Source of the DNA: a bacterium
Lineage (GTDB): Bacteria; Patescibacteriota; Patescibacteriia; JACQRZ01
DNA: 64,000 nucleotides
Direction of reading: 5' to 3'
Assembly (NCBI GenBank): GCA_030688365.1
Contig: JAUYIE010000004.1
Location: forward strand, 5,931-69,930
In this document: one piece after another, positions 1 to 64,000 of the stretch
Layout of the letters: each line of letters begins with the position of its first letter
Numbering within the stretch: the first letter of the stretch is position 1
The notes under the pieces: model-generated
The model's database searches: none
Told to the model about the DNA's origin: nothing
What the model saw: the letters and a program-made list of their open reading frames with translations, nothing else
Program-made: the position numbers and the translations under genes

Positions 1-2
1 CC

Positions 3-167
3 CAAGCGCAAGTTTGTGAATATGAGATCACCGAGAGGTTTTATAGTCGAAAGGTGATTGGAGAGCCAAGTCAGAAAGATTGGCAACAACTTGCGGGACG
101 CGAACAGGCAAAGATCCAATCAACAAAGGATTTTATTGAATATCTCAAAGAGATCATTGCGGAGTAA
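3..167 (+). CDS. 3' fragment of a hypothetical protein. The ORF enters from upstream of the window and stops at TAA 165-167.
   Basis: Open frame from position 3 to TAA at 165-167. No recognisable domain. Confidence 0.3.
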   Translation, partial: QAQVCEYEITERFYSRKVIGEPSQKDWQQLAGREQAKIQSTKDFIEYLKEIIAE

Positions 168-196
168 AGATTTTAAAGTATGCAAAGGCACGACTA

Positions 197-226
197 TTGA
201 CACTTTTTATGAGATATGATAGTGTC
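197..226 (+). promoter_or_regulatory. Candidate sigma70-like promoter (TTGACA-17-TAGTGT) upstream of the lipoprotein gene
   Basis: TTGACA at 197-202, a 17-nt spacer, then TAGTGT. A strong AGGAG RBS sits at 255-259 before the ATG at 268. Confidence 0.3.
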
Positions 227-267
227 TGTTTTAGGTTTATATTATTAGTTTTCTAGGAGATTTAGTC

Positions 268-666
268 ATGCTAAAAAAAGTTTTTTTAGTAATTTCAATT
301 ATTGGTATTTCAAGCATTTTGGGTTGTGCTATGACACCTGATCAGGAAAAGGCACTGGCTCGCTGGGATAAATTGCCCATGGCAACACAGGATGCATTGA
401 TGGCAAATGAGCTTGTAGGAGAAAAAGTTTTTTCAAAACATGCGTCCTTGTTTCTCTCAAAGCTTTTGGAAGCAGGGGCTACAAGAGTTGACCAACAAGA
501 GGAGGCAACTCTCATTATTGTTGAGGAAGAAGGCACATTTGGCACAGCAAATGTACTGCAAAATATGTATGGCACTGAGGTCTGCGCAAAGGGAACGGGG
601 GTTTATCGATGTATTGACCAAATCGGTCTACAAAGGAATGTGAAAATTCTGAATCCCTGTAAATAA
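268..666 (+). CDS. Putative lipoprotein with signal peptide and lipobox (ILGC)
   Basis: N-terminal hydrophobic segment followed by LGC. Preceded by an AGGAG RBS. 132 aa ORF. Confidence 0.6.
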   Translation: MLKKVFLVISIIGISSILGCAMTPDQEKALARWDKLPMATQDALMANELVGEKVFSKHASLFLSKLLEAGATRVDQQEEATLIIVEEEGTFGTANVLQNMYGTEVCAKGTGVYRCIDQIGLQRNVKILNPCK

Positions 667-1055
667 CATAAAAAGGATGGATGGAACCACGCCTTTTTTA
701 ATTAGATAAGCCAAGAGAGTAGAGAAGTGCGGCTGATATTGTGCGACGCATAATGATTAAACCACCAACAGATTTTAGAATAATACTTAACCAGATGTAA
801 GAACTATAAAAAACTGTATAGTGTAGAGTATAACCACTAGTGAGGAGGATCAGACTTACGAGATAGCATGAAAACACCGTTTAGGCCCCGTCTTTTAAAA
901 CTAACATTTTATCTACAGATGGTATACCATCAAAATGAATTTGAAAACCCCTCTCCGTGGCGTCGCTTAAGATATATTGAGCGACGCATGATATTGCATT
1001 AATATTCTCATCCTATGCCCCTTAATCACATCAAATAAAAAGAAGTGAGCAATTA

Positions 1056-1376
1056 TCACTTCCATACTTCCCTTTCGCCTCCCAGACAGTCAAGGCATGT
1101 CTTTATGCCTAGTATGCTAGAAAAACCAACCTTTTTAATTTTTTTGCATTTATGACATTTTTTGCGTGGTCTTCTACTGCATGTAATGCACTCATGTCCG
1201 TGCTTTGTACGTCTATATGGTGATCCACTTTGGTGACAAAAATCACATATTCTCCACGTACTTGGATCAAGTGTTCTACATCGACCGCACAGCCACTTCC
1301 CATCCTTTCGCTTATGTACAGACGCTTTTTTCTGTCCGCATGGTCCTTCACATTGCATTTCCTTCTTATATATCAT
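1056..1376 (-). CDS. Small Cys-rich protein with six CxxC pairs (triple zinc-ribbon-like)
   Basis: 106 aa ORF with repeated CxxC motifs (CEGPC, CGRC, CDFC, CITC, CHKC, CLDC). AGGAGG sits 8 nt upstream of the ATG on the minus strand. Confidence 0.45.
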   Translation of the reverse strand: MIYKKEMQCEGPCGQKKASVHKRKDGKWLCGRCRTLDPSTWRICDFCHQSGSPYRRTKHGHECITCSRRPRKKCHKCKKIKKVGFSSILGIKTCLDCLGGEREVWK

Positions 1377-1518
1377 CTCTCTATCCTCCTATTTCTTATA
1401 TCCGGATGCGATTGTACAATTCTCTCCTGCAAAAGTCAATGTGTACCTCTCGCATGCTAAATATAGGCGTCGCAAAATATTTACTTTCATTTCAAAACTT
1501 ATTCGTATTACTCCCCTA

Positions 1519-2742
1519 TTATGGTAAATAATTCAATGGATCAACCGGTATACCATTAAGACGTATCTCAAAATGAAGGTGAGGTCCTGTGGTGTATGGC
1601 CCTGATCCTGTTGTTCGTGGGGTACCGCCGGAATATCCAATGATCGTACCTTTTTTTACGTATGTATCTTGTTTGACGGTCATAGCAGAAACATGACCAT
1701 AAACCGATGCCAATCCTTTATCATGGAGAAGCATAATATATGCATAGGCCTTGCCATTCATGTGTGTACGTGCTACATACCCATCCTCAACAGCACGAAT
1801 AGGTGTACCTTGATATGCGCGAATATCTATTGCGCCATGTTCAAATAAATACCTAAATGGATACTCGGGATCTTTAAAATATGTCGATATTCCACGAGTT
1901 GGATCCACCGGCCACATCATACTTACAGCATTACCCGTAGAAAGTATTTTCAATTTGTCTTGCTTCGTCCGCTCGAGGTTTGAAATATCTGCGTCAATAC
2001 GTGCCTGTTCAGACCGCGCCTCGCTAAGTAACTGATCATACTTTTCAGCCGACAATATTGATTGGACGACAAGTGCTTGCTTTGCCGTACGTTGCTCTTC
2101 TAATTGATCTTTGTCTTTGGATAGCTGATCTCGTAACTCAATCTGTCTCTTTTTATTATTTTCTAAACCCATTTTTTGTACATTCAGCTCACTTCGTAAA
2201 ACCTTTAGACGAGCAATCCCCTTCCCTAGTTCGCCTTGAGATTCTTCCAAATAACGCACCTGATCAAAAAATTCTGACAATGAGTCATTGGTAAGTAGAA
2301 TTTCTACCAAATCCTTTTGATCCTCTACGTATACCTGTCTAATAAACTCGGCTAATTGGCCTTTGAGGACACTTACCTGCTCTTCCCGTTTTCCAATCTC
2401 TAAATCGGTCTGCTGAATTTCCAAATCTAATTGCTCAACTTCCTGTTTTGACGCTTCAAGATCTAATGTCACTTTTTCAATTTCATCCTCCGTTATTGCT
2501 AAAACATTTTCCAGCGTTGAAGCTTCTTGTCGCTTTTTAGTTATGTTTTGTTCATATGTTTGAATGCGCGTACGTAATGTTGAAACGCTAGCTTTCTTGT
2601 CCTTAATTTGATCATTGAGCTCCAGGACAGTGACATCAGTGTCACTTAAAGTGTTATCAGTACTTGAAAATCCCAAATGCGGAACGGCAAATGGTACTAT
2701 GAGTATTAATAAAATTATGACTCCAAAAACGCGTCTATACAT
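1519..2742 (-). CDS. M23/LytM family peptidoglycan endopeptidase with N-terminal coiled coil (EnvC-like)
   Basis: C-terminal M23 signature (HLHFEIRLNG..PVDP). Long heptad-rich coiled coil. N-terminal TM/signal segment. Confidence 0.85.
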   Translation of the reverse strand: MYRRVFGVIILLILIVPFAVPHLGFSSTDNTLSDTDVTVLELNDQIKDKKASVSTLRTRIQTYEQNITKKRQEASTLENVLAITEDEIEKVTLDLEASKQEVEQLDLEIQQTDLEIGKREEQVSVLKGQLAEFIRQVYVEDQKDLVEILLTNDSLSEFFDQVRYLEESQGELGKGIARLKVLRSELNVQKMGLENNKKRQIELRDQLSKDKDQLEEQRTAKQALVVQSILSAEKYDQLLSEARSEQARIDADISNLERTKQDKLKILSTGNAVSMMWPVDPTRGISTYFKDPEYPFRYLFEHGAIDIRAYQGTPIRAVEDGYVARTHMNGKAYAYIMLLHDKGLASVYGHVSAMTVKQDTYVKKGTIIGYSGGTPRTTGSGPYTTGPHLHFEIRLNGIPVDPLNYLP

Positions 2743-2761
2743 GAGTCTGACAAGCTAATGA

Positions 2762-4276
2762 CTAATGAAAATTAATTAAAAAAGAAATTGCATTTGCTAT
2801 TCTTTCAAGTGTTTTTTCTTTACCTAATGCGTCAGCTATCTCAAATGGTCCGGGGCTATTCTGTTGTCCGCTCAATGCTACCCGTAGTGGCCATAAAACA
2901 GCACCATTTTTGAGTCCTTTATTGGTAATTTCAGTTTTAATGGCCATTTCAATAGAAGGTGTCGTAAAATCAGCATCTTTCATCTGTTTTATTATATCAC
3001 GTCCGAGTCCTAGCATTTCGCAAGTCTCTTCTTTGGATTTATCTTTCCATGATAACAAGTGCGGGTCATATTCCAATGTGTCAGTCAGACAAAATGCAAT
3101 ATGCGGCGGAATCTCGGAAAGGACTTTTGCTCTGTCTTGCTCAAGGGCAATATATTTTTCTAGCAAATCCCGCGATATAGTTTCCTTATTTGCATTGATA
3201 ACAAAGCTTGTTGCCTTCATTATATCATCTTTTGGTAATTCAAGATATCCTTGATCAAACAAGTGTGGAAGTACACGACTGGTGAGTTCATTAATTGGAA
3301 GCGCGCGAATGTAGTGACTATTTAACCATTGTAGTTTTTCAATATTAAAAATTGCTCCAGATTTTTGGACTCGTTCAAAACTAAATTGCTCAATAAGCTC
3401 GGGTAATGAAAAGATCTCCTGTTCGGTACCTGGATTCCATCCCAGTAGCGCCAAAAAATTTATCAATGCCTCCGGTAAATACCCTTCTGCACGGTAATCT
3501 AACAGTGAAACTTTATTTTTTCTTTTACTCATTTTTGATCTATCGGGATTGAGAATCAATGGAATATGAGCATATATCGGAGTAGAAAAACCAAGTGCTT
3601 TGATAAATAACACCTGTTTGGGAGTATTTGAGAGATGTTCTTCTCCACGGATTACATGAGTTATCTTCATCTCGTGATCGTCAATGACCACTGCAAGGCC
3701 GTACAGCGGTGTGTGCGTATCTTTTGCAACAACTACATCACCAATCAACGTGCCGTCAAATTCAACGCGACCACGAACAAGATCTTCAAAATGAATTTTT
3801 TCTGGCGGTATACGAAAACGAAGTACCGACGATGCACCACTTTCAATTCGTTTTTTTACCTCATCATCTGTCAAATGTGCACATGTTCCATTATAGATTT
3901 GTGGATTCTTATTTGATACATTCTGTTTTCGTTGAAATTCAAGCTCTTCTTCGGTACAAAAACAGTGGTAAAGTGATCTTTGATCGAGTAATTTCTGAAG
4001 ATACCGCTCATATATATCAGTTCTTTCACTTTGTCTATACGGAGCGTATTGTCCACCACAATCAGGTCCTTCATCCCAATCCATACCAAGCCACTTAAGT
4101 CCTTCCATGATATCATCCTCATATTCCTTTTTTGATCGTTCTTTGTCGGTGTCTTCAATCCTGCACACTACCACGCCGTTATTACGACGAGCAAATAAAA
4201 TATTTACGAGCACCGTACGGACTGTGCCAATATGAAGAAATCCGGTTGGCGATGGCGCAAAGCGTGCTCGTATCAT
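2762..4276 (-). CDS. gltX: Glutamyl-tRNA synthetase
   Basis: N-terminal RFAPSPTGFLHIG (HIGH motif) and KMSKRK (KMSKS motif). 504 aa. Confidence 0.9.
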   Translation of the reverse strand: MIRARFAPSPTGFLHIGTVRTVLVNILFARRNNGVVVCRIEDTDKERSKKEYEDDIMEGLKWLGMDWDEGPDCGGQYAPYRQSERTDIYERYLQKLLDQRSLYHCFCTEEELEFQRKQNVSNKNPQIYNGTCAHLTDDEVKKRIESGASSVLRFRIPPEKIHFEDLVRGRVEFDGTLIGDVVVAKDTHTPLYGLAVVIDDHEMKITHVIRGEEHLSNTPKQVLFIKALGFSTPIYAHIPLILNPDRSKMSKRKNKVSLLDYRAEGYLPEALINFLALLGWNPGTEQEIFSLPELIEQFSFERVQKSGAIFNIEKLQWLNSHYIRALPINELTSRVLPHLFDQGYLELPKDDIMKATSFVINANKETISRDLLEKYIALEQDRAKVLSEIPPHIAFCLTDTLEYDPHLLSWKDKSKEETCEMLGLGRDIIKQMKDADFTTPSIEMAIKTEITNKGLKNGAVLWPLRVALSGQQNSPGPFEIADALGKEKTLERIANAISFLINFH

Positions 4277-4329
4277 ATTTCATATATGTTATTGACCTCC
4301 TAAAAAGGAGGCCAATAACGGCTTATCAG

Positions 4330-5475
4330 TTAAGGGGTTTGTATCGGATATCCACTATTGACATCTTGTAAACCACCGGCAGGCTGAAGATTGAGAGTAT
4401 CTAGCGATGAAGCAGGTTGATTATCTAAAGATGATGGTACTGTAGTATTCGATCCTTGAAGTATACGTTGTAAGTCATCTGCAGACGTGGGACAAATGTC
4501 AGGCGTAAACGTATATACTATCTTTGGAAGGAAGGTAAATAGACCATCTACGTTTAGTGCCGCATTTTGTGCAATAGGAAGCAATATTGATACCACCCCA
4601 CCTTTAAACAGATTTGCAAGGTTGGTTCTCGCTTGACATGTCAGTAGTGATGATATCCAAACAAATATTCCAATGACCAATCCGACTATGGCAAAAAATA
4701 TGAGTGAATGTTTTTCCCCTTTAAAATAATGAAATTCCTGATTACGTGGTAATGCTACCAAATCCTCATAACGAATATAATCAAATATTACGAAAAACGG
4801 AATTACGAGAATCATGTACGCCCCAAATAACAACGCAAACAAGACTCCACCTATTACAGGGACTGCAAGAAAAAGAAGGATAATAAGTGAAATGGCAAAA
4901 ATGATTCCCACAAGACCAACATAGCGTCCCAGAGTTGCAAACCAGACTCCACGGGTTATATAACGACTGTACGCGATTGCTTCAATACCTCGTTTTCCTT
5001 CTCCTACCAAAATATATACGCCAAAATACAGCCATACAACCATTAATATTGGTAAAACAATGGTAATAGAACTTCCATATGTTGCAAGACCACCAAGTAT
5101 ACTTATCCACAATAGCGATAAGTATACTGGTTTTGCTTGCTCAAGTGCTTGTTTGATTGTCAGAATTGATTCGTTTCTATGCTTTACTACATGTAGCATT
5201 GCGGTAAAAATCAATGCATATCCAAAATATGATGCAAATTGAATCAACGTGTTTATAACCTCAATAAAGGATTTTATTGTTTGCGATGAATGTAAAACGA
5301 GAAAATTCAATAACGACGTGAGCCCCAATGCGATCAAAAAAACAATTCCAATACATATACTCAAGGAGACCAGCGGACTCATCAATCGCTTATATGTTAC
5401 CCATGTTCGTCCGAGTAATGATCCCATCCCGGGAAGGTTCACAACCGGGACTGCTCCTGATGGCAGTTGTTCCAT
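4330..5475 (-). CDS. Polytopic membrane protein of unknown function
   Basis: 381 aa with many hydrophobic helices. Its stop is adjacent to the gltX start, suggesting an operon. Confidence 0.6.
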   Translation of the reverse strand: MEQLPSGAVPVVNLPGMGSLLGRTWVTYKRLMSPLVSLSICIGIVFLIALGLTSLLNFLVLHSSQTIKSFIEVINTLIQFASYFGYALIFTAMLHVVKHRNESILTIKQALEQAKPVYLSLLWISILGGLATYGSSITIVLPILMVVWLYFGVYILVGEGKRGIEAIAYSRYITRGVWFATLGRYVGLVGIIFAISLIILLFLAVPVIGGVLFALLFGAYMILVIPFFVIFDYIRYEDLVALPRNQEFHYFKGEKHSLIFFAIVGLVIGIFVWISSLLTCQARTNLANLFKGGVVSILLPIAQNAALNVDGLFTFLPKIVYTFTPDICPTSADDLQRILQGSNTTVPSSLDNQPASSLDTLNLQPAGGLQDVNSGYPIQTP

Positions 5476-5570
5476 AGCTAAAAGTATTTAAAAATAAAAT
5501 ATGACAAGCAATATTTTCGGGCTCAAGTAAATCGTTCTTAGAACATAGAAAATCCAGCTCAGAAACGCTG

Positions 5571-5646
5571 TGGTGCGCCCAGCAGGAATCGAACCTGCAA
5601 CCACTGGCTTAAAAGGCCATTGCTCTGCCGATTGAGCTATGGGCGC
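5571..5646 (-). tRNA. tRNA-Lys (anticodon UUU)
   Basis: The reverse complement folds as a cloverleaf: GCGCCCA acceptor, GCTC/GAGC D-stem, anticodon loop CUUUUAA, TTCGATT T-loop, 3' CCA encoded. Confidence 0.85.
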
Positions 5647-5830
5647 ACGTGATTCCTCATAAATAATATACTAAAGTTGGTAAAATGACAAGTTTTTCAG
5701 TGTCAATTTCGCAGTTATAAGTAAAACGCTACTTATATTTCAACGCATTCAAGGGTAATATTTTTTGATTGAAGGACGGGGTTCATTTCTACTTTTTAAA
5801 ATCGTAAATTTTTACTTCAATATTATTAAT

Positions 5831-5853
5831 CGTATCATATTGATACGATTATG
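5831..5853. promoter_or_regulatory. Perfect 10-bp inverted repeat (AATCGTATCA-TAT-TGATACGATT) upstream of dnaB
   Basis: Palindrome read directly from the sequence, about 75 nt upstream of the dnaB start. A candidate operator. Confidence 0.3.
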
Positions 5854-5925
5854 CCATGATTTGGTCAGCTTGCACCTATCCCCTTCTTGGCTTACAATAC
5901 CTGCGCACTTATCCTCTATCATTTT

Positions 5926-7344
5926 ATGGCCAACGAGCTTATTGACCGCATTCCACCTCATAGTGTCGAAGCCGAGCAATCCTTGCTTGGGGCGCTTTTG
6001 ATTGATAAAGAAGCGATCCACAAGATGGCGGATATGATCACGGATGAGGATTTTTACAAAGATATCCACCGTATTATTTTTAGCGCTATGGTGGATCTGT
6101 ATGCCAAGCATGACCCGATTGACCTTTTGAGTCTTGGTAACCGTCTTGAAGAAAAGAAACAACTCGAAATGATTGGCGGACGAAGTTATCTCATCGGGCT
6201 TGCCAATAACGTCCCAACGGCCAGCAATGTGGTGCATTATGCTGAAATTGTGCAGAAAAAGTCTACCCTCCGCCGTCTGCAGGCGGCTGCGTCATATATC
6301 ATGAAACTATCATTTGAAGAAGAAAATGACGTGGAAGTTACACTGGATGATTCTGAACGAAAGATATTTAGCGTATCTCAACGACTTTTGAAAAAAGCAT
6401 TTACGTCTATCCGCGAGGTATTGAGCGATGCGTTTGAGCGCATTGACGACATGCATAAAGAAAAAGGCAAGCTTCGCGGGCTCACCACCGGATTTTCTGA
6501 TCTTGATAAAAGTCTTGCAGGACTACAAAAATCCGACCTTTTGATCTTGGCGGCTCGTCCAAGTGTGGGAAAAACATCGCTTGCACTTGACCTAGCACGT
6601 AATGCCGCACTCAATGCGAACGCTTCAGTGGGTTTTTTTAGTCTTGAAATGTCTAAAGATCAACTTGTGGATCGTATGATTTGTGCACAAGCCGGAGTAG
6701 ATCTATGGAAAATGCGTACTGGTAAACTTTCTGACCGCCCTGAATCAGATGATTTTAATCGTATAGGGACAGCGATTGATCAACTCTCAAATGCCAAAAT
6801 ATTTATTGATGATACACCTTCCGCCAACATCATGGAAATACGCACAAAGGCACGACGACTAAAAAGTGAACATGGTCTTGATTTGATCATACTTGACTAT
6901 CTACAGCTGATGGAGGGACGTGCTGGAGGCAATGATGGCAGGACACAGGAAGTCTCTGAAATCAGTCGAGGACTCAAGTCTATCGCTCGTGAGCTTGATG
7001 TCCCATTTATCGCCCTTTCACAGCTCAATCGTGCGGTAGAATTATCCAAACCGGCCATTCCCAAAATGGCACACTTACGTGAATCCGGCTCTATCGAGCA
7101 AGACGCAGATGTCGTGTTGTTTATCTATCGTAAGGCGGCAGATCGAAATTACCGACCTGATCAACTGAACGATCAAGATAAGTACACAGCAGAGATTCAC
7201 ATCGCAAAACATCGTAATGGTCCGACCGGTATCGTGAGTCTCTTTTTTGATGAACAACGCGCCTGTTTCCGTAATCTGGATAGACAACATGGACAGGAAG
7301 AAGCCGGTGTCTCCAGTGCGGATTCATTTGATATGTTTTCGTAA
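5926..7344 (+). CDS. dnaB: Replicative DNA helicase DnaB
   Basis: N-terminal PPHSVEAEQSLLGALL motif. Walker A (ARPSVGKTS). RecA-like C-terminal domain. The likely true start is ATG at 5926, inside the 5887 ORF. Confidence 0.9.
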   Translation: MANELIDRIPPHSVEAEQSLLGALLIDKEAIHKMADMITDEDFYKDIHRIIFSAMVDLYAKHDPIDLLSLGNRLEEKKQLEMIGGRSYLIGLANNVPTASNVVHYAEIVQKKSTLRRLQAAASYIMKLSFEEENDVEVTLDDSERKIFSVSQRLLKKAFTSIREVLSDAFERIDDMHKEKGKLRGLTTGFSDLDKSLAGLQKSDLLILAARPSVGKTSLALDLARNAALNANASVGFFSLEMSKDQLVDRMICAQAGVDLWKMRTGKLSDRPESDDFNRIGTAIDQLSNAKIFIDDTPSANIMEIRTKARRLKSEHGLDLIILDYLQLMEGRAGGNDGRTQEVSEISRGLKSIARELDVPFIALSQLNRAVELSKPAIPKMAHLRESGSIEQDADVVLFIYRKAADRNYRPDQLNDQDKYTAEIHIAKHRNGPTGIVSLFFDEQRACFRNLDRQHGQEEAGVSSADSFDMFS

Positions 7345-7356
7345 ACTCATTGTCAT

Positions 7357-7959
7357 ATGGCATATCCTTCGCCACTTCGTTTTCTCATTGAACAATTTGC
7401 GAGATTTCCCGGTATTGGCGAAAAAACCGCTCAGCGATTTGTCTTTTTTTTATTACGTCAACCCCAAGCGGATTTGATACGGTTTGCCCGAGCACTCATG
7501 GAACTGCATGATTCTATTATCGTGTGTAAAGTGTGTTTCAATTACGCTGAAAAAACGCCATGTGAAATATGTGCTGATCCTGCCCGTGACCACGAAACCA
7601 TCTGTGTGGTAGCATTTAGTCATGAAGTGAGCGCATTTGAGCGTACCGGCGAATACAGAGGCGATTACCATGTGTTGGGAGGTAATGTGAACATCCTTGA
7701 CGGCATCACGCCGGACAAACTCCGTATCAAGGAACTGGTGGAACGCATCACTCATTCAGAAAAAAAAGTACGCGAGGTCATTCTCGCGTTTAACCCCGAT
7801 CTTGAAGGTGAATCAACGGGTTTGTATTTATACAAACTTCTCGCGCCGTATGGGATGAAACTCACTCGTCTCGCGCGTGGTTTACCTCGTGGGGCTGATA
7901 TTGAATATGCCGACGAGATCACGCTTGCTGATGCGATAAAGGCACGAAGAGAGGTATAA
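7357..7959 (+). CDS. recR: Recombination protein RecR
   Basis: C4 zinc finger (CKVCFNYAE..CEIC) and Toprim domain. 200 aa. Confidence 0.9.
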   Translation: MAYPSPLRFLIEQFARFPGIGEKTAQRFVFFLLRQPQADLIRFARALMELHDSIIVCKVCFNYAEKTPCEICADPARDHETICVVAFSHEVSAFERTGEYRGDYHVLGGNVNILDGITPDKLRIKELVERITHSEKKVREVILAFNPDLEGESTGLYLYKLLAPYGMKLTRLARGLPRGADIEYADEITLADAIKARREV

Positions 7960-8006
7960 AAGTATTGACCTATTATAGACTAGACAAGCCCCAAACGGGA
8001 CATTTT

Positions 8007-8318
8007 TTATATAGAAGTTATTTGAACTGTAGTAAACGGTTGACGATGGCCATTTTTACGACGATACCGTACTTTGGGCTTATATTTTATAATATCAATC
8101 TTTTTACCCCTCCCCTGCTCCACAATAGTCGCCTTGACTTGTGCATCACCGATAGTAGGTAATCCAAGCACTAAATCATTACCTTCTTCATCTGTCTTAA
8201 GCAACACGGTATCAAAGGTGATTTCGTTTGAAGGTTCGCCTTCAATTTTTTCAATCTTAAGCTTGTCCCCTTCCTTTACAATATATTGTTTTCCCCCTGT
8301 TTGAATGACTGCAAACAT
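8007..8318 (-). CDS. rplU: 50S ribosomal protein L21
   Basis: MFAVIQTGGKQYIVKEGDKL is the L21 N-terminal signature. 103 aa. Confidence 0.9.
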   Translation of the reverse strand: MFAVIQTGGKQYIVKEGDKLKIEKIEGEPSNEITFDTVLLKTDEEGNDLVLGLPTIGDAQVKATIVEQGRGKKIDIIKYKPKVRYRRKNGHRQPFTTVQITSI

Positions 8319-8398
8319 ATGTATTTATAACAAAATTGATGTATTGGATCAGTATAGCAGGATTTGAGACTTTGTAAAGAGTCTATCTACAAAAAGGA

Positions 8399-9436
8399 TC
8401 AAACTGACTGTCTTTCTCTATGAAGAGCAAACCACCCTAACAGTATCATAATCAACACAAGGATACCAAATCCTATCAACTTTTGGGTGCTTTGTAGAAA
8501 AAGAGCACTGATGCCAAAAATACTGGCAAAAGCATAAAGAACCAATACTGCCATTCGTTGAGATAATCCTGCGTCAAGAAGTCGAAAATGGATATGCTTG
8601 CGGTCGGCTTTAAACGGTGAACGTCGCTCTAAAATCATTCTACGGATAATAACCCACACTGCGTCCAATATGGGAATACCTAGGATCAGCATAGTTGTCG
8701 CAAGTTTTGCACCAGAAACAATAGCGAGAATTCCGAGAAAAAATCCTGCAAGTAGACTGCCACCTTCGCCCAAAAAAATTGAAGCAGGATGAAAATTGAA
8801 TACCAAAAAACCAGCGTATGCCCCGGCTACAATAACCGCCAGAAGAGCGGTGGGAAAATTTACAAAAAAGAATAAACTCAACAGTGTGATAATCACTGCA
8901 TTGATAATGGTCATACCAGAGACAAGCCCGTCCAGTCCATCAAGAAATTTGGTCGTATACATTACAACCATCAACCAGGCAAATGTGAGTAGATCTGACC
9001 ATGCACCCAAAAAAAATGTTCCACCAAATGGTATTGATATCTGATCAATACCTATACCTCCTTTAACAATGACACAGGCCGCGATCATAGGAAAAAAGAT
9101 CTGTTGCCATGGTTTAAGGTCAAATACATCATCAAGCATTCCCCCAATCACGAGCAACATACCAGCGCCAGCGATCAAAATAATATCCTGTCCGGCTACA
9201 TGTGTACCGATGATCTGTGGCCATGATAACGGCGCATAAAGTATATATAAGATCACACTTACCCAAACCCCTACATAAATTGCAACTCCGCCCCACAAAG
9301 GAATTGGCCTTTTGTGAATTTTTCTTTCAACAAGAGGTTTGTCTGTAATATCAAAACGTACCGCAATGGCTCGTATGATTACAGTAGCGAGCATACTCAA
9401 TATAAATGCCACTAATGCCACCAAAAAATACATCAT
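8399..9436 (-). CDS. Glycosyltransferase family 4 (MraY/WecA-like polyprenyl-phosphate sugar-phosphate transferase)
   Basis: About 10 TM helices. Conserved DDxxD-like and FLDGLDGL motifs typical of MraY/WecA. Its start overlaps the cysS stop by 4 bp. Confidence 0.8.
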   Translation of the reverse strand: MMYFLVALVAFILSMLATVIIRAIAVRFDITDKPLVERKIHKRPIPLWGGVAIYVGVWVSVILYILYAPLSWPQIIGTHVAGQDIILIAGAGMLLVIGGMLDDVFDLKPWQQIFFPMIAACVIVKGGIGIDQISIPFGGTFFLGAWSDLLTFAWLMVVMYTTKFLDGLDGLVSGMTIINAVIITLLSLFFFVNFPTALLAVIVAGAYAGFLVFNFHPASIFLGEGGSLLAGFFLGILAIVSGAKLATTMLILGIPILDAVWVIIRRMILERRSPFKADRKHIHFRLLDAGLSQRMAVLVLYAFASIFGISALFLQSTQKLIGFGILVLIMILLGWFALHRERQSV

Positions 9437-10881
9437 ACGGGCCGTATCGTTGATCCATTAGCTGTATCCTCCACAACAAAACCACGTGACGTAATTTCAT
9501 CACGGAGACGATCTGATTCAGCCCATTTTTTTGATTTCCTTGCTTTTTCACGTTCATTTGCAAGGATTTGGATATCGGATGGCACCTCAAATGTCTTCAA
9601 ATCTGGACGATTCACGCGTAAACCGAACACTGTATCAAATCGTAATATTTCATCATAAATTGCCAAATAATCTCTTGCCGATAGGTCTTTTTCTGTCTTG
9701 ACACGTTTTAAAAAATCAAAAAAGACTGCCATGGCCTTTGGCATATTCATATCATCAGATACAGCATCGCTAAACTGTTGTGTCACTGATGTCAGTAAGT
9801 CAGATAGGTGTGTACTTATCTTTGAGCGAATAACCGCATCTTGCTTTTTTTCACGAATGGTCTGCACCAGATTGCATAGATTTTTATACCCTGCTTTTGC
9901 CCCGTCCAACGCTTCCCATGTAAAGTTCAATTGCTGACGATAGTGTGCCGACAAATAAAAAAATCTCAATTCAAGTGGGTCATATCCTTTTTTTATAATT
10001 TCTTCTATGGTAATGAAGTTTCCGAGACTTTTGGCCATCTTGATACCATTGACGGTCAAAAACGCATGATGCACCCAAAAATGAGCCAATGGCTTACCTG
10101 TCGCAGCCTCACTCTGGGCAATCTCGTTTGTATGGTGAACTGGTATGTGGTCAATACCACCAGTATGGATATCAAACGTTTCTCCTAAATATTTCATACT
10201 CATTGCTGAACACTCAATGTGCCAGCCAGGAAAACCATCTCCCCACGGACTTGCCCAATACATAGTATGGTTGGAAAAATGCCCGACTCGCTTAAACCAT
10301 AATGCAAAATCATGAGGGTTTTTCTTATATTCTCCCGTTTGCACTTCCGCACGTACAGCTGTTTTTTTATCGTCCAGCTTTTGTCTAAATAGACGACCAT
10401 AGGCCTTAAATGAGTCAATATCAAAATATACCGCCTCTGGTGTATCATACGCAAAACCTTTTTTAATAAGTGTTTGCACAAGTCCGATTTGTTCGGGGAT
10501 ATGATCAGTCGCTTTACAAATTATATGAGGACGCTCTATATTCAGGGCATCCATTGATGTAAAAAAATGATCGGTAAAAAATTCTGCAACATCCCATACC
10601 GTTTTACCAAACTTTATCGCGCCTTTTTCCATTTTATCTTCTCCTTCATCCTCATCAGAAGAAAGATGTCCAACATCAGTGACATTTTGAACATGTTTTA
10701 CATCATACCCTGACCACTCTAAAATTCTACGTAAAATATCATCACCGACGTACTTTCTACCATGGCCAATGTGTGCAAAATCATACACCGTCATACCACA
10801 AGTATACATACCCACTTTCCCTTTTTTCATTGGGACAAATTTCTCTTTTTTATTTGACCCGGTATTGTATATTTTTAGCAT
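9433..10881 (-). CDS. cysS: Cysteinyl-tRNA synthetase
   Basis: HIGH (FAHIGHGR) and KMSKS (KMAKSLGN) motifs. Zn-binding Cys residues. 482 aa. Confidence 0.9.
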
Positions 10882-10882
10882 A

Positions 10883-12772
10883 TTATGGTTGTACTAATCC
10901 TTTTCCATTACCTACTGGATCAAAATCTAGGTTTGTTGTCAAGGGTGGACGCTTGAGTGATACCTTACTTTGATTCACGCTGTCCTGTGCAGATATGCCG
11001 GTATCACTAGTCAATGTCATTAATTTTTGGGCATAAAACGCTGTCGGTGTAATTGACAATGAAAATTGAGCATCCAACACAGGAGTGTTTGATGACACGT
11101 GATCAATGGTCCATGAGACGGTTCGTGTAGCAGTATCGTACGCTATCGTACCCATATCCATACGCTCTTGCCCCACCCATTCAACGTCCGATGGTAACAC
11201 GGTAGTAATACGAACTTGATCGAGATCATGAAATGAATTGGTTATTTCCCAAATCAACACATAGGTTGTCATTTGTCCGATGATCGGAGGGAGTGGACCT
11301 GAACCAATCGGGCTTTGAGAATCACTGAAATATCTCGCCTCAACTTTGATTGCCAGATCGGAATTCACTAATACCTTTACCTTACCTGTCTTAATTTCTA
11401 ATGTTTCACCGGTACTTCCAGCCCCTACATAAGGGGTAACGTGGTATGTGGCATGTGCAAAACCGGTAAATGAAAATTCTGCCGTTGAATCAAGCAAACC
11501 ACTTTTTATCAAATTTTGTATTGCATCACGACTATGCACTGGTACTCTAAATGACAACTGTCCCGTATCACCTGGTTTGATTTGTTTAAGGGCGGATGTT
11601 CGATTACTTGACCACTCCAAAGTTTCATGACTAAAAGTCCCGGTGCCAATATTTTGGATTGCAGACCAATTGATAAATAATCCATCCAACATGGCATCAA
11701 CAGAGACGTCAGTAAGTGTGTATTTTCCTTGATTTTCATAGTTAATCAAGACATTTAACATATCTCCTTGATTGACTGTTGTCGTTCCTTGCGCTTTGTT
11801 GATGCGAAATTGCATTACCAGATCTCCTTGACTCACCTCGGTGGAGAATCTCTCTTCGTTTTCCATTGTGAAATGTCCATCTTGATTAAATCCCCATCTG
11901 ATCATCAAATCAGTTGTTCCATGTTTACTTTCTGAATCAAATTTTCCGTCAATTTTAAGATGCCCTTGCTTGCTTGTGGAATCAATGTTTCCAAGAAGTG
12001 TTGCCGATGACCAGCTATTATCCTCATCTATCTGCGGTGTTGTTTGATCTATCGTAAATCCCACTGGAAGATCAACGATTAACTGTACCGTATCTTTTTT
12101 GTATATATCAGAAAAATCATAGTATGTAATCTCATAGTGAGCATCATCACCGGGGTTTATTTCTGTAGGTCCTTCAATTGACGAATGTAGTAGTGATTTC
12201 TCTATCGTTACTGACATAACATCCTCCTGGATAAATGGCGAATTGAAGTTTGCCGGAGTATAATTGATACTTGCTTTCAGTTCTCGTTGATCTCCTTGAT
12301 TACCTCGCCATTGTCCTTTGATCTGAATGATGCCGCTTTCTCCTGACTTCAAAAGACCTAATTGCCAGCGGTTATCATGCTCTGTATCTGTTGCGGGATC
12401 AGCAGAAATGATTGTAAATTCTTGCGGATATTCGGTGGTAATCATTACATTTGTCATTGGGTTTGCGTCTGTATTTTTGTAAGTAAGCAGATATGTGACC
12501 TCCTCACTAGACGATACAATACGAGGTCCATCTATCTTTATTGTTACCTTTTCCGGTTGAAATGCTTTTGTAGGACTAAATATACTATATCCTGACCATG
12601 CGGCACCCATTAACATAACAAAAAAAAGTATAACACCCACCGTCCACCACCCGCGTTTAGATGACGGTCGACTAATGGTGTTCATATCATCATTTTCCTC
12701 ACCCAACCCCTCATAAATAGATTGAATACCACGAGATTGTTGTACGGCTGTAAATTTTTTTAATTTTGACAT
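10883..12772 (-). CDS. Large secreted or membrane-anchored protein of unknown function (repeated beta-rich domains)
   Basis: 629 aa. N-terminal TM anchor. No recognisable catalytic motif. Confidence 0.55.
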   Translation of the reverse strand: MSKLKKFTAVQQSRGIQSIYEGLGEENDDMNTISRPSSKRGWWTVGVILFFVMLMGAAWSGYSIFSPTKAFQPEKVTIKIDGPRIVSSSEEVTYLLTYKNTDANPMTNVMITTEYPQEFTIISADPATDTEHDNRWQLGLLKSGESGIIQIKGQWRGNQGDQRELKASINYTPANFNSPFIQEDVMSVTIEKSLLHSSIEGPTEINPGDDAHYEITYYDFSDIYKKDTVQLIVDLPVGFTIDQTTPQIDEDNSWSSATLLGNIDSTSKQGHLKIDGKFDSESKHGTTDLMIRWGFNQDGHFTMENEERFSTEVSQGDLVMQFRINKAQGTTTVNQGDMLNVLINYENQGKYTLTDVSVDAMLDGLFINWSAIQNIGTGTFSHETLEWSSNRTSALKQIKPGDTGQLSFRVPVHSRDAIQNLIKSGLLDSTAEFSFTGFAHATYHVTPYVGAGSTGETLEIKTGKVKVLVNSDLAIKVEARYFSDSQSPIGSGPLPPIIGQMTTYVLIWEITNSFHDLDQVRITTVLPSDVEWVGQERMDMGTIAYDTATRTVSWTIDHVSSNTPVLDAQFSLSITPTAFYAQKLMTLTSDTGISAQDSVNQSKVSLKRPPLTTNLDFDPVGNGKGLVQP

Positions 12773-12781
12773 AGGTGTTAT

Positions 12782-15169
12782 CTAGGGTTTAACAAAAGTA
12801 AAAGCAAAAAAGGCATCTGAGTCAAATGGTATGCTTTCCCAATGCCACGTACGATCATCGCTTTGTATAAGTCCATCATTGGGTTGTACCCAAGCCATAC
12901 GGTATTGCAATGGAAGCACAATGTCTACCGAGAAATCCTGCACGACCGAGGCAGATTGACGCTGTAAAAGATGCACATATCCATATGATCCGGATGACAT
13001 GCGCAGGTCATCGACAGTAAATGGCAATCTATAACGAATCTCCACTAACGAAGTCGTACCCGGCTTCGTCTGAATCCAATTACCAAAGACAGTCTTTCCG
13101 AATTCATCATTGGTATACATTCCTGCTATATCGAAGATAACATCACCTTCTATTTTTCTTAAATCGAAATCCTCATGAGATGTAGTCGGCGGGTTTTTAA
13201 ATAAAGTAGGATCAGGTGCTTGGAATCCATCAGCGGACAACAGTCGTGAACCCTGTGGTGTATACAATCGCATGTAATCAACGTTGTTAACCCCGGTAAA
13301 CAAATCTCCCTTTGCACCTGTATGTTGTCGCCAGATACGCATATTGACGTCTATCGTACCGTTTTCATTGAATATAATCAGCTCATTTATTTTTGAATGG
13401 ATAACCGAGTCAGTCTTTCCACCCGCAATATTGGTATCTATGATCATTGCATAATCGCGCGGAGAATTTTTTACATATCCGCCAAATCCCAAATGTTGTA
13501 ATAATGCCTGATCAATTTCATTTGATAGATACACCTGAATGTCGTTGTGTGACAACGCTGATAATAATGTTTGTATCAACGAAGCATACTCGTTTTCCGA
13601 GGATTGTATCAATCGCTCCATCACGATTGGTATCAAATCTGATAACAGTTTTTTTGGCTTATTTTCCGACCTGTCATAATCCAACTCAACCGATTTTTGA
13701 ATCTCAAGTAAAAAGTTATCTTGATTTATTGTTTTTTCATACACGGGCATATCAATGGGTCCCGTGAGCTTCAATATCTCCTTACCCAGATTCGCATTGA
13801 TGGCAATCACGCCATCAACAGTAGACCCACCAGAATGTTCATAAAACCATTCAAGTTTTTTTGCTGAAGTTGGAAAGTCAGGAAACCAGTTGGCATCTTG
13901 AAACTGCCATTGCGGATTGATAAGATGTAATGGATCAGGTGAAATAACATGTTCGGTCAATGAACCCTGCAAGTCATAGGAACCCCCTGGTGGTATCTCT
14001 ATAGAGGTAATATTTCCCCTATCAATATCCACTAAGGCAAAACTGCCAATGAAACCACCTGTTGCACGTATTTCAGTATTATTTTGCAGTACAACAAGGT
14101 ATCGTTTCTTTGTATCAGCACCCAATGCTTTGTGTAGTAATGTCAATGTATCATTCATGTCTCGTGCGGCAGATACCACAGCGGGGAGTTGTTGTTGGGC
14201 CTGTAGCAAAAGGTCGCGCTGATGTGATGACAAAATATCAGCATTGATCCCCGCGATCAACACCGACGCACGTTCAAGGTGTGGTAACGCTACGGTAATT
14301 GATTCATTCACTGTATCACTTAAGGACATCAGTGATCGTGGTGAGAAATCATCCATGTTCAATAACGGATCAAAAGCAGTGGTTAAAAATTGTCCTGATA
14401 AGGATAATTCTTTGCCGGCTTCAAGCAATTTGCGTCCATCTGATGCCTCTTGTCCGATCCCCGGTATATATCCTGCTATATCAAAAATAAATGGAGGTAC
14501 AGAAACAATAGCGTTCTCGGCTTGAATAAACTGCTGGTAACTTTGTGAAAAATATGTGTGAGCGCCTTTTATATCTCTACCAAGTAACGCGTCCTGCGCT
14601 TTGGAAAATGAATCAAGACCACTCATGGCTTGTGACATGCTATCTTGTTTGATTATTTCCATTGCTTGAAGTGTGTGGAGCGCAGGAAATGGAAGAATAA
14701 ATATGATAGCCATGACAGCAAAACCTGCTAAAGTTTTTTTCCAACCATGTGGTGGATGCAAAGGATGAAAGGAAATAAAAAAATACGTAATGATACTTGT
14801 ACATGCTAAAAATGGACGTATAAAAAGAATATGAAAACTAAAAATAATTGCGCGAGCTATAGGTCGAACAGCAAAGGCAATCGTGTGCCAAAAAAATAGA
14901 AGTATACGATACGTCACGCCCGATGCCCACGAGATTGTCAAAACCAAACTTTTTCCCAAAAAAATAAATGCATGATACACACATGTTACCAGCCATGCAC
15001 ACAATAAAACCGCTTCCGCAATAGAAAGCCGACAAAAACGCAACTCATATCTATCCTTAAATCGTTGCCACGACGTTGTTGATGTTTTATGTACTGAAAA
15101 TCCGTGCATATACAAAAATAAGCGGAAAACTCCACTTATTAGAGTAGCATGACGAGAAATATTGAACAA
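12782..15169 (-). CDS. Large membrane protein: N-terminal multi-TM region plus extracytoplasmic domain of unknown function
   Basis: 795 aa. Multiple N-terminal hydrophobic helices followed by a large soluble domain. Confidence 0.55.
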   Translation of the reverse strand: MFNISRHATLISGVFRLFLYMHGFSVHKTSTTSWQRFKDRYELRFCRLSIAEAVLLCAWLVTCVYHAFIFLGKSLVLTISWASGVTYRILLFFWHTIAFAVRPIARAIIFSFHILFIRPFLACTSIITYFFISFHPLHPPHGWKKTLAGFAVMAIIFILPFPALHTLQAMEIIKQDSMSQAMSGLDSFSKAQDALLGRDIKGAHTYFSQSYQQFIQAENAIVSVPPFIFDIAGYIPGIGQEASDGRKLLEAGKELSLSGQFLTTAFDPLLNMDDFSPRSLMSLSDTVNESITVALPHLERASVLIAGINADILSSHQRDLLLQAQQQLPAVVSAARDMNDTLTLLHKALGADTKKRYLVVLQNNTEIRATGGFIGSFALVDIDRGNITSIEIPPGGSYDLQGSLTEHVISPDPLHLINPQWQFQDANWFPDFPTSAKKLEWFYEHSGGSTVDGVIAINANLGKEILKLTGPIDMPVYEKTINQDNFLLEIQKSVELDYDRSENKPKKLLSDLIPIVMERLIQSSENEYASLIQTLLSALSHNDIQVYLSNEIDQALLQHLGFGGYVKNSPRDYAMIIDTNIAGGKTDSVIHSKINELIIFNENGTIDVNMRIWRQHTGAKGDLFTGVNNVDYMRLYTPQGSRLLSADGFQAPDPTLFKNPPTTSHEDFDLRKIEGDVIFDIAGMYTNDEFGKTVFGNWIQTKPGTTSLVEIRYRLPFTVDDLRMSSGSYGYVHLLQRQSASVVQDFSVDIVLPLQYRMAWVQPNDGLIQSDDRTWHWESIPFDSDAFFAFTFVKP

Positions 15170-15186
15170 ATTGCCACCTCTGCACT

Positions 15187-15465
15187 TCAGTACTTCATTT
15201 GCACCACTTTCAGGTGTGAAAACTCACCTTTCACAATATCAATATTTACTTGCGGAACATGAAAAAATTTTCCAAGAAAGCGGATCAATTCTTTATTTGC
15301 CTTGCCTTTATCCGCTGGTTTTGAAATACGAATCTTGAGCGTATTATTTTCTAATACATCATGCAATGCCGTTTCTCTTGCGCCGGGACTGACTGAAATT
15401 GTGCATGTCACTCTTCCTTTTTGGCTCAATTCTGCTTTTAAAAATGTAATGTAGGGATATTCCAT
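15187..15465 (-). CDS. DUF167/YggU family protein
   Basis: 92 aa. ANKELIRFLGK..VNIDIVKGE..K.VV resembles the YggU/UPF0235 C-terminal motif. Confidence 0.65.
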   Translation of the reverse strand: MEYPYITFLKAELSQKGRVTCTISVSPGARETALHDVLENNTLKIRISKPADKGKANKELIRFLGKFFHVPQVNIDIVKGEFSHLKVVQMKY

Positions 15466-15467
15466 GA

Positions 15468-16169
15468 TTATTTTCCAAAACGACGTTGGCGTCGTGAAAA
15501 TTCCACGATCGCTTTATCTAGCTCGTCAGGTGTGAAATCTGGCCAATGCACATCTGCAAAATAAAGCTCACTATATACGTTTTGCCATGTCAAAAAATTT
15601 GATAGACGTTGTTCGCCTGATGTACGAATAATCATGTCAGGATATGGTTGCCCATCTGTGTATAAATAATTTGAAAATTCATCTTCGGTGAGGGTTGTAG
15701 GATCAATCCCTTTTTCGTGAATGGTGCGAATAGCGTTGAGGATTTCCGCCCGCCCGCCATAACTTGCGCAAATATTAAAAGTCAAACCAGTAAAATCTTT
15801 CGTCTGCTCTGTCAAATCCATCATTTGCTTTTGAAGACTTTCTGGAAATGATCCAATTTCACCAATAAAACGTACACGAACGTTTTCAGCAATAAGCTCC
15901 TTTGACTGCTCTGTAATTGATTCTGAAAACAGCCCAATCAAATACGTGACTTCATCCGGTGTTCGTTTCCAATTTTCACTTGAAAAAGCAAAAACTGTCA
16001 GCACTTTGATGCCAATTTTTTGCGCATGCTTCACTATATTTATCAACTGTTGATATCCATGATAGTGCCCTTTAAAACTGGTCAAATCATTTTCTTTCGC
16101 CCAACGACGATTGCCATCCATTATGATTCCTAGATGTTTCACACTATGATCCGGTTCTAATATGTCCAT
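15468..16169 (-). CDS. uppS: Undecaprenyl (isoprenyl) pyrophosphate synthase
   Basis: HLGIIMDGNRRWA cis-prenyltransferase signature. 233 aa. Confidence 0.9.
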   Translation of the reverse strand: MDILEPDHSVKHLGIIMDGNRRWAKENDLTSFKGHYHGYQQLINIVKHAQKIGIKVLTVFAFSSENWKRTPDEVTYLIGLFSESITEQSKELIAENVRVRFIGEIGSFPESLQKQMMDLTEQTKDFTGLTFNICASYGGRAEILNAIRTIHEKGIDPTTLTEDEFSNYLYTDGQPYPDMIIRTSGEQRLSNFLTWQNVYSELYFADVHWPDFTPDELDKAIVEFSRRQRRFGK

Positions 16170-16231
16170 AATAAAAGGAAAAACGATATAAATGGGAGCG
16201 GTAAGGACTAATTATACCTTGTCAGACCGGA

Positions 16232-17308
16232 TTGTCAAAACCAAAAAAATATGAAATAATATGCAAAATCATTACTTTTTTAAATACTGATATGAATATA
16301 AAAGAATTTAGCTCTTTTTTTCATCCGCAATATAAAGAAATATTGGAGCGACACATCAAAGATTGTGCATCACAGACGAATGTTAATGTAATACACGAGA
16401 CTCTTGAGCATACGCAAAAAATCGCCCTGGCAGGCGCAAAGTATATACGGCCGTATCTAGTATATCTAATGTACAACGCCCAAGGAGGATCTGATAAAAA
16501 AGATATTATATCATTTGCAAGTGGAGTGGAGATGTTCCACTTATTCTGTCTTGTACATGATGACATTTTTGATCGCGGACAAATGCGCCGGGGGATTCCA
16601 ACATTGCATACACAATTTGCAGAACCCATAGCCGTACTAATTGGTGACTTACTATTGTCATGGGCACATGACGAATTTTCCAAATATTCCGAAGAGGGAG
16701 TGCTTAACAATATTTTAGCTCAAATGAAAAATGAAGTAGTTATTGGGGAAATAATGGACGTCCTTTTGGCAAAAGCCGATTATGCTACACATGCAGACAT
16801 TATTAAAAAAACAGAACTAAAGACTGCTTATTATACCTTCGTAAGACCAATGCAGGAAGGAGTAGCATTGGCCGGGGGTTCATTTGAAAAATTAAAATGG
16901 TGTGAAGAATTTGGCAATGCTCTTGGTATGGCATTCCAACTTCGCGATGACATGCTTGATGTGGTGGATACCACTGGGTTAAAAAATAAACAAATGGGAG
17001 ACCTACAGGAAGGTCAGCAGACATTGTTTACATATGCAATACAGGAGTTTGGTACTGAAGCACAAAAAATAGAGTTAGCAAAAATGTATGGCACGATACT
17101 TAGTGATGAAGAAATAATTGTGGCGCGACAACTTTTTCGTGATTCAGGTGCAATTGCTTATGTAGCTAAATGCACAAATGAATATTTTGACACCGCGGAA
17201 AAATTATTGGCCGACTGGCCATTTGATATGGAATGGAAAAAATATATAATAGATCTTTTGAGCTCTTTGCGTGAAGGTTTCGACGAAATGTCAGAACCAG
17301 TCACGTAA
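16232..17308 (+). CDS. trans-Polyprenyl diphosphate synthase (GGPP/FPP synthase family)
   Basis: Two DDxxD motifs (LVHDDIFD, FQLRDDMLD). The true start may be the ATG at 16292. Confidence 0.85.
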   Translation: MSKPKKYEIICKIITFLNTDMNIKEFSSFFHPQYKEILERHIKDCASQTNVNVIHETLEHTQKIALAGAKYIRPYLVYLMYNAQGGSDKKDIISFASGVEMFHLFCLVHDDIFDRGQMRRGIPTLHTQFAEPIAVLIGDLLLSWAHDEFSKYSEEGVLNNILAQMKNEVVIGEIMDVLLAKADYATHADIIKKTELKTAYYTFVRPMQEGVALAGGSFEKLKWCEEFGNALGMAFQLRDDMLDVVDTTGLKNKQMGDLQEGQQTLFTYAIQEFGTEAQKIELAKMYGTILSDEEIIVARQLFRDSGAIAYVAKCTNEYFDTAEKLLADWPFDMEWKKYIIDLLSSLREGFDEMSEPVT

Positions 17309-17334
17309 AGTATGTGTTAGCAAGGTTTTATATT

Positions 17335-17718
17335 TTACTCCCCTGCCAGACGTTCATGGATCATTTCTATGATCTCTTCAAGTTTCCAGTCGGATTTTAC
17401 CAAATAGTCAAATGATCCGTTTTCCATCGCTTCTGCTACCTTTTCATTATCGCTTAAGTTGGTCAGTATGATGACGCGAGCATTTTTTCCCCATGCATTT
17501 TCACGGAGTTTTGTGAGCATCGTTATTCCGTCCATTATCGGCATGATGATATCCAGTAAAATCATATCAGGATGTTCAACAAGAGCGGCAGTAAGACCTT
17601 CTTGTCCATTATTTGCTTCCAGGACATTAAAACCTTCTCTCATGAGTCTATCACGAAGCGCGTGGCGCAGTTGTGCTTCGTCCTCCACAATGAGAACTTT
17701 ATGACGTATAGTAGTCAT
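17335..17718 (-). CDS. Single-domain response regulator (CheY-like receiver)
   Basis: KVLIVEDE...DMILLDIIMP.MDG receiver motifs with the phospho-acceptor Asp. 127 aa, no output domain. Confidence 0.85.
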   Translation of the reverse strand: MTTIRHKVLIVEDEAQLRHALRDRLMREGFNVLEANNGQEGLTAALVEHPDMILLDIIMPIMDGITMLTKLRENAWGKNARVIILTNLSDNEKVAEAMENGSFDYLVKSDWKLEEIIEMIHERLAGE

Positions 17719-17808
17719 ATAACGATGATGTTAATACATTATAGGTTATATACTATGGAATATAGATGAGTCCGAATAGTAGTATGGCATAGCTCACGCT
17801 TCTATCTC

Positions 17809-18984
17809 TCATCCCAATCTTTTTGTTCCTTCCTTTTTTTTCATTCCCTTCAAAGGTATGCTGACAAAAAAAGTCGTACCGGGATTTTTATCATCTGGTT
17901 TTCGTCCTTTTACTGGTGATTGAAACCAAATCTTTCCTTTTGATTGCGCGACGATCGCCTTGGCAATATAGAGTCCCAATCCGGTTCCCTCCGCATCCTT
18001 CGCTCGTACGTTGTCGGCACGAAACAGCTTTTCAAATATCCTGTCCTGCTGTTTTTTAGGAATACCGTAGCCAGTGTCCGAGATTGTGAAAAGTATATCC
18101 TTACTTTTTTTATTTGACAACGCCAATGACATACTGACCGTACCCTTTGGGGGTGTATATTTCACGGCGTTTGACAAAAGATTTTGAAATACCATGTGCA
18201 AAAGTTTTGGATCAGTATCCAGTATCGGTAACGTTTTGGAAAATTTCTTTTTTAATACAATCTTTTTTGAAAAAATTTGTACTGCTTGTTCGTCCAGTAC
18301 ATCTTGAATTAATTTAACAAGATTTGTTGGTTGGGGTTCCACCATAAATGAGCCCAATTCCAGTCGAGACACATTGAGCAAAGCGTTGACCAGCGCGACC
18401 ATACGCTGATTGCCGGTATAAATCTCATCCAAGTACTTCTTTTGTTCATTATTTAGTTTGCCTGCATCTCCGGCTAATAACATTTCTGCATACCAGTTGA
18501 TAGTAGAAAGAGGTGTTCTTAGCTGATGAGAGGCCAAGGATACAAACTCTGTCTTTGCTTTATCAATCTCTTTGTCTCTCGTGATATCATGCTCCAAAGC
18601 GACAAAAAACTTGATTTTCTTTTTCTTATCTAATACAGGACTGATACTGATATCAGAAATGTAGATTTTGCCATTTTTCCTCTTATTTTGAATTTCATCT
18701 CTAAAAATCTTTTTTTGACGTTTAATAACATCCCACATGCGATTATAATATGAAGCAGACATCGGAGACTTCCAAAAAGCGCCCGCTTTTTTACCCATAA
18801 TATCTTTGAGTTGATAACCTGTTGTCTTTTCTACTGCCTTATTGCCATATATTACCGTTCCATCGGAATCGGTGATGATTACCAAGTCAGGTGCATTTTC
18901 CATAGCCAAACGAAACACATCCGAACTATAAGAAACATGTTCGGACAAGCGAATCTTCTTGTCACGTTTCAGTGTTTTTTTCAT
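17809..18984 (-). CDS. PAS-domain sensor histidine kinase
   Basis: PAS region. H-box SHQLRTPL. HATPase_c G-boxes (DTGYGIP, GTGLGL). Confidence 0.85.
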   Translation of the reverse strand: MKKTLKRDKKIRLSEHVSYSSDVFRLAMENAPDLVIITDSDGTVIYGNKAVEKTTGYQLKDIMGKKAGAFWKSPMSASYYNRMWDVIKRQKKIFRDEIQNKRKNGKIYISDISISPVLDKKKKIKFFVALEHDITRDKEIDKAKTEFVSLASHQLRTPLSTINWYAEMLLAGDAGKLNNEQKKYLDEIYTGNQRMVALVNALLNVSRLELGSFMVEPQPTNLVKLIQDVLDEQAVQIFSKKIVLKKKFSKTLPILDTDPKLLHMVFQNLLSNAVKYTPPKGTVSMSLALSNKKSKDILFTISDTGYGIPKKQQDRIFEKLFRADNVRAKDAEGTGLGLYIAKAIVAQSKGKIWFQSPVKGRKPDDKNPGTTFFVSIPLKGMKKKEGTKRLG

Positions 18985-18999
18985 CTCTCTGTTGGTAGT

Positions 19000-19446
19000 T
19001 TATCGTGTTACAGTAACAGTCGCGCTTTGCTCAGGAAACTGTGCAACTACGGTAATACGGCCATTAACAGATTTGCTTATTTTATACCCTGCACCGTTTG
19101 CATTGGTTTTTTGTGGTTCTTCCGGCATTGAAGTCAGATATTTTTCATCTGTCGTCAACACACTAAGATCAATTAAACTTGTACACGTACCGCCGGTAGC
19201 ACAGATTTCTGTAGGAGTAGTAGTGATACTTGCCGGTAATGTCCCACTGTTATCAATAGTATACTGGTATACTGCGTTGAGAATAGTATTCACATCCGAT
19301 CTTCGTTGAGCATTGCGCGTGTCACCTAATTGTTTACCGGGGTTGATGGCCAAAATCACGATACCTGCCAAAACAGCGATAGCCGCCACAACAAGCAATA
19401 TTTCTAACAGTGTAAAGCCCTTTTGATTCTTTTTTGGAATAGGCAT
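19000..19446 (-). CDS. Type IV pilin (prepilin with class III signal, G/FTLLE)
   Basis: N-terminal KGFTLLEILLVVAAIAVLAGIVILA prepilin peptidase motif and hydrophobic helix. Confidence 0.8.
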   Translation of the reverse strand: MPIPKKNQKGFTLLEILLVVAAIAVLAGIVILAINPGKQLGDTRNAQRRSDVNTILNAVYQYTIDNSGTLPASITTTPTEICATGGTCTSLIDLSVLTTDEKYLTSMPEEPQKTNANGAGYKISKSVNGRITVVAQFPEQSATVTVTR

Positions 19447-19457
19447 AGAGAAAATAT

Positions 19458-19946
19458 CTATCGAGTTATTTTAATAGTCGCGCCCTGTTCAGCACTAGGG
19501 GCACAAACAGTCACGCGACTGTTGGCAGTCCTCACGATGTAATAACCAGTGCCATCACTTGACGATACACTGGGATCAATCGGCATGCTGGTCAAATATT
19601 TTTCACCGGTCGTCAAAACACTCAAGTCAACTCCGGCAGAGCACGTACCTGTCGCAGTCGCCTTGCAGACTTCATCCTCTGTATCAAGCGCACACGTACT
19701 GATCGGAATAGTGGGTAATGTACCATTATTATCAATACTATATTGATATACGGCATCAAGTATCGTACGAATATCTGATCGGCGCTGTGCATTTCGAGTA
19801 TCTCCAAGCTGTTTGCTAGGGTTTAAAGCTAAAATAACAATGCCTGCCAAGATAGCAATTGCCGCAACCACCAACAAAATTTCCAAAAGTGTAAAGCCTG
19901 CTTCAGTATTTTTTTTTGTTGATTTCTTGTCCAATGGCATCGTCAT
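19458..19946 (-). CDS. Type IV pilin, tandem paralog of the adjacent pilin
   Basis: The N-terminal 60 aa are nearly identical to the 19000-19446 product. The C-terminal half is divergent, including the Cys pair. Confidence 0.8.
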   Translation of the reverse strand: MTMPLDKKSTKKNTEAGFTLLEILLVVAAIAILAGIVILALNPSKQLGDTRNAQRRSDIRTILDAVYQYSIDNNGTLPTIPISTCALDTEDEVCKATATGTCSAGVDLSVLTTGEKYLTSMPIDPSVSSSDGTGYYIVRTANSRVTVCAPSAEQGATIKITR

Positions 19947-20104
19947 ATGCGTGGTAGCGTAATTACCAAATTAAATATCCTGCTACTTCTTTGGGCCAAA
20001 ATAACATAATTAAAAATATAGCAAGCAGGATGCAATCAATAATGAATAGGTATTTTGCGCGTTTTGTTATCAACATATGAGAAAGTATACCATACGTAAA
20101 ATAT

Positions 20105-20518
20105 TCAGGGAACTTCTTGCCATGATGTAATGGTAATTGAAGGATTTACCGCAGTTATAATAATTGTTGATTTACGGACAATCGTACCGACCGTCCCGCT
20201 AGTCGTAACCGTACGATTGCCTCCTCCTTGACTGGTCACGGTATATATGCATGATCCGTGTCCCAGAGCCAGATTACCACTGCCGGTATATGCTGTACTA
20301 TCAGCGATTTGCTGTAGCGCTTCTTCAGCACACGCATTGTTCAGCGCTTTTGCCTGATCTGATTGTTCTAAGGCAAAACTAGTGCGTGATGATCCCAGAC
20401 CAAGCAATAAAAGTGAAACCGCGATTGCCACACCTACGGCACCTACTACTAAAACACTTATCAGAGTGATAAATCCATTTTTGTTATTATACCATGACTG
20501 TGGTGGCCATATAAGCAT
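20105..20518 (-). CDS. Minor pilin / pseudopilin-like protein
   Basis: KNGFITLISVLVVGAVGVAIA prepilin-like N-terminus. Start inferred at the internal Met. Confidence 0.55.
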   Translation of the reverse strand: MLIWPPQSWYNNKNGFITLISVLVVGAVGVAIAVSLLLLGLGSSRTSFALEQSDQAKALNNACAEEALQQIADSTAYTGSGNLALGHGSCIYTVTSQGGGNRTVTTSGTVGTIVRKSTIIITAVNPSITITSWQEVP

Positions 20519-20531
20519 ATCGTGGATAGTA

Positions 20532-21065
20532 TTATGGTTGGCGAAGTGTCGCCGAACCGATAAATATCTTAGAATATGAATATTCATTGCGTCCCTCCGG
20601 ATTGACGTGATCCAACGTAAACTGTATGCGCACTGTTCCGGGTGTACCAGTGTGTGAAAGATTTTGTACAGTAAAATTTGACGCTGTTACGCGTGTATTT
20701 GTAAGCGGTACGAATGCATTCGCGCCTTCCTTGATACGGAGAACACCGCTTGAAAGATCAAGTACTGTCGGATTATTCCCTGCCGTATAGGTATGTACCG
20801 ATAGCGACGATGCGCTCGTACCTATTGTTGGGCTATCAACATCTGATGCATTGTGTAATACTTGTGTGATCTCTTGCATGACAACCACACCTTGTTGCTC
20901 AACGTCGGCTATTGTCTGATTTTTTATGCGTGCATGAAGCAATACCGACAAAAGACCGGAAATTGCCAGCAATATGATTGAAGCGATACTCACATAGAGA
21001 AGCAACTCCACAAGAGTGAAACCGGATTGTGTTTGATTTGTGGCAATACGCCAAATCCTAGGCAT
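20532..21065 (-). CDS. Minor pilin / pseudopilin-like protein
   Basis: QSGFTLVELLLYVSIASIILLAISGL prepilin-like N-terminus. Start inferred at Met47 of the ORF. Confidence 0.55.
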   Translation of the reverse strand: MPRIWRIATNQTQSGFTLVELLLYVSIASIILLAISGLLSVLLHARIKNQTIADVEQQGVVVMQEITQVLHNASDVDSPTIGTSASSLSVHTYTAGNNPTVLDLSSGVLRIKEGANAFVPLTNTRVTASNFTVQNLSHTGTPGTVRIQFTLDHVNPEGRNEYSYSKIFIGSATLRQP

Positions 21066-21069
21066 ACTA

Positions 21070-21705
21070 TTATGGTGTGGCACAACACGTATCCTGGCTG
21101 GAATCACCGGGATGGCTACTTGCGCAGATTGCGTCTCCTCCGGAAAGGTGAATCTCTGAATGATTGGTACATTGTGCTGTATTTTGTCTACATGTCGCAC
21201 CACTGTATCCTTGTCCTAACGCATAATCACTACAGCTCGCAGGAGGAGATCCCCCACCGCTTAGCCAATTGGTGAGACGGGTGGTAAGTACGACACTTCC
21301 GGTGCGTTGATCATTTTGTGGCCAGGTGACCGCACTCACGACTGCTTTTCTGTCTGCATCAACCGTAGAAATCGTGATTTGTCTTGTAAAAATACCAGAA
21401 ACATCTTCTGTACCTGACATAATCCACTGATTACTGGTAACACTCAAACCATAGGTACCATCAGTGAGACTATTAAACGTGGAATCACGAATATTGCGCA
21501 CTGCCTCAAGTCCTTCTTCCGCCAACATCGTAGCTCTCGCTCTACTTCCTGCAAGCGCGGTAGCTTCTTGTCCGTACAGATACGCCCCCACAAGAGCGGT
21601 AACCAGTAATACAAACACAGCACTGGCGAGGATAACTTCCACGAGTGAAAAACCCCTAGTAGTTGACCATCCCTTTTGAATTAATTGTGATTGTTCGTAC
21701 TTCAT
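21070..21705 (-). CDS. Minor pilin / pseudopilin-like protein with Cys-rich C-terminus
   Basis: TRGFSLVEVILASAVFVLL prepilin-like N-terminus. The start is uncertain; the ORF extends to 21933. Confidence 0.5.
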   Translation of the reverse strand: MKYEQSQLIQKGWSTTRGFSLVEVILASAVFVLLVTALVGAYLYGQEATALAGSRARATMLAEEGLEAVRNIRDSTFNSLTDGTYGLSVTSNQWIMSGTEDVSGIFTRQITISTVDADRKAVVSAVTWPQNDQRTGSVVLTTRLTNWLSGGGSPPASCSDYALGQGYSGATCRQNTAQCTNHSEIHLSGGDAICASSHPGDSSQDTCCATP

Positions 21706-22090
21706 TTGAATTGGAAGTAAGTGTCGCGGTTCCCGTTGTACTGGGAACGCCGGTAAATTTTGTAAAAACAACTCCGGAAAGTCCGCTCGGTGTGACATTT
21801 GGCGATAAATCAAATACCTCATCATAGGAAGTATCCCTACTAGCATAACTCGCGCCTTTGAATATTGTGATACTCCCCGACTGAATATCCACACCCCAAC
21901 TCGTATCACCATCAACTGACTGCGACAAAACATGTGCTCTTCGCATACCCTGTACTATCTCTGTTGTCGCGATATCAAGGTCATTGCGTACTTGAAACGT
22001 CTGATAAATCGGTACCGATGCCCCCGCTATGATTCCGATAGCAGTGATTGAAAGCATGACCTCAACAAGTGTAAATCCTCTATTGCGCAT
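21656..22090 (-). CDS. Pseudopilin (GspG/PilE-like)
   Basis: MRNRGFTLVEVMLSITAIGIIAGASVP is a canonical class III prepilin N-terminus. Confidence 0.7.
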   Translation of the reverse strand: MRNRGFTLVEVMLSITAIGIIAGASVPIYQTFQVRNDLDIATTEIVQGMRRAHVLSQSVDGDTSWGVDIQSGSITIFKGASYASRDTSYDEVFDLSPNVTPSGLSGVVFTKFTGVPSTTGTATLTSNSNEVRTITINSKGMVNY

Positions 22091-22092
22091 AG

Positions 22093-23226
22093 TTATTGTG
22101 TCTTAAAACCACCAATAAGACTATAAATCGGCAAAATTACCGCTAATGCGACTGCCACGACTCCCAACCATACGATGACGAGCAAAATAGGTTCAAGAAT
22201 AACACTCAGATTTTTTGTAGACGTTTCCGCTTTTGCATCGTAGGACGCGCCAATCCTTAACAATACTTCTGACAATGTTCCTGATTGTTCACCTGCCACG
22301 ATCAATTCTTGTATGGGAGATGGTACCAAACGCGCAATTTTTTTAAATGTTGTAAAACTCTTTCGTAAGGAATTACCGTCTCCTATGCTGTCTCTCATGT
22401 GGATATATAATGCGCGATACTGCGATATCTCTGTAGCGTGAGCAAGGGAATCAAACGCATGCGTGACAGGCAAGCCGGATGCAAGCAGTGTACCCAAAAG
22501 ATAACCAAGCCGGGATAATTCCACTTCCTTGAGCAGACCGCTGACCCCCGGTAAAGCAAACAATATCGCCTGCCCAATAAATTTTGTCCTAGAAAATGAA
22601 AAAATAAAAAAGAATAGTGCGCCGATACCCACAACCACCGCAGGCACAACATATTGACCATACGCACCCAAAAATATTCCTACGCCAATTAAGATTTTTG
22701 TCACCAAGGGTAATTCTATTTTTAATTGAGAAAATACCAACGCAAGCTTAGGCAAAATAAACCATGCAACACCAATACCGATAATCACAGTCAACGACAG
22801 TACAAACATCGGATACATCATGGCTGAATGGATTTTTGAACGAAAGGAACGATCTTTTTCTTGCTCATCAGATACTATTTTTAGATTCTCTGACAATTTT
22901 CCGGACTCTTCACCTAGTCGGATCAATGAAATGGCATGACCGGGAAATAACTTACTTTTGGAAAGTGCCTTCCACAATGGCGAACCTGATTCAATATCAA
23001 GACGCATGTTTGCAGTGATATTTTTCATGCGACTAGAACGCATGTCTTTGCCAATCGCATCTAGCGCAGTCAAAATAGACATCCCGCCGGCAATGAGCAT
23101 GCTCAAATTTTCAACAAAAAAATCTCGTTCTTTAGCAAGACCAAATGTAAAAAAAGTCTTATGAGTCCTCGTCGGTGAGCCCTTCTCATCCCTGTTATTT
23201 TTTGTCGGCGTTTTTTTTGCGGGCAT
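22093..23226 (-). CDS. pilC: Type IV pilus inner-membrane platform protein PilC (GspF family)
   Basis: Two GspF-like repeats, each with TM helices. Start inferred at the Met 5 nt from the pilB stop. Confidence 0.85.
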   Translation of the reverse strand: MPAKKTPTKNNRDEKGSPTRTHKTFFTFGLAKERDFFVENLSMLIAGGMSILTALDAIGKDMRSSRMKNITANMRLDIESGSPLWKALSKSKLFPGHAISLIRLGEESGKLSENLKIVSDEQEKDRSFRSKIHSAMMYPMFVLSLTVIIGIGVAWFILPKLALVFSQLKIELPLVTKILIGVGIFLGAYGQYVVPAVVVGIGALFFFIFSFSRTKFIGQAILFALPGVSGLLKEVELSRLGYLLGTLLASGLPVTHAFDSLAHATEISQYRALYIHMRDSIGDGNSLRKSFTTFKKIARLVPSPIQELIVAGEQSGTLSEVLLRIGASYDAKAETSTKNLSVILEPILLVIVWLGVVAVALAVILPIYSLIGGFKTQ

Positions 23227-23230
23227 AGTT

Positions 23231-24883
23231 CTATGGTTGTGGCGGTGCGGCGACACGAAGTAATTCTTCAAGTGTCGTCACTCCTGTTTTTACTTTTTCA
23301 ATACCGTCCTCAAATAGTGATTTTGATCCTTCTTTACGTGCCAACGCCCAGATTTCCTGTGTCGAGGGTGTCTTCAAAATAAGATTTTGCATGGCGGGTG
23401 TGATATTGATAAATTCAAAAATAGCAGTTCTACCTTTGTAGCCGGTTTGGCCACATTCATTGCATTTTTTTCCTTCATAAAAGGTCATTGATTTTTTTCC
23501 GAAATAGTTTACAGCGATTTTCATCTGTGTAGATTTGAAATCACTGACAGATTTGGTGACAGTGTAACGACAAAATTCACATACCTTGCGCACAAGTCGT
23601 TGCGCGACTATCACCTCCATAGTAGAAGCAAGTAAAAAGGGTTCAATACCCATATCCAAGAGCCGAGGTATCGCCGTCGCCGCATCATTGGCATGAAAGG
23701 TGGAATACAACAAATGCCCAGTCAGCGCGGCGTTTACCGCTATTTCCGCCGTTTCACTATCGCGAATCTCCCCTACTAAAATAATATCAGGATCTTGGCG
23801 TACAATGGAACGCAAACCCTTGGCAAACGTGAGATTTGTTTGTGGATTGATCTGGATTTGATTGATACCACTCATCTTGTATTCTACCGGGTCTTCAATC
23901 GTGGTGATATTGAGATCCGGGCTGTTTGCCAATTTCAAAAGTGCATACAGGGTGGTTGTTTTTCCCGATCCTGTCGGCCCGACAACTAAGATCATACCAA
24001 ATGGTTTATCCACTGCACTTGAAAGTACCTGCTGATGCGCGGGAGAAAATCCCAGTTGATTTAATGAAAGACCTTGCACGTATGCCGCCAGCAAACGTAA
24101 CACAACCTTTTCTCCTTCTATGGTCGGTATGATTGATGTTCGCAGGTCTGCTACAACAGAGTCTTTGGTATATCGCAATGAACCATCTTGTGCCGCATAA
24201 TGTTCGTCAATACGCATACCACTTTGTACTTTGATCCGGTTCAAAATATTTTCATAAAATTCTTTGGGGATACGTCCCGCTTCATGCAACACGCCATCAA
24301 CACGAAATCGCACCAACACTTCCTCTGGTTGCGGTTCAAAGTGAATATCAGATGCATGATACATGAGCGCATCATCAAAAATAGCCTCCAAAAGTTCGGG
24401 TGCTACGCGATCATCATCTTCAATGATTTTGGAAAAACGAGTTTCAAGTGGTTTTTGATAATACAAAAAACAGGTATTAATATCGTCACTCAAGGCATAC
24501 GCGATGCTCGCAATTTTGTTTGGAAATAACTGTTTGACAGCGACTAAAATGTCTTTTTGTGTTGGGTCATCGGTGGCGATGACCATGGATTTTTTGTCTT
24601 CTTTAAAAATCACGGCACGAAATTTTTTTGCCAATTCTTCCGGCAATTTTTGTATCTGTTCAGAAGATGGCGGTATTGAATTTAAATCCGCGTATGGCAC
24701 TGATAACGACTCTGCGACCGCTTGTCCCAACAAGTCATTGGTGATCGCGCTGGATTGCAACAAATACTCCACCAACGAAACGTGGTGAGTTTTTATATAT
24801 AATTCCGCGTTCAGGATGTCTTTATCAGTAACGTAGTGTTCTTTGAGAAGGATTTGTTTTATGGTCTTGTCGTCAAACTTCAT
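23231..24883 (-). CDS. pilB: Type IV pilus assembly ATPase PilB (GspE family)
   Basis: Walker A (GPTGSGKTT). Asp and His boxes. CxxC...CxxC tetracysteine motif. N-terminal GSPII_E_N-like domain. Confidence 0.9.
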   Translation of the reverse strand: MKFDDKTIKQILLKEHYVTDKDILNAELYIKTHHVSLVEYLLQSSAITNDLLGQAVAESLSVPYADLNSIPPSSEQIQKLPEELAKKFRAVIFKEDKKSMVIATDDPTQKDILVAVKQLFPNKIASIAYALSDDINTCFLYYQKPLETRFSKIIEDDDRVAPELLEAIFDDALMYHASDIHFEPQPEEVLVRFRVDGVLHEAGRIPKEFYENILNRIKVQSGMRIDEHYAAQDGSLRYTKDSVVADLRTSIIPTIEGEKVVLRLLAAYVQGLSLNQLGFSPAHQQVLSSAVDKPFGMILVVGPTGSGKTTTLYALLKLANSPDLNITTIEDPVEYKMSGINQIQINPQTNLTFAKGLRSIVRQDPDIILVGEIRDSETAEIAVNAALTGHLLYSTFHANDAATAIPRLLDMGIEPFLLASTMEVIVAQRLVRKVCEFCRYTVTKSVSDFKSTQMKIAVNYFGKKSMTFYEGKKCNECGQTGYKGRTAIFEFINITPAMQNLILKTPSTQEIWALARKEGSKSLFEDGIEKVKTGVTTLEELLRVAAPPQP

Positions 24884-24911
24884 AGTGAACGTTTATGGGG
24901 TAAACGTGTGT

Positions 24912-25280
24912 TTATGTAAAAAATTTTTGTACATGTTCCACGATGGACGCAATCGGTGTATTAGATTTGATAAAAAAATCTTTAGCGCCCAAATCTCTAG
25001 CGCGTGTTTCATCATCTGGTTGGCTAAGATTGCTTGAGACAATGACCGGTATATCTATCTTTTTGTCTTTCAATGCCTGCAGTACGCTAAAACCGTCCAT
25101 TTTGGGCATGACCAAATCTAGAATAATAAGTCCGAACTCTTCCTTTTCAAGCAGAGCCATACCTGCTTCACCGTCAAACACTGCTATCGCATCAAAACCG
25201 GCGTGCGTTAATTTGAGTTCAAGCGCGCGCGCCATCGGTTTTTCATCCTCCATGATGAGTATCTTTTTTGCCTTTTCCAT
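24912..25280 (-). CDS. Single-domain response regulator (receiver only)
   Basis: KKILIMEDE...LIILDLVMPKMDG receiver motifs. 122 aa. Confidence 0.8.
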   Translation of the reverse strand: MEKAKKILIMEDEKPMARALELKLTHAGFDAIAVFDGEAGMALLEKEEFGLIILDLVMPKMDGFSVLQALKDKKIDIPVIVSSNLSQPDDETRARDLGAKDFFIKSNTPIASIVEHVQKFFT

Positions 25281-25447
25281 AGACGTAGACGTATAAAAAA
25301 ATATCCAGAGCTGATTTTGAACATACAGCTATATAAAGTATACCAGTATAGTGTACTCAGGGCAATTTCCTATGGGGACAAAATTGACAAAAATATAAGG
25401 ACATGGGATAACAGTAATATCTTTGACATTTTAATTGGAGGAAAAAA

Positions 25448-25912
25448 ATGAAAGTTTACGATAATAATGAAAAAATCGTAAAATTTTTAGAGTCACACCT
25501 GAAGACAATCATTGGAACGAAGTTTGATGGATTGAATAATATAGACTTCACAATGATAAATATTGAATTCAATACCCTAAAATATAAAAATTCCATTGCT
25601 AAGGTGATGGAAATATTATCTAGTCATAATCTTCCTATCTCATTGAAGGATGAAGAGAAAGAAAAAGAAAAAAAACACTTCATAATTCTCTATGGTATTC
25701 GTGATGAAAGTTCATATGTGCTTTATGGTGATTTCCAGTCCGCACGATCACAACAGCGAATACACTACGTGAACTTAATGAACATGAATGCAGTAGAATA
25801 CGTCATTTCTTCATACAACAATGGAAGTACTTTAACATCTAGTCCGATGTTAATAGCAATCACAAGACATCGAAAATTCGTAGCAGAATTGCTCAATCTT
25901 ATGGAGCAATAA
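25448..25912 (+). CDS. Hypothetical protein (AT-rich, no recognisable domain)
   Basis: GGAGG RBS 7 nt upstream of the ATG. 154 aa. Confidence 0.5.
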   Translation: MKVYDNNEKIVKFLESHLKTIIGTKFDGLNNIDFTMINIEFNTLKYKNSIAKVMEILSSHNLPISLKDEEKEKEKKHFIILYGIRDESSYVLYGDFQSARSQQRIHYVNLMNMNAVEYVISSYNNGSTLTSSPMLIAITRHRKFVAELLNLMEQ

Positions 25913-26036
25913 GAATATATCAACAACAGCTAATCCTTGCATAAATATCATGCAAGGAATTCTTTTTTTATAACGTGCCCAATAGTATGTAGCAATCGTC
26001 GCGTTTCATCAGTAATACCATCATACTACACCGAGT

Positions 26037-27701
26037 CTAGCCAAACGTCCATGCAAATAATGATATATTGGGCTCTAAGAAAATAATTTCAACCTCGTGT
26101 TCGTCATACATATCGCCAAAGTCAGTGAGTTCATACAACCGTTCGCCATCAATAGTCAATATACCGTTTTTAACATCTTTTCCGCTGTACAAATCATCCT
26201 TCGCTTTTCCATCAATGAGTACCTGCGCTTCTCCTTTTCCTCCGATGACGAGATTTGCCCGCGACGCCTTGAAACGCATTTTTATTACAGCATTTGCTGA
26301 CTGACTGGTAATTTTTTCTGCCTCTTCAGACCAATCACCCCCCAGAGTCCATTGATTGAGCCCAAGAACGCTCGCGTTAGGAACAAAATTGTCCCTTCGC
26401 GCAGTACCAACATAGGTCTCTGGTGACCCAATCCCAGCAAAATCCACTGACTTTGCATTGATAATGCCATTTTTGACTGTTGTTGAGAGCAATGAAACAA
26501 TAGCATCTTCTGTTTCATCATACTTCCCCTCACCAAAATGTGTATAGCGTACAAAACCATCTTGATCTATCAGATACTTTGCAGGCCAATAGTGATTGTT
26601 ATACGCGCGCCAGAGTGAAAAATCATTATCTTGTACCACGGGGTACGTCAAACCAAAATCAAGTACGGCCCTTTGAACATTTTCAAATTTTTTCTCAAAT
26701 TGAAACTCTGGTGCATGTACGCCAATAATGACCAGTCCATCGTCGTGATACCGTTCGTGCCACGTCTGCATATACGGTAACGTGCGGATGCAATTAATGC
26801 ATGAGTATGTCCAAAAATCAATGAGTACGACTTTGCCTTTCAAGTCATTCATTGAGTTGATTGAGTCACTATTGATCCAGTGTGTCAGGCCGGCAAATTC
26901 CGGTGCATCAAAAAGATACGGCAGTTGGCTACCATCAGCACCTGGATTTCTAAATTTTTTTGCCTGCGGTTCACCCAATGTCTTATTTATCAAGCCCTCT
27001 TCAAAGCCAGAAACACCAAATCCTGCGTCCAAAATTGCAGTTTCAATTTTTTTCTCAAAACCAGTCATTACAGCCAGACCAACGAGAATCAAAAGTATTC
27101 CCATGGATCTTTTGAACCACCCTGTGGGATTTGTAGCCCATTCCAAGTGACTGATAAGTCTTTGACCAAAGTAACCGACGATACCCAGCGTAAGTATGAT
27201 TCCAAGTGCATACACGAGGAGATAGACGACACCCACGCCAAAATTTACCGGCAATACGGTAGCGAGGATAACAAAATAAGTCGGTGAACAGCTTGAAAAA
27301 ACAGGACCTAAAGCAGCACCGATTAAAATTGCACTTCCCACAGACTCGCCGATGCCAGCTTTTGCCAATCCACCTTGTGCACCTTGATTGAAACGTATCG
27401 CAAGAGCAATCCTTTCCCATAATTCGGGCCAGAGCAAAAAGATACCAAATATAAGAACTATTCCACCGGATATACTCGTCCAAAACATTTGAGGTATACC
27501 AATAAGCAATGAGGATGCTTTAAGTAGTAGCGTAAATACTACGATGCTCAAAGCAAGTGATGTTGTCACGATCAGCGGTTTCCACCAATTTTTTGAACCA
27601 GCGGTAGTCCCTATGATAACCGGAAGGAGTGGTAATACGCATGGCGCCAAAATCGTCAACATGCCGGCGATAAATGATGTACCTAATAAAAGACCATTCA
27701 T
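26037..27701 (-). CDS. Fusion protein: CcdA/DsbD-like transmembrane thiol-disulfide transporter plus TlpA/ResA-like thioredoxin domain
   Basis: N-terminal polytopic region with paired Cys (LAPCVLPLLP). C-terminal thioredoxin fold with WTYSCINC (CxxC). Confidence 0.8.
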   Translation of the reverse strand: MNGLLLGTSFIAGMLTILAPCVLPLLPVIIGTTAGSKNWWKPLIVTTSLALSIVVFTLLLKASSLLIGIPQMFWTSISGGIVLIFGIFLLWPELWERIALAIRFNQGAQGGLAKAGIGESVGSAILIGAALGPVFSSCSPTYFVILATVLPVNFGVGVVYLLVYALGIILTLGIVGYFGQRLISHLEWATNPTGWFKRSMGILLILVGLAVMTGFEKKIETAILDAGFGVSGFEEGLINKTLGEPQAKKFRNPGADGSQLPYLFDAPEFAGLTHWINSDSINSMNDLKGKVVLIDFWTYSCINCIRTLPYMQTWHERYHDDGLVIIGVHAPEFQFEKKFENVQRAVLDFGLTYPVVQDNDFSLWRAYNNHYWPAKYLIDQDGFVRYTHFGEGKYDETEDAIVSLLSTTVKNGIINAKSVDFAGIGSPETYVGTARRDNFVPNASVLGLNQWTLGGDWSEEAEKITSQSANAVIKMRFKASRANLVIGGKGEAQVLIDGKAKDDLYSGKDVKNGILTIDGERLYELTDFGDMYDEHEVEIIFLEPNISLFAWTFG

Positions 27702-28016
27702 GGCTGTGGGGTGAAATGAATGAGAGTAAGAGATTTCCTACCGTGCCATACAAAAACCCGTATAACGCGGGCTTTATGAATTTACTTGGTTTCTTTGTGG
27801 TTCTGGTGAACCTTGCAGGTTTTGCAAAACTTTTTAAGCTCAAGACGATTTTTGAGTTTCTTTTTGTTCTTATAGGTATAATACCCTATTTGGGAACAAT
27901 TACCGCACTCCATTTTTATAAGATTATCCTGTGATCCCATATTGTATAGTTAAATAAGTCTGTCTACCATAGCACATAATAAAAAATTGTTCAAGTCTCA
28001 CAAGACCTGATAGATA

Positions 28017-28088
28017 AGCCACTTCTGGGATTCGAACCCAGGACCTTCACTTTACAAAAGTGTTGCTCTACCACTGAGCTAAAGTGGC
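28017..28088 (-). tRNA. tRNA-Thr (anticodon UGU)
   Basis: Reverse-complement cloverleaf: GCCACTT acceptor, anticodon loop UUUGUAA, TTCGAAT T-loop. CCA not encoded. Confidence 0.8.
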
Positions 28089-28134
28089 ACATGTGCCCCT
28101 ACGAGGCGGTCAAGTACGTCCACAAGAACGATAA

Positions 28135-28220
28135 TGGTGGGCGGTGAAGGATTCGAACCTTCGAAGGCGGAGCCAGCAGATTTACAGTCTGCCCCGGTTG
28201 ACCACTTCGGTAACCGCCCG
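28135..28220 (-). tRNA. tRNA-Tyr (anticodon GUA) with long variable arm
   Basis: Anticodon stem GCAGA/TCTGC. Loop CUGUAAA. Long extra arm. CCA encoded. Confidence 0.85.
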
Positions 28221-28337
28221 TACTGTAATAAAACAATGGCCTATCGGCACATTATTTCAGCTTAAGTGTACGTAAAAATTTAAAATATGTCAAAACGACC
28301 CCTTGCGAGGCCGTTTTTTCAAGTGATGAAAATCTTT

Positions 28338-29105
28338 TTATTGAATCAATGGATCCAATGTTGCTTTGATCTGTTCAAACGGTACAGCACCAGGGATAGG
28401 AATCTTTTGTCCGCTGATCAAGATAACCCCATACGGTGTTCCTTCCGCGCCAGCGGCAATCCCCTCCTGACTTTGCGCATTCACTTTATCAGCATATTTT
28501 CCCGAGTCATAGCAGTCCTGAAACTTCTTTTGATCAAGTCCAATCTCTTTTGCAATTTCCGGTAGTTTTGCTGGATCTAATCCATCATTTGATGGTGTGA
28601 TCTCAAACAAACGATCTACAAACTTCCAATACCCATCATTTCCCCCTAACTCTGCTGCGCACTCCGTTGCTTCAGCTTCTTTAGAAGCTTTACTGTGAAG
28701 CTGTTCAAGAGGAAAATTACGATATACTAGATTAATCTTTCCTGGATAGTTATCAACGACCTGTTTTGCGGTAGGATGGAACTTTTTACAAAATGGACAT
28801 TCCAAATCCGTAAATACAACCATGGTCGCTTCTGCTTTCAGATCTCCATATATATGATCATCAGGCTGAAGACCTCTTATAGAGATAGAGGCACTCGGCT
28901 GACTTGGATTATCAGCAAGTTGAGACGGCGCTGTTCCAGAAGGCGATGGTGATGTCACATTTGCTTGTGCACCATCCTTATCTTTTGCAAGAAAAAGTCC
29001 AAGAAGTATAAAAAAACCGACAGTACAAATTACTAAAAACCCCGTTGCCAACCCCATCAAAAAACTAGATTTTGGAGAAAGCTTGTTTGTTGGCTGATCG
29101 TCCAT
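28338..29105 (-). CDS. DsbA-like thiol:disulfide oxidoreductase, membrane-anchored
   Basis: N-terminal TM helix. CPFC active-site motif in a thioredoxin fold. Confidence 0.8.
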   Translation of the reverse strand: MDDQPTNKLSPKSSFLMGLATGFLVICTVGFFILLGLFLAKDKDGAQANVTSPSPSGTAPSQLADNPSQPSASISIRGLQPDDHIYGDLKAEATMVVFTDLECPFCKKFHPTAKQVVDNYPGKINLVYRNFPLEQLHSKASKEAEATECAAELGGNDGYWKFVDRLFEITPSNDGLDPAKLPEIAKEIGLDQKKFQDCYDSGKYADKVNAQSQEGIAAGAEGTPYGVILISGQKIPIPGAVPFEQIKATLDPLIQ

Positions 29106-29171
29106 AGTCGCATGAGTAAATATTTATAAACAAAGTATACTACTATTTTGAAAAAATGGGAATAACTCATA

Positions 29172-29244
29172 AGCCGACGTCGGGGCTCGAACCCGAGACC
29201 TTCTCCTTACCATGGAGATGCTCTACCAACTGAGCTACGTCGGC
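29172..29244 (-). tRNA. tRNA-Thr (anticodon GGU)
   Basis: Reverse-complement cloverleaf: GCCGACG acceptor, anticodon loop AUGGUAA, TTCGAGC T-loop. Confidence 0.8.
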
Positions 29245-29290
29245 GCAAATACCTGAATACGGTACCGTACATCACGGATCTTGGCAAATG

Positions 29291-30151
29291 TTAGTATCCT
29301 ATCCCTCTGATCCTCTCTGCAAGTTCGTCCAGTTTCTTATTGTCCGGATTTGCACGACGAAGTTGATCTAATGCTCGCTCTGCACGTAATCGTTGCTTTT
29401 GAATAATATGCATCTCTACGAGTGCGTCCAAAAGCTTTGGATTATTTTTATCAAGATCAACTGCCTCCAATATTTCAGACAAAGATGCTTCTTGATTATC
29501 TACATTCAGATGCACTTGGGAAAGATCATATAGATGTTTTGCAAGTTGAGCCGGTAGCGCACCTTGCTCATCAGGAGGCATGCTACCAAGCATATCCCGT
29601 TCGCGATTGCACAAATATTCCAAGACTTCACGTGCTTGCTCCCATTCTTTTTTTAACATATATACCTCACCCAGCCCGTCATAGGCATCCATGTTATTAC
29701 TATCCAATGCGATAGCATCAATATATCGCTTCTCTGCTTCGTCAAAATGTTCTTGACTGATACATTCTTCTGCTTGTTCCATCAACGTACCGCTCACTTC
29801 TTGTTTGCGGAGAGATTCCTCCGATGAAGCGCTTGCTCCTCCAATAACTGCTGCTCGTCTCTGTTTGTCACGCATTTCAACTACCTTCTTTTGCAGTGAC
29901 CCCATGCGCTGGCCAAGATTTTTTCTCAAAGCAGAAAATGGCAATGCCGCAACAGATGTCATTTTACGTGCAGTATAAAACTTACGCTTAATGCGTTCCG
30001 AAATAATCTTATTTTTGACGTTTCGCGCTCGCTCTTCCGGCAACGCAGCAAGATCAATGGACGCTAAAATGGAAAGTCGTGGTTTAACAATCAAAAAAAT
30101 TACAACTACACAGGCAACAGACACCACTATTGATATGATAATTCCAATCAT
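29291..30151 (-). CDS. TPR-repeat protein with N-terminal membrane anchor
   Basis: Repeated TPR-like helical pairs (AYDGLGEVY..., ALDSNNMDAY...). N-terminal TM. Confidence 0.7.
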   Translation of the reverse strand: MIGIIISIVVSVACVVVIFLIVKPRLSILASIDLAALPEERARNVKNKIISERIKRKFYTARKMTSVAALPFSALRKNLGQRMGSLQKKVVEMRDKQRRAAVIGGASASSEESLRKQEVSGTLMEQAEECISQEHFDEAEKRYIDAIALDSNNMDAYDGLGEVYMLKKEWEQAREVLEYLCNRERDMLGSMPPDEQGALPAQLAKHLYDLSQVHLNVDNQEASLSEILEAVDLDKNNPKLLDALVEMHIIQKQRLRAERALDQLRRANPDNKKLDELAERIRGIGY

Positions 30152-30939
30152 ATTGAGGTATTAAGTGAGTGCACAATAGCGCAGAATCGTTTTGCGTGCA
30201 AACTAGCGCTTCCTACCAAAACACCACTCACATCACCCTGGGTAATATAAGAAGATGCGTTATGTTCATCTACGCTCCCTCCATACACGAGAGGTATGGC
30301 ATTCACAGCATTGATGCTGTGTGTATGTAAAATATCTTTAATCATTCCGATTGCTTCTTTGCAGTCAGAAGGATCGCAGTTTTTTCTAGCGCCATGCTGA
30401 TTTGTGCTAATTGCCCAAACCGGTTCGTATGCGATCACAATTTGAAAATTTTTATTGAAAGGCATGGCTTTCATCAGTGCAGAAAGTTGTACCTCTAAGA
30501 TTTCCCGAGTTTTACCATTTTTTCGTTCCATCAATGTCTCTCCCACACACACAATAGGAACAAGTCCTAATTTTTTTTGTGTCTTTAACAATACCGCATA
30601 TTTTTTAGCCACCATCTCATTTGTTTCCGCAAAAATTATTCGACGTTCCGAATGCCCAATGAGAACATATTTACACCCAAGGTGTGCCAGAGCAACGGGC
30701 GAAACTTCACCTGTAGCAGCGCCTACCTCTTCCCAGTAACAATCTTGACCCGCTAAAACAATCGGATGATCTATCTCATAGCCGATTTCATACAGCGACA
30801 CAAAAGTTGGAGTCAAAACAATCTCAACGTTATCTGCTGGGGATTGTTGCATTATACCTTGAATAGTTCGTGCAAGCACAGTTTCTGCCTCCGGAGTAAG
30901 GTTTGCTTTCCAATTAGCGATACAAAGGAGAGGTGGCAT
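30148..30939 (-). CDS. tpiA: Triosephosphate isomerase
   Basis: IANWKAN N-terminus. AYEPVWAIST catalytic loop. GGSV phosphate-binding motif. Confidence 0.9.
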   Translation of the reverse strand: MPPLLCIANWKANLTPEAETVLARTIQGIMQQSPADNVEIVLTPTFVSLYEIGYEIDHPIVLAGQDCYWEEVGAATGEVSPVALAHLGCKYVLIGHSERRIIFAETNEMVAKKYAVLLKTQKKLGLVPIVCVGETLMERKNGKTREILEVQLSALMKAMPFNKNFQIVIAYEPVWAISTNQHGARKNCDPSDCKEAIGMIKDILHTHSINAVNAIPLVYGGSVDEHNASSYITQGDVSGVLVGSASLHAKRFCAIVHSLNTSI

Positions 30940-30951
30940 AAATAATTGAAA

Positions 30952-31506
30952 TTAGATGTCTAATGTCGTCAACTTTTCACCTGCATCACGGTTAGAGCTG
31001 ATCAGCATCTCATGTAGCCGATTATAATCCGGAAGCTTGTCTAGTGAGGGTGCGCCCAAATGGCGTAAAAATTCCATACTAATGGCGTATGTCTGTTCAT
31101 CACTCGTTTGATCTCCTTGCTGGATGAGTCCCGCAATAAGCAAGTTACGCAAAGACACTGCACAATTGACACCACGAATTTCTTCAATCTCTGGTTTTGT
31201 AACCGGTCCCCGATATGCTATCACTGCTAATGTCTCCAGTGCCGGCCGAGATAATTCACCAAGTGGTTCCTCTTTCTGTAAACGGGTGATGATGGGCGCT
31301 ACTTCTGGATTCGTTCCTAATGTGTATGTCTCTCCATTTTCAATGAGTATAAGTCCACCACGTTCCGAAGCAAGCTCATCATTCAAAGCACGTAACGCAT
31401 CAGTCACATCCTTTGAGCTTGCACCTGAAAGAGAACACAATCGCGCTAAGGTGCAAGGCGTTGAAGAAGCAAAAAGAATGTTTTCTACAATGCGTGTAAG
31501 TTTCAT
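30952..31506 (-). CDS. scpB: Segregation and condensation protein B (ScpB)
   Basis: Tandem winged-helix ScpB motif (LETLAVIAYRGPVTKPEIEEIRGV). Confidence 0.85.
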   Translation of the reverse strand: MKLTRIVENILFASSTPCTLARLCSLSGASSKDVTDALRALNDELASERGGLILIENGETYTLGTNPEVAPIITRLQKEEPLGELSRPALETLAVIAYRGPVTKPEIEEIRGVNCAVSLRNLLIAGLIQQGDQTSDEQTYAISMEFLRHLGAPSLDKLPDYNRLHEMLISSNRDAGEKLTTLDI

Positions 31507-31584
31507 ATAGATTCTTCAATAATAGCAACAATTGTCGTGACAAGCAAGAAAAAACACACCTGCTCGGTGTGCTTTTTCCTATGT

Positions 31585-32781
31585 TTACATCATCTTCTTT
31601 CTTATAAATGCTGGAATCTCAAGCTCATCATCTTCTTCTGTTACATCTCGTGCGGCTGGTAGATTGTCCTCATCTTCCTCTTCTGTATATTCCTCCAAAG
31701 GCACCGAAGTACGAATGGTTCGTGGTATTGGGGTATGATAAATTGATGCGGGACGAGGTATATGATTTGGAACTTTGCGATCATTCACAACTGATGGCTC
31801 AGCAGCTTTTGATGTCAACTTGTCTTTATCTTTATTTGGAAATCCTGTAGCGATGACTGTAATACGAAGTTCTTCATTCATAGCTTCATCAATAACTGCT
31901 CCAAAAATGACTCTCGCATCAGCAGCAGCCGAACTCGTGATAATTTTTGCCGCCTCATTGACTTCAAGCATTCCAAGTTCAGGACCTCCTGTTACGGTAA
32001 ACAAGATACCTTCAGCACCGTCAATAGATAATTCTAACAATGGACTTGAAATAGCTGCCTTAGCCGCTTCTACAGCTCGGTTGTCGCCTGTTCCATTACC
32101 AATACCCATCAGTGCGGACCCTGTATTTCTCATAATGGCTTTTACATCAGCAAAGTCAACGTTAACTAAACCAGGGACGGTAATGAGTTCGGAAATACCA
32201 CGTACACCTTGTTGCAAGATTTCGTCGGCCATAACAAATGCTTCCTGAAGAGTAGTTTTCTTATCAACAATCTGCAAAATTTTATCATTAGGTATAGTAA
32301 TAATAGAGTCTACTTTTGCTGCCAAATCCTTCCAACCATCTTCTGCTAATCTTTTTCGTTCTGCTCCTTCAAATGAAAAAGGTTTTGTAACTACTGCAAT
32401 AGTCAATGCACCGATATCGCGCGCCAATTCCGCTACAATAGGTGCAGCACCTGTTCCTGTACCACCCCCTAGCCCACATGTAATAAAAACCATATCTGCC
32501 CCTGCAAGTGCATCTCTAATTTCATTTTGACTTTCTTCTGCTGCTTTGCGTCCTACTTCTGGATTCATGCCCGCGCCAAGGCCTTTTGTAATGCTTTTAC
32601 CAATATGCAATTTTACAGACGCTTGAGAAACATGAAGTGCTTGTATATCAGTATTAGCAACAAGAAATTCAACCCCGCGTATTTTTGTTGTGATCATCCT
32701 GTTGACAGCTGAACCACCACTGCCGCCGACGCCGATCACTTTAATTTTTGCAAAGGTCTCAATTTCTGGTCGTATTTCCAT
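31585..32781 (-). CDS. ftsZ: Cell division GTPase FtsZ
   Basis: Tubulin signature GGGTGTG. T7 loop. Acidic C-terminal tail. Confidence 0.95.
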
Positions 32782-32854
32782 ACAGTCATTCTAAAAAAAT
32801 TATGGTGTGAGTAGTAATTTGATTCAACACCACAATCTTATCACCAGAAATGCT

Positions 32855-34108
32855 CTATGGCAAGAGAGCCTTGAACCATTTTTTTACTCGCCCTCGTAAT
32901 TCTGAAGCAGATGACGCATTTATAGGTGAAAATGCGGTTCTTTTTTCTTGACGTTCCAAAAGATGCCATCCCCAAAAACATAACCCAATGGCTGTTGTAT
33001 AACGGGGATCACGAAGTGATTCACCTCCAATGATGGTTGATTTCAACTGTGCCTGTGATGCTGAAAGTTTTAGACACCGTTTTGCACAGTCAACGATACC
33101 AGGTAATTTTGCACCACCACCACTCAAGACCACTCCCGCAGGAAGCAATCCACTTCTCCCAACTCGCTTTAATTCTGTTTCTACTCTATCAAATATTTCT
33201 TCAACTCGTGCTTCTAATATCTCGGTAATATATTTATGAGCAATGTATCCTTTTTCAGTGGGATCAATTAACGAAAGATCAATTTCATCTTTTTTTTGAA
33301 TTTGTCGAGAAAGCAATGTCCCATATTCAATCTTTATTTTTTCCGCTGCTTCTAGGGAGACTCGTAGACCTATAGCAATATCTGATGTGATATGATCAGA
33401 TCCTAGAGGTAAAACAAATGCGTGAAATATTTCTCCTTCCTCATAAATCGCGACGCTTGTCGTAGAACCCCCTATATCTACTAGTGCAACACCTAGTTCT
33501 TTCTGACGGCTTGTCAGTGTTGCTTCAGCGGTAGCAATAAGAGCAAAGACTAAATCATCAATCTCAATGCCGGCACGGTAAATACATTTTGTAAAATTTT
33601 TAATCTGCGATGACAGTCCCTGAACAATACGTGTATCAACTTCCAAGCGCACCCCTGACATACCTATGGGATCCTTGATCCCCTGTTGACCGTCAATGAC
33701 ACACGATCGTGGAATGACATGAAGTATCTCATAGTTGGGTGGGGTAGCGATGGCTTTAGCTGCCTCAATCGCGCGTTCAAAATCTTGTGGCGTAATTTCC
33801 CCGTTCATTTTCCCAACAGCGACAACACCTCGACTCGCTCGTGTTTGAATGTGGGTACCAGAAATACCGACCCACGCGGATTGTATCGGTAGCCCGATTG
33901 CCCGTTCAGCCTTTTCTAAACATCTACTTATCGATCCAGCGGCATCTTCCATGCTTGAGACTGCGTCCCTAGAAAATCCTTCGGTAGGATGTTCGAAAGT
34001 ATGAAGAATCTCTACTCCCGCTTGTTCGTCACCTTCTGACGCTTGTGCCACTGCTACGCGAACAGCTGTAGATCCTATATCGAGGCCTGTAATAAATGTT
34101 TCATTCAT
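32855..34108 (-). CDS. ftsA: Cell division protein FtsA (actin-like ATPase)
   Basis: GLDIGSTAVRVAV phosphate-1 motif. Actin-fold motifs. Adjacent to ftsZ. Start placed at MNETF. Confidence 0.9.
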   Translation of the reverse strand: MNETFITGLDIGSTAVRVAVAQASEGDEQAGVEILHTFEHPTEGFSRDAVSSMEDAAGSISRCLEKAERAIGLPIQSAWVGISGTHIQTRASRGVVAVGKMNGEITPQDFERAIEAAKAIATPPNYEILHVIPRSCVIDGQQGIKDPIGMSGVRLEVDTRIVQGLSSQIKNFTKCIYRAGIEIDDLVFALIATAEATLTSRQKELGVALVDIGGSTTSVAIYEEGEIFHAFVLPLGSDHITSDIAIGLRVSLEAAEKIKIEYGTLLSRQIQKKDEIDLSLIDPTEKGYIAHKYITEILEARVEEIFDRVETELKRVGRSGLLPAGVVLSGGGAKLPGIVDCAKRCLKLSASQAQLKSTIIGGESLRDPRYTTAIGLCFWGWHLLERQEKRTAFSPINASSASELRGRVKKWFKALLP

Positions 34109-34148
34109 AATATGGGGTTGTTGCCTGATAACCTTAATAGAAAATAGA

Positions 34149-34526
34149 CTATATGACAATAGTGAACAAATTAATTAACTTGGGGATATAAAGAAATATG
34201 GTCACCAATAATGATGTAATGACTAAAATTAGCATCATTGCAGCAATAATATCCTTTATTGAACGGACATATTCTGACACCCTGGGCTTGATTATATCAA
34301 GCAGTCGTTCCAATGCACTATTTGCACATTCCATTGCTAAAATGCAACCTATTAACAACGAGACTATTGATAGTTCTATAACAGTAAATGATAGTAAAAC
34401 ACCACATATAATGGCCAAAATAGCTGCAACTATTTCAACACGAAAATTTTGCTCTTCACGCCAGACAATAAACAAACCATGACGAGCAAATCGTGCGCTA
34501 TTTTTAAGTGTTGTAAATGAAATCAT
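34149..34526 (-). CDS. Diacylglycerol/undecaprenol kinase (DgkA) family membrane protein
   Basis: 125 aa. Three TM helices. AMECANSALERL resembles the DgkA catalytic motif. Confidence 0.6.
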   Translation of the reverse strand: MISFTTLKNSARFARHGLFIVWREEQNFRVEIVAAILAIICGVLLSFTVIELSIVSLLIGCILAMECANSALERLLDIIKPRVSEYVRSIKDIIAAMMLILVITSLLVTIFLYIPKLINLFTIVI

Positions 34527-34532
34527 AGTTTA

Positions 34533-34967
34533 TTACATTGATGTGAATGCTTTAGTCTCCAATGCACGCATTATTCGTCTGTCCTGCAATTTTTTATGAT
34601 CATAACCATAGATATGAAAAATACCATGTATAACCAAGCGTGCTACTTCATCAGTTAATGAACTACCATATCTATGCGCTTGACGGGCTGCATACGGGAT
34701 GGAAATAAAAATTTCTCCTTCTCCTGTTTTATTATCATGACCATAATAAAATGATAACACATCAGTGGTTCGTCGTAATTTACGATATCTCGTATTATAC
34801 TCTTTCACTTTTGCATCATCCGTGAGAACAACGGTAATAGAAATATGTGGCGCTTTCTGCGCATTCAACGCTTTATTACAAGCGCGTAGACAATGTTGAT
34901 ACCACGCTTTTTTTTGCGGAAGAGTCGGATATGTTGTCCACTCATCCTCAATACATAAATGCAACAT
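34533..34967 (-). CDS. ybeY: rRNA maturation endoribonuclease YbeY
   Basis: HGIFHIYGYDH metal-binding motif. Confidence 0.85.
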   Translation of the reverse strand: MLHLCIEDEWTTYPTLPQKKAWYQHCLRACNKALNAQKAPHISITVVLTDDAKVKEYNTRYRKLRRTTDVLSFYYGHDNKTGEGEIFISIPYAARQAHRYGSSLTDEVARLVIHGIFHIYGYDHKKLQDRRIMRALETKAFTSM

Positions 34968-34972
34968 CGTCG

Positions 34973-35968
34973 CTAAAAAGACAAATCAGTAATCACAAAA
35001 CCTCGAATCATCATCTGAAATACTGTACCGAAACTCATTATATTCTTTGATCCCAGATCATACTTTACAACATATACATATGGCGTTACGACGTTTCCTT
35101 GGTCATCCTTAGAAGTAATATAAACATTTAATCCATCTGAAGACATAACACCTGTCCATGTATCATATGACATGGTTTGTAATGATGAAGTGTCAACATT
35201 TGGTTGATATACAGTACTAAACCAATCCAATGCAGACAATTTTTCCAAATTATCTTGAGCGGTTATACTGACAAACTCTCCAGTAGCGGAACTAAAAATT
35301 ACTTCGCGACGTGCGTTGTCCACAGAATCAACAACCCAACCTGATGGATATAAAAGCTTATATGAATACCCGGGATTAGTATAAGTCGCGGTTCCTGTTC
35401 CTGTTTCAAGCTTTGCAGGGGCTATACGAAGCGGATCATATAGAAAAGTGACTTCTTCACCATCAAGATGTCCATCCTGATCAGTATCGGGTTGTAATGG
35501 ATCCGACTGAAATAACGCTTCTTCAGTATCTGTTAAATCGTCTCCGTCAGTATCAACACTTCCCACATAATTCAGTATAGGAGGAGTAGGCGGAGATGGA
35601 ATAATTACGTCTGTTAATACATCAGGAGACTCCTCAAGCGAGCCCGTGTCATCTGGCTCAAGAATCACATCTTCTTCATTGGGTGCACTTTGTACTATCG
35701 GCTCTTCTGTTTGTACGGCAATCTCTTTTGAAACTGTTGCTTCACTTGCCGGTCTAAATTCAAACCACCAAATAGCAACTCCGGTGCCACACACAAATAC
35801 TACAGTGGCTATAATCCCAACAATGAGCCCTGCGGGGCTATGTTCACCTGACGCCACCGAAGAAGTTCGGTGAGAAGGCATTGTATATACCGTACCATCA
35901 AGAGGATCGTCCATAGTGGGCACCTTCTTTGCTTCTTCAACAATGGGCTCTTCTATAAAATCAAACAT
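34973..35968 (-). CDS. Membrane-anchored surface protein with Ca-binding DxDxDG (thrombospondin type-3-like) repeats
   Basis: DTDGDDLTDTEE and DTDQDGHLDGEE motifs. N-terminal TM. Confidence 0.6.
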   Translation of the reverse strand: MFDFIEEPIVEEAKKVPTMDDPLDGTVYTMPSHRTSSVASGEHSPAGLIVGIIATVVFVCGTGVAIWWFEFRPASEATVSKEIAVQTEEPIVQSAPNEEDVILEPDDTGSLEESPDVLTDVIIPSPPTPPILNYVGSVDTDGDDLTDTEEALFQSDPLQPDTDQDGHLDGEEVTFLYDPLRIAPAKLETGTGTATYTNPGYSYKLLYPSGWVVDSVDNARREVIFSSATGEFVSITAQDNLEKLSALDWFSTVYQPNVDTSSLQTMSYDTWTGVMSSDGLNVYITSKDDQGNVVTPYVYVVKYDLGSKNIMSFGTVFQMMIRGFVITDLSF

Positions 35969-35984
35969 ATATAATCATGAAGTC

Positions 35985-36725
35985 TCAATTAGTCGGTAAC
36001 ACCAATAAACGACCAGTGCCCTTAGGGTCATAACCATTTTGAACTTCTGATCCATCAAGATATCCGTCACCGTCTGTATCAGCATTTAATGGATCAGTAT
36101 GGTAAATCTCTAATTCCTGACGATCTGATAGCATATCGTTATCAGTATCGGGAAGATAAGGATTTGTGCCGTTAAGTGCTTCCTGTTCATCAGTAACCCC
36201 GTCTTCATCTTGATCCACGGTTGCTGGATCAATTACTGCCGGTTGAGTGGTTTCGTCCGTTGCTGAATTGTCTTGTGAATCATAGGGCATTGCTTGTTCA
36301 TCTGTCGGGTTTGTTGATGAATCGTAAACGGGTTGCACTGGTTGATTTACAGGTGTTTGTTCACTTGACGGTTGTGATACTTCATTGGGAGTAGAAGAAT
36401 TACCCGTCATACTCATAACTAACCAGATTACCAGTACAATAGCGACAATTACAAGCACCCCAGCCACGATCATAATCACAATTTTTTTATTCATACCGCC
36501 TTGTGTAAGCGGAGCTGAATATGGATTGTACGTCTTACCGCTTGCCGGAGTCGATTCTGTCACATTTGGTGATGATTTTAGTGGTTCAGTATCACTAAAA
36601 ATATCCTGCACCGGTTCTGATGGCATAGGAGGTTGTGCAGAAGGTGTCGGTGGTGTGGACATCTGCGCAGGATCGCCCATATGCTTTGGTTGAGGTGTAA
36701 AAATGTCATCAGGCATACAATTCAA
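35985..36725 (-). CDS. Pro-rich membrane-anchored protein with Ca-binding DxDxDG repeats (paralog of the preceding gene)
   Basis: DQDEDGVTDEQE, DTDNDMLSD and DTDGDGYLDGSE repeats. Central TM helix. Confidence 0.6.
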   Translation of the reverse strand: MNCMPDDIFTPQPKHMGDPAQMSTPPTPSAQPPMPSEPVQDIFSDTEPLKSSPNVTESTPASGKTYNPYSAPLTQGGMNKKIVIMIVAGVLVIVAIVLVIWLVMSMTGNSSTPNEVSQPSSEQTPVNQPVQPVYDSSTNPTDEQAMPYDSQDNSATDETTQPAVIDPATVDQDEDGVTDEQEALNGTNPYLPDTDNDMLSDRQELEIYHTDPLNADTDGDGYLDGSEVQNGYDPKGTGRLLVLPTN

Positions 36726-36744
36726 AATAGAAGTTAAAAGTCTA

Positions 36745-39700
36745 TTAGGGTTTGGTAGTACAATATGGGTTTATTGTACTGAAATGCTGTGGATCTTCAA
36801 GATTCATACATATTTCGTATCCAGTACCATCTGAAGTCTTATACGTATAGATATGAGAATCTTTCTGCGCCTTAGCAGCATCTGTTCGTAGAGCACTTTC
36901 AACATCGTTCCCATATCCAAAGTCACCATTTTGTGCGTTCCAACATGTCTTTTGATCAAATCCGGAGGGACACAATGGAAATGCCTTGCCTTCTACTTTT
37001 GCCAGTGGGTCAGCGGGAAGGGCTACACGTAATGCGTTACCTAAGGTACTTTGCCAGGACGGCCATGCTGATGTTGATTGTCCTTTTATAAAACTTCCGG
37101 AAGCAAGGGCAGGATACGGTATCGCATTATTTTTAGCATATTTACTCAACAAATACTGCATATCAGCCATATCTGAGAGACGATGTAAATCTCTTCTCAT
37201 TATATCAGGATTGGTATCATGTGCAACACTCATCACCAATTTCATATTTTGCAAAAGACTCGCAAAGATTTGTTGTGTACTACTTTTCGCGCCTACGTTA
37301 TAGGAAAATGAAAGAATATAAAACACGTTATCCGTTCCTTGTATGAAAATGTATACACCCGTACTGTCACGAACAGCCTGATAACCATCAACGAGCGTTG
37401 AAGAAGGGCTTTCTTTCCCTGATTGATGTACGCGATACCATTGATATGCTGAAAGCATATCATTATTTTTCGCAATACGAACTGCAATGACATCACTATT
37501 TTTGGTATCTACAATATTTAAATCCCCTTTTGTAGAATCAGCAAACGGAAAAATAAATTCTTGCTGAAATATTCCTCGATCAGTACTATTGGGATCTACC
37601 TGTATCGGCGGCTTTAGTAAACCAGGGAGTAAATTTGTTGATGTATTTCCTCGGCAATAGTATGACTTAAAATTATATGCGGCAAGACCAGAAACATCTG
37701 TACTGTCAAATTCCCATAGTTCTGAACATAAGTAACTTTTAATTGGAAAATGCTCGGTCTTCACTGGTCCTTTTGTTTGGCACTCTAGCTCCTTTTGAGT
37801 ATCCGTGATTTTGTCCGGAGGATCACATGTTGGATCACGTTGGGTCAACGTTACACTCATACTTGCATTACCACTCGTAGGCATTGCAGTCACCTCAAGA
37901 ATTGATTGATTAGTTGCACCACTAAACTGAATAATACTGTCACCTGTTAATTTCCACTCATATGATTGGACTACTATTTCAGAATCATCATAGGACATAC
38001 CAACTGCCTGATACACATGCTGATTTCCTGGTTTAAAAGGATTTTGATCTCCAATACCACAATCATTACCGGCACAACTGATAAAATCAACATCATTAGC
38101 GGGTAATGAGTCACCATTAATGTAAATTAAAACGTGATCCAAAGGTGCAATCTCATCTCCAACATCAACCGGAATCAAAGAACCGTCGCCCCCATTGTCA
38201 GGAGGTGTGCTGTTGTCAGGAGGTGTGTCGTTGTCAGGAGGTGTGTCGTTGCATGTATATTCAGTAGATGTGACTTCAATAGTATCTAATGTACTATTTT
38301 TATTTGTATCAAGTCCTGTTTCAATTTTTCTTCCTGCATATGGACAATTACTTCCTTTCGGTTCATATGTATCTCTCACAAGACTAAAAATCTGATTATC
38401 ACCAGACCCTGAATTGCACGCGTATTCAGTAGAGCTCACTTCGCTGGAATCCAACGTACCATTTCTATTTGTATCAAGACCAGTATCAGTCCTGCGTCCT
38501 CCATTTTGACAATGGGATCCTGGTGGTTCATCACTGGCAGTAATGAGACGATTTATAGGTAACGGAGACGAACCACCATTATCATTGTCTCCAGACTGAT
38601 TGGTTGGAGGAGGAGTATTGCACGCATATTTTGTAGAAGTGACCTCGTTAGGATCCAAGATACCATCTCTATCAGTATCCAGTCCTGACACTGTCTTCCT
38701 TCCTGCATACGGACAATTACTACCACTTGGTTCGTATGTATTTCTCACCAAATTATAGAGTGTATTGTTCCCGGAACCCGCATTACACGCATACGAGGTA
38801 GCAGTTACTTCTCTAGAATCCAGCACACCATTTCTATTTGTATCCAGACCGGCATCAGTCCTGCGTCCTCCATTTTGACAATGAGATCCTCTTGGCTCGC
38901 TGGTCACTCTTACAAGATTATTGAGGGGAAGTGTGGACGATCCTTGATTGGATGTTGGAGAAACGCCGTTAGGGGTAATTCCTCCCGTAATTTCAATATT
39001 ATATTTTTTATTGCACTGCAACTGTGTCTTTGGAATAAAACGAACTTCTGTGCGGGCATCATCACCGATTCCAACAGTGTTAAATTCAAAATGTCCATTT
39101 GCATTTGGTACTATTCTCATCCTGCTGCGCGCGCTTTCCTCATTGATTACCTGATTAAATGTCACCTTAATAATGCTATTGCAATAAGCGTTAGGAGATT
39201 TTGGTTGGACGTCAATCACTGCCACCTTCTTGGGTGTAGTGGCACATTTTGCATTTACACAATTATTGGATGAACATTGTTGTGGACTATAACACTTTCC
39301 TCCGATCGGCAATCCTCCTTGAACACATTTAGACTCAAAACAGTTATTTGAGATACATTCGTTATTCGCACTACAACTTTCTCCAATTACCTTCAATACT
39401 GATTTACATGTACCTGAACTACACCATAACCCTTCCTTGCATTGAGTGTCCCATGTACAAGCAGCTGTTTCTCCAAGGTCCCCACGCACGCATTTATTCT
39501 CTTCACCACATACACCAGAACTACATTCTTCATTTTTTGAGCAAGATTCATTTAATTGCTTCAATTCACCTGTAAAAAAACTCCAGCGGTATGTACAAGA
39601 AATCACTGTGTTCACGCATGTACCAGTGGTTCTAAATGAACCATCACTACAACAAGTCCGCGACTGATCGCCTGCTGCTACATTACACCTGCCCACCTCA

Positions 39701-40413
39701 AACGGAACCGGATTACTCAAATTGTTATTTCCATCTACAACACGAATATTTCCTGATGTAGTCAGCAAGACAGGTGTTACTGCTTCTATGTATTTATCAG
39801 ACCAACCACCGGGTTGAATCGTGGCATCACCTTTGTCAACTACGAGACGACCTGTTGTCTTGGAAAAATTTTCTCCGTAAACCTTCACTGCAATACCTGC
39901 AGGGCCGTTATCGGGTGAAACTGCGCAAATGCCCGGTGTGGGTGGTGCAGATGTAACAGTAAAAGTATTTGAGTATGATGCGACTTGGCTATCCGCCCGA
40001 TATACCTTGATCGTATATTGCCCGGTTTCAAGACCTTGCGGTACCTTTGCGATCAGATAAGAGTTATGCCATGTTTGACCTTCACAACCACTCACGTTTG
40101 GTTTGTCTGACGGTACCTCAAGCCCGCGACGTACAAAAACCACTTTACCGGGTGTGGATCCAAAATATTGTCCTTGAAGCGTCATATACTGTCCTTTTCC
40201 ACCAGACTCTGGCCAAATCTTTGAAATTCTAGGAGCCCCAATACTAACAGAATCCTCTGCAAAAAGCGCATATGGTGATCGCATCAATAAAAAACCTACT
40301 AGTGCAACTGCAATAACACTGCCAAGTATACCACCTATCGTCATCGTATGAATTGAAAAACGAAATTTGTTCATAAAAATTATTGCAAAGGACCCACGCA
40401 GGATGCAAAACAA
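36745..40413 (-). CDS. Giant Cys-rich surface protein / putative adhesin with IPT/TIG-like domains and internal repeats
   Basis: 1222 aa. N-terminal anchor. Four repeats of GLDTNRNGxLDSxEVT..YACN. PPDN tandem repeats. Many paired Cys. Confidence 0.75.
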   Translation of the reverse strand: MFCILRGSFAIIFMNKFRFSIHTMTIGGILGSVIAVALVGFLLMRSPYALFAEDSVSIGAPRISKIWPESGGKGQYMTLQGQYFGSTPGKVVFVRRGLEVPSDKPNVSGCEGQTWHNSYLIAKVPQGLETGQYTIKVYRADSQVASYSNTFTVTSAPPTPGICAVSPDNGPAGIAVKVYGENFSKTTGRLVVDKGDATIQPGGWSDKYIEAVTPVLLTTSGNIRVVDGNNNLSNPVPFEVGRCNVAAGDQSRTCCSDGSFRTTGTCVNTVISCTYRWSFFTGELKQLNESCSKNEECSSGVCGEENKCVRGDLGETAACTWDTQCKEGLWCSSGTCKSVLKVIGESCSANNECISNNCFESKCVQGGLPIGGKCYSPQQCSSNNCVNAKCATTPKKVAVIDVQPKSPNAYCNSIIKVTFNQVINEESARSRMRIVPNANGHFEFNTVGIGDDARTEVRFIPKTQLQCNKKYNIEITGGITPNGVSPTSNQGSSTLPLNNLVRVTSEPRGSHCQNGGRRTDAGLDTNRNGVLDSREVTATSYACNAGSGNNTLYNLVRNTYEPSGSNCPYAGRKTVSGLDTDRDGILDPNEVTSTKYACNTPPPTNQSGDNDNGGSSPLPINRLITASDEPPGSHCQNGGRRTDTGLDTNRNGTLDSSEVSSTEYACNSGSGDNQIFSLVRDTYEPKGSNCPYAGRKIETGLDTNKNSTLDTIEVTSTEYTCNDTPPDNDTPPDNSTPPDNGGDGSLIPVDVGDEIAPLDHVLIYINGDSLPANDVDFISCAGNDCGIGDQNPFKPGNQHVYQAVGMSYDDSEIVVQSYEWKLTGDSIIQFSGATNQSILEVTAMPTSGNASMSVTLTQRDPTCDPPDKITDTQKELECQTKGPVKTEHFPIKSYLCSELWEFDSTDVSGLAAYNFKSYYCRGNTSTNLLPGLLKPPIQVDPNSTDRGIFQQEFIFPFADSTKGDLNIVDTKNSDVIAVRIAKNNDMLSAYQWYRVHQSGKESPSSTLVDGYQAVRDSTGVYIFIQGTDNVFYILSFSYNVGAKSSTQQIFASLLQNMKLVMSVAHDTNPDIMRRDLHRLSDMADMQYLLSKYAKNNAIPYPALASGSFIKGQSTSAWPSWQSTLGNALRVALPADPLAKVEGKAFPLCPSGFDQKTCWNAQNGDFGYGNDVESALRTDAAKAQKDSHIYTYKTSDGTGYEICMNLEDPQHFSTINPYCTTKP
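38197..38250. repeat. Tandem 18-bp repeat x3 (gtcaggaggtgtg[c/t]cgtt) inside the giant surface protein gene, encoding PPDN(D/S)T
   Basis: Three consecutive near-identical 18-mers read directly from the sequence. Confidence 0.7.
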
Positions 40414-41945
40414 TTTTGATATATATCGCGCGCTTGATTATTTACTTCTGGAGAATAAGTAGTATCCTCTTTTAAGATATCATGCAAAATCTTTGAAACT
40501 GTTTGTTTTTTTTCTAAATCTAAATCACTGTCAACTGAATATTGCAATCCTCGATCAAGTATGATCGATGACTTGTTCAATGTACTCAAATCCATAATCT
40601 TTGAAAAATGAATTTCTATCGGTGCAACACGATCAACGCGACTTCCATTTCTGCCTGGTATAACAGAAACAATTGTCGGCATAGTCGTATCTATATTGTT
40701 ATTTGTAGAGAACGACCATATATAATCATCCTCATTTGTACCCTGTGCGATACCATCCTTCTTGGTACCTCCCTCTCCCCCACCATCTAACGAATTTCCC
40801 TGGGTATCCACTATTCCGTCAGGTGGCGTTGCAGCAAGATTTGGAGCACTACCATCGCGTGGATTTTTGATGGTCGCGGTTTTGATTCGTACGCTAATAT
40901 GGTCGCTGACCGGTAAGCAAAATATTCGTTCATTACATTGATTTGATCCACATACACTATCGGACGTAAACATCAATGTCTTATAATTATTATATATCCC
41001 AACACTTCCCAAAATGGGCTTTTGAGATTTGACATCAGTCAGCTGGATAAAACTACTTTTAAGTGCTGTCGGGTCAAGCGCCTTGGAAAACGTCATTTGG
41101 ACCAAAGAATTACGAGAGGAAGAGTCCTTTCCTGATACAGGAAATACCGATACAACGTATGGTGGGTCGGTATCAATAGTGTTTCCAACGTAAAATACCC
41201 ATGAATATGTACCTGTACCACCCAGCATGGAAGTGTGCTGACTGTTTTGAACCGATGACAAAATAGTTAATTTATACTTTGTTGATGGTTCGTCCGATGA
41301 ACCTAAAAGCTCATCGGGACTGATCTTCAAGGTTTTTTTATCCTCACCAACCGTCACATGCGCTACGGTCAATTCACCTTGTGGTGCATCATCCGCTTGT
41401 AATTGTTGAATGGTGATGGCATCTTTTTTTAAAACTCCCTGACCATCACCTACGCTTGTTCCATTCACTTCTTCAATAAATGTAACCAAAATAGATACGT
41501 TTCTCGCAACATTTCGTTGGTCGCGCAACGGATAATGTTGTGCAATTTTGGATGAAGGTCCAAGAGAATCGCCAAAACCCCCTTCAATTTGAAAACTCTC
41601 CGGTGATTTTACTATTGAGGATTGTTTGGGGCTTCTTGACATAAAAAATGTAATCAAAGCAAACAAAAGTAGGCAGATTACAAGCGCTATGCCTGATATA
41701 AATACTAGTCTCTTTGAACGCTCAAATTCAAACACATCATCGCGCACACGTCGCATCTGAATAAACCCATATATTACCACACCCAAGGATACAATACTCC
41801 CGACAAGCCAAACAATCTGTAAAATTCGCAATACAGTAGACCCAGATCCAAGAGCAGATGATTCGGCGGCGTATACACCAAACGGGAGCACGGCAATTGC
41901 CAATACCCCCAAAAGGAATACAAATAATCTCTTTGCGACACGCAT
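40380..41945 (-). CDS. Membrane-anchored surface protein with Ig-like beta domains
   Basis: 521 aa. Two N-terminal TM helices. Extracellular beta-rich domains. Confidence 0.55.
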   Translation of the reverse strand: MRVAKRLFVFLLGVLAIAVLPFGVYAAESSALGSGSTVLRILQIVWLVGSIVSLGVVIYGFIQMRRVRDDVFEFERSKRLVFISGIALVICLLLFALITFFMSRSPKQSSIVKSPESFQIEGGFGDSLGPSSKIAQHYPLRDQRNVARNVSILVTFIEEVNGTSVGDGQGVLKKDAITIQQLQADDAPQGELTVAHVTVGEDKKTLKISPDELLGSSDEPSTKYKLTILSSVQNSQHTSMLGGTGTYSWVFYVGNTIDTDPPYVVSVFPVSGKDSSSRNSLVQMTFSKALDPTALKSSFIQLTDVKSQKPILGSVGIYNNYKTLMFTSDSVCGSNQCNERIFCLPVSDHISVRIKTATIKNPRDGSAPNLAATPPDGIVDTQGNSLDGGGEGGTKKDGIAQGTNEDDYIWSFSTNNNIDTTMPTIVSVIPGRNGSRVDRVAPIEIHFSKIMDLSTLNKSSIILDRGLQYSVDSDLDLEKKQTVSKILHDILKEDTTYSPEVNNQARDIYQNCFASCVGPLQ

Positions 41946-41956
41946 GGGTTCGTAAT

Positions 41957-42406
41957 CTATTGTATGAGTTCGTCTATAATAGGAATTACGTCGTTACCTT
42001 GAGCACGAGCCCCAATTTCTTTCATAACAGCACCCATCAGTGGACCCTTCGTTACAGGACGACCTTGTTCCTTTATTTCATTATACACCTTTTGTGCGAT
42101 AACACGAATCTCATCGGACGAAAGCGATGCAGGAAGATAAGACTGTACGATTGTGATTTCCTCTTTCGTGCTCGTAGCAAGATCAGTGCGCGATGCGGCT
42201 ATGAAATCAGACAATGAATCATTTAATTTTTTATATTCTTTACGAATAACGTTTAGAACATCGTCATCTGACAATTCACCACTAGAATCAATTGCAGCAT
42301 TTTTAATTGCTGCTCGAAGTTGTCGCAATACAACAAGCTCATGTGCCCTCTTTTCTTTCATTGCCACAATCATATCTTCGTGAATACGCGTTTCAAGAGG
42401 AGACAT
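41957..42406 (-). CDS. GatB/YqeY domain protein
   Basis: The N-terminal helical region matches the YqeY family (LRQLRAAIKNAAID...). Confidence 0.75.
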   Translation of the reverse strand: MSPLETRIHEDMIVAMKEKRAHELVVLRQLRAAIKNAAIDSSGELSDDDVLNVIRKEYKKLNDSLSDFIAASRTDLATSTKEEITIVQSYLPASLSSDEIRVIAQKVYNEIKEQGRPVTKGPLMGAVMKEIGARAQGNDVIPIIDELIQ

Positions 42407-42419
42407 AAAAATGAAGCTA

Positions 42420-42674
42420 TTAATTCAATTTAAGAATTGCTTTTGCGCCAGGAAACTGATCTTTGACTTTGCCGGTACGTGTAAGATAGTCTAGCTTATC
42501 TTGGATTTTTTTGCGTCGTAATGCAGTTTCTTTCAACGCGCGTTTATTTTTTCCACGTTGAAAAAAGCGGATTTTACGCGCCTGTAACACGCGACCACTT
42601 AGTTTGACATCACTAGTGAATCTTCGATAAAAACTTTCAAATGATTCCTTTGGTTTGCGTTTGACTTCAGACAT
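42420..42674 (-). CDS. rpsU: 30S ribosomal protein S21
   Basis: 84 aa basic protein. FYRRFTSDVKLSGRVLQARKIRFFQRGKNKR resembles the S21 core. Confidence 0.75.
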   Translation of the reverse strand: MSEVKRKPKESFESFYRRFTSDVKLSGRVLQARKIRFFQRGKNKRALKETALRRKKIQDKLDYLTRTGKVKDQFPGAKAILKLN

Positions 42675-42699
42675 GTAAATTCACCTCACTTTCATTTGG

Positions 42700-44097
42700 C
42701 TACAAATTAGATTGCGGGTCTTCTGACACAGACTCCATTTTCTTCTTTAATATAGGGACAATTTTTTTTATGTCAACTACTTCTTGTTCTCCACCCTCCA
42801 TATTTCTGATAATAATCGTACCATCCAGAAGCTCTTTTTGCCCTAAAATCAAAGTAAAACGAACATTTAGCTTATTTGCAAGCTCAAGTTGTGCCTTTAA
42901 ACTGTCCTTTGCAAATCCTTCAGCAACGGCAAATTCTTCACTGACTAAATTTTCATACAAGACCATAGACTGACGTTTTGCTTGTTCACCTAGTTGAGCA
43001 AAAAAGATATCAACAGGAGCACGAACAGGCAATACAGACTCATCACCATCATGTATCATTTGTTTCAATCGATTGACGATACGTTCTATTCCCAAACCAA
43101 ATCCGCATCCAGGTGTAGGTCTTCCCCCCAGAACCTCAATGAGATTGTCATACCTCCCTCCACCTCCCAATGCCAATCCAGGGACTTCTTCTTCCTCTTG
43201 TAGAAGATAAAATTCAAAAACAGTACGCGTATAATAATCAAACCCTCGTACAAGATAGGAATTCAAGGAATATGGAATCTCAAGGACATCCAAAAATTCC
43301 AATACCTTTTCAAAGTGCGTTTTACATTCATCACACAAATAATCTACTATTTGCGGTGCACCATTTTTTATAGGTTGACATTGTTCTACTTTACAATCAA
43401 GAAGACGTAATGGGTTCTTTGTTAAGCGTCGTTTGCAATCTTCACAAACATGAGAACGTTTTGACTTATAATATTCAGTAAGTTCTTCCTTATATACTCC
43501 TCTACAAACCAAACATCCAATACTGTTGATTTGCAACATCACAGGAATAGACAATGTCTTATATAATTTATATGCGATTAAAATAAGTTGCGCGTCCACT
43601 GCCGGATTTGATTCACCAATAACTTCACAATCAAATTGATTGTGCTGTCGATAACGATCTGCTTGTGGCTTTTCGTGACGAAATAATGAACCGATAGAGT
43701 ACATTTTAATAGGTTGTGGCATATTCCACATTCCATGTTCAATGTATGCGCGCGCGACGCCGGCAGTAAACTCTGGACGCATTGTTACGCTGTCACCTCC
43801 TAGATCAGTAAACGTATACATTTCCTTCTCAACAATGTCAGTAAGTTTACCAACACTGTGTGTATACAATGATGTTGGTTCCAGAATCGGTGTATCGATG
43901 CGTTCAAAACCATATTGTGTCGCAATCATACGTGCGGTATCTCGAATATGCTCCCACATTGCTTGATCAATCGGTAATACATCTTTCATTCCTTTTATCA
44001 ATTGCGGAGTTTTGGACATGGTCTGCAACTGTATCGTTGGTGATACAGGTACAATGCTGGGCTCATCATCTGCATCATTTTTCTTTTTTTTAGGCAT
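42700..44097 (-). CDS. hisS: Histidyl-tRNA synthetase
   Basis: Class II motif 2 (FRHEKPQADRYRQHNQFDCEVIG). HisRS anticodon-binding C-terminus. Confidence 0.9.
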   Translation of the reverse strand: MPKKKKNDADDEPSIVPVSPTIQLQTMSKTPQLIKGMKDVLPIDQAMWEHIRDTARMIATQYGFERIDTPILEPTSLYTHSVGKLTDIVEKEMYTFTDLGGDSVTMRPEFTAGVARAYIEHGMWNMPQPIKMYSIGSLFRHEKPQADRYRQHNQFDCEVIGESNPAVDAQLILIAYKLYKTLSIPVMLQINSIGCLVCRGVYKEELTEYYKSKRSHVCEDCKRRLTKNPLRLLDCKVEQCQPIKNGAPQIVDYLCDECKTHFEKVLEFLDVLEIPYSLNSYLVRGFDYYTRTVFEFYLLQEEEEVPGLALGGGGRYDNLIEVLGGRPTPGCGFGLGIERIVNRLKQMIHDGDESVLPVRAPVDIFFAQLGEQAKRQSMVLYENLVSEEFAVAEGFAKDSLKAQLELANKLNVRFTLILGQKELLDGTIIIRNMEGGEQEVVDIKKIVPILKKKMESVSEDPQSNL

Positions 44098-44116
44098 ATA
44101 TTTTTAAAAGTAAATG

Positions 44117-44773
44117 TTATTTGTAAGAGAGAATCGCGCTTGAGAGTCCGGACGTAACGATGTTGGTATTATATTGTGGTTTGAGAAAAAAATGAAACTT
44201 ATCTATAGGCAGGCCTCGCAATACTACCCTGCCAACGATCGCCGATGGTTTGATAGGGCCAAATCGCCGAGAGTCATAACTTACTGGACGATTATCACCA
44301 AGGACAAAGTACTCGTCATTTTGTAATGTTGTACGTACGCCTGGAGATACGCCGTGCAGTGGGGTATACTCACTCTCATCCAACAAAATTCCGTCGGGAT
44401 GTTCTATATTAAAAATTGTAACTGCATCATCGGTTACATCTACTGTTTCTCCCGGTAATCCGACAACACGCTTGATAAAATATTTTCTATCACCTTCATT
44501 ATGTGCAAAAACGACTACATCTCCGCGTGCAGGTTTTCTAAAATGATAGGATATTTCATCAACCAATAAATAATCATTACCGTCAAATGTTGGGTACATG
44601 GACAATCCCTTTACATAAAAAGGTTGAACCACAAAAAGTCGAATTGGCAAAATGATTGCCGAGGCAATGATGACAATCTTAATCAATTCGCCTACATATT
44701 CAGCAACATGTCCCCACGACGTAGTTGATGTTTTTTTTAATGATGTAAAATCCATGAAACAATCACTATACAA
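44117..44773 (-). CDS. lepB: Signal peptidase I
   Basis: Box B/C/D/E motifs (GLSMYPT, IKRVVGLPGE, GDNRPVSYDSR). Confidence 0.85.
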   Translation of the reverse strand: MYSDCFMDFTSLKKTSTTSWGHVAEYVGELIKIVIIASAIILPIRLFVVQPFYVKGLSMYPTFDGNDYLLVDEISYHFRKPARGDVVVFAHNEGDRKYFIKRVVGLPGETVDVTDDAVTIFNIEHPDGILLDESEYTPLHGVSPGVRTTLQNDEYFVLGDNRPVSYDSRRFGPIKPSAIVGRVVLRGLPIDKFHFFLKPQYNTNIVTSGLSSAILSYK

Positions 44774-44830
44774 ATAGAACTATATAATATCGCGCTATCA
44801 TACAAATATAAAGTATACTCTCGTAGTCTA

Positions 44831-44906
44831 TGGTGGGCCCGAGAGGAATTGAACCTCTGACCTTTCGGATGTGAACCGAACGCTCTAACCCCTGAGCTAC
44901 GAGCCC
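44831..44906 (-). tRNA. tRNA-Val (anticodon CAC)
   Basis: Reverse-complement cloverleaf: GGGCTCG acceptor, anticodon stem TTCGG/CCGAA, loop UUCACAU. CCA encoded. Confidence 0.85.
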
Positions 44907-44982
44907 AAACCGGATTGCATCCACCTCTGTAGTGATACACCTATAATATCACGCAATATGTCGTATTGCAAGGTATACGCTT

Positions 44983-46440
44983 TTGGCCTATACTGTCTTA
45001 AGTATGAAACAGGTTCACATCAATCTTTTAGACGCATCAGTAGCGTCCTCGTATACTGCGCCAGCCATTGCACTTCAACCTCATAAAACGCGCCGTTCGC
45101 TGACGACAAAACTTCTAATTATCATGTTTGGTATCAGTTTGTTTACAAGTGGTGCCTCTGTTTTTTCGTACCAAACTTCTCAAAACAGCGAATCAGGCGT
45201 TGGTGCATTTGGCACATTACACCTTTTTGGCACATTGCTGAATTTTTCAGAACATGCGGATAAACTACTTGACGGAGAAAGAGATGGACGCATCAACATT
45301 TTATTATTGGGAATTGGTGGAGAAGGCCATGATGGCGCAAATCTCACCGATACGATCATGATTGCCAGTATTGATCCTCAAACAAGTCAAGTGGCACTAG
45401 TATCTCTTCCCCGTGATTTGTTGGTCAGTATTCCCGGATATGGGTGGAATAAAATCAATAATGCACATGCGTACGGCGAGGCACAACGGCCCGGATATGG
45501 TCCTGAATTGGCGGCACAAGTAGTTAGTTCCACATTGCATATACCTATCAATTACTATGTCCGCGTTGATTTCAGTGGATTTGAAAGAGCTGTTGACTTA
45601 GTGGGGGGTGTTGATGTCGTAGTAGATCAACCGTTCACTGATTATACATACCCAACACTAGACAAAAAATATCAAACGGTACACTTTGATGCTGGACCAC
45701 AGTTATTGAATGGTATTCATGCACTGCAGTTCGTACGTTCACGCCATAGTATGATGAATAATGAAGGTTCAGATTTTGCCCGTAGCAAACGTCAACAAAA
45801 AGTAATCATGGCTCTCAAAGACCGAATACTTTCAAAAGCTTTTTTGCTTAATCCACAAAATATAAACGAGTTACTTTCAACATTGGACCAAAACGTCATA
45901 ACTAATATGCAAACATGGGAGATATTAAAGTTAGCAAAATATGCGCCTTCAATTAAGTACGATAATCTCATAACACTTGTTTTTGACGACGGAGTGCCGG
46001 GATATCTTCACTCTGCCATCACTGATGAAGGTGCATATATTCTTCGGCCAAATGATGGGACATTTAATGCTATGAGTCTCGCAGTACAAAACATTTTTGA
46101 TACTCTTACTACTGCTCAAGACAAGACAAAACTCTCGCCTACTCTTATTGTGAAAAATGGCACTCACATCACTGGCCTGGCATCAAAAGTATCTGATGAG
46201 CTCAAATTAGCCGGCTTTGACGTCGCATATGTGGGAAACTCTATTGATCAAACACAGACAAAAAATATTATCTATGATTTTACATACGGAAAAAAAGATG
46301 AGGCGCTTACGCGATTAAAGAAAAAACTAAATGCAAACGTGATTGTTGGTACGTCGCCAGAAACAGATGCAAATAGTGCAAATGTAGATTTTCTTATCGT
46401 CCTTGGCTCTATGATCTCCAGCAGTCAATCTAGTAACTAA
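44983..46440 (+). CDS. LytR-CpsA-Psr (LCP) family cell-envelope phosphotransferase
   Basis: N-terminal TM. LCP core (GANLTDTIMIASIDP...SLPRDL). Confidence 0.85.
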   Translation: MAYTVLSMKQVHINLLDASVASSYTAPAIALQPHKTRRSLTTKLLIIMFGISLFTSGASVFSYQTSQNSESGVGAFGTLHLFGTLLNFSEHADKLLDGERDGRINILLLGIGGEGHDGANLTDTIMIASIDPQTSQVALVSLPRDLLVSIPGYGWNKINNAHAYGEAQRPGYGPELAAQVVSSTLHIPINYYVRVDFSGFERAVDLVGGVDVVVDQPFTDYTYPTLDKKYQTVHFDAGPQLLNGIHALQFVRSRHSMMNNEGSDFARSKRQQKVIMALKDRILSKAFLLNPQNINELLSTLDQNVITNMQTWEILKLAKYAPSIKYDNLITLVFDDGVPGYLHSAITDEGAYILRPNDGTFNAMSLAVQNIFDTLTTAQDKTKLSPTLIVKNGTHITGLASKVSDELKLAGFDVAYVGNSIDQTQTKNIIYDFTYGKKDEALTRLKKKLNANVIVGTSPETDANSANVDFLIVLGSMISSSQSSN

Positions 46441-47789
46441 GGCAATACTTGCAGAGTAAAAATACCATTATTTCCATCTTGAGTTCCTGCAATCAGGAGT
46501 GTTTTTTTATCCGACAACATACGAAGCGCTTCAACATGGTCAAATGTTGCGATGATATATCGATTGGAGGATGGATTATCACTGTTTTCAAGGGCAATGA
46601 TATCGTGTCCACGGCTTACAAAAAAAATATACGGTATAGTTGGTTCAATTGTCACATCGCTGATGCCGTCGCTCTCTCTGGTGATAAGATTTTTTGAAAC
46701 TGCATTTTTACTTATATAATATCTATTCATTTCAATATCATTATTTCCTACATAAGTATTCTCATCATATACCGTGACGTGAGTCATCTTCTCAAGATCT
46801 ACAATATGAGGTACTGCGTCGTGAGTATCATATATAAATGATGACCCATCAGATCCTTTAATAAGTAAATCACTGGCTGATACATCGCCAAATATCGCTT
46901 GTTTGACAGGAAGATGCGCACGACTCTGTGCAGGTGAGTTGCTTTGTCCCGTTGCAATCATATCCACTGAAACTCCGTTGGTATCGCGTGAGAGAAAATA
47001 TAGATTTGATCCGGAGACAACACAATCAAATACTTCTCTATCATGGACAACAATTTTTTGAGAAATATCCGGATGCACAATAATCCCCTTACCTCCACAA
47101 CTGTATAAAATACCGTGATTATCGAATGCCAAATGATCAGCAAGAGCGATATCAATGCGTACACTGGGTGCCAAAGGATTATTTACATCATATCGATACC
47201 AGGCCACATCATTTTGTACAAATATAAATGCACCGTCCGGAGAAATTTTTATATTGGCTATTTTTTTCTGTGTTAAATCTAGCGTAGTCAACGTGTCAGT
47301 TTTGATGTTCAAAAGTGACAATCCTTGAGATGTTGAGACAACAAAAGATGATTTATTCAATGGAATCATAGTATCAACTGCGGACACATCAGTAATACGA
47401 GAAGGGGAGCTTTGTTTTAATAATACTATGTCGTTAAAAAATGCGGTCTTACCAACTTGTACCTCAATATCACGTCTAAAATCAAAATAAGAGTCTTTAG
47501 ATAGGATGACATGATAAACACCAGGTAATACATAGGTAATACGCTGTGGTGTTTTAAATGGTTTACGAGGTAAAACACTTCGTTGCCAAAAAGAACCAGT
47601 TGTTGCAGTACCCAATGAGATACTCGCCCCTGAAGGATCTGATGATGCATAGATCACACCTGTTTTTTCAAACCATCCAGAGTCTATGTTGAAACGATAC
47701 CCATTTGCGTACAACAAAAGTCCTATTGCACTAATAGCAAATGATAAAGCAAAGATAGAAAAAATGATTCGACGAATCCACAACCGCAT
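46437..47789 (-). CDS. Membrane-anchored hypothetical protein (beta-propeller-like)
   Basis: 450 aa. N-terminal TM. No recognisable catalytic motif. Confidence 0.5.
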   Translation of the reverse strand: MRLWIRRIIFSIFALSFAISAIGLLLYANGYRFNIDSGWFEKTGVIYASSDPSGASISLGTATTGSFWQRSVLPRKPFKTPQRITYVLPGVYHVILSKDSYFDFRRDIEVQVGKTAFFNDIVLLKQSSPSRITDVSAVDTMIPLNKSSFVVSTSQGLSLLNIKTDTLTTLDLTQKKIANIKISPDGAFIFVQNDVAWYRYDVNNPLAPSVRIDIALADHLAFDNHGILYSCGGKGIIVHPDISQKIVVHDREVFDCVVSGSNLYFLSRDTNGVSVDMIATGQSNSPAQSRAHLPVKQAIFGDVSASDLLIKGSDGSSFIYDTHDAVPHIVDLEKMTHVTVYDENTYVGNNDIEMNRYYISKNAVSKNLITRESDGISDVTIEPTIPYIFFVSRGHDIIALENSDNPSSNRYIIATFDHVEALRMLSDKKTLLIAGTQDGNNGIFTLQVLP

Positions 47790-47800
47790 AGATAATTGTA

Positions 47801-49288
47801 TTATACCTCTCTTAGTTGTGCGCGTATATGGCTACGTGCACAGGTCGTTTTAACAAACGCCAACCAATCTACGTTTGGTTTTTTTCTATTTTTATCAGTA
47901 AGGATTTCCACCACATCACCACTTTGAAGCGTGCTATCTAATGATGCCATAGTGTCATTTATCTTTGCCCCGACACAATGCATACCAACATCCGTGTGAA
48001 TACGATATGCAAAATCAACTGGTGTAGATTGTTCAGGTAGATTGATAACGTCTCCTTGGGGAGTAAATACAAAAATACGATCTCCAAATGCATCAAGTTT
48101 TAATGAAGACAGATATTCACTATCATTATCTACATTTTGAGGTAAGGAAATAATCTCCTCAATCCATTCCGTATCCTTTGTTGGAGTAGTCGCTCGTTTG
48201 CCAGACTCGTCATAGTGCCAATGAGCGGCAATACCAAATTTTGCTTCCTGATCCATCTCTCTCGTCCGTATTTGGAATTCTACTATTTCTCCGCCTTCAC
48301 AAAAAATGGTCGTATGCAACCCACGATAGTTATTTGCCTTTGGCTGTGTTATGTAATCTTTGATGCGTCCCGGAAGTGGTTTCCAGTGTTGATGAATGAT
48401 ACCAAGCACCGCGTAGCAATCAGCAATAGTATCCACGATAATCCGCAATGCGACTAAATCATATAATCCAGAAACTTGCGTGCTATTTTTTGTCTGTAAC
48501 TTTTTGTAAATACTGAAAAGATTTTTGACCCGACTGACGATTTGAAAATTTTTAATTCCATTTACATCTAGATCTTCACTCGCTATTTCCTCTATATGGC
48601 GCAAGTATTCTTCCTTTTTATCAAGTATTGGCTCTACTTGTGCGCGCAATGTATCATAACCCTGCGGGTCAACGTATTTAAAAGCTAAGTCCTCTAATTG
48701 TGTTTTAATTCTTCCCATACCAAGCCGGTTTGCGATGGGAACATAGATTTCCAGTACCTCTTGGGCGATACGATCTCTCTTTTCTACCGGAAGTGCATCC
48801 AGTGTCTTGAGATTATCCAACCGATCAGCAAATTTAATCACAATAATACGAATATCTTTTGCCATCGCGATAAACATTTTGCGTAGATTTTCCGCATATT
48901 TTTCAACACCTCTATATTTCATGAGTCCCAATTTTGAGACACCTTCCACCAACACTGCGACATCCTTACCAAACTGCTTTGATAACTCATCAATCGTAAT
49001 GGATGTCTCATCAGTAATCTCATGCAAAAGACCCGCAATAATCGTCGGCGTATCCATTTGCATTGTCGCTAAAGTGTACGAGGTTGCCAAACAGTGTTGA
49101 ATAAAATCCTCTCCGTTTAAACGCTGGTGTCCTCTATGTGCATCATCGGCAAATTCGTAGGCAAGCATAAGTAAGTCTTCATCAACATGAGGATTATATT
49201 CTTTTATTTTTGCAATGAGATCTGAAAACTGCATAAGTATAGTATACCGTGTTTGGTGTATGATAGAGAAAAATTGAATGAAAGTCAA
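47801..49288 (-). CDS. rel: Bifunctional (p)ppGpp synthetase/hydrolase (RelA/SpoT family)
   Basis: HD hydrolase domain (HLLHEITDE). RelA/SpoT synthetase domain. TGS domain. Confidence 0.85.
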   Translation of the reverse strand: MTFIQFFSIIHQTRYTILMQFSDLIAKIKEYNPHVDEDLLMLAYEFADDAHRGHQRLNGEDFIQHCLATSYTLATMQMDTPTIIAGLLHEITDETSITIDELSKQFGKDVAVLVEGVSKLGLMKYRGVEKYAENLRKMFIAMAKDIRIIVIKFADRLDNLKTLDALPVEKRDRIAQEVLEIYVPIANRLGMGRIKTQLEDLAFKYVDPQGYDTLRAQVEPILDKKEEYLRHIEEIASEDLDVNGIKNFQIVSRVKNLFSIYKKLQTKNSTQVSGLYDLVALRIIVDTIADCYAVLGIIHQHWKPLPGRIKDYITQPKANNYRGLHTTIFCEGGEIVEFQIRTREMDQEAKFGIAAHWHYDESGKRATTPTKDTEWIEEIISLPQNVDNDSEYLSSLKLDAFGDRIFVFTPQGDVINLPEQSTPVDFAYRIHTDVGMHCVGAKINDTMASLDSTLQSGDVVEILTDKNRKKPNVDWLAFVKTTCARSHIRAQLREV

Positions 49289-49369
49289 TGATCTTCATGT
49301 TCATTGTCCTATTGACCATATACATGAAAACCAGTATTATACAACCACTATAACTCTTAAATTTTTTAT

Positions 49370-49966
49370 ATGGATGACGAAATGGAAATCTTTGATCCAT
49401 CAGGACCAATGATTGGCATGAATGTGCCTGATCTGACACTCAATGCCTACCAAGACGGCAAGTTTATGCCGATCAAATTGACAGATTATAAGGGAAAGTG
49501 GCTTGTATTGTTTTTTTACCCTGCCAACTTTACGTTTGTCTGTCCAACTGAACTGGAAGAAATGGCGGATCATTATGAAGAAATCAAAGCGCTGGGCGCA
49601 GAAGTCTTAAGCGTAAGCACTGACACCGAGTTTAGCCACATGGCGTGGCATGATTCTTCACCGGCGATTGGCAAAGTAAATTTTCCAATGGTAGCCGATC
49701 CCACCGGTATGTTGTGTCAAGAATTGGGCACCTATATCTATGACGAAGGACTTTCTTTACGTGGCACATTTATTTTTGATCCGGAAGGCACACTCAAATC
49801 ATTTGAAATGAATGACAACAGTATCGGGCGCAGTGCTACCGAACTCATCCGTAAACTCAAAGCGGCAATCTTTGTGAAAGAGCACCCCGGGCAAGTATGT
49901 CCTGCCAGTTGGACACCGGGCGCAAAAACATTGACCCCCGGACCTGATTTAGTGGGGAAGATTTAG
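49370..49966 (+). CDS. Peroxiredoxin (AhpC/Prx1, typical 2-Cys)
   Basis: FTFVCPTE peroxidatic Cys motif. C-terminal resolving Cys (VCP). Confidence 0.9.
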   Translation: MDDEMEIFDPSGPMIGMNVPDLTLNAYQDGKFMPIKLTDYKGKWLVLFFYPANFTFVCPTELEEMADHYEEIKALGAEVLSVSTDTEFSHMAWHDSSPAIGKVNFPMVADPTGMLCQELGTYIYDEGLSLRGTFIFDPEGTLKSFEMNDNSIGRSATELIRKLKAAIFVKEHPGQVCPASWTPGAKTLTPGPDLVGKI

Positions 49967-50680
49967 TTCCCTATGACGAGGAATGATCTTAAAGACAAGT
50001 ACCATCGCAAGGAGTATCGCAAACCCGCACATGATGGACGCGATCCCGATATGCGCTTGCGTGACTAACACGTATACCACTGCGGTCGGCACCAAAAATG
50101 ACGCATACCCCGCAATCATCCATTGCATCAAGATACTGTCCCCTGTTTTATGTTTTAAACCAATAAATAATTCAACGATCCCCCAGAACAAGATGCCGAG
50201 ATAATACAGACCATACGTCCGATTCACAATACCGTCAGAATGAAACGCGACAAACTTTCCCGCACAGGTGACCGCATTGAGCGCGTCAGGAAGAATAAAA
50301 AACGCAATGGAAAATGCGGTAGCGAGCGCATAGGCAATCCATACGCTCATACGACCGCGAGAGTTTGTCTCCATGCGCACCAGATGCAACCCCAACGGCG
50401 GTAACATCGTGATCGCCACATGCCCGACGCGAAGCCACCACCATATGTCACCCCCCGTGCACATCATGTATTCTGACAGCTGAAAGATGCCAAGACAGAG
50501 AAGCACTGCCCCGACTCCGTATACAAAACGATCCCGCCTGTATCGTGCGAGGATATATACCGCAAAAGCAGTCTCAATAACAAACGTCGCCAGACTGACT
50601 GGCGGCGTGAAGCAATTGAGCTTGATGGAATTATCGGATTTCATGTGTATATATGATACTCCACACCGATACTTTTGCAA
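49949..50680 (-). CDS. Polytopic membrane protein of unknown function
   Basis: 243 aa with about 7 hydrophobic helices. Confidence 0.5.
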   Translation of the reverse strand: MQKYRCGVSYIHMKSDNSIKLNCFTPPVSLATFVIETAFAVYILARYRRDRFVYGVGAVLLCLGIFQLSEYMMCTGGDIWWWLRVGHVAITMLPPLGLHLVRMETNSRGRMSVWIAYALATAFSIAFFILPDALNAVTCAGKFVAFHSDGIVNRTYGLYYLGILFWGIVELFIGLKHKTGDSILMQWMIAGYASFLVPTAVVYVLVTQAHIGIASIMCGFAILLAMVLVFKIIPRHRELNLPH

Positions 50681-50738
50681 CTCCGTCCAAGAAAGACTAT
50701 ACTATTCTCACACGAGCTAATTTTCTAAAGACTCATAT

Positions 50739-51317
50739 ATGTACGAACCGAAAAACTACGATCATCTGATCGGCACACAAGGGTTTAGCGATGTTATGCT
50801 CAAAAACCATTTTACGTTGTATCAAGGGTATGTGACCAACTTTAATAAATTGAATGACACGCTCGTCGCCATAGAAAAGGAAGGGCAATTTGGTACACCC
50901 ATATTCGCCGAGCTCAATCGACGATTCAGCTGGGAATTTAACGGTATGCGATTACATGAGCTCTATTTCGATAACATGAAAAAAGACGGAGAACCAATGA
51001 CCGATGGTGAACTGAAGAAAAACATCATTGCAGAGTGGGAGAGTATGGAAGCCTGGGAAAAAGATTTCAAAGCCATGGGCGCGATGCGTGGTATCGGCTG
51101 GGTGATTCTGTATCATGACAAGGAAGCAAAACGGCTGTTTAATGTCTGGGTAAACGAACACGATGTCGGCCACTTCGCTGGCTGTACTCCCCTTTTGATC
51201 ATGGACGTCTTTGAACACGCGTTTATGATTGATTACGGCCTTAAACGCGCGGATTATATTGCAAGCTTTTGGAACGCGATTGATTGGAGTATCGTGGAAA
51301 AGAGGTTTGAGGAGTAA
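50739..51317 (+). CDS. Fe/Mn superoxide dismutase-like protein
   Basis: C-terminal DVFEHAFMIDY resembles the DVWEHAYY motif. The N-terminal domain is divergent. Confidence 0.75.
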   Translation: MYEPKNYDHLIGTQGFSDVMLKNHFTLYQGYVTNFNKLNDTLVAIEKEGQFGTPIFAELNRRFSWEFNGMRLHELYFDNMKKDGEPMTDGELKKNIIAEWESMEAWEKDFKAMGAMRGIGWVILYHDKEAKRLFNVWVNEHDVGHFAGCTPLLIMDVFEHAFMIDYGLKRADYIASFWNAIDWSIVEKRFEE

Positions 51318-51378
51318 AGATATCTGGAATAGAAAAAAGAGACTCTAATTTTACGAGTCTCTTTTTTTATATAACTTT

Positions 51379-51618
51379 TTACTCAATATAAAAATGACTT
51401 TTTAGCTGTTCTTCTCTGATCCATTTCACGCCTGTTTTATATATCGCGAGTTGTGTACCCCTATCAAGAGAGCTGTGATTGGGAACAACAAGTGTTTCGG
51501 TGTGCCCACGTGTTCTACGCAGTTTGATATGACTTCCTTTTTAAGAAATGACGACAAAACCAAAAGAAACAAAAATAGCAACAAGCTCTTTTCCTGACAT
51601 GACCCTCATTTTAGGCAT
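51379..51618 (-). pseudogene. hicA: hicA toxin gene disrupted by an in-frame TAA (minus strand, codon at + 51541-51543)
   Basis: Minus-strand translation gives MPKMRVMSGKELVAIFVSFGFVVIS-stop-KGSHIKLRRTRGHTETLVVPNHSSLDRGTQLAIYKTGV. This is a HicA fold with the GSH..LRR..G...VVP.H motif. The TAA sits exactly where HicA proteins have Q/K before KGSH. Confidence 0.65.
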
Positions 51619-51892
51619 ATTGAGGCTGGATCTCAAAATTAACCAACACTCCAGGGCGCTGGTCAATGCCATATGCCTCCCTGTCTACTACATCTTCAAA
51701 GAAGAGCTCAATTGCCTCTTCAAGATTGTGAATCACCTCATCAACAGTTTTTCCTTGTGTAAAAACAGGTATATCAATGCACTCGCCCACATAGGCATCT
51801 TCGCCTTTATATATTTTCGCTTGGATGATTTTTTTCATAAAGACTCTGTATTTATCCATGAATACCATAGCAGATGTCTGGTTAATTTGCAA
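51611..51892 (-). CDS. hicB: HicB-family antitoxin (UPF0150)
   Basis: KIYKGEDAYVGECIDIPVFTQGKTVDEVIHNLEEAIELFFE matches the HicB N-terminal fold. Immediately upstream of the hicA remnant. Confidence 0.7.
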   Translation of the reverse strand: MQINQTSAMVFMDKYRVFMKKIIQAKIYKGEDAYVGECIDIPVFTQGKTVDEVIHNLEEAIELFFEDVVDREAYGIDQRPGVLVNFEIQPQYA

Positions 51893-51903
51893 CTTCCTCT
51901 TTC

Positions 51904-52080
51904 TTAAGACTTGTCTGCTAGCCTATCTTTAATGAAACCATTTTTCTTCATAAAATTGACGACCGGTTTTGCACATATTTCACACAATTCCTTTCCATTA
52001 CTAAACCATCCTATGCGGACATATATCACGGCACCGTCGGAAATCTCTTTATGACAAATATCACACTGATGTGTCGTCAT
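51904..52080 (-). CDS. Small zinc-ribbon protein (CxxC...CxxC)
   Basis: MTTHQCDICHKE...CEICAKP, 58 aa from the ATG at 52080. Lies between the hicB and vapC modules. Confidence 0.45.
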   Translation of the reverse strand: MTTHQCDICHKEISDGAVIYVRIGWFSNGKELCEICAKPVVNFMKKNGFIKDRLADKS

Positions 52081-52087
52081 AGACAAG

Positions 52088-52140
52088 CATGTTAATGTTT
52101 AGAATCCAAACGTAGCACACGAAAAAATTGAAGGCAAATG
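52088..52140. repeat. Copy 1 of an approximately 53-bp direct repeat (catgttaatgtttagaa...acgtagcacacgaaaaaa.tga.ggcaaatg), about 85 percent identical to the copy at 52925-52978
   Basis: Direct comparison of the two segments. Together they bracket vapBC. Confidence 0.7.
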
Positions 52141-52197
52141 GAGTTCCGCTGTAGGGAAAAAGGTATGAAAAAAGAGGCTTTTTTATGAGCCTCTTTT

Positions 52198-52617
52198 TTA
52201 TACATCCTTTGGTTCGACACGTCTTACCTTTAACTTTTCAAACTCCTTGTCGTAAGATACCACCACGCCATTCTTGATTTCAAGTACCTGCGCGGCTATC
52301 AAAGTGTCAATGAATTTAACTGAATTCCCTTGATACAATTCGAGAGCTTGGAAAAAATCTCCCCCGTCTTTTATGCTCAAATACGACATTGCCACGATAC
52401 CTCCCAATAATTCAACAACATCTTCTTTTTTGAGTTTGTAGAAACTCAAACATGTCCACACAAACTCTGCCAATACGAGTTTGGAGGTGGTTGCTCGAAG
52501 TGTCCCTTCCTGTATGCGCTCGAATAGTCTTTCACAGTCTTTCGCCATCGCTACGTCATCTTTGACGACAAACCGAAGAAAGATATTGGTGTCAAGGAAG
52601 TATCTATTTCCTTGCAT
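52198..52617 (-). CDS. vapC: PIN-domain toxin VapC
   Basis: FLDTNIF N-terminus and conserved acidic residues of the PIN fold. Overlaps the vapB stop. Confidence 0.85.
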   Translation of the reverse strand: MQGNRYFLDTNIFLRFVVKDDVAMAKDCERLFERIQEGTLRATTSKLVLAEFVWTCLSFYKLKKEDVVELLGGIVAMSYLSIKDGGDFFQALELYQGNSVKFIDTLIAAQVLEIKNGVVVSYDKEFEKLKVRRVEPKDV

Positions 52618-52843
52618 ATTTTTTCTCCATACTTGCCCGTGCTTTGAGCGGATTGGTGCGTTTTTTAGGAGTAATGCGACGACCGGACGAAACGAAGTTA
52701 TTCAAGGGAATGAGACGCGCTGCCTTGTTCCCTTTTTCAATCTGCACAGCTACGCGACTATTTTTTCCTAAACGAAGCATATCCCTGATTTCTTTAGGGA
52801 TCGTAATCTGCCCTTTTTGTGTAACGGTGGTATGGTAAGGCAT
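52604..52843 (-). CDS. vapB: AbrB/SpoVT-type antitoxin VapB
   Basis: QKGQITIPKEIRDMLRL swapped-hairpin motif. 14-nt overlap with vapC. Confidence 0.8.
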   Translation of the reverse strand: MPYHTTVTQKGQITIPKEIRDMLRLGKNSRVAVQIEKGNKAARLIPLNNFVSSGRRITPKKRTNPLKARASMEKKYARK

Positions 52844-52879
52844 ATGGGTAAAGTAATACTTACTGTGTATTCCTTACTT

Positions 52880-52908
52880 ATTATGAAACATCCACTTTTG
52901 CATGTCAA
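52880..52908 (-). promoter_or_regulatory. Near-consensus sigma70-like promoter for vapBC (TTGACA-17-CATAAT on the minus strand)
   Basis: Minus strand reads ttgacatgcaaaagtggatgtttcataat, about 40 nt upstream of the vapB start. Confidence 0.4.
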
Positions 52909-52924
52909 GCGGATCAATGAGAAA

Positions 52925-52978
52925 CATGTTAATGTTTAGAACATTAACGTAGCACACGAAAAAAACTGAGGCAAATGT
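52925..52978. repeat. Copy 2 of the approximately 53-bp direct repeat; contains a perfect palindrome GTTAATGTT-TAG-AACATTAAC
   Basis: 9-bp inverted arms with a 3-nt spacer, located just upstream of the vapBC promoter and just downstream of the RT1 stop. The palindrome is degenerate in copy 1. Confidence 0.7.
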
Positions 52979-52979
52979 G

Positions 52980-53984
52980 TTACCCTGTCTCATCCAGTAG
53001 CCAATGATCGTTGAGTATACTTGTCCTTATTTTGTGGGTATTCCCATGTGATAACAGTCCGAGATATGACTGAAGCGTCGCTTCGTTAGAATCATGAGAC
53101 AACTTTTTGAACATTCGCCGTCTTGTTGTCGCCCGCAGTACATGATGATCGGCAAAGTGCACCCAGCCCAAATAATCTACCCCTGACGCAATGGTACGAA
53201 TGCTGACTTTATTGGGATGCAATGAAAGCTTGAGCTTGTCTGATAAAAAATCCTGTATCGGATCAATAGTGCGCTCGAGTATACTTCTATCCTGTGACAA
53301 CAGAACAAAATCATCGGCATATCGGATATAATGTGGCACTCGCATATCGTGCTTGATGTATTGGTCAAATAAATTCATGTATATATTGGCAAACAGTTGC
53401 GATGTAAGATTCCCCAATGGAAGTCCTTTATCACTAGACGATTTAAAACTCCCGATTATTCTTGAAAGCAACCACAATATCTTTCTGTCAGGGATATAAT
53501 CCTCCAATATACAATATAAAACGGCATGATCTATGCTCGCAAAGAATTTTCGTATATCACATTTGAGAACGTAACATGTACGAGTATTGTTCCTGCTTAC
53601 CTTGCACGAGTAAGATGTAAATCGATCCATTGCGCTGTGAGTACCTTTGCCCACACGAGCTGAAAATGAATCAGCGATAAACTTTGTTTCAAAAAAAGGA
53701 TATAATATACGGTGAAGAGCGTGATGTACCACCCGATCGCGCACCTGCGCCTTGTGGATTTCCCGTGATTTTGGATCATTGATATAAAAACGTGTATACG
53801 CGCCATGCATGTACTCACCTGACAATAGCTCCTCATGCAACGCATTGATGTTTTCAAACAGATGATCTCGAAACGCGCGGACATCCCACTTGTTCCGTTT
53901 CCCACATTCAAACTCGAGCCACGCTTCAATCAAATTGTCGTGCGAAATAATATCTTCAAATGTATGTCCCAACAATATTTTCAT
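52980..53984 (-). CDS. Diversity-generating retroelement reverse transcriptase (DGR RT1)
   Basis: RT domains 1-7, with the DGR-specific LPLGNLTSQ (GxxxSQ) replacing the group II intron QGxxxSP, plus YIRYADDFV. 334 aa. A cognate TR/VR pair lies nearby. Confidence 0.9.
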   Translation of the reverse strand: MKILLGHTFEDIISHDNLIEAWLEFECGKRNKWDVRAFRDHLFENINALHEELLSGEYMHGAYTRFYINDPKSREIHKAQVRDRVVHHALHRILYPFFETKFIADSFSARVGKGTHSAMDRFTSYSCKVSRNNTRTCYVLKCDIRKFFASIDHAVLYCILEDYIPDRKILWLLSRIIGSFKSSSDKGLPLGNLTSQLFANIYMNLFDQYIKHDMRVPHYIRYADDFVLLSQDRSILERTIDPIQDFLSDKLKLSLHPNKVSIRTIASGVDYLGWVHFADHHVLRATTRRRMFKKLSHDSNEATLQSYLGLLSHGNTHKIRTSILNDHWLLDETG

Positions 53985-54002
53985 AAAAATCCATTAAGGA
54001 AT

Positions 54003-54010
54003 CCCCCCCC
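54003..54010. repeat. Poly-C homopolymer (8 nt) in the divergent RT1-avd1 intergenic region
   Basis: cccccccc read directly. The equivalent tract in DGR2 is 10 nt. Confidence 0.9.
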
Positions 54011-54031
54011 AAGGCGTCACAAATTCCTATT

Positions 54032-54388
54032 TTGCAAAAAGCCGTAGAAACATACAAACTATGGCATTTGTTCTTACAGCAGATGCCTCGTCTTACTCGA
54101 TTTAGTCTTGGTACAAAAATCGACATATTGTTTACCGACACGTTACAGCTCATGCTCTCTGCGAAATACGCACCACGAGAACAAAAGCTGGAATACATAC
54201 GAACATTGTGCACCAACATAGATGCCATCAAATTCTTTTTGCAAATCGCGTTTGAGCTCAAGGCATTAAGCGCTAAAAAATATTCCAGTGTGTCCATACC
54301 TCTGGAAGAGATCGGAAAAATGGTCGGCGGGTGGAAAAAACAGCTGGAAAAAGAAAATCCTGCCACAAAAACTTCATGGCAGGAATGA
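54032..54388 (+). CDS. avd: Avd-like accessory variability determinant (four-helix-bundle protein, TIGR02436-like), predicted TTG start
   Basis: About 118 aa helical protein with C-terminal IPLEEIGKMVGGWKKQL, matching the Avd/23S-IVS four-helix-bundle family. Paralog at 62879-63295. Adjacent to RT and TR. Confidence 0.8.
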   Translation: MQKAVETYKLWHLFLQQMPRLTRFSLGTKIDILFTDTLQLMLSAKYAPREQKLEYIRTLCTNIDAIKFFLQIAFELKALSAKKYSSVSIPLEEIGKMVGGWKKQLEKENPATKTSWQE

Positions 54389-54399
54389 TACGAGAGAGT

Positions 54400-54523
54400 T
54401 GCTCGAACGCAAGGAAACGATAGTTGTCATTCCAATCACCAGCCAGCTTGTTGAGGTTGAGCTTACGCTTGTCGTTGTTCCTGTTCAACACAGGAGCACA
54501 CAGATCACCGTTCTCATTGCGAA
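54400..54523 (-). repeat. DGR1 template repeat (TR1), 124 bp
   Basis: Aligns base-for-base (offset +499) with 54899-55022. All 20 mismatches are T in TR on the plus strand (A on the minus strand) versus C/G/A in VR. Confidence 0.85.
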
Positions 54524-54785
54524 AATGCACGGAATATCATCTTTGACACCACCCTTTGACTCGCCATCTGGCACATTCTCGGGGTTGAATCGTATTCGGG
54601 GCATTTCAGCCCGCCAATATTCCGCACCAAGTCTCTTCGTAATCGCGAAGCAATCGGGCACACGCTGTATGGTAACAAAAAACGCCATACATTCCGGCTT
54701 CCCAAAAAGCTCCAGAGTTCGACCGCCATGAAGTCGTAACGACATGGATACTTCTCTACTTTCCAAAACTCAGTATATCACGCTG

Positions 54786-54821
54786 AATAAAAAATCCCTT
54801 AATAGTTTGTTCTATCAAGGG
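54786..54821 (-). terminator. Rho-independent terminator downstream of the DGR1 target gene
   Basis: Minus strand: CCCUUGAUAG-aacaaa-CUAUUAAGGG stem (one G-U pair) followed by AUUUUUUAUU. Confidence 0.5.
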
Positions 54822-54876
54822 AAGATAAGGGTCTAAAAATTCAAATTCTATTTCTAAACACTGAGGGACCCAGAGT

Positions 54877-55518
54877 CTAAGTGCCTTCCGAAGAAACCTG
54901 CTCGAACGCAAGGAAACGATAGTTGCCACTCCAATCACCAGCCAGCCCGTGGAGGCCGAGCAACCGCCAGTCGTTGAGCCCGTCCAACACAGGAGCACAC
55001 AGAACACCGCGCCCATCGCGAATTTCAATACCCATCAAACAAACGATTGGATATTTTAATTGTTCATCGGGGTTGTTTATGGCGTACTGTAATATTCTGG
55101 CAGGAGTAGCCTTGATCAAACCTTTTTCTTCGATCTTTTTTTCTGCATCTTCAGTCGAAATTTTTCCCAGATCAAGGATACGGACTTTTAACATTTCTAC
55201 ACCGACAGCTGGATCTATCGGAAACGTTTTTTCATTGATGTGACTGTTTACATAATAAAAATTTACGATTTTGATTTGATCGGAAAAACTCTTGTTGTTA
55301 TCAACTATTATGAGTCCAGAATTATCAACTTTCTTCGAAATTTCATTCAATGAACCGACAATAATTTGAGCAACCTTTTTCCTGCGGTCTGTGTCTTTCA
55401 AATACGCGTCTATGTGGTCATCTGTACCACCTTCATCCAGAATATCATTAAAGATAATTTTCACTACCTCAAAGATCTTTCCGAACAGTTTCAGATAACC
55501 ACTTGTTTTTTTAGCCAT
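54877..55518 (-). CDS. DGR1 variable (target) protein, 213 aa, no signal peptide; VR encodes the C-terminal roughly 41 aa
   Basis: Full ORF. The C-terminus IRDGRGVLCAPVLDGLNDWRLLGLHGLAGDWSGNYRFLAFEQ corresponds to the TR-encoded NENGDLCAPVLNRNNDKRKLNLNKLAGDWNDNYRFLAFEQ. Confidence 0.85.
   Translation of the reverse strand: MAKKTSGYLKLFGKIFEVVKIIFNDILDEGGTDDHIDAYLKDTDRRKKVAQIIVGSLNEISKKVDNSGLIIVDNNKSFSDQIKIVNFYYVNSHINEKTFPIDPAVGVEMLKVRILDLGKISTEDAEKKIEEKGLIKATPARILQYAINNPDEQLKYPIVCLMGIEIRDGRGVLCAPVLDGLNDWRLLGLHGLAGDWSGNYRFLAFEQVSSEGT
54899..55022 (-). repeat. DGR1 variable repeat (VR1)
   Basis: See TR1. The 3' end (low coordinate) has a 26-nt invariant block (putative IMH) ending 22 nt before the stop codon. 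Confidence 0.85.
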
Positions 55519-55724
55519 TTTAATGTACTCCTATTTTCGCCTACTCCTTGCTTTTCCCCTATTTTAGGGTTAGACCTAGAGCTTGCACTTATATATAACA
55601 ATACTAAGATACTTGCATATTTTACCGATTTTGTCAAGATTATGACCACCAAAAGCTTATATTTCGAAAGTGAACGAGTATTATTGAGTATGAGAAAGAG
55701 CTGACAGATATACTGAAGGGCTGT

Positions 55725-55842
55725 TTGATTTCTCTTTTAAAAATTTTATGAGCGAGTCAAGTGTTGGGAAGAAAAGTTGAAACGAGCGAATAGAAGTGAG
55801 GAGGGAGACTTACCTACTCGTTACCACCACCGTCGCCGAACG
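55725..55842. mobile_element. MITE-like element, copy 1: 118 bp with perfect 19-bp terminal inverted repeats (TTGATTTCTCTTTTAAAAA)
   Basis: Left TIR 55725-55743, right TIR 55824-55842 (exact reverse complement). The core is about 80 percent identical to the reverse complement of the core at 61784-61883. Confidence 0.7.
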
Positions 55843-55891
55843 CTTTTTAAAAGAGAAATCAAATACCCCGCTCAAGCAGGACAAACACTCC

Positions 55892-56650
55892 CTATCTCCC
55901 CTTCACCTCAATCCCCACCGGACAATGATCTGATCCCATGATATGTGGTAAGATCGCCACGCTTTTTATAGACGGTAAAAATGATTCTGATACGCAAAAA
56001 TAATCTATCCGCCAGCCAATATTTCTCTGACGTGCCCCTGCCATATAACTCCACCATGTGTACTTATCAGGACTCTCATCAAAGGCGCGGTAACTATCTA
56101 CAAACCCAGCAGAGACAATATTATCAAATCCACCCCGTTCTTCATCAGTAAATCCCGCATTACGACGATTGCTTGCTGGGTTAGCCAAGTCTATCTCTTT
56201 ATGAGCAACATTGAGATCTCCCCCAAAGATCACCGGCTTTTTTGCTTCCAGATATTTGAGATACGCCAAAAAATCTCGATCCCATTGCATACGATATGAT
56301 AGGCGTACGAGATCGCGACGTGAGTTGGGGGTGTACACCGTCACAAGATAGTATTGTGGAAATTCAAGAGTGATGACTCTCCCTTCTTGATCATGACCCG
56401 CGATACCGATACCATGCGCCACGCCGATTGGTTTTTTTCTACTAAAAATGGCAGTCCCCGAGTACCCTTTTTTCTCCGCTGAATTCCAATAATGATGGGG
56501 GTATTCTTTCAAAATCTCATCCACCTGCGATTGGTGCGCTTTTGTTTCTTGGATACACAAAACATCGGGTGCTTCCGCATCCACAAAATCCAAAAAACCT
56601 TTTCCGAGAATAGCTCGGATGCCATTTACATTCCACGAAATAATTTTCAT
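55892..56650 (-). CDS. xth: Exodeoxyribonuclease III (AP endonuclease)
   Basis: [14 protein letters not shown]-terminus and EEP-fold catalytic motifs (IQETK, GDLNV, DH). Confidence 0.9.
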
Positions 56651-56656
56651 AATAGT

Positions 56657-58831
56657 TTATTCTTCCTGTTTCTCGGGAGTGGGTTCGCCATCAGCACCTG
56701 TAGGTTTTTCCCATGACGCGTAGGTGCACTCCGGATATTTATCGCATCCATAAAACATCTTACCGCGTTTTGTTTTCTTTTCTACAACCTGACCTTTACC
56801 ACAATCGGGACATACGATACCCAGTTTTTTCAAACTCAATGAGCGGATGCTTTTGCATTCAGGATATTTACTGCATCCCAAAAACTTCCCAAACCGTCCT
56901 GTCTTGATGACCATCGGCGCTCCGCACTTATCACACGGTTCCGCTTCTTCAATCGCTTTCTTATCTTCCTCTTGTTCTTCTTTGGATTCAATCGGCTTGG
57001 TATTTTTACATTCCGGATAGCCGGTGCAAGCAAAAAATCTTCCAAAGCGACCAATCTTACTCACCATCGGCTTACCGCATTTATCACATACTTCATCGCT
57101 CACCTCTTCCGTGAGTTCCTTTTTTGAGAGCTCTTTATCTTTTTCTCCGAGTAATTTTTTGAACGGGGTATAAAACTCGCGAATGACCGGTACCCAATCC
57201 TTTTTACCATTTGCGACTTCATCGAGATCATCTTCCATGCGAGCGGTAAACTCGTAATCCACGATCTGTGGAAAATGCTCCATCAAAATATCATTCACCA
57301 GCGTTGCCATTTCTGTCGGCTTAAGGCGTCCTTCTTCTTTGATGACATATTTGCGCTCCACGATCGTGCTGATCGTCGGTGCATAGGTGGATGGACGACC
57401 AACACCATGTTCTTCAAGTACTTTGACCAGCCCTGCTTCACTGTATCGTGCAGGTGGTTTGGTAAAATGCTGCTCTGGATCAAATTTTAAAAGATCAAGG
57501 GCGTCATCTTTCTTCACAGCTGGAAGCAGTACTTCTTCTCTATCGGTCTGATACACGCGGGTAAATCCATCAAATTTTTCAATCTGACCGGTAGCACGAA
57601 AAACATACCCGGTAGACTTCTTACTTTTGAGAGTATCAATATCAATCGTCGTCGCTTCATATAGCGCATCCGGCATCTGACTCGCCACACTGCGTCGCCA
57701 TATCAGGTCATAAAGCTTGAATTGAGCGTCAGTGAGGTGTGCTTTCACTGATTCAGGTGTTCGCGACACGAGAGTCGGTCTTATGGCCTCATGTGCCTCT
57801 TGAGCGAGCTTGGATTTTGTCGCATATTTCTTTTCTCCTTTAGCATACTGTGTACCGTATTCAGATTTGATCACTTCTTGTGCTTCAGACAAAAACTTCT
57901 CGGAAAGGTTTACCGAGTCAGTACGCATATAGGTGATATATCCACCATCTTCTTCCGAACCTGCTTCAATACCTTCATAGAGTTGTTGAGCAAACATCAT
58001 GGTCTGCTTTGGTGAAAATCGTAAGCGACGGTTTGCGTCTTGTTGCAACGTAGAGGTAGTAAACGGCGTTGGCGGTTTGCGTGACGTATCTTTCATCGTG
58101 ACTTCTTTGACTGTGTAGTCCGCGCTTTCCAATTTTTTTAAAATATCTTGTGCATCTTTTTCATTTGAAATCTCAAACTTATCAAGCGTCTTTCCATCAT
58201 AGGCGTGCAAACTCGCATGAAATGAAACCGTGGTCTTGTCAGCAACATCAATCTCAATAGTCCAATATTCTTGCGGTACAAACGCTTCTATTTCCTTTTC
58301 ACGTTCCACAACCAACCGCACGGCGACGGATTGCACGCGTCCGGCGGATAGACCTTTGGCTACCTTCCTCCACAAAAATGGCGAGAGTTCATATCCCACC
58401 AGACGATCAAGCACACGACGCGCTTGTTGCGCATCTACCAAATCAAGATTTATCTGGCCTGCGTGTTCCAAGGCATCCATGACTGCCGTCTTTGTAATTT
58501 CATGAAATGCAATACGCTTGATCTTATCTTTTGGTACTTTCAAAATCTCTTGCAAATGCCATGAAATAGCTTCCCCTTCACGGTCTTGATCAGTTGCGAA
58601 ATAGACATCATCAGACGCTTTGGCAAGTTTCTTCAACTCGGTCGCGCGTTTTTGATTTGCTTTGGGGATAACATAATGCGGGGCGAAATCATGTTCAATA
58701 TCTACCCCCATCTCGCTTTTTGGAAGATCGCGAATATGACCAAAAGAAGACTCCACGCGGTAGTCTTTGCCTAAAAATTTGCTGATTGTTTTTGCTTTCG
58801 TTGGAGACTCAACGATGACCAAATGTTTCAT
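56657..58831 (-). CDS. topA: DNA topoisomerase I
   Basis: Toprim N-terminus (LVIVESPTKAK). Catalytic Tyr region. Three C-terminal C4 zinc ribbons. Confidence 0.95.
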   Translation of the reverse strand: MKHLVIVESPTKAKTISKFLGKDYRVESSFGHIRDLPKSEMGVDIEHDFAPHYVIPKANQKRATELKKLAKASDDVYFATDQDREGEAISWHLQEILKVPKDKIKRIAFHEITKTAVMDALEHAGQINLDLVDAQQARRVLDRLVGYELSPFLWRKVAKGLSAGRVQSVAVRLVVEREKEIEAFVPQEYWTIEIDVADKTTVSFHASLHAYDGKTLDKFEISNEKDAQDILKKLESADYTVKEVTMKDTSRKPPTPFTTSTLQQDANRRLRFSPKQTMMFAQQLYEGIEAGSEEDGGYITYMRTDSVNLSEKFLSEAQEVIKSEYGTQYAKGEKKYATKSKLAQEAHEAIRPTLVSRTPESVKAHLTDAQFKLYDLIWRRSVASQMPDALYEATTIDIDTLKSKKSTGYVFRATGQIEKFDGFTRVYQTDREEVLLPAVKKDDALDLLKFDPEQHFTKPPARYSEAGLVKVLEEHGVGRPSTYAPTISTIVERKYVIKEEGRLKPTEMATLVNDILMEHFPQIVDYEFTARMEDDLDEVANGKKDWVPVIREFYTPFKKLLGEKDKELSKKELTEEVSDEVCDKCGKPMVSKIGRFGRFFACTGYPECKNTKPIESKEEQEEDKKAIEEAEPCDKCGAPMVIKTGRFGKFLGCSKYPECKSIRSLSLKKLGIVCPDCGKGQVVEKKTKRGKMFYGCDKYPECTYASWEKPTGADGEPTPEKQEE

Positions 58832-58843
58832 AGCTCTTTGTTA

Positions 58844-59746
58844 TTATATCTTTACATAATACATACTTCCGACGTTTCGCACTACCCCTCGCATTTCCAG
58901 CATCAGCAGTGCGCTACTGACTATGTGGCTTTCACGCTTACATATTTGGATGAGAGTGTCAATATGGACGGGATCACTGCTCATGACCGCCAGTATACTT
59001 GCCTCAACCTCATTTTCCGGGTTACTCTCGGGTCTGGCGTATTCTTTGGGCAATGATAAAAACTCAAACGTGTCAAAAATATCTTGTAGACACGTGACAA
59101 GCTTAGCACCTTTTTTGATCAACATATGAGGACCTTCGGAAAGCGGATCAGTGAGCGGGCCGGGTAAGGCAAACACTTCCCTATTTTGTTCCAACGCACA
59201 CTGCGCGGTGATTAGCGACCCTGATCGTGCCAGTCCTTGAGCAACCAAAACACCAAGAGACATACCGGCGATGATACGATTACGAAGTGGGAAAGAATAC
59301 TTGGCAGGATGCATACCGGGTGGTGATTCTGATACCACCACTCCGCCGTTTTCTATAATACGATGCGCCAAACCCAGATGATCAGCCGGATACATACTCT
59401 CGTCATCAACACCACCACCCACTACAGCGATAGTCGTACCACCGACTTCTAGCGTGCTTTCATGCGCTAACGCGTCCACGCCATAGGCAAGTCCACTCAC
59501 CACAACAAGACCGCTTCGTGCCATATCATGCACCAACGGCGGTAAAATATTTTTACCATAGACACTCATCTTGCGACTACCTACCACGCCAATACCGTGC
59601 CACGGTTGTTTTGGCCATGTCCCACGATACCACAGCTTCTCCGGCGCGCCATGTATTTCTTTCAAAAGTGGCGGATAATCAGGATCGTCAATACTGCATA
59701 CCTTGATGCCTTGTTTTTGTTCTTGCACCTGCGAGTCAACGAGCAT
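58844..59746 (-). CDS. dprA: DNA processing protein A (DprA/Smf)
   Basis: Rossmann-like DprA core (VVVSGLAYGVDALAHESTL...IAVVGGGVD). C-terminal winged helix. Confidence 0.85.
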   Translation of the reverse strand: MLVDSQVQEQKQGIKVCSIDDPDYPPLLKEIHGAPEKLWYRGTWPKQPWHGIGVVGSRKMSVYGKNILPPLVHDMARSGLVVVSGLAYGVDALAHESTLEVGGTTIAVVGGGVDDESMYPADHLGLAHRIIENGGVVVSESPPGMHPAKYSFPLRNRIIAGMSLGVLVAQGLARSGSLITAQCALEQNREVFALPGPLTDPLSEGPHMLIKKGAKLVTCLQDIFDTFEFLSLPKEYARPESNPENEVEASILAVMSSDPVHIDTLIQICKRESHIVSSALLMLEMRGVVRNVGSMYYVKI

Positions 59747-59763
59747 GGAACCATGATAAAAAA

Positions 59764-60327
59764 TTACAAACTCAATTCAAGTCCTTTTTTGATAGTTTCA
59801 AAAACTTCTGGAAGCGCTTTTTTTTCTGTCGCAGAAAACTTACCCAAAACAAACTTTTCTCCTGATATTGTCACTGGTCTTTCAGATGCGACACCAATAC
59901 GCATACGACTAAATTCTTTCGTACCGAGCAAATCAATTATATTTTGCACACCATTGTGTCCTGCCGATGAACGGTTGTGACTTATTTTTATTTTTCCAAA
60001 TGGGATATCTAGTTCATCATGGCTAATCCAAATGTCTTTTGTGATATCGATCGTGCGATGATAGGAAAGATATTTTTTTACCGATGTGCCGGAAAGATTC
60101 ATGAACGTCAATGGCTTGAGAAATGTTATTGACTCATGCTTACCATCATCCCTTGTATATTTTGTTTCGTATGCGATATAAGTCTTGTCTTTTGAGATGC
60201 TTGGTTTTTCGATACGGCCTTCTTCCAGCCATTTTTCCATCAAATAATCTACAGCAAGAAAGCCCGCGTTGTGGCGGGTCGTTTCATACTCTGTGCCAGG
60301 ATTTCCTAAACCTACGATAAGTTTCAT
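59764..60327 (-). CDS. pth: Peptidyl-tRNA hydrolase
   Basis: MKLIVGLGNPG..YE.TRHNAGF signature. Confidence 0.9.
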   Translation of the reverse strand: MKLIVGLGNPGTEYETTRHNAGFLAVDYLMEKWLEEGRIEKPSISKDKTYIAYETKYTRDDGKHESITFLKPLTFMNLSGTSVKKYLSYHRTIDITKDIWISHDELDIPFGKIKISHNRSSAGHNGVQNIIDLLGTKEFSRMRIGVASERPVTISGEKFVLGKFSATEKKALPEVFETIKKGLELSL

Positions 60328-61694
60328 GCCGATTTCTTTTTACTTTTTTCTTCGGTGACGACCATGACGGGCGTCCCTTGGAAACTATACAACTCGCGAA
60401 GACGATTTTCCAAATACCGAAGATACTCATATCTAATACTAGCACGGCTGTTGACAGAAAGTATAAACGTCGGCGGACAGCCCAGTCGCTGTTTGATGCC
60501 AAAAATGCGCGGTCGTTTGCGTCCCATCGGCCAGATCGGCGGTTGACGTGTCATTGCTGTTTTGAGAAACGCAGTGAGTTCTTCTTGTGGAATTTCTTTC
60601 TCGCGCTCTTTCTGCACTTCAATTATTATATCAAGAATTTTCTTAACGCGCTGTTTTGTGAGGGCGGACACAAAGATATCCGGCGCCCATTTTATAAACT
60701 CAAAAAACTTATGAAAATATTTTTTGTACGCATCACTACTTTTGACTGTCTTTTCTTCCACCAAATCCCATTTGTTTACTACCAACACGATACCCGCACC
60801 GGAAGAGACAGCAATATCAGCAAGACGGCTTTCCTGTTTTGACGCGGTAGTCATGGCATCCAGTACCAAAAGTGCTACATCTGCTTTTTCAATATTTTTG
60901 ATACTGCGTTTAACTCCTTCGTATTCTATACCATGCTGAACTTTGCTTTGCTTACGGATACCGACGGTGTCGATAAGGATGATTGGCTGATCTTCGTACA
61001 CAATAATAGTGTCATGCGGTTCACGAGTGGTATGGGCGATAGGACTGGCAATGACGCGTTCTTCATCAAGAATCGCATTGAGCAAGGATGACTTACCGAC
61101 GTTTGTACGACCAACGATAGCAACTTTGATCGGTGCTTTTGTCGGTGCGGGTGTAGCGACGCGTTTGAGTAATGGATGTACTTCGTCCAAAAGGTCGCCA
61201 ACTCCTCGTCCGCTTGCGGCTGAAACACTATATCCGGAACCGATACCCAGTTTGTTCCAATTTTGTGAAGATAAAGCAATGTGTTCTTTTTGTTTGTCTA
61301 TTTTATTGATTACCAAATACACAGGCGTCTTGGTTGCTTTTTGGATGACTTTGAGATACGCACGGTCATCAGGATGGATGTCTTCTTTGCCATCTACGAT
61401 AAACAAAATAACATCTGCTTTTTTTAGCATGGCAAGCGCGTGGGCATAAGTTTTTTCCTCAATCTCATCAGTAGGCTTTGGCACAAAACCACCGGAGTCT
61501 GCCACCTGAAAGGTAAAATCACGCCAGTTGCCGATCCCATAGTTCACGTCACGCGTAGTTCCCGCGTCAGACGAAATAACGGCCTTTTTCTCTTCTATCA
61601 AACGATTAAACAGTGTTGATTTGCCAACATTAACCCGTCCTACAAGAGCAACAAGCGGGTATGGATTCTCTTTTTGTATGGTGCGGACTGGCAT
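60324..61694 (-). CDS. der: Ribosome-biogenesis GTPase Der (EngA)
   Basis: Two tandem G domains (GRVNVGKSTLFN; GRTNVGKSSLLN) and a KH-like C-terminus. Confidence 0.9.
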   Translation of the reverse strand: MPVRTIQKENPYPLVALVGRVNVGKSTLFNRLIEEKKAVISSDAGTTRDVNYGIGNWRDFTFQVADSGGFVPKPTDEIEEKTYAHALAMLKKADVILFIVDGKEDIHPDDRAYLKVIQKATKTPVYLVINKIDKQKEHIALSSQNWNKLGIGSGYSVSAASGRGVGDLLDEVHPLLKRVATPAPTKAPIKVAIVGRTNVGKSSLLNAILDEERVIASPIAHTTREPHDTIIVYEDQPIILIDTVGIRKQSKVQHGIEYEGVKRSIKNIEKADVALLVLDAMTTASKQESRLADIAVSSGAGIVLVVNKWDLVEEKTVKSSDAYKKYFHKFFEFIKWAPDIFVSALTKQRVKKILDIIIEVQKEREKEIPQEELTAFLKTAMTRQPPIWPMGRKRPRIFGIKQRLGCPPTFILSVNSRASIRYEYLRYLENRLRELYSFQGTPVMVVTEEKSKKKSA

Positions 61695-61764
61695 ATACGA
61701 GCATTAAAGCATGAAATTGGGAGAAAAGCGAGAGGAAAGAGGTGGTGTATCTCGAGCAGGGTAT

Positions 61765-61902
61765 TTGGTTCTTCTTTTAAAAAGCGTTCGGCAACGGTAC
61801 TGGTAATGAGTGTGTTAATCTCCCTCCTCACTTCTATTCGCTCATCTCAATATTTTCATCGTACATTTGACTCGCTCATAAAATTTTTAAAAGAAGAACC
61901 AA
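61765..61902. mobile_element. MITE-like element, copy 2: 138 bp with perfect 19-bp TIRs (TTGGTTCTTCTTTTAAAAA), inverted relative to copy 1 and overlapping the RT2 3' end
   Basis: Left TIR 61765-61783, right TIR 61884-61902. The last 15 codons of the RT2 ORF (FGSSFKNFMSESNVR) are encoded by element sequence. Confidence 0.7.
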
Positions 61903-62899
61903 ATACCTGCCATCTTACGTCACTCAAACCCCGTCTTATCTTCGCAGTGTTCCCGTGACTCAATAATCCCATATATGACTGCATTTGAGCAGGATCATTC
62001 TTTCCTGCTTTGATATGACGGAACATCCTCTTTTTTGTCGCTGTCCTCAACACTCGATGATCAGGAAAATGTACCCAACCGAGGAAATCAACACCCGATG
62101 AAAATGTTTTGAGAAAAAGCTTGTTGGGATGAAGCTGAAGATGTAGCCGTGAAGATAGAAACTCCTGAATCATCGGGACGAGTGTCTCTAACCATTCTAT
62201 GTCAGATGACAATACCACAAAATCATCAGCGTAACGTATGTAATACCGAGTGTGGGCGGTATGTTTCATAAACTGATCCAATTCATTCATATACACGTTG
62301 GCAAACACCTGTGATGTAAGATTGCCCAGTGGTAAACCGACACCGCGATGAGTCGTATGGAAACTACCGATGATGCGATACAAAAGATCAACAATCCGAG
62401 AATCGGGTATTGATAATTTCAATATATCAATAAGTACCTCATGCGATATAGACGCAAAAAACTTGCATATATCGCACTTGAGTGCCCATGCGGTACGAGT
62501 ATGATTCCTTGAAACGACATATTCCATAGAACGGAATCGATCAAGCGCTTTATGCGTTCCCTTTCCATCTCTGCATGAATACGAATCATGAATAAACCGC
62601 GTATCAACATACGGATACAATATACGATAAATTGCGCGATGGAGTACTCTGTCACGCACCGACGCCTTATGTATCTCCCGTGGTTTTGGATCATTGATGC
62701 GAAACGCCTGGTATGCACCGTGTCTGTATCTATTGGTCGCAAGGTCATGATGCAGTATAATAAGATTACTCATGAGATTCTGCTCAAATTCAATAACATC
62801 ACTGCGACAGGATTTTCCTATACGAAATTCTCGCCATGCCTCAAGGAGATTCTCAAGAGAAATAATATCTTCATACGTATGAATGAATTTTCCGGACAT
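61856..62899 (-). CDS. Diversity-generating retroelement reverse transcriptase (DGR RT2), paralog of RT1 with an element-derived C-terminal tail
   Basis: LPLGNLTSQVFANVYM and YIRYADDFV motifs. About 60 percent identity to RT1 across the full length. Confidence 0.9.
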   Translation of the reverse strand: MSGKFIHTYEDIISLENLLEAWREFRIGKSCRSDVIEFEQNLMSNLIILHHDLATNRYRHGAYQAFRINDPKPREIHKASVRDRVLHRAIYRILYPYVDTRFIHDSYSCRDGKGTHKALDRFRSMEYVVSRNHTRTAWALKCDICKFFASISHEVLIDILKLSIPDSRIVDLLYRIIGSFHTTHRGVGLPLGNLTSQVFANVYMNELDQFMKHTAHTRYYIRYADDFVVLSSDIEWLETLVPMIQEFLSSRLHLQLHPNKLFLKTFSSGVDFLGWVHFPDHRVLRTATKKRMFRHIKAGKNDPAQMQSYMGLLSHGNTAKIRRGLSDVRWQVFGSSFKNFMSESNVR

Positions 62900-63295
62900 A
62901 TCACTAATGTTACCCCCCCCCCGAGGCTTTTACCAGTCCTGCAAAAGATAAAGTCAGTATATATCCTCTGGCATGGATATTATCAGGTACTGCCAAAAAC
63001 TCATCGTTACAGTATTGGGCTTCGCATTGATACTTTATTCGTAGAGCTCATTGAAGCCACCTCCATAGCAGGATTCCTCTCTCGTGAAGAAAAACAACCA
63101 CTCGTGCGCATCGCTATCAGAAAAAATGACACCATAAAAATCTTTCTCATGGTGCTCTGGGAAACAGGATCACTAGAAACAAAACGATATGTCACACTTT
63201 CACTACCCCTAGAAGAAATCGGCAGAATGTTGGGCGGATGGAACGGACAACTACAAAAACAAAACTCTCCCGTCATTGCGAGGGGAGAGAAATGA
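62879..63295 (+). CDS. avd: Avd-like accessory protein (paralog of avd1), start uncertain (ATG 62879 overlapping the RT2 start on the other strand, or CTG 62939)
   Basis: C-terminal LPLEEIGRMLGGWNGQLQKQN aligns with avd1 IPLEEIGKMVGGWKKQLEKEN. N-terminal (L)QKIKSVYILWH aligns with avd1 (L)QKAVETYKLWH. Confidence 0.7.
   Translation: MNEFSGHITNVTPPPRLLPVLQKIKSVYILWHGYYQVLPKTHRYSIGLRIDTLFVELIEATSIAGFLSREEKQPLVRIAIRKNDTIKIFLMVLWETGSLETKRYVTLSLPLEEIGRMLGGWNGQLQKQNSPVIARGEK
62913..62922. repeat. Poly-C homopolymer (10 nt) between the RT2 start and the avd2 core
   Basis: cccccccccc read directly. Lies inside the avd2 ORF if translation starts at ATG 62879, and upstream of it if translation starts at CTG 62939. 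Confidence 0.9.
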
Positions 63296-63301
63296 AGAGA
63301 G

Positions 63302-63436
63302 TTGCGACGGGCAAACAACAAGCGATTGTCGGGATTGAGCATGTTGTCGGGATGAATGTAGTTCGTGTTGAGCCAGAACTCACCATCGTTGAAATTCACG
63401 TTGAACACGTTGGGATCGCCATCGGAGTCCGTAATG
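63302..63436 (-). repeat. DGR2 template repeat (TR2), about 135 bp, starting 7 nt after the avd2 stop
   Basis: Aligns at offset +498 with 63800-63934. 15 of 16 mismatches before the ragged 5' end are T in TR (plus strand) versus N in VR. Confidence 0.8.
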
Positions 63437-63515
63437 TATACCATGCCATCTGTGCCACTGCCTTATGATTACTCACAAAGCTGTATCGAATCTGCGATCA
63501 ATAATCGCCCAGCAT

Positions 63516-63543
63516 AATATACCAAGTATCTTCGTTTTTTGAA
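63516..63543 (-). promoter_or_regulatory. Candidate promoter for TR2 RNA (minus strand TTCAAA-16-TATATT), about 70 nt upstream of the TR2 5' end
   Basis: Read from the sequence. Weak match to the consensus. Confidence 0.25.
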
Positions 63544-63727
63544 TAATCTCAATCACCACACTACCCCCAATCGTAATCAAGGATATTCTGGATGAAGGGA
63601 TACTGGCTTCGGCCGCGGGAAACCATAATCTCCCGCACGATTCACCTAGCGCCACAATCAGTATACCCTTAATTTTCCAAAAAAATATTCCTCGCCATAA
63701 TTATGGTTTGGAATATTATTCAATATT

Positions 63728-63742
63728 AGGTCTAAGAGCTCG
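63728..63742. other. GC-rich hairpin (GCTCGC-ttc-GCGAGC) about 60 nt downstream of the VR2 3' end
   Basis: Perfect 6-bp inverted repeat. A second hairpin (GCGGGA-n10-TCCCGC) lies at 63621-63642. Confidence 0.35.
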
Positions 63743-63795
63743 CTTCGCGAGCAAGTAACAAAGTGCAGAAGAGTTAATCCTCCAAAAACTAAGAG

Positions 63796-64000
63796 CTACT
63801 TGCGACGGGCAAACAACACGCGAGCGTCGGGATCGAGCATGCGGTCGGGATGAATGTAGTCCGCGTAGAGCCAGAACTCACCACCGTCGAAATGCACGTT
63901 GAACACGTCGGGAGCGCCAGCGGAGTCCGTAATGGTATCCATGGCGAGAATAGCCCAGTTTCTGTCGTCTTTTTCTGCTTTTTTCAAAACGACTTCTATT
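63796..64000 (-). CDS. DGR2 variable (target) protein, C-terminal part only; the ORF is open to the window edge and VR2 encodes the last roughly 45 aa
   Basis: C-terminus ITDSAGAPDVFNVHFDGGEFWLYADYIHPDRMLDPDARVLFARRK matches the TR2-encoded ITDSDGDPNVFNVNFNDGEFWLNTNYIHPDNMLNPDNRLLFARRN. Stop TAG at 63796-63798. Confidence 0.7.
   Translation of the reverse strand, partial: IEVVLKKAEKDDRNWAILAMDTITDSAGAPDVFNVHFDGGEFWLYADYIHPDRMLDPDARVLFARRK
63800..63934 (-). repeat. DGR2 variable repeat (VR2)
   Basis: See TR2. Asn (AAC/AAT) codons in TR correspond to D/H/Y/A/R codons in VR. Confidence 0.8.

What the first reader, a model, noticed from the sequence alone, without database searches (positions are those of the whole stretch)
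51379..51892. HicAB module with intact hicB antitoxin but hicA toxin interrupted by an in-frame TAA
The minus-strand reading frame downstream of hicB encodes a clear HicA fold (MSGKELVAIFVSFGFVVIS * KGSHIKLRRTRGHTETLVVPNHSSLDRGTQL...). A TAA sits exactly where HicA has a Q/K residue before the KGSH motif. The frame is otherwise intact on both sides, so this is a single nonsense event (CAA or AAA to TAA) that disarms the toxin while keeping the antitoxin. This is either recent decay of an addiction module, or deliberate neutralisation where hicB is retained as an anti-addiction or regulatory factor. The stop is TAA, so UGA recoding cannot rescue it.
Basis: partly seen in the sequence, partly recalled or inferred. 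Interest (0 to 1): 0.5.

Follow-up and report, generated by a model that had tools for sequence, protein, structure and literature searches.

The report
Recently broken HicA toxin gene
A small two-gene toxin-antitoxin module (hicB-hicA) in an uncultured bacterium has lost its toxin through one C-to-T change that turns a conserved glutamine codon into a stop, which is an ordinary and common way for such modules to decay.

Summary
On the minus strand, hicB (51838..51611, 75 aa) overlaps by 8 nt a 79-codon hicA frame (51618..51379). That frame carries one in-frame TAA at codon 26 (51543..51541). With the stop masked, the frame matches Pfam HicA_toxin collinearly across the stop (44.8 bits against a cut-off of 27).

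Codon 26 is Gln in at least 90% of 23 homologues. The closest relative, a syntenic locus with 83% nucleotide identity, has CAA there. The event is therefore a single CAA-to-TAA transition, 5' of the GSH motif whose histidine is essential for HicA RNase activity.

There is no other lesion. dN/dS against the relative is 0.13 for hicA and 0.05 for hicB, so the mutation is recent. An independent Logan assembly is 100% identical over 4 kb, TAA included. TAA is the commonest true stop in the window. I found no suppressor tRNA and no recoding structure.

The module belongs to the described Class 2 hicBA type, with a small HicB that lacks a DNA-binding domain. Among 69 related loci, 11 hicA genes are visibly broken, and 9 of those keep an intact hicB. 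Toxin-first decay is therefore routine in this family.

This is an ordinary pseudogene of low interest. A canonical diversity-generating retroelement lies next door.

The parts
51611..51838 (-). hicB antitoxin gene, intact, 75 aa (Class 2 small HicB without a DNA-binding domain)
   Evidence: The ORF is. NCBI names it a HicB family antitoxin, MDP2656108.1, 75 aa. Homologues lie immediately upstream of hicA in 63 of 69 related loci. The AlphaFold model has pLDDT 87 and a strand-strand-strand-helix-strand fold. The top Foldseek matches are the 3K6Q antitoxin, 1WV8 and 2YZT. A family profile hits 2YZT at 2.4e-9 and solved HicB chains only marginally. The Pfam HicB_lk_antitox hit is below threshold, 22.7 against 27 bits.
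51379..51618 (-). hicA toxin pseudogene: 79 codons plus the terminal TAA, interrupted at codon 26
   Evidence: Translation is. Pfam HicA_toxin scores 44.8 bits, collinear across the stop. The frame is 89% identical to the intact 73-aa HicA P0001. No protein accession lies between SOD (MDP2656107) and HicB (MDP2656108) in the NCBI record.
51541..51543 (-). premature TAA stop replacing the conserved Gln26 codon (CAA in the nearest relative)
   Evidence: 63 of 69 related loci have CAA or CAG at this codon.
51526..51537 (-). G28-S29-H30-I31 codons (GGAAGTCATATC) holding the conserved catalytic His; they lie 3' of the stop and so are not translated
   Evidence: G28, S29 and H30 are invariant in alignment A1. 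The family profile aligns this motif to KGSHIK of S. pneumoniae HicA 5YRZ_B. His36 of that protein is essential for RNase activity and toxicity (PMC6159526).
51333..51361 (-). terminator-like hairpin GAGACTC-(9 nt)-GAGTCTC followed by TTTTTT, after hicA
   Evidence: Read directly. It is missed by the scan, probably because that scan allows loops of 3-8 nt and this loop is 9 nt. A similar hairpin lies in front of SOD in L001.
51904..52080 (-). 58-aa CxxC...CxxC (zinc-ribbon-like) gene 65 nt upstream of hicB, probably co-transcribed; a lineage-specific neighbour and not a proven part of the module
   Evidence: The ORF is. NCBI calls it hypothetical protein Q8P11_00925. There is a homologue in the same position in L015, and a truncated one in L001. 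It is absent from the other hicBA loci.

Best explanation
This is a Class 2 hicBA type II toxin-antitoxin module whose toxin gene has recently become a pseudogene. A small HicB without a DNA-binding domain is encoded first, and hicA overlaps its end.

Shown: one C-to-T transition on the coding strand changed the conserved Gln26 codon CAA to TAA.

Inferred from the sequence: translation, probably coupled to hicB through the ATGCCTAA overlap, now ends after 25 residues. That is upstream of the Gly-Ser-His motif whose histidine is the catalytic residue of HicA RNases. The product would be an inert 25-aa peptide, and the module can no longer poison the cell.

Inferred from how TA modules work: hicB is still intact because the mutation is young, and because toxin-first loss is the only viable order of decay. 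Losing the antitoxin first would free an active toxin. Nothing indicates that the stop is bypassed, or that hicB has acquired a new role.
For: - The frame has a single stop, and the HicA HMM match is collinear across it.
- Gln26 is at least 90% conserved. G28, S29 and H30 are invariant.
- The syntenic relative L001 has CAA and an intact hicA.
- dN/dS against L001 is 0.126 for hicA, 0.086 for the part 3' of the stop, and 0.046 for hicB. There is no frameshift or second stop, so the lesion is recent relative to dS of about 0.5.
- The Logan contig L002 (SRR13727534) is 100% identical to window 49730..53772, TAA included.
- TAA ends 32 of the 61 stop-to-stop frames of at least 150 codons. The in-frame neighbours checked (five pairs, four of them separated by TAA) are complete, separate genes such as DnaB/RecR and ScpB/TIM. 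TAA is therefore a genuine stop here, and no other gene is split.
- None of the 5 tRNAs in the window is a suppressor. There is no unusual RNA fold 3' of the stop, z = -0.35.
- No in-frame ATG, GTG or TTG follows the stop until the GTG of Val65, so the catalytic part cannot be restarted.
- 11 of 69 related hicA genes are visibly disrupted, and 9 of these keep an uninterrupted hicB.
- Codon 26 is the only nonsense site reachable by a transition that lies 5' of the GSH motif.
- The His of the GSH motif is essential in S. pneumoniae HicA (PMC6159526; aligned).
Against: - Raw reads were not available. A minority intact allele in the population cannot be excluded. The Logan contig may also derive from the same reads as the MAG.
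- No expression or toxicity data exist for any Class 2 hicBA module (PMC10865869).
- Low-level UAA read-through cannot be ruled out by sequence analysis alone.
- Only 64 kb of the genome was visible, so I cannot say whether HicB has another HicA partner elsewhere.
Confidence: 0.85

Rival explanations
1. Adaptive retention. The toxin was inactivated and hicB is now kept by selection as a stand-alone factor. It might act as an anti-addiction or immunity protein that neutralises HicA toxins arriving on plasmids or phages, or toxins from a paralogous hicA elsewhere in the genome.
For: hicB is intact and highly constrained against L001 (dN/dS 0.046). 9 of 11 decayed family members keep an uninterrupted hicB. 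Orphan antitoxins are abundant, and an anti-addiction role has been proposed for them (PMC7192599).
Against: The dN/dS value integrates the whole divergence from L001. It says nothing about the short time since the nonsense event. Toxin-first decay produces the same pattern without any selection on hicB. No second HicA or HicB homologue lies in the 64-kb window. HicB has no DNA-binding domain, so a regulatory role is unlikely (PMC10865869). Two older decayed loci, L056 and L059, give no HicB match at E <= 1e-3, so hicB also seems to be lost with time.
Confidence: 0.08
2. Artefact or polymorphism. The TAA is a sequencing or consensus error, or a minority allele, and the organism actually carries an intact CAA hicA.
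For: The window comes from a metagenome-assembled genome. A single-base difference is the kind of change that consensus errors or strain mixtures can produce.
Against: An independently built Logan contig from SRR13727534 is identical over 4043 nt, including the TAA. The site is not in a homopolymer or repeat that is prone to substitution error. None of the neighbouring in-frame gene pairs checked is a split gene. NCBI's record apparently lists no HicA protein between SOD and HicB.
Confidence: 0.05
3. Programmed attenuation. The UAA is read through, or suppressed, at low frequency. This would yield trace amounts of full-length HicA, and the stop would act as a dosage throttle on the toxin.
For: The 3' part of hicA is still perfectly in frame and conserved. 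Stops at the very same codon occur in two other loci, L056 (TAG) and L059 (TAA).
Against: - TAA is the main genuine stop in this window.
- There is no suppressor tRNA and no stimulatory structure.
- L056 and L059 carry additional lesions (lost start, frameshifts), so they are plain wrecks.
- The recurrence is explained by mutational opportunity. 63 of 69 loci have CAA or CAG at this position, and it is the only transition-accessible nonsense site before the active site.
- The closest relative has a sense codon.
- From general knowledge, UAA is the least leaky bacterial stop.
Confidence: 0.02

Closest known systems
Class 2 hicBA modules (Gerdes 2024, mBio, PMC10865869)
   Same: Gene order is hicB then hicA. 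HicB is 60-90 aa with the partial RNase H fold and no DNA-binding domain, and HicA is 60-85 aa. The genes overlap, which suggests translational coupling. The window has a 75-aa HicB, a 79-codon hicA and an 8-nt overlap.
   Different: The toxin gene here carries a nonsense mutation at codon 26, so the module is no longer a working pair. A small zinc-ribbon-like gene lies just upstream in this lineage.
Streptococcus pneumoniae HicBA (PDB 5YRZ; PMC6159526)
   Same: The order is hicB-hicA. HicA has the KGSHIK motif whose His36 is essential for RNase activity and toxicity. The family profile aligns to 5YRZ_B over this motif.
   Different: S. pneumoniae HicB is 150 aa with a C-terminal ribbon-helix-helix DNA-binding domain. 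The window's HicB lacks one. Sequence similarity is only detectable with a profile (E 4e-4).
Orphan antitoxins and degraded TA loci in bacterial populations (e.g. Klebsiella pneumoniae, PMC7192599)
   Same: An antitoxin ORF is retained next to a missing or disrupted toxin. The paper lists degrading TA pairs among possible sources and anti-addiction among possible roles.
   Different: Here the toxin remnant is still full-length and differs from a working gene by one base. This is the earliest recognisable stage of that decay.
Thermus thermophilus stand-alone HicA-like TTHA1913 (1WHZ) and HicB-like TTHA1756 / TTHA1013 (2YZT, 1WV8)
   Same: These are the best solved-structure relatives. 1WHZ matches the HicA profile at E 5.6e-5. 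2YZT matches the HicB profile at E 2.4e-9. 1WV8 and 2YZT are among the top fold matches to the HicB model.
   Different: They are structural-genomics proteins. The PDB entries call them hypothetical or uncharacterized proteins and name no function.

Membership tests
HicA toxin (Pfam PF07927) | Sequence matches the HicA_toxin HMM above the gathering score, in one collinear stretch | tested here: met
   44.8 bits against 27. Residues 9-61 align to profile positions 1-54 of 58, with the stop masked.
HicA toxin (Pfam PF07927) | Conserved Gly-Ser-His motif with the catalytic histidine | tested here: met
   The G28-S29-H30 codons are present and invariant in the family. They align to KGSHIK of 5YRZ_B. 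His36 is essential there. The motif lies 3' of the stop.
HicA toxin (Pfam PF07927) | Uninterrupted reading frame able to produce the whole domain | tested here: not met
   There is a TAA at codon 26 and no in-frame restart codon before Val65. It is therefore a HicA pseudogene, not a HicA toxin.
HicA toxin (Pfam PF07927) | mRNA-cleaving activity and growth inhibition | not testable with these tools
   This needs expression of the native and the repaired allele.
HicB antitoxin, Class 2 (small, no DNA-binding domain) | Partial RNase H fold (strand-strand-strand-helix-strand) | tested here: met
   The AlphaFold model has pLDDT 87.3, with elements E2-11, E16-20, E26-29, H32-49, H53-56 and E58-69. 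Foldseek top hits are the 3K6Q antitoxin, 1WV8 and 2YZT, probabilities 0.98-1.0 but E of only 0.03-0.08.
HicB antitoxin, Class 2 (small, no DNA-binding domain) | Match to the curated HicB profile above threshold | tested here: inconclusive
   PF15919 scores 22.7 bits against a cut-off of 27, and PF21748 scores 17.8 against 27.3. There is no NCBIfam hit. Only 4 of 44 family members hit PF15919, so the curated models cover this subfamily poorly. The profile against PDB hits solved HicB chains at E 0.007-0.06.
HicB antitoxin, Class 2 (small, no DNA-binding domain) | Encoded immediately upstream of, and overlapping, a hicA gene | tested here: met
   The overlap in the window is 8 nt. A homologue lies directly upstream of hicA in 63 of 69 related loci.
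HicB antitoxin, Class 2 (small, no DNA-binding domain) | No HTH or RHH DNA-binding domain | tested here: met
   It is 75 aa with a single domain in the model. No DNA-binding Pfam family is hit.
Functional type II toxin-antitoxin module | Both a translatable toxin and a cognate neutralising antitoxin | tested here: not met
   The toxin frame is broken. Neutralisation by HicB is not testable here.

The most novel reading that the evidence does not exclude
HicB is kept by selection as a stand-alone anti-HicA immunity factor, against HicA toxins carried by phages, plasmids or a paralogue. In addition, the CAA/TAA change at codon 26 acts as a recurrent, potentially reversible one-base off-switch for Class 2 hicBA modules. 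This would fit the same-codon stops seen in two unrelated genomes.
Probability: 0.05. Interest if true: 0.45.

Novelty: new member of a known kind. Interest (0 to 1): 0.12.

Why it matters
It matters little beyond annotation. The locus should be labelled as a hicA pseudogene with an intact hicB, not as a working TA system.

It does give a clean snapshot of the first step of TA decay, a toxin one base away from function. The family survey adds a small quantitative point: 11 of 69 hicA genes are broken, and 9 of those keep an intact hicB. That fits toxin-first erosion in the still uncharacterised Class 2 hicBA group.

A repaired allele (TAA to CAA) would be a convenient matched control for the first experimental test of a Class 2 module.

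Tried and rejected
- **Alternative genetic code or TAA recoding: rejected.** TAA terminates 32 of the 61 stop-to-stop frames of at least 150 codons. The in-frame neighbour pairs checked are separate, complete genes.
- **Suppressor tRNA or stimulatory RNA structure: none found**. Rfam finds only five tRNAs in the window.
- **Internal restart giving an active C-terminal fragment: rejected.** There is no in-frame start codon before Val65.
- **Mutagenesis of hicA by the adjacent retroelement: rejected.** hicA has no template-repeat homologue, and the change is C-to-T rather than at an adenine.
- **A second HicA or HicB in the window that HicB might serve: none**.
- **Population check through public assemblies:** only three related records exist. 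These are the NCBI MAG, an identical Logan contig, and one relative with 83% nucleotide identity across hicBA. The metagenome DNA-pattern scan returned only an unrelated HicA. The genome collection does not hold this organism; the best match there is 54% identical.
- **Single-sequence searches against solved structures gave nothing meaningful.** HicA hit only a designed 'Pizza' protein, and HicB gave E of about 0.7. Profiles were needed.
- **A word-indexed protein search with the zinc-ribbon protein found only the query itself**.
- **The promoter scan gave no more matches than shuffled sequence**, 7 against 5.2 expected. I make no promoter claim.

Full report
**1. What is in the sequence**

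On the minus strand, an uninterrupted 75-codon ORF runs 51838..51611. It is followed by a 79-codon frame, 51618..51379, that overlaps it by 8 nt (ATGCCTAA). The second frame translates as MPKMRVMSGKELVAIFVSFGFVVIS*KGSHIKLRR...HFYIE*. It has one internal TAA at codon 26, at positions 51543..51541 read on the minus strand. The T of the stop is on the coding strand, so the plus-strand base at 51543 is A. This is a small correction to the finding.

A hairpin, GAGACTC-N9-GAGTCTC followed by a T-run, lies after hicA at 51361..51333.

**2. Is it HicA, and are the halves collinear?**

Yes. With the stop masked, the frame matches Pfam PF07927 at 44.8 bits (cut-off 27, E 1.4e-11). The match is one stretch spanning the stop, residues 9-61 against profile positions 1-54.

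A database search found 43 homologues. I aligned 23 of them:
- G28, S29 and H30 are invariant.
- Q26 is at least 90% conserved.

A profile of this alignment hits two solved HicA-type structures, 1WHZ and S. pneumoniae HicA 5YRZ_B. It aligns the window's KGSHIK to the motif that holds His36. Kim et al. showed that this residue is essential for RNase activity and toxicity (PMC6159526). The stop therefore lies 5' of the catalytic residue. After the stop there is no in-frame ATG, GTG or TTG until the GTG of Val65, so no active fragment can be made.

**3. What the mutation was, and when**

The best homologue, P0001, is 89% identical and 73 aa long. It comes from a 2186-nt Logan contig, L001, that is syntenic with the window: a zinc-ribbon gene remnant, hicB, hicA, vapBC and SOD. 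There the codon is CAA. The event is a single C-to-T transition.

Nei-Gojobori estimates between the two loci:

| Gene or segment | dN/dS |
|---|---|
| hicA, whole | 0.126 |
| hicA, 3' of the stop | 0.086 |
| hicB | 0.046 |
| vapB | 0.017 |

hicA has no frameshift and no second stop. It was therefore under purifying selection for nearly all of the divergence (dS about 0.5), and the stop is young.

**4. Is it real?**

The window is part of a 70.6-kb contig of an NCBI MAG labelled only 'bacterium'. SOD is MDP2656107 and HicB is MDP2656108. With no accession number between them, no HicA protein appears to have been called.

An independent Logan assembly of run SRR13727534 gave a 4043-nt contig that is 100% identical to window 49730..53772, TAA included. 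That rules out an assembler-specific error. It does not rule out a minority intact allele, because both assemblies may draw on the same reads. Read pile-ups were not available.

**5. Recoding and read-through**

- TAA ends 32 of the 61 stop-to-stop frames of at least 150 codons in the window.
- The adjacent same-frame ORF pairs I checked by Pfam (five pairs, four separated by TAA) are complete, distinct genes: DnaB/RecR, ScpB/TIM, pilin/histidine kinase and others. hicA is the only nonsense-split gene seen.
- The five tRNAs are Lys, Thr, Tyr, Thr and Val. None is a suppressor.
- The RNA 3' of the stop folds no better than shuffled sequence, z = -0.35.

**6. The partner gene**

The 75-aa protein gives only sub-threshold Pfam hits: HicB_lk_antitox at 22.7 against 27 bits, and UPF0150. 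Other evidence identifies it as HicB:
- NCBI names it a HicB family antitoxin.
- A homologue lies immediately upstream of hicA in 63 of 69 related genome loci.
- An exhaustive HMMER search finds 809 relatives, mostly about 75 aa.
- A profile of 44 of them hits 2YZT at 2.4e-9 and several solved HicB chains marginally.
- An AlphaFold model (pLDDT 87) has the strand-strand-strand-helix-strand partial RNase H fold. Its best fold matches are the 3K6Q antitoxin, 1WV8 and 2YZT.

The protein has no DNA-binding domain. This architecture is the 'Class 2 hicBA' of Gerdes (2024). That paper describes it as very common but experimentally untested (PMC10865869).

**7. How unusual is a dead hicA with a live hicB?**

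It is not unusual. I inspected the 69 loci that share the KGSHIKLRR motif. Eleven have visibly disrupted hicA genes, through premature stops, frameshifts or lost starts: L013, L022, L045, L052, L056, L059, L060, L065, L067, L069 and L070. Nine of these keep an uninterrupted hicB alignment.

Two have a stop at the very same Gln codon: L056 (TAG) and L059 from Trichormus azollae (TAA). Both also carry other lesions.

Mutational opportunity explains the recurrence. 63 of 69 loci have CAA or CAG at this codon. In the intact L001 gene, codon 26 is the only nonsense site reachable by a transition that lies before the active site.

The literature reports abundant orphan antitoxins. It suggests degrading TA pairs as one source and anti-addiction as one possible role (PMC7192599).

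**8. Mechanism**

Shown: there is a single nonsense codon before the catalytic motif, the rest of the frame is intact, hicB is intact, and the locus is syntenic with a working relative.

Inferred:
- Ribosomes coupled from hicB terminate after 25 residues of hicA, which yields an inert peptide.
- The module has lost its toxic arm.
- hicB survives because the event is recent, and because antitoxin-first loss would be lethal.

Not supported: a regulatory role for HicB, since it has no DNA-binding domain.

Untestable here: an anti-addiction role. No other HicA or HicB is present in the 64 kb available.

**9. Verdict**

The feature is an ordinary, recently formed toxin pseudogene in a known class of TA module. 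Interest is low.

**10. Context noticed on the way**

- A canonical diversity-generating retroelement lies 1.1 kb away.
- A vapBC pair sits on opposite sides of hicBA in the window and in L001. A duplicated 64-nt upstream element is associated with it.
- A small CxxC...CxxC gene precedes hicB in this lineage and in a Candidatus Taylorbacteria genome.

Noticed in passing
window 52980..55518 (minus strand): This is a canonical diversity-generating retroelement. The reverse transcriptase is at 52980..53984 (RVT_1, 84 bits) and contains LPLGNLTSQ. An unannotated 136-aa ORF lies at 53956..54366. The template repeat is at 54393..54523. The variable repeat, 54892..55022, covers codons 166-209 of a 213-aa target protein (54877..55518) that has no Pfam hit. 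21 of the 24 mismatches between the two 131-nt repeats fall on template adenines.
   Followed up: partly
window 52198..52843 (minus) versus L001 965..1613: A vapB (MazE/AbrB-type, 79 aa) and vapC (PIN, 139 aa) pair lies upstream of the zinc-ribbon-hicBA unit in the window. In the relative L001, the orthologous pair (90% nucleotide identity) lies downstream of hicA, while the flanking terminators stay in place. TA cassettes have therefore been shuffled between close relatives.
   Followed up: partly
window 52077..52140 and 52914..52977: A 64-nt element occurs twice at 81% identity. One copy overlaps the start of the zinc-ribbon gene. The other lies between the end of the reverse transcriptase gene and the vapB promoter-like site. 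It may be a footprint of the cassette rearrangement or a shared 5' regulatory region.
   Followed up: no
window 51904..52080 (minus); L015 3541..3723; L001 241..339: A 58-aa protein with two CxxC pairs (NCBI Q8P11_00925, hypothetical) lies 65 nt upstream of hicB. A 41%-identical homologue occupies the same position in a Candidatus Taylorbacteria genome. In L001 the gene is truncated after the first CxxC. It is absent from about 60 other hicBA loci. Because Class 2 HicB lacks a DNA-binding domain, it could be a lineage-specific third partner, but nothing tests that.
   Followed up: partly
loci L056 (4073..4075) and L059 (4025..4027): Two unrelated genomes, an uncultured bacterium and Trichormus azollae, have a stop (TAG and TAA) at exactly the same Gln codon of hicA. 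Both also carry further lesions. Overall, 11 of 69 related hicA genes are disrupted, and 9 of those keep an intact hicB.
   Followed up: yes
window 47801..51317 and 26037..27701: Stress genes flank the TA and retroelement island. They are RelA/SpoT (47801..49288), a peroxiredoxin (49370..49966), Fe/Mn superoxide dismutase (50739..51317), and a thioredoxin-like/AhpC fusion (26037..27701). Topoisomerase I (56657..58831) has three C4 zinc ribbons, which appear as internal direct repeats at 56725..57088.
   Followed up: no

Follow-up and report, generated by a model that had tools for sequence, protein, structure and literature searches.

A complete diversity-generating retroelement of the Patescibacteria (CPR) type with a conserved structured leader RNA 5' of its template repeat

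The region from 52980 to 55518 of the window (the whole 64,000-nucleotide stretch of DNA analysed here) is a genuine diversity-generating retroelement (DGR) of the Patescibacteria (CPR) type, in which every defining component is intact. The cassette is ordered as the target gene with its variable repeat (VR), a structured leader RNA, the template repeat (TR), an inverted avd and the reverse transcriptase (RT), which corresponds to architecture B3, and the RT, TR and target all lie on the minus strand while avd lies on the plus strand. This identity follows from the combination of an intact DGR-clade RT, an Avd protein, an adenine-specific TR/VR pair and a VR located at the 3' end of a target predicted to be lectin-like, so that the proposal of a complete DGR in an earlier note on this DNA is supported. 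The joint best explanation of the locus, which is considered very probable, is a complete chromosomal CPR DGR of architecture B3, for which a leader-RNA-primed mechanism of mutagenic retrohoming is proposed.

The RT gene (52980-53984, minus strand; 334 aa; Pfam RVT_1, E 1.5e-23) carries both of the signatures first read in it, the DGR-diagnostic [I/L]GxxxSQ motif in the form LPLGNLTSQ (53397-53423, minus strand) and the catalytic YADD box (53310-53321, minus strand). Among solved structures in the PDB, the best match is to the Bordetella phage bRT (8ub7; E 1.2e-46, 163 bits), and in this alignment GNLTSQ falls opposite GSLTSQ and YADD opposite YMDD, whereas group II intron RTs match at E 3e-19 or weaker in the same comparison. 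The SQ motif, the Y(A/M)DD box and bRT as nearest structure thus place the enzyme in the DGR clade, as judged by match scores. An RT of the retron, group II intron or defence type, accompanied by a repeat that is an ordinary partial gene duplication, might be entertained because the top NCBIfam match is a group II intron RT model; this match reaches 147 bits against a cutoff of 300, and the nine families listed include no DGR RT model, the library apparently having none. However, the bRT match is far stronger than any match to a group II or retron RT, and the SQ motif, the neighbouring Avd, the adenine-specific mismatches (p ~1e-13) and the recurrence of the cassette in more than 70 genomes all indicate a DGR, such that this reading is effectively refuted and its probability negligible. 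Group II intron RTs are the nearest non-DGR relatives of the enzyme, but the latter is without maturase or endonuclease domains and has SQ in place of the group II SP, and a search of Rfam found no group II intron RNA domains at the locus. With retrons the element shares a structured non-coding RNA beside the RT gene, and both retrons and the phage DGR are modelled as priming from an internal nucleotide's 2'-OH; yet the element has no msr/msd inverted repeats, possesses Avd, a TR/VR pair and adenine mutagenesis, and is matched far more weakly by retron RT models.

The accessory gene avd (54032-54388, plus strand) encodes the 118-aa Avd that had been claimed to adjoin the RT and that proves to be real, although RT, TR and target all lie on the other strand: its product matches PF22296 (bAvd; E 1.5e-12, 48.4 bits) above the cutoff of 40 bits, and matches NF033474 (DivGenRetAVD) at E 6e-20 with 71.5 bits, below the 80-bit cutoff of that model. 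Upon re-alignment, the 124-nt TR (54400-54523, minus strand) again pairs without gaps to the VR (54899-55022, minus strand) at an offset of 499, with weak VR similarity extending to 54393. The two repeats differ at 21 positions, 20 of which are minus-strand adenines of the TR (12 A>G, 5 A>T and 3 A>C), the sole exception being a T>G difference (plus-strand A at 54465, C at 54964). Expressed by TR base, 20 of the 33 adenines are changed in the VR (hypergeometric p = 1.8e-13) against 1 of the 91 non-adenine positions, and the mismatches are therefore not spread over the four bases. The adenine bias described in the earlier note accordingly stands, but its count of 20 of 20 becomes 20 of 21, as the T-to-G difference had been missed. 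Adenine-restricted differences of this kind are the footprint of mutagenic retrohoming. The TR codons changed are mainly AAC (5), AAG (3) and AAT (2), which bears out the variable AAC and AAT codons noted before and adds AAG to them. At the VR 3' end the invariant block also holds, although its length is 27 nt (54400-54426 and 54899-54925) rather than the 26 first given; it is the putative initiation of mutagenic homing (IMH) region, beyond which GCAG/GTTTCT in the VR faces GCAA/CTCTCT in the TR, as in an IMH/IMH* pair, and the region is not notably GC-rich. A GC-rich hairpin or cruciform downstream of the IMH is present in ~34% of DGRs and is not strictly defining. Here there is none right after the IMH, the fold of 54835-54915 (minus strand) being no better than shuffled sequence (z = 0.34), and the nearest hairpin beyond it is the terminator of the target gene, ~55 nt past the stop codon. 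There is one VR per TR within the window, in which no extra VRs were found for the TR of this element or for that of a second DGR (DGR2, 61856-64000).

The VR lies in frame and spans the last ~48 codons of the target gene (54877-55518, minus strand), which encodes a variable protein of 213 aa, predicted to consist of a helical N-terminal region and, after it, a C-type-lectin-like domain in which the VR lies. This fold is a confident prediction that resembles a C-type lectin, and the Foldseek match of the predicted structure to lectins is not significant. No membrane segment is recognisable in the protein, and its family comprises ~700 clusters and has no Pfam match. The transcript of the target gene appears to end at an intrinsic-terminator-like hairpin followed by a T-run (54795-54822, minus strand; terminator scan, DNA-fold z = -3.3), in agreement with the separate terminator earlier placed at 54786-54821.

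A recently inactivated DGR relic, in which the VR is the record of past retrohoming by a system now defunct, would accommodate the single non-adenine mismatch and the missing IMH-adjacent hairpin, and it would also accommodate the identity to the window sequence of the only other copy found (in a Logan contig) and the absence of any match in an exact-flank search of JGI metagenomes; the cluster of the target protein has one member. The relic is nonetheless improbable, as none of the RT, Avd and target ORFs is truncated, the catalytic and DGR motifs are preserved, a model derived from other genomes gives the leader RNA a score of 82 bits, and the 1 in 91 non-adenine differences imply almost no neutral drift since the last homing.

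The element itself is ordinary, with the layout and host lineage that would be expected of one further member of the CPR DGRs. More than 585 relatives of the RT were found, and the best 80 (55-61% identity) are nearly all from Patescibacteria MAGs. In all 74 related Patescibacteria loci that include upstream sequence, an inverted avd immediately precedes the RT, and in ~66 related loci the TR measures 90-141 nt and ends 0-50 nt from the avd stop codon, with the VR 360-730 nt upstream and TR/VR mismatches nearly all at A; a target of the same family is present in 28 related loci. Architecture B3, TR-(avd)-RT, is reported as that of 90% of the DGRs in CPR bacteria (Wu et al. 2018, PMC5758913), and an avd inverted relative to the RT is their normal layout (Wu et al., PMC5758913). 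With the CPR B3 DGRs (PMC5758913; DGR clade 2, Roux et al. 2021, PMC8144416) the element shares gene order, strands and the inverted avd between TR and RT, as well as a single adjacent target, a chromosomal location and a small target protein without transmembrane or known domain; no essential difference from the CPR B3 DGRs is apparent. A MITE-like repeat near both DGRs of the window is absent from every related locus, and it was therefore rejected as a DGR part and treated as an unrelated, genome-specific repeat.

Immediately 5' of the TR lies a conserved structured RNA of ~215 nt that is supported by covariation. Its core (54524-54661, minus strand, as are all its parts) is recognised by covariance model R1 at E 2.7e-15, and is made up of the 5' strand of helix P (54633-54642), a nearly invariant ACUUGG linker (54627-54632), the two strands of helix 8 (54616-54627 and 54527-54538, the latter ending 4 nt before the TR), a hairpin (54598-54615) and a further helix (54581-54587 with 54547-54554). 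The 5' part of the leader (54662-54780) contributes hairpins at 54726-54749 and 54664-54695, and the matching helices covary in alignment A5. The 3' strand of helix P, CUCUCGUA (54389-54396, minus strand), is directly 3' of the TR and pairs with 54633-54642 of the leader. In alignment A5, 91.7% of cells pair as compared with 38-50% in slid controls, and the covariation score is 0.673 as compared with 0.12-0.19. For helix P, alignment A6 gives 82-90% of cells paired and changes on both sides in 9 of 9 pairs, and compensatory duplexes occur in many loci (e.g., L030, L077, L042, L057 and L011). Helix P is short and in the present element (DGR1) needs a bulged A, and its covariation support is weaker than that of the other helices because its sequence is strongly conserved. 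Homology between TR and VR begins 4 nt past helix 8 and stops 0-6 nt short of the helix P strand, from which it follows that the TR fills precisely the interval that these helices delimit. Model R1, which was built without sequences from the window, has exactly two matches in the window, each abutting a TR, and one match in each of 72 related loci, while 728 kb of unrelated viral contigs searched as a negative control returned 0 matches; a looser leader-motif pattern gave nothing but chance matches in IMG/VR. A small conserved ORF in the spacer between VR and TR was considered and rejected, as the longest ORFs fall on differing strands and frames between loci, which favours an RNA. Rfam at permissive thresholds gave chance-level matches only, and a local hairpin (CUUCA...UGAAG) that might compete with helix P as a switch was dropped because its pairing was no better than that of shuffled partners. 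The leader structure was taken from comparative analysis only, and folding the entire putative transcript as a single sequence gave no useful information (z = -1.1).

Signals flanking this module point to a transcript of its own. An extended -10-like sequence, TGATATACT (54772-54780, minus strand), is located 5' of the leader hairpins, and 35 of 66 loci have a TGnTAnnnT signal at ~232 nt upstream of the TR, as against 0 of 63 in a control region. On the other side, 15 nt past the TR and within the antisense of the avd 3' end, a 12-bp hairpin (54358-54384) is followed by a U-run (54348-54357; both minus strand; terminator scan, DNA-fold z = -3.7), an arrangement that either terminates transcription of the TR RNA or serves as a stem-loop to which Avd binds. 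In at least 55 of 66 loci a comparable hairpin with a T-rich tail is found past the TR, its stem sequence differing between loci, and in DGR2 it occupies 63265-63289; the hairpin and U-run overlap avd coding sequence, and this overlap could contribute to the conservation of the hairpin. The 47-nt divergent intergenic region between avd and the RT contains a poly-G tract, G8 on the minus strand (C8 on plus; 54003-54010). Only two G/C runs of at least 7 exist in the 64-kb window, the second at the equivalent place in DGR2 (62913-62922). Of 74 related loci, 60 have a G run of 7-14 at the avd-RT position, as compared with 8 runs of this length elsewhere in 602 kb. No description of the leader RNA, of the post-TR hairpin and U-run as characteristic of the lineage, or of the poly-G tract was found in the literature searched, nor were the leader RNA and a poly-G switch found in Rfam 15.

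These features allow a mechanism to be proposed. A separate transcript of ~400 nt would start at the extended -10 promoter (54772-54780) just past the target terminator, cover the ~215-nt leader and the 124-nt TR, and be ended or held at the hairpin and U-run (54348-54384). A single continuous leader strand would then pair with both flanks of the TR, through helix P on the 3' side and helix 8 on the 5' side, the two segments being joined by ACUUGG. RT-Avd may bind this RNA and start cDNA synthesis by cis-priming where the TR ends on its 3' side, with misincorporation opposite adenines and with helix 8 as the stopping point, whereupon the cDNA would replace the VR by way of the 27-nt IMH-like identity at its 3' end and thereby diversify ~16 codons of the target.

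The DGR of Bordetella phage BPP-1 (mtd-avd-TR-brt) is the prototype, with a DGR RNA composed of 20 nt of avd, the TR and a 140-nt Spacer. In common with it are the RT family and motifs, Avd, adenine-specific transfer from TR to VR, a VR at the 3' end of the target gene (whose protein has a C-type-lectin fold in the phage and a predicted C-type-lectin-like one here), the IMH-like identity at the VR 3' end, and an RNA topology in which one strand pairs at the 3' edge of the TR and also with the sequence immediately 5' of the TR. In the phage, this topology consists of a TR:Sp priming duplex, a priming adenosine and an avd:Sp stop duplex (Handa et al., bioRxiv 10.1101/2023.10.23.563531). However, the Spacer-like module is here 5' of the TR, whereas in the phage it is 3'; 3' of the TR there is, rather than a phage-type Spacer, antisense avd with one hairpin and U-run. 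In addition, avd is here on the other strand, such that the 3' end of avd is not available in sense orientation as the upstream RNA segment. The TR RNA further appears to be a short transcript of its own, a GC-rich post-IMH hairpin is absent, and the target is something other than a tail fibre of a phage. Neither a sequence resemblance to the phage Spacer (RT-10 motif, Weinberg et al., PMC5737381) nor an Rfam match was detected; the leader RNA may work like the phage DGR RNA, yet does not belong to the same RNA family. The roles suggested for the leader in priming and stop are by analogy of topology only, and this commonality of topology rather than chemistry leaves room for another function, namely that of a regulatory 5' leader that sets TR-RNA abundance, or of a scaffold that binds RT-Avd, with priming elsewhere, e.g., in the post-TR hairpin region or from a nicked RNA 3'-OH. 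Such a function is rather unlikely, as in dozens of loci the leader pairs on either side of the TR, within a few nt of it, which is what a start/stop device requires, the sequence linking the two pairing segments hardly varies, and the leader is always accompanied by a TR and present once per DGR; it is favoured by the report that 207 of 278 DGRs have putative Avd-binding stem-loops shortly after the TR (Handa et al., bioRxiv 10.1101/2023.10.23.563531), a pattern that the post-TR hairpin fits, and by an alternative priming mechanism that has been proposed for the phage DGR (PMC5703328). The priming and stop roles may be extended to a tentative reading, judged less likely than not, whereby B3 DGRs use a rearranged DGR RNA in which a ~215-nt 5' module replaces the phage 3' Spacer, helix P sets the cDNA start, helix 8 sets the stop, and ACUUGG may hold the priming nucleotide, all on a stand-alone ~400-nt transcript with its own promoter and with a terminator antisense in avd. 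The same reading takes the poly-G tract (7-14 nt), in the 47 nt of divergent promoter region between avd and the RT, to be hypermutable, such that slipped-strand mispairing there may turn mutagenesis on and off.

As a single locus, the element adds one entry (two with DGR2) to a catalogue of tens of thousands of DGRs, and a target family without a Pfam entry gains a predicted C-type-lectin-like fold. The comparative work is the more useful outcome, as it provides a covariation-supported RNA model for a large, uncultivated lineage of CPR DGRs. The covariance model can be used to mark TR boundaries in metagenomes, and the poly-G tract suggests on/off control of hypermutation in this lineage. The leader model bears on how cDNA may be primed and bounded when avd is inverted and a 3' Spacer is lacking, and it names the nucleotides to mutate in an RT-Avd-RNA reaction, i.e., those of helix P, helix 8 and the ACUUGG linker.

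The results support the earlier note's interpretation of DGR1 (52980-55518) as a complete diversity-generating retroelement, the underlying observation being confirmed with small corrections. By ORF map and sequence, the element comprises a 334-aa reverse transcriptase (RT) ORF (52980-53984, minus strand), a 118-aa Avd ORF (54032-54388, plus strand), direct repeat copies at 54393-54523 and 54892-55022 (offset 499 nt), and a 213-aa target ORF (54877-55518, minus strand) that carries the second copy inside its 3' end. Upon re-alignment of the template repeat (TR, 54400-54523) with the variable repeat (VR, 54899-55022), 21 mismatches were found, 20 of which lie at TR adenines of the coding, minus strand (A>G 12, A>T 5, A>C 3), the sole exception being a T>G at 54465/54964. 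The substitution table by TR base, which had been proposed as a check, shows mismatches concentrated on adenine, with 20 of 33 TR adenines altered in VR vs 1 of 91 other positions (hypergeometric p = 1.8e-13), and the codons changed are chiefly AAC, AAT, and AAG. The adenine-specific pattern described previously holds, but its count of 20 of 20 becomes 20 of 21, and the invariant block at the VR 3' end, given as 26 nt, measures 27 nt; neither correction alters the overall DGR picture. The proposed Rho-independent terminator of the target gene was recovered as a hairpin (54795-54822) followed by a T-run (fold z = -3.3). The RT matches Pfam RVT_1 and, among solved structures, is closest to the Bordetella phage DGR RT, bRT (8ub7; E 1.2e-46, 163 bits), with retron-type RTs and those of group II introns (E 3e-19 at best) far behind; all NCBIfam matches, which were to models of group II, retron, and defence RTs, are sub-threshold. 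In the bRT alignment, the DGR motif that had been read in the RT, GLPLGNLTSQLFANIY, lies opposite GIPIGSLTSQLFANVY, and RYADDFV opposite RYMDDIV. The adjacent 118-aa product, recognized earlier as Avd-like, matches bAvd above the Pfam cutoff and the NCBIfam Avd model slightly under its cutoff, and its gene lies on the opposite strand from RT and all other parts of DGR1.

An RT scan with one genome per species yielded over 585 relatives, of which the top 80 share 55-61% identity and derive almost entirely from Patescibacteria/CPR metagenome-assembled genomes; the loci of these 80 were analysed by script. An Avd homologue lies directly upstream of the RT on the opposite strand in all 74 loci with sequence upstream of the RT, so that an inverted avd is the norm in the CPR DGR lineage, of which DGR1 is a typical member. 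In approximately 66 related loci, a TR of 90-141 nt ends 0-50 nt from the avd stop codon and a VR, with mismatches nearly all at adenines, lies 360-730 nt upstream. Among all loci analysed, 28 have a target of the DGR1 target family. A second, complete-looking element, DGR2, is contained within 61856-64000, where RT2 (61856-62899, minus strand), Avd2 (~62930-63295, plus strand), TR2 (63302-63436), and VR2 (63800-63934, with TR adenines accounting for 14 of 15 mismatches) accompany a target whose gene continues past the window end and whose family differs from that of the DGR1 target. Each TR has one VR of its own, with no additional VRs for either within the window. Each DGR has one non-adenine TR/VR difference, both T>G on the coding strand (54465/54964 and 63321/63819), which could be coincidental or reflect a minor class of non-canonical misincorporation. 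RT1 and RT2 share 58% identity and the Avds 40%; as the two RTs are as divergent from each other as RT1 is from the RTs of other species, the elements are two old lineages within the same genome and did not arise by recent duplication. The DGR1 neighbourhood is chromosomal and ordinary, comprising superoxide dismutase, an exonuclease III family protein, a topoisomerase-like protein (by eye), DprA, and Der, along with PIN/MazE-type and HicB-like toxin-antitoxin genes. A 64-nt direct repeat (52077-52140 and 52914-52977, 81% identical) has, read on the minus strand, one copy that closely precedes the MazE-type antitoxin/PIN toxin pair and adjoins an 11/12 sigma-70-like promoter (52880-52908), and another that closely precedes a 60-aa zinc-ribbon-like ORF and a HicB-like ORF; it is possibly a shared operator or promoter module. 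A ~150-nt element that looks like a MITE, with terminal inverted repeats of 24-26 nt (GG.T.TTTG.TT..TCTTTTAAAAA), occurs in two inverted, ~82% identical copies (55718-55869 and 61760-61907; RNA-fold z = -3.9 and -4.6) and is absent among the 80 related loci. One is found 200 nt upstream of the DGR1 target, and the other overlaps the final ~50 nt of the RT2 ORF, providing an RT2 C-terminal extension.

Throughout the lineage, VR and TR are separated by a conserved distance (median spacer ~340 nt), and no conserved ORF was found in this spacer among the related loci. The 250 nt upstream of TR, aligned for 66 DGRs (alignment A5), are strongly conserved, and RNAalifold predicts a consensus structure of 55 pairs, in which standard pairs make up 91.7% of cells vs 38-50% in controls with partners slid by 1-3 columns, both sides are changed in 885 cells vs ~200 in these controls, and the covariation score is 0.673 vs 0.12-0.19. 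None of 500 shuffles matched the observed values on four of five measures, and three reached the fifth, the number of pairs with both-side change. Some bias is expected because alignment and structure derive from the same sequences, yet the margin of support is large despite it, and most helices contain many pair types. R1, a covariance model for the 3' half of this leader RNA that was built from 51 loci with the window sequences left out, has exactly two matches in the 64-kb window, each abutting a TR: 54524-54661 in DGR1 (minus strand, E 2.7e-15) and 63433-63556 in DGR2 (minus strand, E 3.1e-20). R1 also matches once in each of 72 related loci, including 21 outside the model-building set, always on the RT-sense strand immediately upstream of TR, vs no matches in 728 kb of unrelated viral contigs. 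No Rfam 15 family matches the leader, and no description of a CPR leader was found in the papers covered by a literature search. Three related DGRs (L009 3264-3441, L034 3293-3461, and L071 3276-3467) carry insertions of ~50-60 nt, each a hairpin-like extra domain, in the terminal loop of one helix, which shows that this loop tolerates expansion. Two minus-strand ORFs of 85 and 93 aa (54273-54530 and 54485-54766) overlie TR and leader, the former resembling the target C-terminus through reading across TR, and one public assembly annotates an 86-aa "gene" in this region (L081 1774-2034); such calls are probably spurious, made over noncoding RNA.

An extended -10-like signal (TGnTAnnnT) occurs ~232 nt upstream of TR in 35 of 66 loci vs 0 of 63 in a control region, and in DGR1 (TGATATACT, 54772-54780) directly follows the target terminator. 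At the other end, a 7-12 bp hairpin with stem sequences that vary between loci is found with a U-rich run ~10-15 nt after TR in at least 55 of 66 loci; in DGR1, both hairpin (54358-54384, z = -3.7) and U-run (54348-54357) are embedded in sequence antisense to the avd 3' end. In combination, the signals at the two ends suggest that the TR RNA is a separate transcript of ~400 nt, and the hairpin could be the "Avd-binding stem-loop" of Handa et al., a terminator, or both. TR is further bracketed by two long-range pairings. Helix 8 (12 bp; 96.8% of cells paired, both-side changes in 10 of 12 pairs) has a 3' strand (54527-54538) that stops 4 nt short of the TR start (54523). Helix P joins the leader segment immediately 5' of helix 8 (consensus AAAUGAAGA; in DGR1 UUACGAAGAG, 54633-54642, with one bulged A) to a strand 0-6 nt beyond where TR/VR homology ends (consensus UCUUCAUUU; in DGR1 CUCUCGUA, 54389-54396). 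Its native partners pair better than shuffled ones, 82-90% of cells pair on alignment A6 with some both-side changes in 9 of 9 pairs, and compensatory duplexes of 7-12 bp are clear in the sequence-divergent loci L030, L077, L042, L057, and L011. The two leader strands are separated by ACUUGG (54627-54632), in which one G is invariant and the A almost so. The Bordetella phage DGR has a 140-nt Spacer 3' of TR that pairs with the TR 3' end, supplies the priming adenosine A56, and forms with a 20-nt avd segment immediately upstream of TR a duplex that halts cDNA synthesis (Handa et al., bioRxiv 10.1101/2023.10.23.563531). The CPR leader lies 5' of TR, but its strands follow the Spacer's order and bracket TR in the same manner. 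It is possible that its role is purely regulatory or one of scaffolding; because the topology is shared, the best reading, by analogy, is that the leader may be the functional counterpart of the Spacer in an architecture whose TR 3' side is occupied by antisense avd. The TR survey of Handa et al. spanned 40 nt upstream and 100 nt downstream (bioRxiv 10.1101/2023.10.23.563531), such that a CPR leader would escape detection. The phage Spacer was described as the RT-10 motif by Weinberg et al., who speculated that other DGRs are served by further RT-associated motifs (PMC5737381).

Within the window, G/C homopolymer runs of at least 7 occur only twice, as C8 (54003-54010) and C10 (62913-62922); they read as G on the minus strand and lie one per DGR, midway along the short intergenic region between the divergent avd and RT genes. 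In 60 of 74 related loci, the same position is occupied by a G run of 7-14 (mode 10), vs 8 such runs elsewhere in 602 kb. This tract could act as a slipped-strand on/off (phase-variation) switch for the divergent promoters, or could be a G-rich ribosome-binding element for RT. Current activity of DGR1, while unproven, is likely from its sequence, as the ORFs are intact, almost no non-adenine drift is seen, and the RNA element is intact. The features of DGR1 that go beyond the ordinary, namely a structured leader RNA with Spacer-like topology, a hairpin with U-run that follows TR and is antisense to avd, and a poly-G tract, are properties of the lineage as a whole and are not specific to this window.

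Follow-up and report, generated by a model that had tools for sequence, protein, structure and literature searches.

A possible circularly permuted template RNA and a candidate repeat-based switch of avd in B3-type diversity-generating retroelements of CPR bacteria

Both diversity-generating retroelements (DGRs) in the window, the whole 64,000-nucleotide stretch of DNA that was analysed, join a familiar gene order to two family-wide features that are apparently undescribed, a predicted structured template RNA and a slippery repeat inside the avd gene. As judged from compensatory base changes, the DNA between the variable repeat (VR) and the template repeat (TR) encodes a conserved structured RNA on the strand of the reverse transcriptase (RT) gene. 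B3-type DGRs with a separate permuted template RNA and a switchable avd are probably the best explanation of the data as a whole. That B3-type DGRs of the candidate phyla radiation (CPR) carry a circularly permuted DGR RNA, made as a separate transcript of about 400 nt, together with a simple-sequence repeat (SSR) that switches Avd and hypermutation stochastically, could equally well prove right or wrong.

Two cassettes of a catalogued architecture

In each cassette the order is target (VR), about 360 nt, TR, avd on the opposite strand, and RT. The coordinates agree with the gene order and strands that an earlier note on this DNA had described for both:

52980-53984, minus strand: RT of DGR1, 334 aa; Pfam RVT_1 E=1.5e-23; LGNLTSQ motif
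53964-54388, plus strand: avd of DGR1; the Avd-like ORF from TTG 54032 covers 54032-54388
54393-54523, minus strand: TR1, repeat pair with VR1
54892-55022, minus strand: VR1, in the last ~45 codons (3' end) of the target ORF 54877-55518
54877-55518, minus strand: target gene of DGR1, 213 aa, no family match
61856-62899, minus strand: RT of DGR2, 347 aa; Pfam RVT_1 E=2.2e-23
62879-63295, plus strand: avd of DGR2, 138 aa, start ATG 62879
63302-63445, minus strand: TR2, repeat pair with VR2
63800-63943, minus strand: VR2, ending 4 nt before the stop codon of the target gene
63796-64000, minus strand: 3' end of the target gene of DGR2, frame still open at the window end

The family matches, the TR/VR repeats and the adenine-specific mismatches establish both cassettes as genuine DGRs. 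On the minus strand, TR and VR differ by 24 A-to-N changes in DGR1 and by 19 in DGR2. Read from the alignments, the other differences lie at the repeat edges, except for one internal T-to-G in DGR2, and each VR occupies the 3' end of a protein-coding target. The profile used for the RTs, Pfam RVT_1, is general and not DGR-specific, and the DGR type was assigned from the LGxxxSQ motif, present in both RTs as LGNLTSQ, together with the cassette context. The relatives of both RTs all lie within DGR cassettes, and the RT of DGR1 has more than 7,800 homologues at E<1e-60. CPR B3-type DGRs are a family of thousands. In a related population (RT P0017) represented by nine contigs, SNP or indel variation is found at only a few isolated places of the alignment taken as a whole.

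The accessory protein Avd is recognizable in both cassettes from profile matches and from the 40% identity between Avd1 and Avd2 (58% between the two RTs). Avd1 matches Pfam bAvd PF22296 with 48.4 bits (E=1.5e-12), above the cut-off of 40 bits, whereas Avd2 stays below it with 36.2 bits (E=9e-9). Matches to NCBIfam DivGenRetAVD (NF033474) reach E=5.9e-20 for Avd1 and, over the full length, E=4e-13 for Avd2, both below the strict equivalog cut-off of 80 bits. It is next to inconceivable that the plus-strand avd is spurious, or its inversion an assembly artefact, with the accessory gene located on the minus strand. Nothing in favour of this was found beyond the long ORFs on the minus strand that overlap avd (53956-54366 and 63007-63444), and neither of these has a Pfam match, while the plus-strand ORFs match bAvd and DivGenRetAVD. 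Moreover, avd and RT lie head-to-head on opposite strands in both cassettes and in 74 of 74 related loci from independent assemblies, the 74 being those with enough upstream sequence for the layout to be judged. A look-up with the adjacent exonuclease III gene led to an independent Logan contig that matches the window at 100% identity over 7.9 kb; exact-protein look-ups with RT1 and RT2 gave no match. The organism is present in sample SRR13727534. The survey of related genomes and the Logan contig thus bear out the earlier note in treating the inverted avd between TR and RT as a lineage feature and not a misassembly. An Avd match on the minus-strand frame, which that note had named as grounds for abandoning its reading, did not turn up.

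In 66 related loci TR lies on the RT strand, with a median of 8.5 nt between the TR end and the avd stop and a median VR-TR spacer of 338 nt. The avd stop codon is 4 nt (DGR1) and 6 nt (DGR2) from the end of TR homology, and the spacers measure 368 nt and 354 nt.

The implication that such a layout is unusual does not hold, as the gene order is already known and is the standard catalogued layout for CPR bacteria. Wu et al. 2018 (NAR 46:11, PMC5758913) define Architecture B3 as TR-(avd)-RT, where avd takes the reverse strand, and report it for 90% of their CPR DGRs. Both cassettes and all 74 relatives have TR, a reverse-strand avd and RT, with no other accessory gene. Compared with that architecture, order, orientation, host group (Patescibacteria) and one target per cassette are all alike, and the gene order here differs in nothing. 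The host belongs to the CPR, with RT relatives almost all in Patescibacteria MAGs and the nearest named relatives of TopA in Candidatus Uhrbacteria and Patescibacteria (59-66% identity). Both cassettes are ordinary members of the CPR/Patescibacteria DGR type with Architecture B3.

A structured leader and the template RNA

The interval between VR and TR, which the earlier note had put at about 375 nt and treated as a spacer, appears instead to encode the conserved 5' part of the template RNA. A leader of about 230 nt with strong covariation is found there family-wide. The predicted elements in the window are:

54785-54822, minus strand: terminator-like hairpin and T-run after target gene 1, from a terminator scan
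54772-54780, minus strand: TGATATACT (extended -10 box), which may serve as promoter of the DGR1 template RNA
54524-54765, minus strand: DGR1 leader, predicted structured 5' part of the template RNA
54726-54748, 54667-54690, 54598-54615 and 54551-54585, minus strand: DGR1 leader helices P1, P2, P4 and P5, from the leader alignment
54628-54642, minus strand: DGR1 long-range strand, predicted to pair with the TR1 3' end
54616-54627, minus strand: DGR1 leader P3, pairing with 54527-54538, from the leader alignment
54586-54597, minus strand: DGR1 conserved unpaired GAAUACGAUUCA, from the leader alignment
54389-54402, minus strand: TR1 3' end GCAACTCTCTCGTA, predicted to pair with the leader, duplex -12.1 kcal/mol
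54358-54384 (hairpin) and 54348-54357 (U-tract), minus strand: directly 3' of TR1, over the last avd1 codons
63660-63665, minus strand: -10 box TATACT upstream of the DGR2 leader
63446-63653, minus strand: DGR2 leader, predicted structured 5' part of the template RNA
63615-63636, 63563-63583, 63492-63510 and 63460-63481, minus strand: DGR2 leader helices P1, P2, P4 and P5, from the leader alignment
63523-63540, minus strand: DGR2 long-range strand; TR2 3' pairing block at 63290-63305
63511-63522, minus strand: DGR2 leader P3, pairing with 63436-63447, from the leader alignment
63265-63289 (hairpin CTCTCCC...GGGAGAG) and 63254-63264 (U-tract), minus strand: directly 3' of TR2

Base pairs of the leader are kept by compensatory changes beyond what controls show, as expected of a structured non-coding RNA. 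RNAalifold on an alignment of 64 leaders predicts 39 pairs, 35 of them with compensatory changes. Paired cells make up 94.9% (38-57% in slid controls), double changes number 682 (122-163 in the controls), and the covariation score is 0.769 compared with at most 0.207. None of 500 shuffles reached the observed values. Pair 353/527 is U:G in 58 of the 64 sequences, which fixes the strand of the leader RNA. The evidence for the leader structure rests on covariation because single-sequence z-scores are uninformative, folds of the predicted RNAs being no better than shuffled (z = -1.4 and -0.9). A search of 52800-64000 against Rfam 15 at E<=1 returned three chance snoRNA/sRNA matches, none in the non-coding RNA of the cassettes.

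A single strand of the leader has two predicted partners, the TR 3' end and the bases that immediately precede TR. Duplexes of leader and TR 3' end average -8.0 kcal/mol for cognate and -5.8 kcal/mol for non-cognate combinations (permutation p about 2e-4), and one antidiagonal is paired to 0.67 compared with 0.25-0.53 for the others. The high background pairing stems from the A/U-rich composition of this long-range helix, and the DGR2 duplex is weak (-5.5 kcal/mol). A pairing of the leader A-run with the U-tract after the hairpin, forming a three-way junction, was considered and set aside, the better-supported register using UUU before the hairpin. The minimum-energy fold of DGR2 does use the A-run/U-tract alternative.

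Signals that could delimit a transcript are found on both sides of the leader and TR. The motif TGnTAnnnT lies 19-25 nt (in one case 30 nt) before P1 in 44 of 64 loci, compared with 9 of 256 control windows. Directly 3' of TR, a GC-rich hairpin followed by a U-tract occupies a conserved position and has the sequence features of an intrinsic terminator; in DGR2 the hairpin is recovered in the single-sequence fold. The hairpin after TR1 is terminator-like and also a candidate Avd-binding stem-loop, and hairpin and U-tract could be purely structural. We infer promoter and terminator function, as well as the 5' and 3' ends of the RNA, from these sequence signals. A large conserved spacer RNA hidden antisense in avd was another candidate. 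It was rejected on 76 codon-aligned avd genes, in which the synonymous-codon identity ratio is the same as for RT (1.10 vs 1.09) except in the last ~10-15 codons, where conservation is elevated (ratio 1.52).

The earlier note had left two options for the TR RNA, a co-transcript with RT running antisense through avd or a separate RNA used in trans. The former is rather unlikely. Hairpin and U-tract would then only bind protein or attenuate, the TR promoter would supply the RT mRNA, and the avd mRNA would be fully complementary to the RT mRNA. Such an arrangement would fit the canonical Bordetella phage element, in which TR lies directly upstream of brt on a shared strand (Figure 1 of Wu et al. 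2018, PMC5758913). It would also fit the RT and avd starts, which overlap or abut and leave no intergenic room. No promoter conserved at a fixed position is seen within 200 nt upstream of the RT ATG, where there is a weak enrichment at 80-100 nt, so RT may depend on read-through from the TR promoter. However, hairpin and TTTTGTTTT together have the textbook form of an intrinsic terminator, and the element is present in 47 of 66 relatives compared with 6 of 330 control windows. The target gene uses a similar terminator signal, and a hairpin and T-run are conserved at the matching place in the spacer alignment. RNA-level constraint across avd is absent. Wu et al. 2018 (PMC5758913) record DGRs whose TR and RT lie on opposite strands, which means that co-transcription is dispensable, and they point out that a DGR divided between strands requires two or more transcription units. 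A separate TR RNA is favoured because the extended -10 box upstream of the structured leader is conserved, because the hairpin and U-tract directly after TR are conserved, and because avd has no excess synonymous-site conservation outside its last codons. The TR RNA looks like a transcript of its own, of about 400 nt. Starting from its own extended -10 promoter, this discrete RNA would comprise leader, TR, hairpin and U-tract. RT-Avd would use it in trans, with no need for antisense transcription through avd.

A hypermutable repeat in the 5' part of avd

The avd start is conserved in the family at a position inside the RT gene. ATG 53964 in DGR1 overlaps the RT start by 21 nt (RT codons 1-7), and ATG 62879 overlaps the RT2 start by the same length. 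The earlier note's distance of 48 nt between the start codons in DGR1 stands, as a 47-nt gap, if avd begins at TTG 54032, but not for the conserved ATG, which overlaps RT. Downstream of each conserved ATG lies a poly-C tract:

54003-54010, plus strand: C8 tract in the 5' coding part of avd1, candidate phase-variation repeat; on the other strand a poly-G, 19-26 nt upstream of the RT1 ATG
62913-62922, plus strand: C10 tract, avd2 codons 12-15 (TPPP)

These two tracts are the only C/G runs of at least 8 nt in the window. Homologous tracts are present in 60 of 76 relatives, and C/G runs of this length number 60 at the RT/avd junction compared with 4 elsewhere in 630 kb. The poly-C of 8-14 nt sits 22-55 nt after the conserved avd ATG. 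Through C8, ATG 53964 is out of frame with the avd body; C9 would be needed, and adding one C yields an Avd of 141 aa that scores 48.7 bits against bAvd. In DGR2, ATG 62879 is in frame through C10. Of 46 loci, 15 have the ATG in the frame of the avd body, 20 are shifted by +1 and 11 by +2. Between ATG and tract the ATG frame is open in all 46 loci, whereas the two alternative frames are open in 5 and 8 of them. RT codon 7, which the avd ATG overlaps, is the His codon CAT in 63 of 63 loci. The open frame and the invariant CAT indicate that the upstream avd start is under selection. A -10-like TAATAT lies 12-14 nt before the avd ATG; it is within conserved RT codons (EDII) and for that reason was not counted as promoter evidence.

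In four loci the poly-C is replaced by perfect arrays, (CTGG)10, (TGATTGC)11, (TGGCGGC)6.6 and (GT)10.5. Among contigs encoding identical RTs, C9 and C10 both occur in two of three populations with long tracts, as read from assembly consensus with homopolymer error possible. By the same kind of consensus, tract length is constant in two populations with C6 or C7, short or interrupted. Homopolymer errors in assembly could account for part of these length differences. The only other contig of this organism is identical to the window and hence uninformative on tract-length polymorphism; the sister genome L114 (TopA 86% identical) is without DGR1 and hence has no orthologous tract. Random frames across relatives, together with tract lengths that appear to vary between samples, look like phase variation. 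Avd and RT would diverge from overlapping starts, and the repeat would make Avd production switchable, with Avd off in DGR1 and on in DGR2. The SSR in the first ~15 avd codons is also within the RT 5' UTR.

That the poly-C is instead no switch at all, being kept for another function such as a polyproline linker in Avd or a G-rich element of the RT 5' UTR, is a possibility that we consider doubtful but of some weight. A non-ATG start further downstream, slippage on the C-run in translation or transcription, or homopolymer errors in assembly would then account for the out-of-frame cases. In its favour, about one third of the loci are in frame, the share to be expected if frame were not selected, and in many loci a TTG or GTG codon follows the tract ahead of the conserved Avd core. 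Gene finders annotate shorter Avd proteins starting downstream of the tract, which itself lies 4-37 nt upstream of the RT ATG. The non-switch reading is opposed by the constantly open frame from ATG to tract and the invariant His7 codon, and by 15 out-of-frame loci that offer no ATG, GTG or TTG from the tract to the conserved Trp. In a genome of 41% GC, runs of pure CCC would not be expected, the four replacement arrays share only hypermutability, and in the assemblies it is the long tracts that vary between samples while C6 and C7 are constant.

A repeat-based switch of avd would resemble the contingency loci of Neisseria, Haemophilus and Campylobacter, phase-variable genes that are switched by simple-sequence repeats and encode surface structures. 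In both, the 5' coding region holds a perfect, hypermutable repeat whose unit of 1, 2, 4 or 7 nt is not a triplet, and the frame is random among genomes. Differences in tract length among samples of one population, a mark of those loci, may be shared as well. Replacement of the repeat type with its position kept is likewise shared. Here, in contrast, the host is an uncultivated CPR bacterium, and the gene that would be switched encodes an accessory protein of a mutagenic retroelement.

Comparison with other retroelement RNAs and significance

The DGR of Bordetella phage BPP-1 (mtd-avd-TR-brt) is alike in its LGxxxSQ RT, its Avd and its adenine-specific transfer from TR to VR. The topology of the phage RNA has been described (Handa et al. 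bioRxiv 10.1101/2023.10.23.563531). As here, the BPP-1 DGR RNA has a stem-loop directly 3' of TR (Handa et al. 2018; 2024). In BPP-1 a bridging strand pairs with the TR 3' end and the adjoining segment upstream of TR, over 11-12 bp there and a predicted 12 bp here, and a short stem-loop with unpaired adenosines comes next in both. The bridging strand of BPP-1, however, is part of the 140-nt spacer 3' of TR, whereas the candidate strand here lies in the leader 5' of TR. BPP-1 avd is upstream on the same strand, while here the inverted avd is the DNA 3' of TR, and the RNA appears to end at the hairpin and U-tract, unlike that of BPP-1. The analogy rests on topology and not on sequence homology; comparison with the Rfam RT motifs detected no sequence similarity to the BPP-1 RNA.

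We suggest that a single leader strand pairs twice, in neighbouring helices, with the TR 3' end and, as P3, with the stretch immediately upstream of TR, and that a short stem-loop and conserved unpaired adenosine-rich bases come next. Placed 5' of TR, the leader would thereby supply the equivalents of the template:primer duplex and the cPRT Stop that the Bordetella phage Sp RNA forms. This circular permutation of the phage Sp RNA topology would leave the DNA 3' of TR available to avd. By its position, the hairpin immediately behind TR may be the counterpart of the Avd-binding stem-loop.

Structured RNAs adjoining bacterial RT genes are known as the RT-1 to RT-19 motifs, of which RT-10 is the BPP-1 TR-brt spacer, and further motifs were speculated to serve other DGRs (Weinberg et al. 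2017). The leader is likewise a predicted structured RNA beside an RT gene, but it lies upstream of TR and not between TR and RT. The main text of Wu et al. 2018 has no 'homopolymer', no 'promoter' and no avd frameshift, and targeted searches of that paper found neither a structured leader nor a hairpin and U-tract after TR. Leader, hairpin with U-tract and avd repeat were not found in Rfam or the literature searched; Paul et al. 2017, on CPR DGRs, may describe some of them.

The gene order adds nothing new, though the explanation for the order could matter. A permuted RNA, if true, would account for the inverted position of avd between TR and RT. It would also make the cryo-EM model of DGR priming testable on a second, independent topology, and TR boundaries in CPR genomes would become predictable from RNA structure. 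If the avd repeat is truly a phase-variation switch, it would represent repeat-based on/off control of a targeted hypermutation system and exemplify contingency loci in bacteria that are ultra-small and uncultivated. In these cassettes avd is often truncated or missed by gene callers, so DGR-finding pipelines may score many cassettes as lacking Avd.

Architecture of the two cassettes

The region carries two complete minus-strand DGR cassettes, each with an Avd-like ORF on the plus strand.

Parts of the two DGR cassettes (window positions)
52980-53984, minus strand: reverse transcriptase (RT) of DGR1
ending at 54388, plus strand: Avd-like ORF of DGR1
54393-54523, minus strand: template repeat (TR) of DGR1
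54892-55022, minus strand: variable repeat (VR) of DGR1, at the 3' end of a 213-aa ORF (54877-55518)
61856-62899, minus strand: RT of DGR2
ending at 63295, plus strand: avd of DGR2
63302-63445, minus strand: TR of DGR2
63800-63943, minus strand: VR of DGR2, in a gene truncated by the window end

TR-VR mismatches fall at TR adenines on the minus strand (24 in DGR1, 19 in DGR2). In the alignment, read by eye, the remaining mismatches lie at the repeat edges except for one T-to-G change in DGR2. Matches to Pfam bAvd-like (48.4 bits for Avd1; 36.2 bits for Avd2, below the cut-off of 40 bits) and NCBIfam DivGenRetAVD (E=5.9e-20 and E=4e-13, respectively) identify the plus-strand ORFs as Avd, and the order and strands of both cassettes are as the earlier note claimed. 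The note would have been refuted by an Avd HMM scoring better on the minus-strand frame; a profile search of both cassettes found no family match for the minus-strand ORFs overlapping avd, which leaves the note's claim standing. The paralogues are 58% identical between RTs and 40% between Avds. An independent Logan contig (L081) is identical to the window along 7.9 kb. L081 ends inside RT1, at window position 53749, within a stretch (53620-53783) sharing 71% DNA identity with RT2, which may be why the assembly stops there.

The arrangement was also held to be a lineage feature, and the survey of the 80 best related loci agrees: an Avd ORF lies on the opposite strand, head-to-head with the RT, in all 74 loci with upstream sequence. 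An A-biased TR is found on the RT strand in 66 loci (both window cassettes counted), where the median distance between TR end and avd stop codon is 8.5 nt and the VR is located upstream of the TR at a median of 338 nt. Treating this order as undescribed was wrong. Wu et al. 2018 (NAR 46:11; PMC5758913), in a classification of 372 DGRs, give the name architecture B3 to TR-(avd)-RT, where parentheses denote the reverse strand; this is the same layout, and 90% of their DGRs from the candidate phyla radiation (CPR) have it. They also state that a cassette with components on both strands requires two or more transcription units. Given this B3 definition and the origin of the window from a CPR organism (the relatives of its RT are almost all Patescibacteria MAGs, and the nearest named relatives of its TopA are Candidatus Uhrbacteria and other Patescibacteria), the gene order is ordinary: confirmed, yet already known. 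No description was found for a leader RNA, a terminator-like hairpin and a repeat in avd, all of which are family-wide and merit separate follow-up.

The template transcript

The VR-TR spacer of about 360 nt is conserved and contains, past the target gene, a hairpin and a T-run. Beyond these, an extended -10 box (TGnTAnnnT) occurs in 44 of 64 loci versus 9 of 256 control windows, 19-25 nt upstream of the first helix (one outlier, 30 nt), with about 230 nt of conserved blocks downstream.

Structured leader (alignment A3)
54524-54765, minus strand: leader of DGR1
63446-63653, minus strand: leader of DGR2

RNAalifold predicts 39 leader pairs in five main helices (P1-P5), with compensatory changes in 35 of them. 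Compared with controls in which the 3' partners were slid by 1-3 columns, more cells are paired (94.9% vs 38-57%), double changes are more frequent (682 vs 122-163) and the covariation score is higher (0.769 vs at most 0.207); the observed values exceed those of all 500 shuffles. At one of the pairs, 58 of 64 sequences have U:G, which places the leader RNA on the RT strand. The leader has no match in Rfam 15, which we take to include the RT-associated motifs of Weinberg et al. 2017.

Directly 3' of the TR, a conserved hairpin (consensus CTCTCCC-loop-GGGAGAG) followed by TTTTGTTTT covers the avd stop codon and the last avd codons. A strict scan recovered the hairpin and U-tract in 47 of 66 loci versus 6 of 330 control windows, and most loci missed by the scan also show the hairpin on inspection. 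Codon-aligned synonymous conservation ratios are similar in avd (1.10) and RT (1.09), with only the last avd window raised (1.52), so a large conserved RNA hidden in antisense avd was rejected. Candidate promoter, leader, TR and terminator-like hairpin together argue for a discrete TR RNA of about 400 nt, which would span 54765 to 54348 in DGR1 and 63653 to 63254 in DGR2. The earlier note rightly raised the question of how the TR RNA is made, and had left the choice between a TR-RT co-transcript and a separate TR RNA; these elements favour the latter, which would be used in trans. Read-through from the TR transcript into the RT may also occur, as no conserved RT promoter was found.

In the RNP of the Bordetella phage, a single strand of the spacer 3' of the TR (Sp) takes part in two duplexes that lie side by side (Handa et al., bioRxiv 10.1101/2023.10.23.563531). 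Sp47-56 pairs with TR117-129 as the template:primer duplex (primer A56, first template base G117), and Sp59-70 forms the cPRT Stop (11-12 bp) with the stretch immediately 5' of the TR. A short stem-loop and unpaired adenosines come after both duplexes. A further stem-loop at the Sp 5' end, just downstream of the TR, binds Avd. One leader strand of the present DGR family would do both duplex jobs in the same 5'-to-3' order. Its long-range strand AAAAAATGAAGATACTTG is predicted to pair with the TR 3' end GCAACTCTCTTCATTT; TR/VR homology ends at GCAA. The directly adjoining P3 strand forms 12 bp (double changes in 10 pairs) with a segment ending 0-8 nt before the TR, and downstream of it follow P4, a short stem-loop, and the conserved unpaired GAAUACGAUUCA. 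Pairing energies favour cognate over non-cognate leader:TR-3' duplexes (-8.0 vs -5.8 kcal/mol, permutation p ~2e-4), with a strong preference for the own partner in divergent loci, and a single antidiagonal stands out in the anchored pairing matrix of leader against TR 3' end. DGR1 has a strong long-range helix (-12.1 kcal/mol), DGR2 a weak one (-5.5 kcal/mol). The family template RNA may be read as a circular permutation of the DGR RNA, a topological analogy rather than a claim of homology. Such a permutation would free the DNA 3' of the TR for the inverted avd.

In P0017, a population of contigs encoding identical RTs, five of nine contigs (L082-L090) miss a 71-nt leader piece about 570-640 nt upstream of the RT start, comprising the long-range strand, the P3 5' strand, P4 and part of P5. 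A AATTCCAA repeat lies near either end of the missing piece. Either an assembly variant or a deletion that arose in nature and inactivates the template RNA would account for the loss.

The repeat at the 5' end of avd

Features at the avd start (window positions, then examples from related loci)
53964-53984: 21-nt head-to-head start overlap of avd and RT, DGR1
62879-62899: the same 21-nt overlap, DGR2
54003-54010, plus strand: C8 tract, 5' end of avd1
62913-62922, plus strand: C10 tract, 5' end of avd2
L039, 3945-3985: avd repeat
L049, 3911-3988: avd repeat
L051, 3939-3984: avd repeat
L072, 3956-3976: avd repeat

In 63 relatives the seventh RT residue is a His, encoded without exception by CAT, which reads as ATG on the avd strand; synonymous conservation is elevated (1.26-1.44) over the first ~20 codons of RT. 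Between this ATG and the tract, its frame stays open in all 46 loci, against 5 and 8 of 46 for the two alternative frames. The open frame and the invariant codon indicate that the conserved ATG is the selected avd start and that the tract lies within avd codons. The two avd tracts are the only C/G runs of at least 8 nt in the 64-kb window. A homologous tract is present in 60 of 76 cassettes (8-14 nt, mode 10); of the C/G runs this long in the 80 related loci (630 kb in all), 60 fall at the avd junction and 4 elsewhere. Four tract-less loci carry a perfect (CTGG)10.2, (TGATTGC)11.1, (TGGCGGC)6.6 or (GT)10.5 array at the same position. From genome to genome, the Avd core falls at random in any of the three frames counted from the conserved ATG (in frame in only 15 loci, +1 in 20, +2 in 11). 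DGR2 avd is in frame (138 aa) and DGR1 avd is out of frame, C9 being needed.

Tract lengths in contigs encoding identical RTs, from different samples
P0017: C10 in seven contigs, C9 in three
P0115: C9 in one contig, C10 in three
P0010: C9 in 9 of 9 contigs
P0103: interrupted C7, constant
P0045: C6, constant

At the sequence level, the hypermutable avd repeat bears the signature of a contingency locus. The length differences within P0017 and P0115 could also be homopolymer assembly errors. Slippage in transcription or translation at the tract is possible, as is an Avd start downstream of it; in 15 out-of-frame loci, by our count, no other ATG, GTG or TTG precedes the conserved Trp. No repeat of this kind in a DGR cassette was found in literature pairing DGRs with phase variation or repeats. 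Automatic gene calls (L081 and the further contigs L082-L113) shorten avd (101, 108 or 68 aa) or leave it uncalled in many cassettes. The presumed cause is the frame break at the repeat, and Avd in CPR DGRs may thus be under-reported by pipelines.

Surroundings of DGR1

A sister genome (L114, CAYHKW010000045.1; TopA 86% identical) was compared with window positions 50738-59194. It retains TopA-exonuclease III and SOD with no RT, avd or target homologue between them, which makes DGR1 and its neighbours a variable island. Immediately past the stop codon of RT1 lie a toxin and an antitoxin, flanked by the two copies (81% identical) of a 64-nt direct repeat.

Toxin and antitoxin downstream of RT1
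52077-52140 and 52914-52977: copies of the 64-nt direct repeat
52198-52617: PIN-domain toxin
52604-52843: MazE/AbrB-type antitoxin

The repeat looks partly palindromic by eye and so could be an operator or an insertion-site duplication.

Follow-up and report, generated by a model that had tools for sequence, protein, structure and literature searches.

A poly-C tract at the head of avd as a probable translational contingency switch in Patescibacteria DGRs

The poly-C tract found at the junction of the reverse transcriptase (RT) and avd genes in two DGRs of a Patescibacteria contig, and at the same junction in most of their relatives, is probably a contingency switch that acts on the translation of avd and thereby gates mutagenic retrohoming. 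The length of the tract sets the frame of an upstream ATG relative to Avd, giving an ON state at C9 in DGR1 and at C10 in DGR2 and otherwise an OFF peptide of 23-50 aa. Replication slippage (slipped-strand mispairing) would gain or lose a C at high frequency, and each lineage would continually yield ON and OFF cells. In the Bordetella phage DGR, cDNA synthesis requires both Avd and RT (PMC6182149), so loss or gain of Avd would decide in each cell whether mutagenic retrohoming takes place. Patescibacteria are rich in DGRs.

Architecture of the two DGRs

The window, by which we mean the whole 64-kb stretch of DNA analysed here, holds two paralogous DGRs, DGR1 and DGR2, with the following parts:

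52980..53984, minus strand: RT1, DGR reverse transcriptase (334 aa; RVT_1)
complement of 53982-53984, minus strand: ATG start of RT1
54032..54388, plus strand: body of avd1, bAvd-like (118 aa counted from TTG 54032)
54393..54523, minus strand: TR1, template repeat (sense strand is the RT strand)
54877..55518, minus strand: target gene 1
54892..55022, minus strand: VR1, 3' end of target gene 1 (C-terminal end of the ORF)
61856..62899, minus strand: RT2, DGR reverse transcriptase (347 aa; RVT_1; start codon 62897-62899)
62879..63295, plus strand: predicted avd2, a 138-aa ORF through C10 into the bAvd domain
63302..63445, minus strand: TR2
63800..63943, minus strand: VR2 (its target gene runs past the window end)

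In both DGRs the order is target/VR, TR, avd on the opposite strand, RT, which is architecture B3, TR-(avd)-RT, with avd placed between TR and RT and on the strand opposite to both. RT1 and RT2 alike match RVT_1 with E about 1e-23 (Pfam), and with the bAvd profile (PF22296) Avd1 reaches 48.4 bits, over the 40-bit cut-off, and Avd2 falls just short of it at 36.7 bits. Mismatches between TR and VR fall at plus-strand T (A on the minus, or RT, strand) in 21/24 and 16/19 cases in the two DGRs, and therefore the sense strand of the template is the RT strand. All the marks of a B3 DGR were found, namely an RT with a bAvd-like gene, mismatches at template A and this placement of avd; Wu et al. 2018 (PMC5758913) report the same architecture for 90% of CPR DGRs.

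The end of TR1 lies 4 nt from the avd stop codon (54388-54523, minus strand), and B3 relatives are arranged likewise. Because the sense strand of TR is the RT strand and TR ends so close to that stop codon, RNA just downstream of TR is antisense to the 3' part of avd. It is there, immediately downstream of TR, that the Avd-binding 'Sp' segment of the Bordetella phage DGR is located. The DGR RNA and the avd mRNA would be complementary here, and antisense regulation is a possibility.

The C-tracts and their conservation

The two tracts lie as follows:

54003..54010, plus strand: C8 homopolymer of DGR1 (G8 on the RT strand), coding Pro-Pro(-Pro) in the avd1 frames
62913..62922, plus strand: C10 homopolymer of DGR2, coding Pro-Pro-Pro

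A sequence-only reading of this DNA had reported the C8 at 54003-54010 between divergent RT1 and avd1, in a 47-bp gap (53985-54031), and had reported a C10 at the paralogous spot of DGR2; the sequence bears out each of these points. The gap runs from the RT1 ATG to TTG 54032, the first canonical in-frame start of avd1, and the C10 lies between the RT2 start and avd2. The sequence-only reading also took the difference between C8 and C10 as a sign of slippage, but the paralogous RT genes are only 71-75% identical in alignable segments, and because of that distance the difference is not in itself evidence of slippage. C8 and C10 are the only C or G runs of at least 7 in the window. Mononucleotide shuffles gave 0.35 runs of at least 8 per 64 kb, and 19 of 500 shuffles held two or more anywhere; both runs lie at one paralogous junction, and therefore their occurrence is not chance.

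RT1 has hundreds of relatives in Patescibacteria (GTDB species genomes), from which the best 80, at 55-61% identity, were taken. The avd side was present in 74 of them, and these together with the two window DGRs make up the 76 loci counted here. In all 74 relatives with sequence there, avd is divergent from RT, on the opposite strand. A run of C8-C14 stands at the junction in 61/76 loci (C10 n=27, C9 n=18, C8 n=7, C11 n=7), and 61 of the 63 G/C runs of at least 8 in 505 kb of related loci fall at the RT/avd junction, 55 of these classed automatically and 6 more from loci in which no RT start or no avd could be placed. The two off-junction runs are a terminator-like hairpin (G9 at L062:6071, after pheT and unrelated to the tract) and a run at a contig end.

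Four loci free of a C run carry 100% perfect tandem repeats at the site instead, (CTGG)10.2, (TGATTGC)11.1, (TGGCGGC)6.6 and (GT)10.5, and one further lineage (P0185) has (CA)6-7 at the junction. The repeat units seen at the site are thus 1, 2, 4 or 7 nt long and never 3 or 6. Replacement of one non-triplet unit by another at a single site is expected under selection for frame-shifting mutability and not of a sequence-specific element.

Two minor features accompany the junction. On the RT strand the motif cgTTAAAAG recurs 1-3 nt past the G-tract (for example in L001, L007, L018, L035 and L061); it is kept at the nucleotide level in differing reading frames, makes a poor -10 box and has the wrong spacing for a ribosome-binding site. 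One contig (L015:1-49) opens with at least 49 C just upstream of RT, and this run is either an artefact of assembly at the junction tract or that tract in extremely expanded form.

The tract within the avd reading frame

The region has been described as intergenic, but comparison with relatives puts the start of the avd frame most likely upstream of the tract, inside RT. Read on the avd strand, Avd conservation in the relatives begins 0-3 codons past the tract with the motif (R/K)LLP[VIL]L[QE]K (RLLPVLQK in DGR2), the tract itself is read as Pro-Pro-Pro in the avd frame, and the Pfam bAvd profile begins at the tract edge. Neither DGR2 nor many of the relatives have an ATG, GTG or TTG between tract and conserved motif, and in the relatives the avd frame, as assembled, often meets a stop just upstream. 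With Avd homology starting right past the tract and no start codon in between, translation must therefore cross the tract, which is most likely part of the 5' coding region of avd rather than a spacer between genes.

The start that recurs upstream is an ATG exactly antisense to an RT His codon (residue 7 or 8), 21-24 nt inside RT. In DGR1 it is the following feature, which the first 7 codons of RT1 overlap head-to-head:

53964..53966, plus strand: putative avd1 start ATG, antisense of RT1 His7 (CAT), 21 nt inside RT1

The corresponding avd2 ATG (62879) is antisense to RT2 His7. Three independent statistics bear on this start. The RT His codon is CAT in 47/47 loci, compared with 60% of the His codons in the rest of these genes (p=1.9e-10). 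From RT codon 2 to the codon before His, the antisense stops TTA, CTA and TCA occur in 0/245 codons vs 188/5301 (p=4e-4), a depletion also seen among leucine codons taken by themselves (TTA+CTA 0/34 vs 129/503, p=1e-4). Between the RT start and the tract, stops make up 10/340 codons in frame from the ATG, compared with 77/624 in the other two frames (p=2.4e-7). The upstream ATG and its open frame are therefore selected, not incidental. Where the gap is longer, an intergenic ATG just ahead of the tract takes its place, and an ATG-initiated ORF enters the tract in 61/62 loci. Avd and RT most likely overlap head-to-head, with the tract intragenic to avd; C8 and C10 sit 13 and 11 codons past the putative ATG, directly before the Avd domain.

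We infer the use of this ATG from the codon statistics; no Shine-Dalgarno motif was found before it. Past the tract, TTG 54032 is the sole in-frame canonical start of avd1. Because it is the Leu codon of the conserved PILQK motif it would be a weak fallback start at best, through which some Avd1 could be made in the OFF state.

Hexamers of the form T[AG]nnnT (e.g. TATCTT, TAATAT) occur 7 and 10 nt before the avd ATG, in 31/45 loci each. In the window the avd-side hexamers are at about 53951-53956, and the signal is confounded by the conserved RT E-D-I-I-S codons. Taken with the TAnnnT that stands 7 nt ahead of the ATG on the RT side (below), they suggest that both avd and RT may be leaderless, with face-to-face promoters.

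Public avd calls in this clade are often missing or short (68-108 aa vs about 130-140 aa), probably because the avd start falls within opposite-strand RT or is not in frame. In one locus (L111) the gene caller chose a 129-aa overlapping form of avd.

Assembled ON and OFF states

Translated from ATG 62879 through C10, DGR2 reads into a 138-aa Avd (MNEFSGHITNVTPPPRLLPVLQK...), the ON state. From ATG 53964 through C8, DGR1 ends in a 27-aa peptide, MSQQYFHKNPLRNPPPRRHKFLFCKKP (53964..54047, plus strand), the OFF state, and a C9 introduced in silico restores a 141-aa Avd. The predicted N-terminal peptides of Avd from the putative start are MSQQYFHK.../MNEFSGHITNVTPPPR. DGR2 is ON as assembled and DGR1 is one C short of ON; homopolymer lengths in short-read assemblies can err by one. 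An in-silico length series put DGR1 ON at C6/C9/C12 and DGR2 at C7/C10/C13, every other length giving 23-50 aa. In the closest relative of RT1 (L149, 71% identity), the DGR1 leader recurs with C9 and the ORF runs on unbroken, MSQQYFHKTLVGNPPPNASQIPILDKAVEAYKLWH....

Assembled phases are spread almost evenly across species, with about 24/62 loci ON and 14/16/9 over the three phases, which fits a neutral fast switch and also a tract whose phase is irrelevant. Where the repeat is missing altogether, in loci L004, L008, L024, L046 and L060 and in lineage P0198, avd is in frame with the upstream ATG in every case (6/6, p=0.0014). One of these, L046, has kept PPP, coded by the interrupted CCCCGCCGCCG, and looks like a locked-ON allele.

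Length polymorphism among contigs with identical RT

A scan of metagenomes with the window's own tract flanks gave 0 hits, and the contig index had no record of the exact RT1 protein. Variation in tract length was looked for in related lineages, by comparing contigs that encode identical RT proteins in ten of them. Flanks are identical within each lineage (about 150 nt displayed), except for one or two SNPs in P0010 and P0198. Lengths at the site, the length predicted to be ON and the share of contigs that are ON were:

P0017: C10 in 8 contigs, C9 in 3; ON at C9 (133 aa); 3/11 ON
P0115: C10 in 3, C9 in 1; ON at C9 (130 aa); 1/4 ON
P0237: C8 in 1, C9 in 5, C10 in 1, C11 in 2; ON at C10 (135 aa); 1/9 ON
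P0161: C9 in 3, C11 in 1; ON at C10; 0/4 ON
P0185: (CA)7 in 4, (CA)6 in 3; ON at (CA)8 or (CA)5; 0/7 ON
P0010: C9 in 9; ON at C10; 0/9 ON
P0103: C7 in 7; ON at C6 or C9; 0/7 ON
P0045: C6 in 4; ON at C6 (129 aa); 4/4 ON
P0127: (CCAG)3 in 7; ON as assembled (134 aa); 7/7 ON
P0198: no repeat in 6; ON as assembled (137 aa); 6/6 ON

In these related lineages the comparison of tract lengths proposed by the sequence-only reading came out in favour of a switch: length is polymorphic among contigs with identical RTs. Long repeats vary in 5/6 lineages and short or absent repeats in 0/4, and this confinement of variation to long repeats agrees with the prediction from slipped-strand mispairing. A metagenome scan with the P0017 flanks added one more copy, a C10. 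In the long-repeat lineages OFF lengths predominate; this excess, taken with the uniform phases, is consistent with rapid switching that is almost neutral and leaves most cells OFF.

Across contigs, variability of VR gave no clear link to the predicted state. P0045 (ON) is variable and P0103 (OFF) is invariant but apparently clonal; P0010 (OFF) is variable and P0017 (mixed) nearly invariant. All 9 contigs of P0010 have the OFF length C9, yet VR differs greatly among them, and diversification therefore took place in a lineage with an OFF consensus.

Some peculiarities of these lineages are recorded here. In P0010 (L091-L099) RT is without its usual ATG, and its gene call begins at a TTG that lies two codons ahead of the conserved His. 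In P0017 (L081-L090) four contigs carry a 71-nt segment, 567-637 nt upstream of the RT start, that is missing from five near-identical ones, which may reflect an assembly collapse around TR/VR or real structural variation; the same lineage has a cluster of 13 linked differences about 1350-1380 nt upstream.

A switch on avd and its alternatives

The tract is a perfect repeat within an ORF, near its 5' end, with a unit that is not a multiple of 3, as in translational contingency loci, and the polymorphism typical of such loci was found in the 5/6 related long-repeat lineages given above. If the switch is real, DGR activity would be stochastic, heritable and reversible by subpopulation, a form of bet-hedging on whether to hypermutate at all, which could explain inactive-looking metagenomic DGRs beside diversifying close relatives. 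The ON or OFF state could be read from sequence and activity predicted from metagenomes; avd would prove to be systematically mis-annotated in the clade, its start overlapping RT and often out of frame; and contingency loci would be found in a vast bacterial radiation that is mostly uncultivated, and would control a new class of function. We entertain more tentatively, as something we would not expect to hold, a wider scheme in which one hypermutable repeat would govern both genes, through the frame of avd and the spacing to a -10 box of a leaderless RT, with several combined Avd/RT states, and in which most Patescibacteria DGRs would be two-tier, a random and reversible mutator switch picking the cells that hypermutate.

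That the tract makes the DGR a slipped-strand, phase-variable on/off system had been proposed in the sequence-only reading, and this part has gained support: the site is kept in 61/76 loci, perfect repeats stand in for it elsewhere, and lengths differ where RT and flanks are identical. The mechanism then proposed, promoter spacing, fares less well, since no sigma-70-type -35/-10 pair lies across either tract and the evidence favours a shift of the avd frame. On that mechanism the length of the G-tract would set the -35/-10 spacing of RT (or avd), and so transcription. We regard it as unlikely, although in every case the tract is 1-50 nt upstream of the RT start (most commonly 13 nt) and in 11/53 loci, including DGR2, a TAnnnT stands directly past the G-tract and exactly 7 nt before the RT start. 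Hexamers were listed for 12 loci of the '+13 class', 11 loci have TAnnnT at this position, and the hexamers of DGR2 (TAACAT), L059 (TAATAT) and L031 (TACTAT) resemble the -10 of a leaderless RT mRNA. The DGR2 element is:

62907..62912, minus strand: -10-like TAACAT, abutting the 3' side of G10, 7 nt before the RT2 ATG

A search for -35/-10 elements spanning the tract nevertheless found none at DGR1 or DGR2. In the TAnnnT class the best -35 at 15-19 nt matches 3-4/6 positions and is not conserved; the TAnnnT arrangement is absent from DGR1 and most loci; and a position matrix built over the 16 nt that follow the G-tract is low in information. Promoter spacing would also leave unexplained the repeat-free loci that are in frame (6/6), the non-triplet units and the conserved antisense ATG with its frame. 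For avd the tract cannot be a promoter spacer, because it is downstream of the putative avd start codon; an effect on RT2 transcription is possible. Terminator scans around both tracts found nothing spanning them. A role of the tract as Shine-Dalgarno sequence of RT was rejected, as it stands 13-30 nt from the start codon and in many loci a GAGG or AAGG is nearer.

Next, and improbable in our judgement, is recoding, in which the ribosome (tRNA-Pro on CCC-C) or RNA polymerase would slip on the tract and yield a fixed low, constitutive supply of Avd whatever the length in DNA. C runs code for poly-proline, which is ribosome-stalling and shift-prone; many assemblies are out of frame, and the one all-OFF lineage with VR diversity (P0010) is also what recoding would produce. 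Programmed frameshifting, however, requires a fixed frame, and all three phases are similarly frequent; the tract can be replaced by 2-, 4- or 7-nt repeats, or lost with the ORF in frame; and DNA length genuinely differs among conspecific contigs. Transcriptional insertions are reported mainly in A and T runs (PMC5574713), which also counts against recoding. Under the contingency switch, ribosomal or transcriptional slippage on C9-C10 could make the OFF state leaky.

Very doubtful is a requirement for the G/C run itself, whether as part of the DGR RNA, a G-rich structure or a protein site, or for a poly-proline linker in Avd. The tract is a pure homopolymer with a narrow mode (9-10) conserved across very divergent Patescibacteria, and L046 retains PPP despite a broken tract, as such a requirement would predict; against this, lineages with an unrelated repeat or none, and no prolines, have intact avd, RT and TR/VR, a protein constraint would give mixed Pro codons in these AT-rich genomes, and length varies within lineages. 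Nor does the region point to a known RNA family, an Rfam search of 51500-64000 returning chance hits below threshold only.

Chance or an assembly artefact has a negligible claim: homopolymers are error-prone in short reads and the C49 of L015 looks artefactual, but the same site recurs in both paralogs and in 61/76 loci from independent projects and assemblers, and chance would have to overcome the shuffle expectation of 0.35 such runs per 64 kb.

Comparison with known contingency loci

The putative switch resembles the intragenic poly-G/C contingency loci of Campylobacter (PMC8355987), Neisseria (hmbR/hpuAB, PMC3786947) and Haemophilus in having a run of about 8-11 nt near the 5' end of an ORF, in which a change of one nt swaps the full-length for a truncated product, in being polymorphic in close relatives and in showing ON and OFF states mixed among genomes. 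It differs in that the tract affects a targeted-hypermutation accessory protein, where the known loci act on surface or modification genes; its hosts, Patescibacteria with a free-living or episymbiotic life, are unlike the host-adapted pathogens of those loci; and the tract-bearing leader is antisense to the start of the divergent RT. The DGR switch is a prediction from sequence. The DGR tract would work like the intragenic loci of pathogens, with differences in the target controlled, the hosts and the overlap with RT.

In Neisseria meningitidis porA and opc a poly-G/C tract lies between -35 and -10, and in Haemophilus influenzae hifA/hifB a (TA)n repeat lies in overlapping divergent promoters. 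As in repeats of the hifA/hifB type, the DGR tract lies between two divergent genes, one tract could act on both, and in the DGR2 class a -10-like box abuts it. Unlike porA/opc and hifA/hifB, it has no matching -35, and the frame evidence points to translation of avd as the chief target. A further comparison of the promoter-spacer type is nadA, with distal repeats (PMC2791445).

The survey of Wu et al. 2018 (PMC5758913) contains neither 'homopolymer' nor 'phase' and speaks of a frame shift solely for a VR example; its description of B3, compared with ours, gives no repeat at the avd-RT junction, no head-to-head overlap and no on/off phases. A full-text search of the literature, with the CPR survey of Paul et al. 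2017 outside its scope, returned nothing linking DGRs or Avd with simple-repeat phase variation or homopolymers. Like the contingency loci of phages (bioRxiv/PMC12633550), the DGR tract would be a hypermutable repeat used for bet-hedging outside the classical pathogens; unlike it, those loci concern other genes and hosts and have no link to DGRs.

Other repeats and RNA genes in the window

A 153-nt inverted repeat, 82% complementary, joins 55724-55876 and 61751-61903. One arm consists of the last 48 nt of RT2 and 105 nt downstream, and the other lies upstream of target gene 1; the pair may be what remains of a third RT 3' end or the footprint of a recombination that links both DGRs. A 64-nt direct repeat (52077-52140 vs 52914-52977, 81%) contains the hairpin AACATGTTAATGTT...AACATTAACGT; one copy directly follows the RT1 stop, the other is 837 nt further along, and the repeat bears no relation to the sequence downstream of RT2.

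Elsewhere in the window two direct-repeat pairs, 281 and 201 nt long, 73-75% identical and spaced 369-479 nt, lie at 38249-38898 and 19123-19914. The pair at 38249-38898 falls inside a 1222-aa ORF (36745..40413) with internal protein repeats, and that at 19123-19914 covers an ORF (19458..19946) and its upstream region. Genes for tRNA-Thr(TGT), tRNA-Tyr(GTA) and tRNA-Thr(GGT) at 28017-29244 (minus strand) account for repeat family D8.
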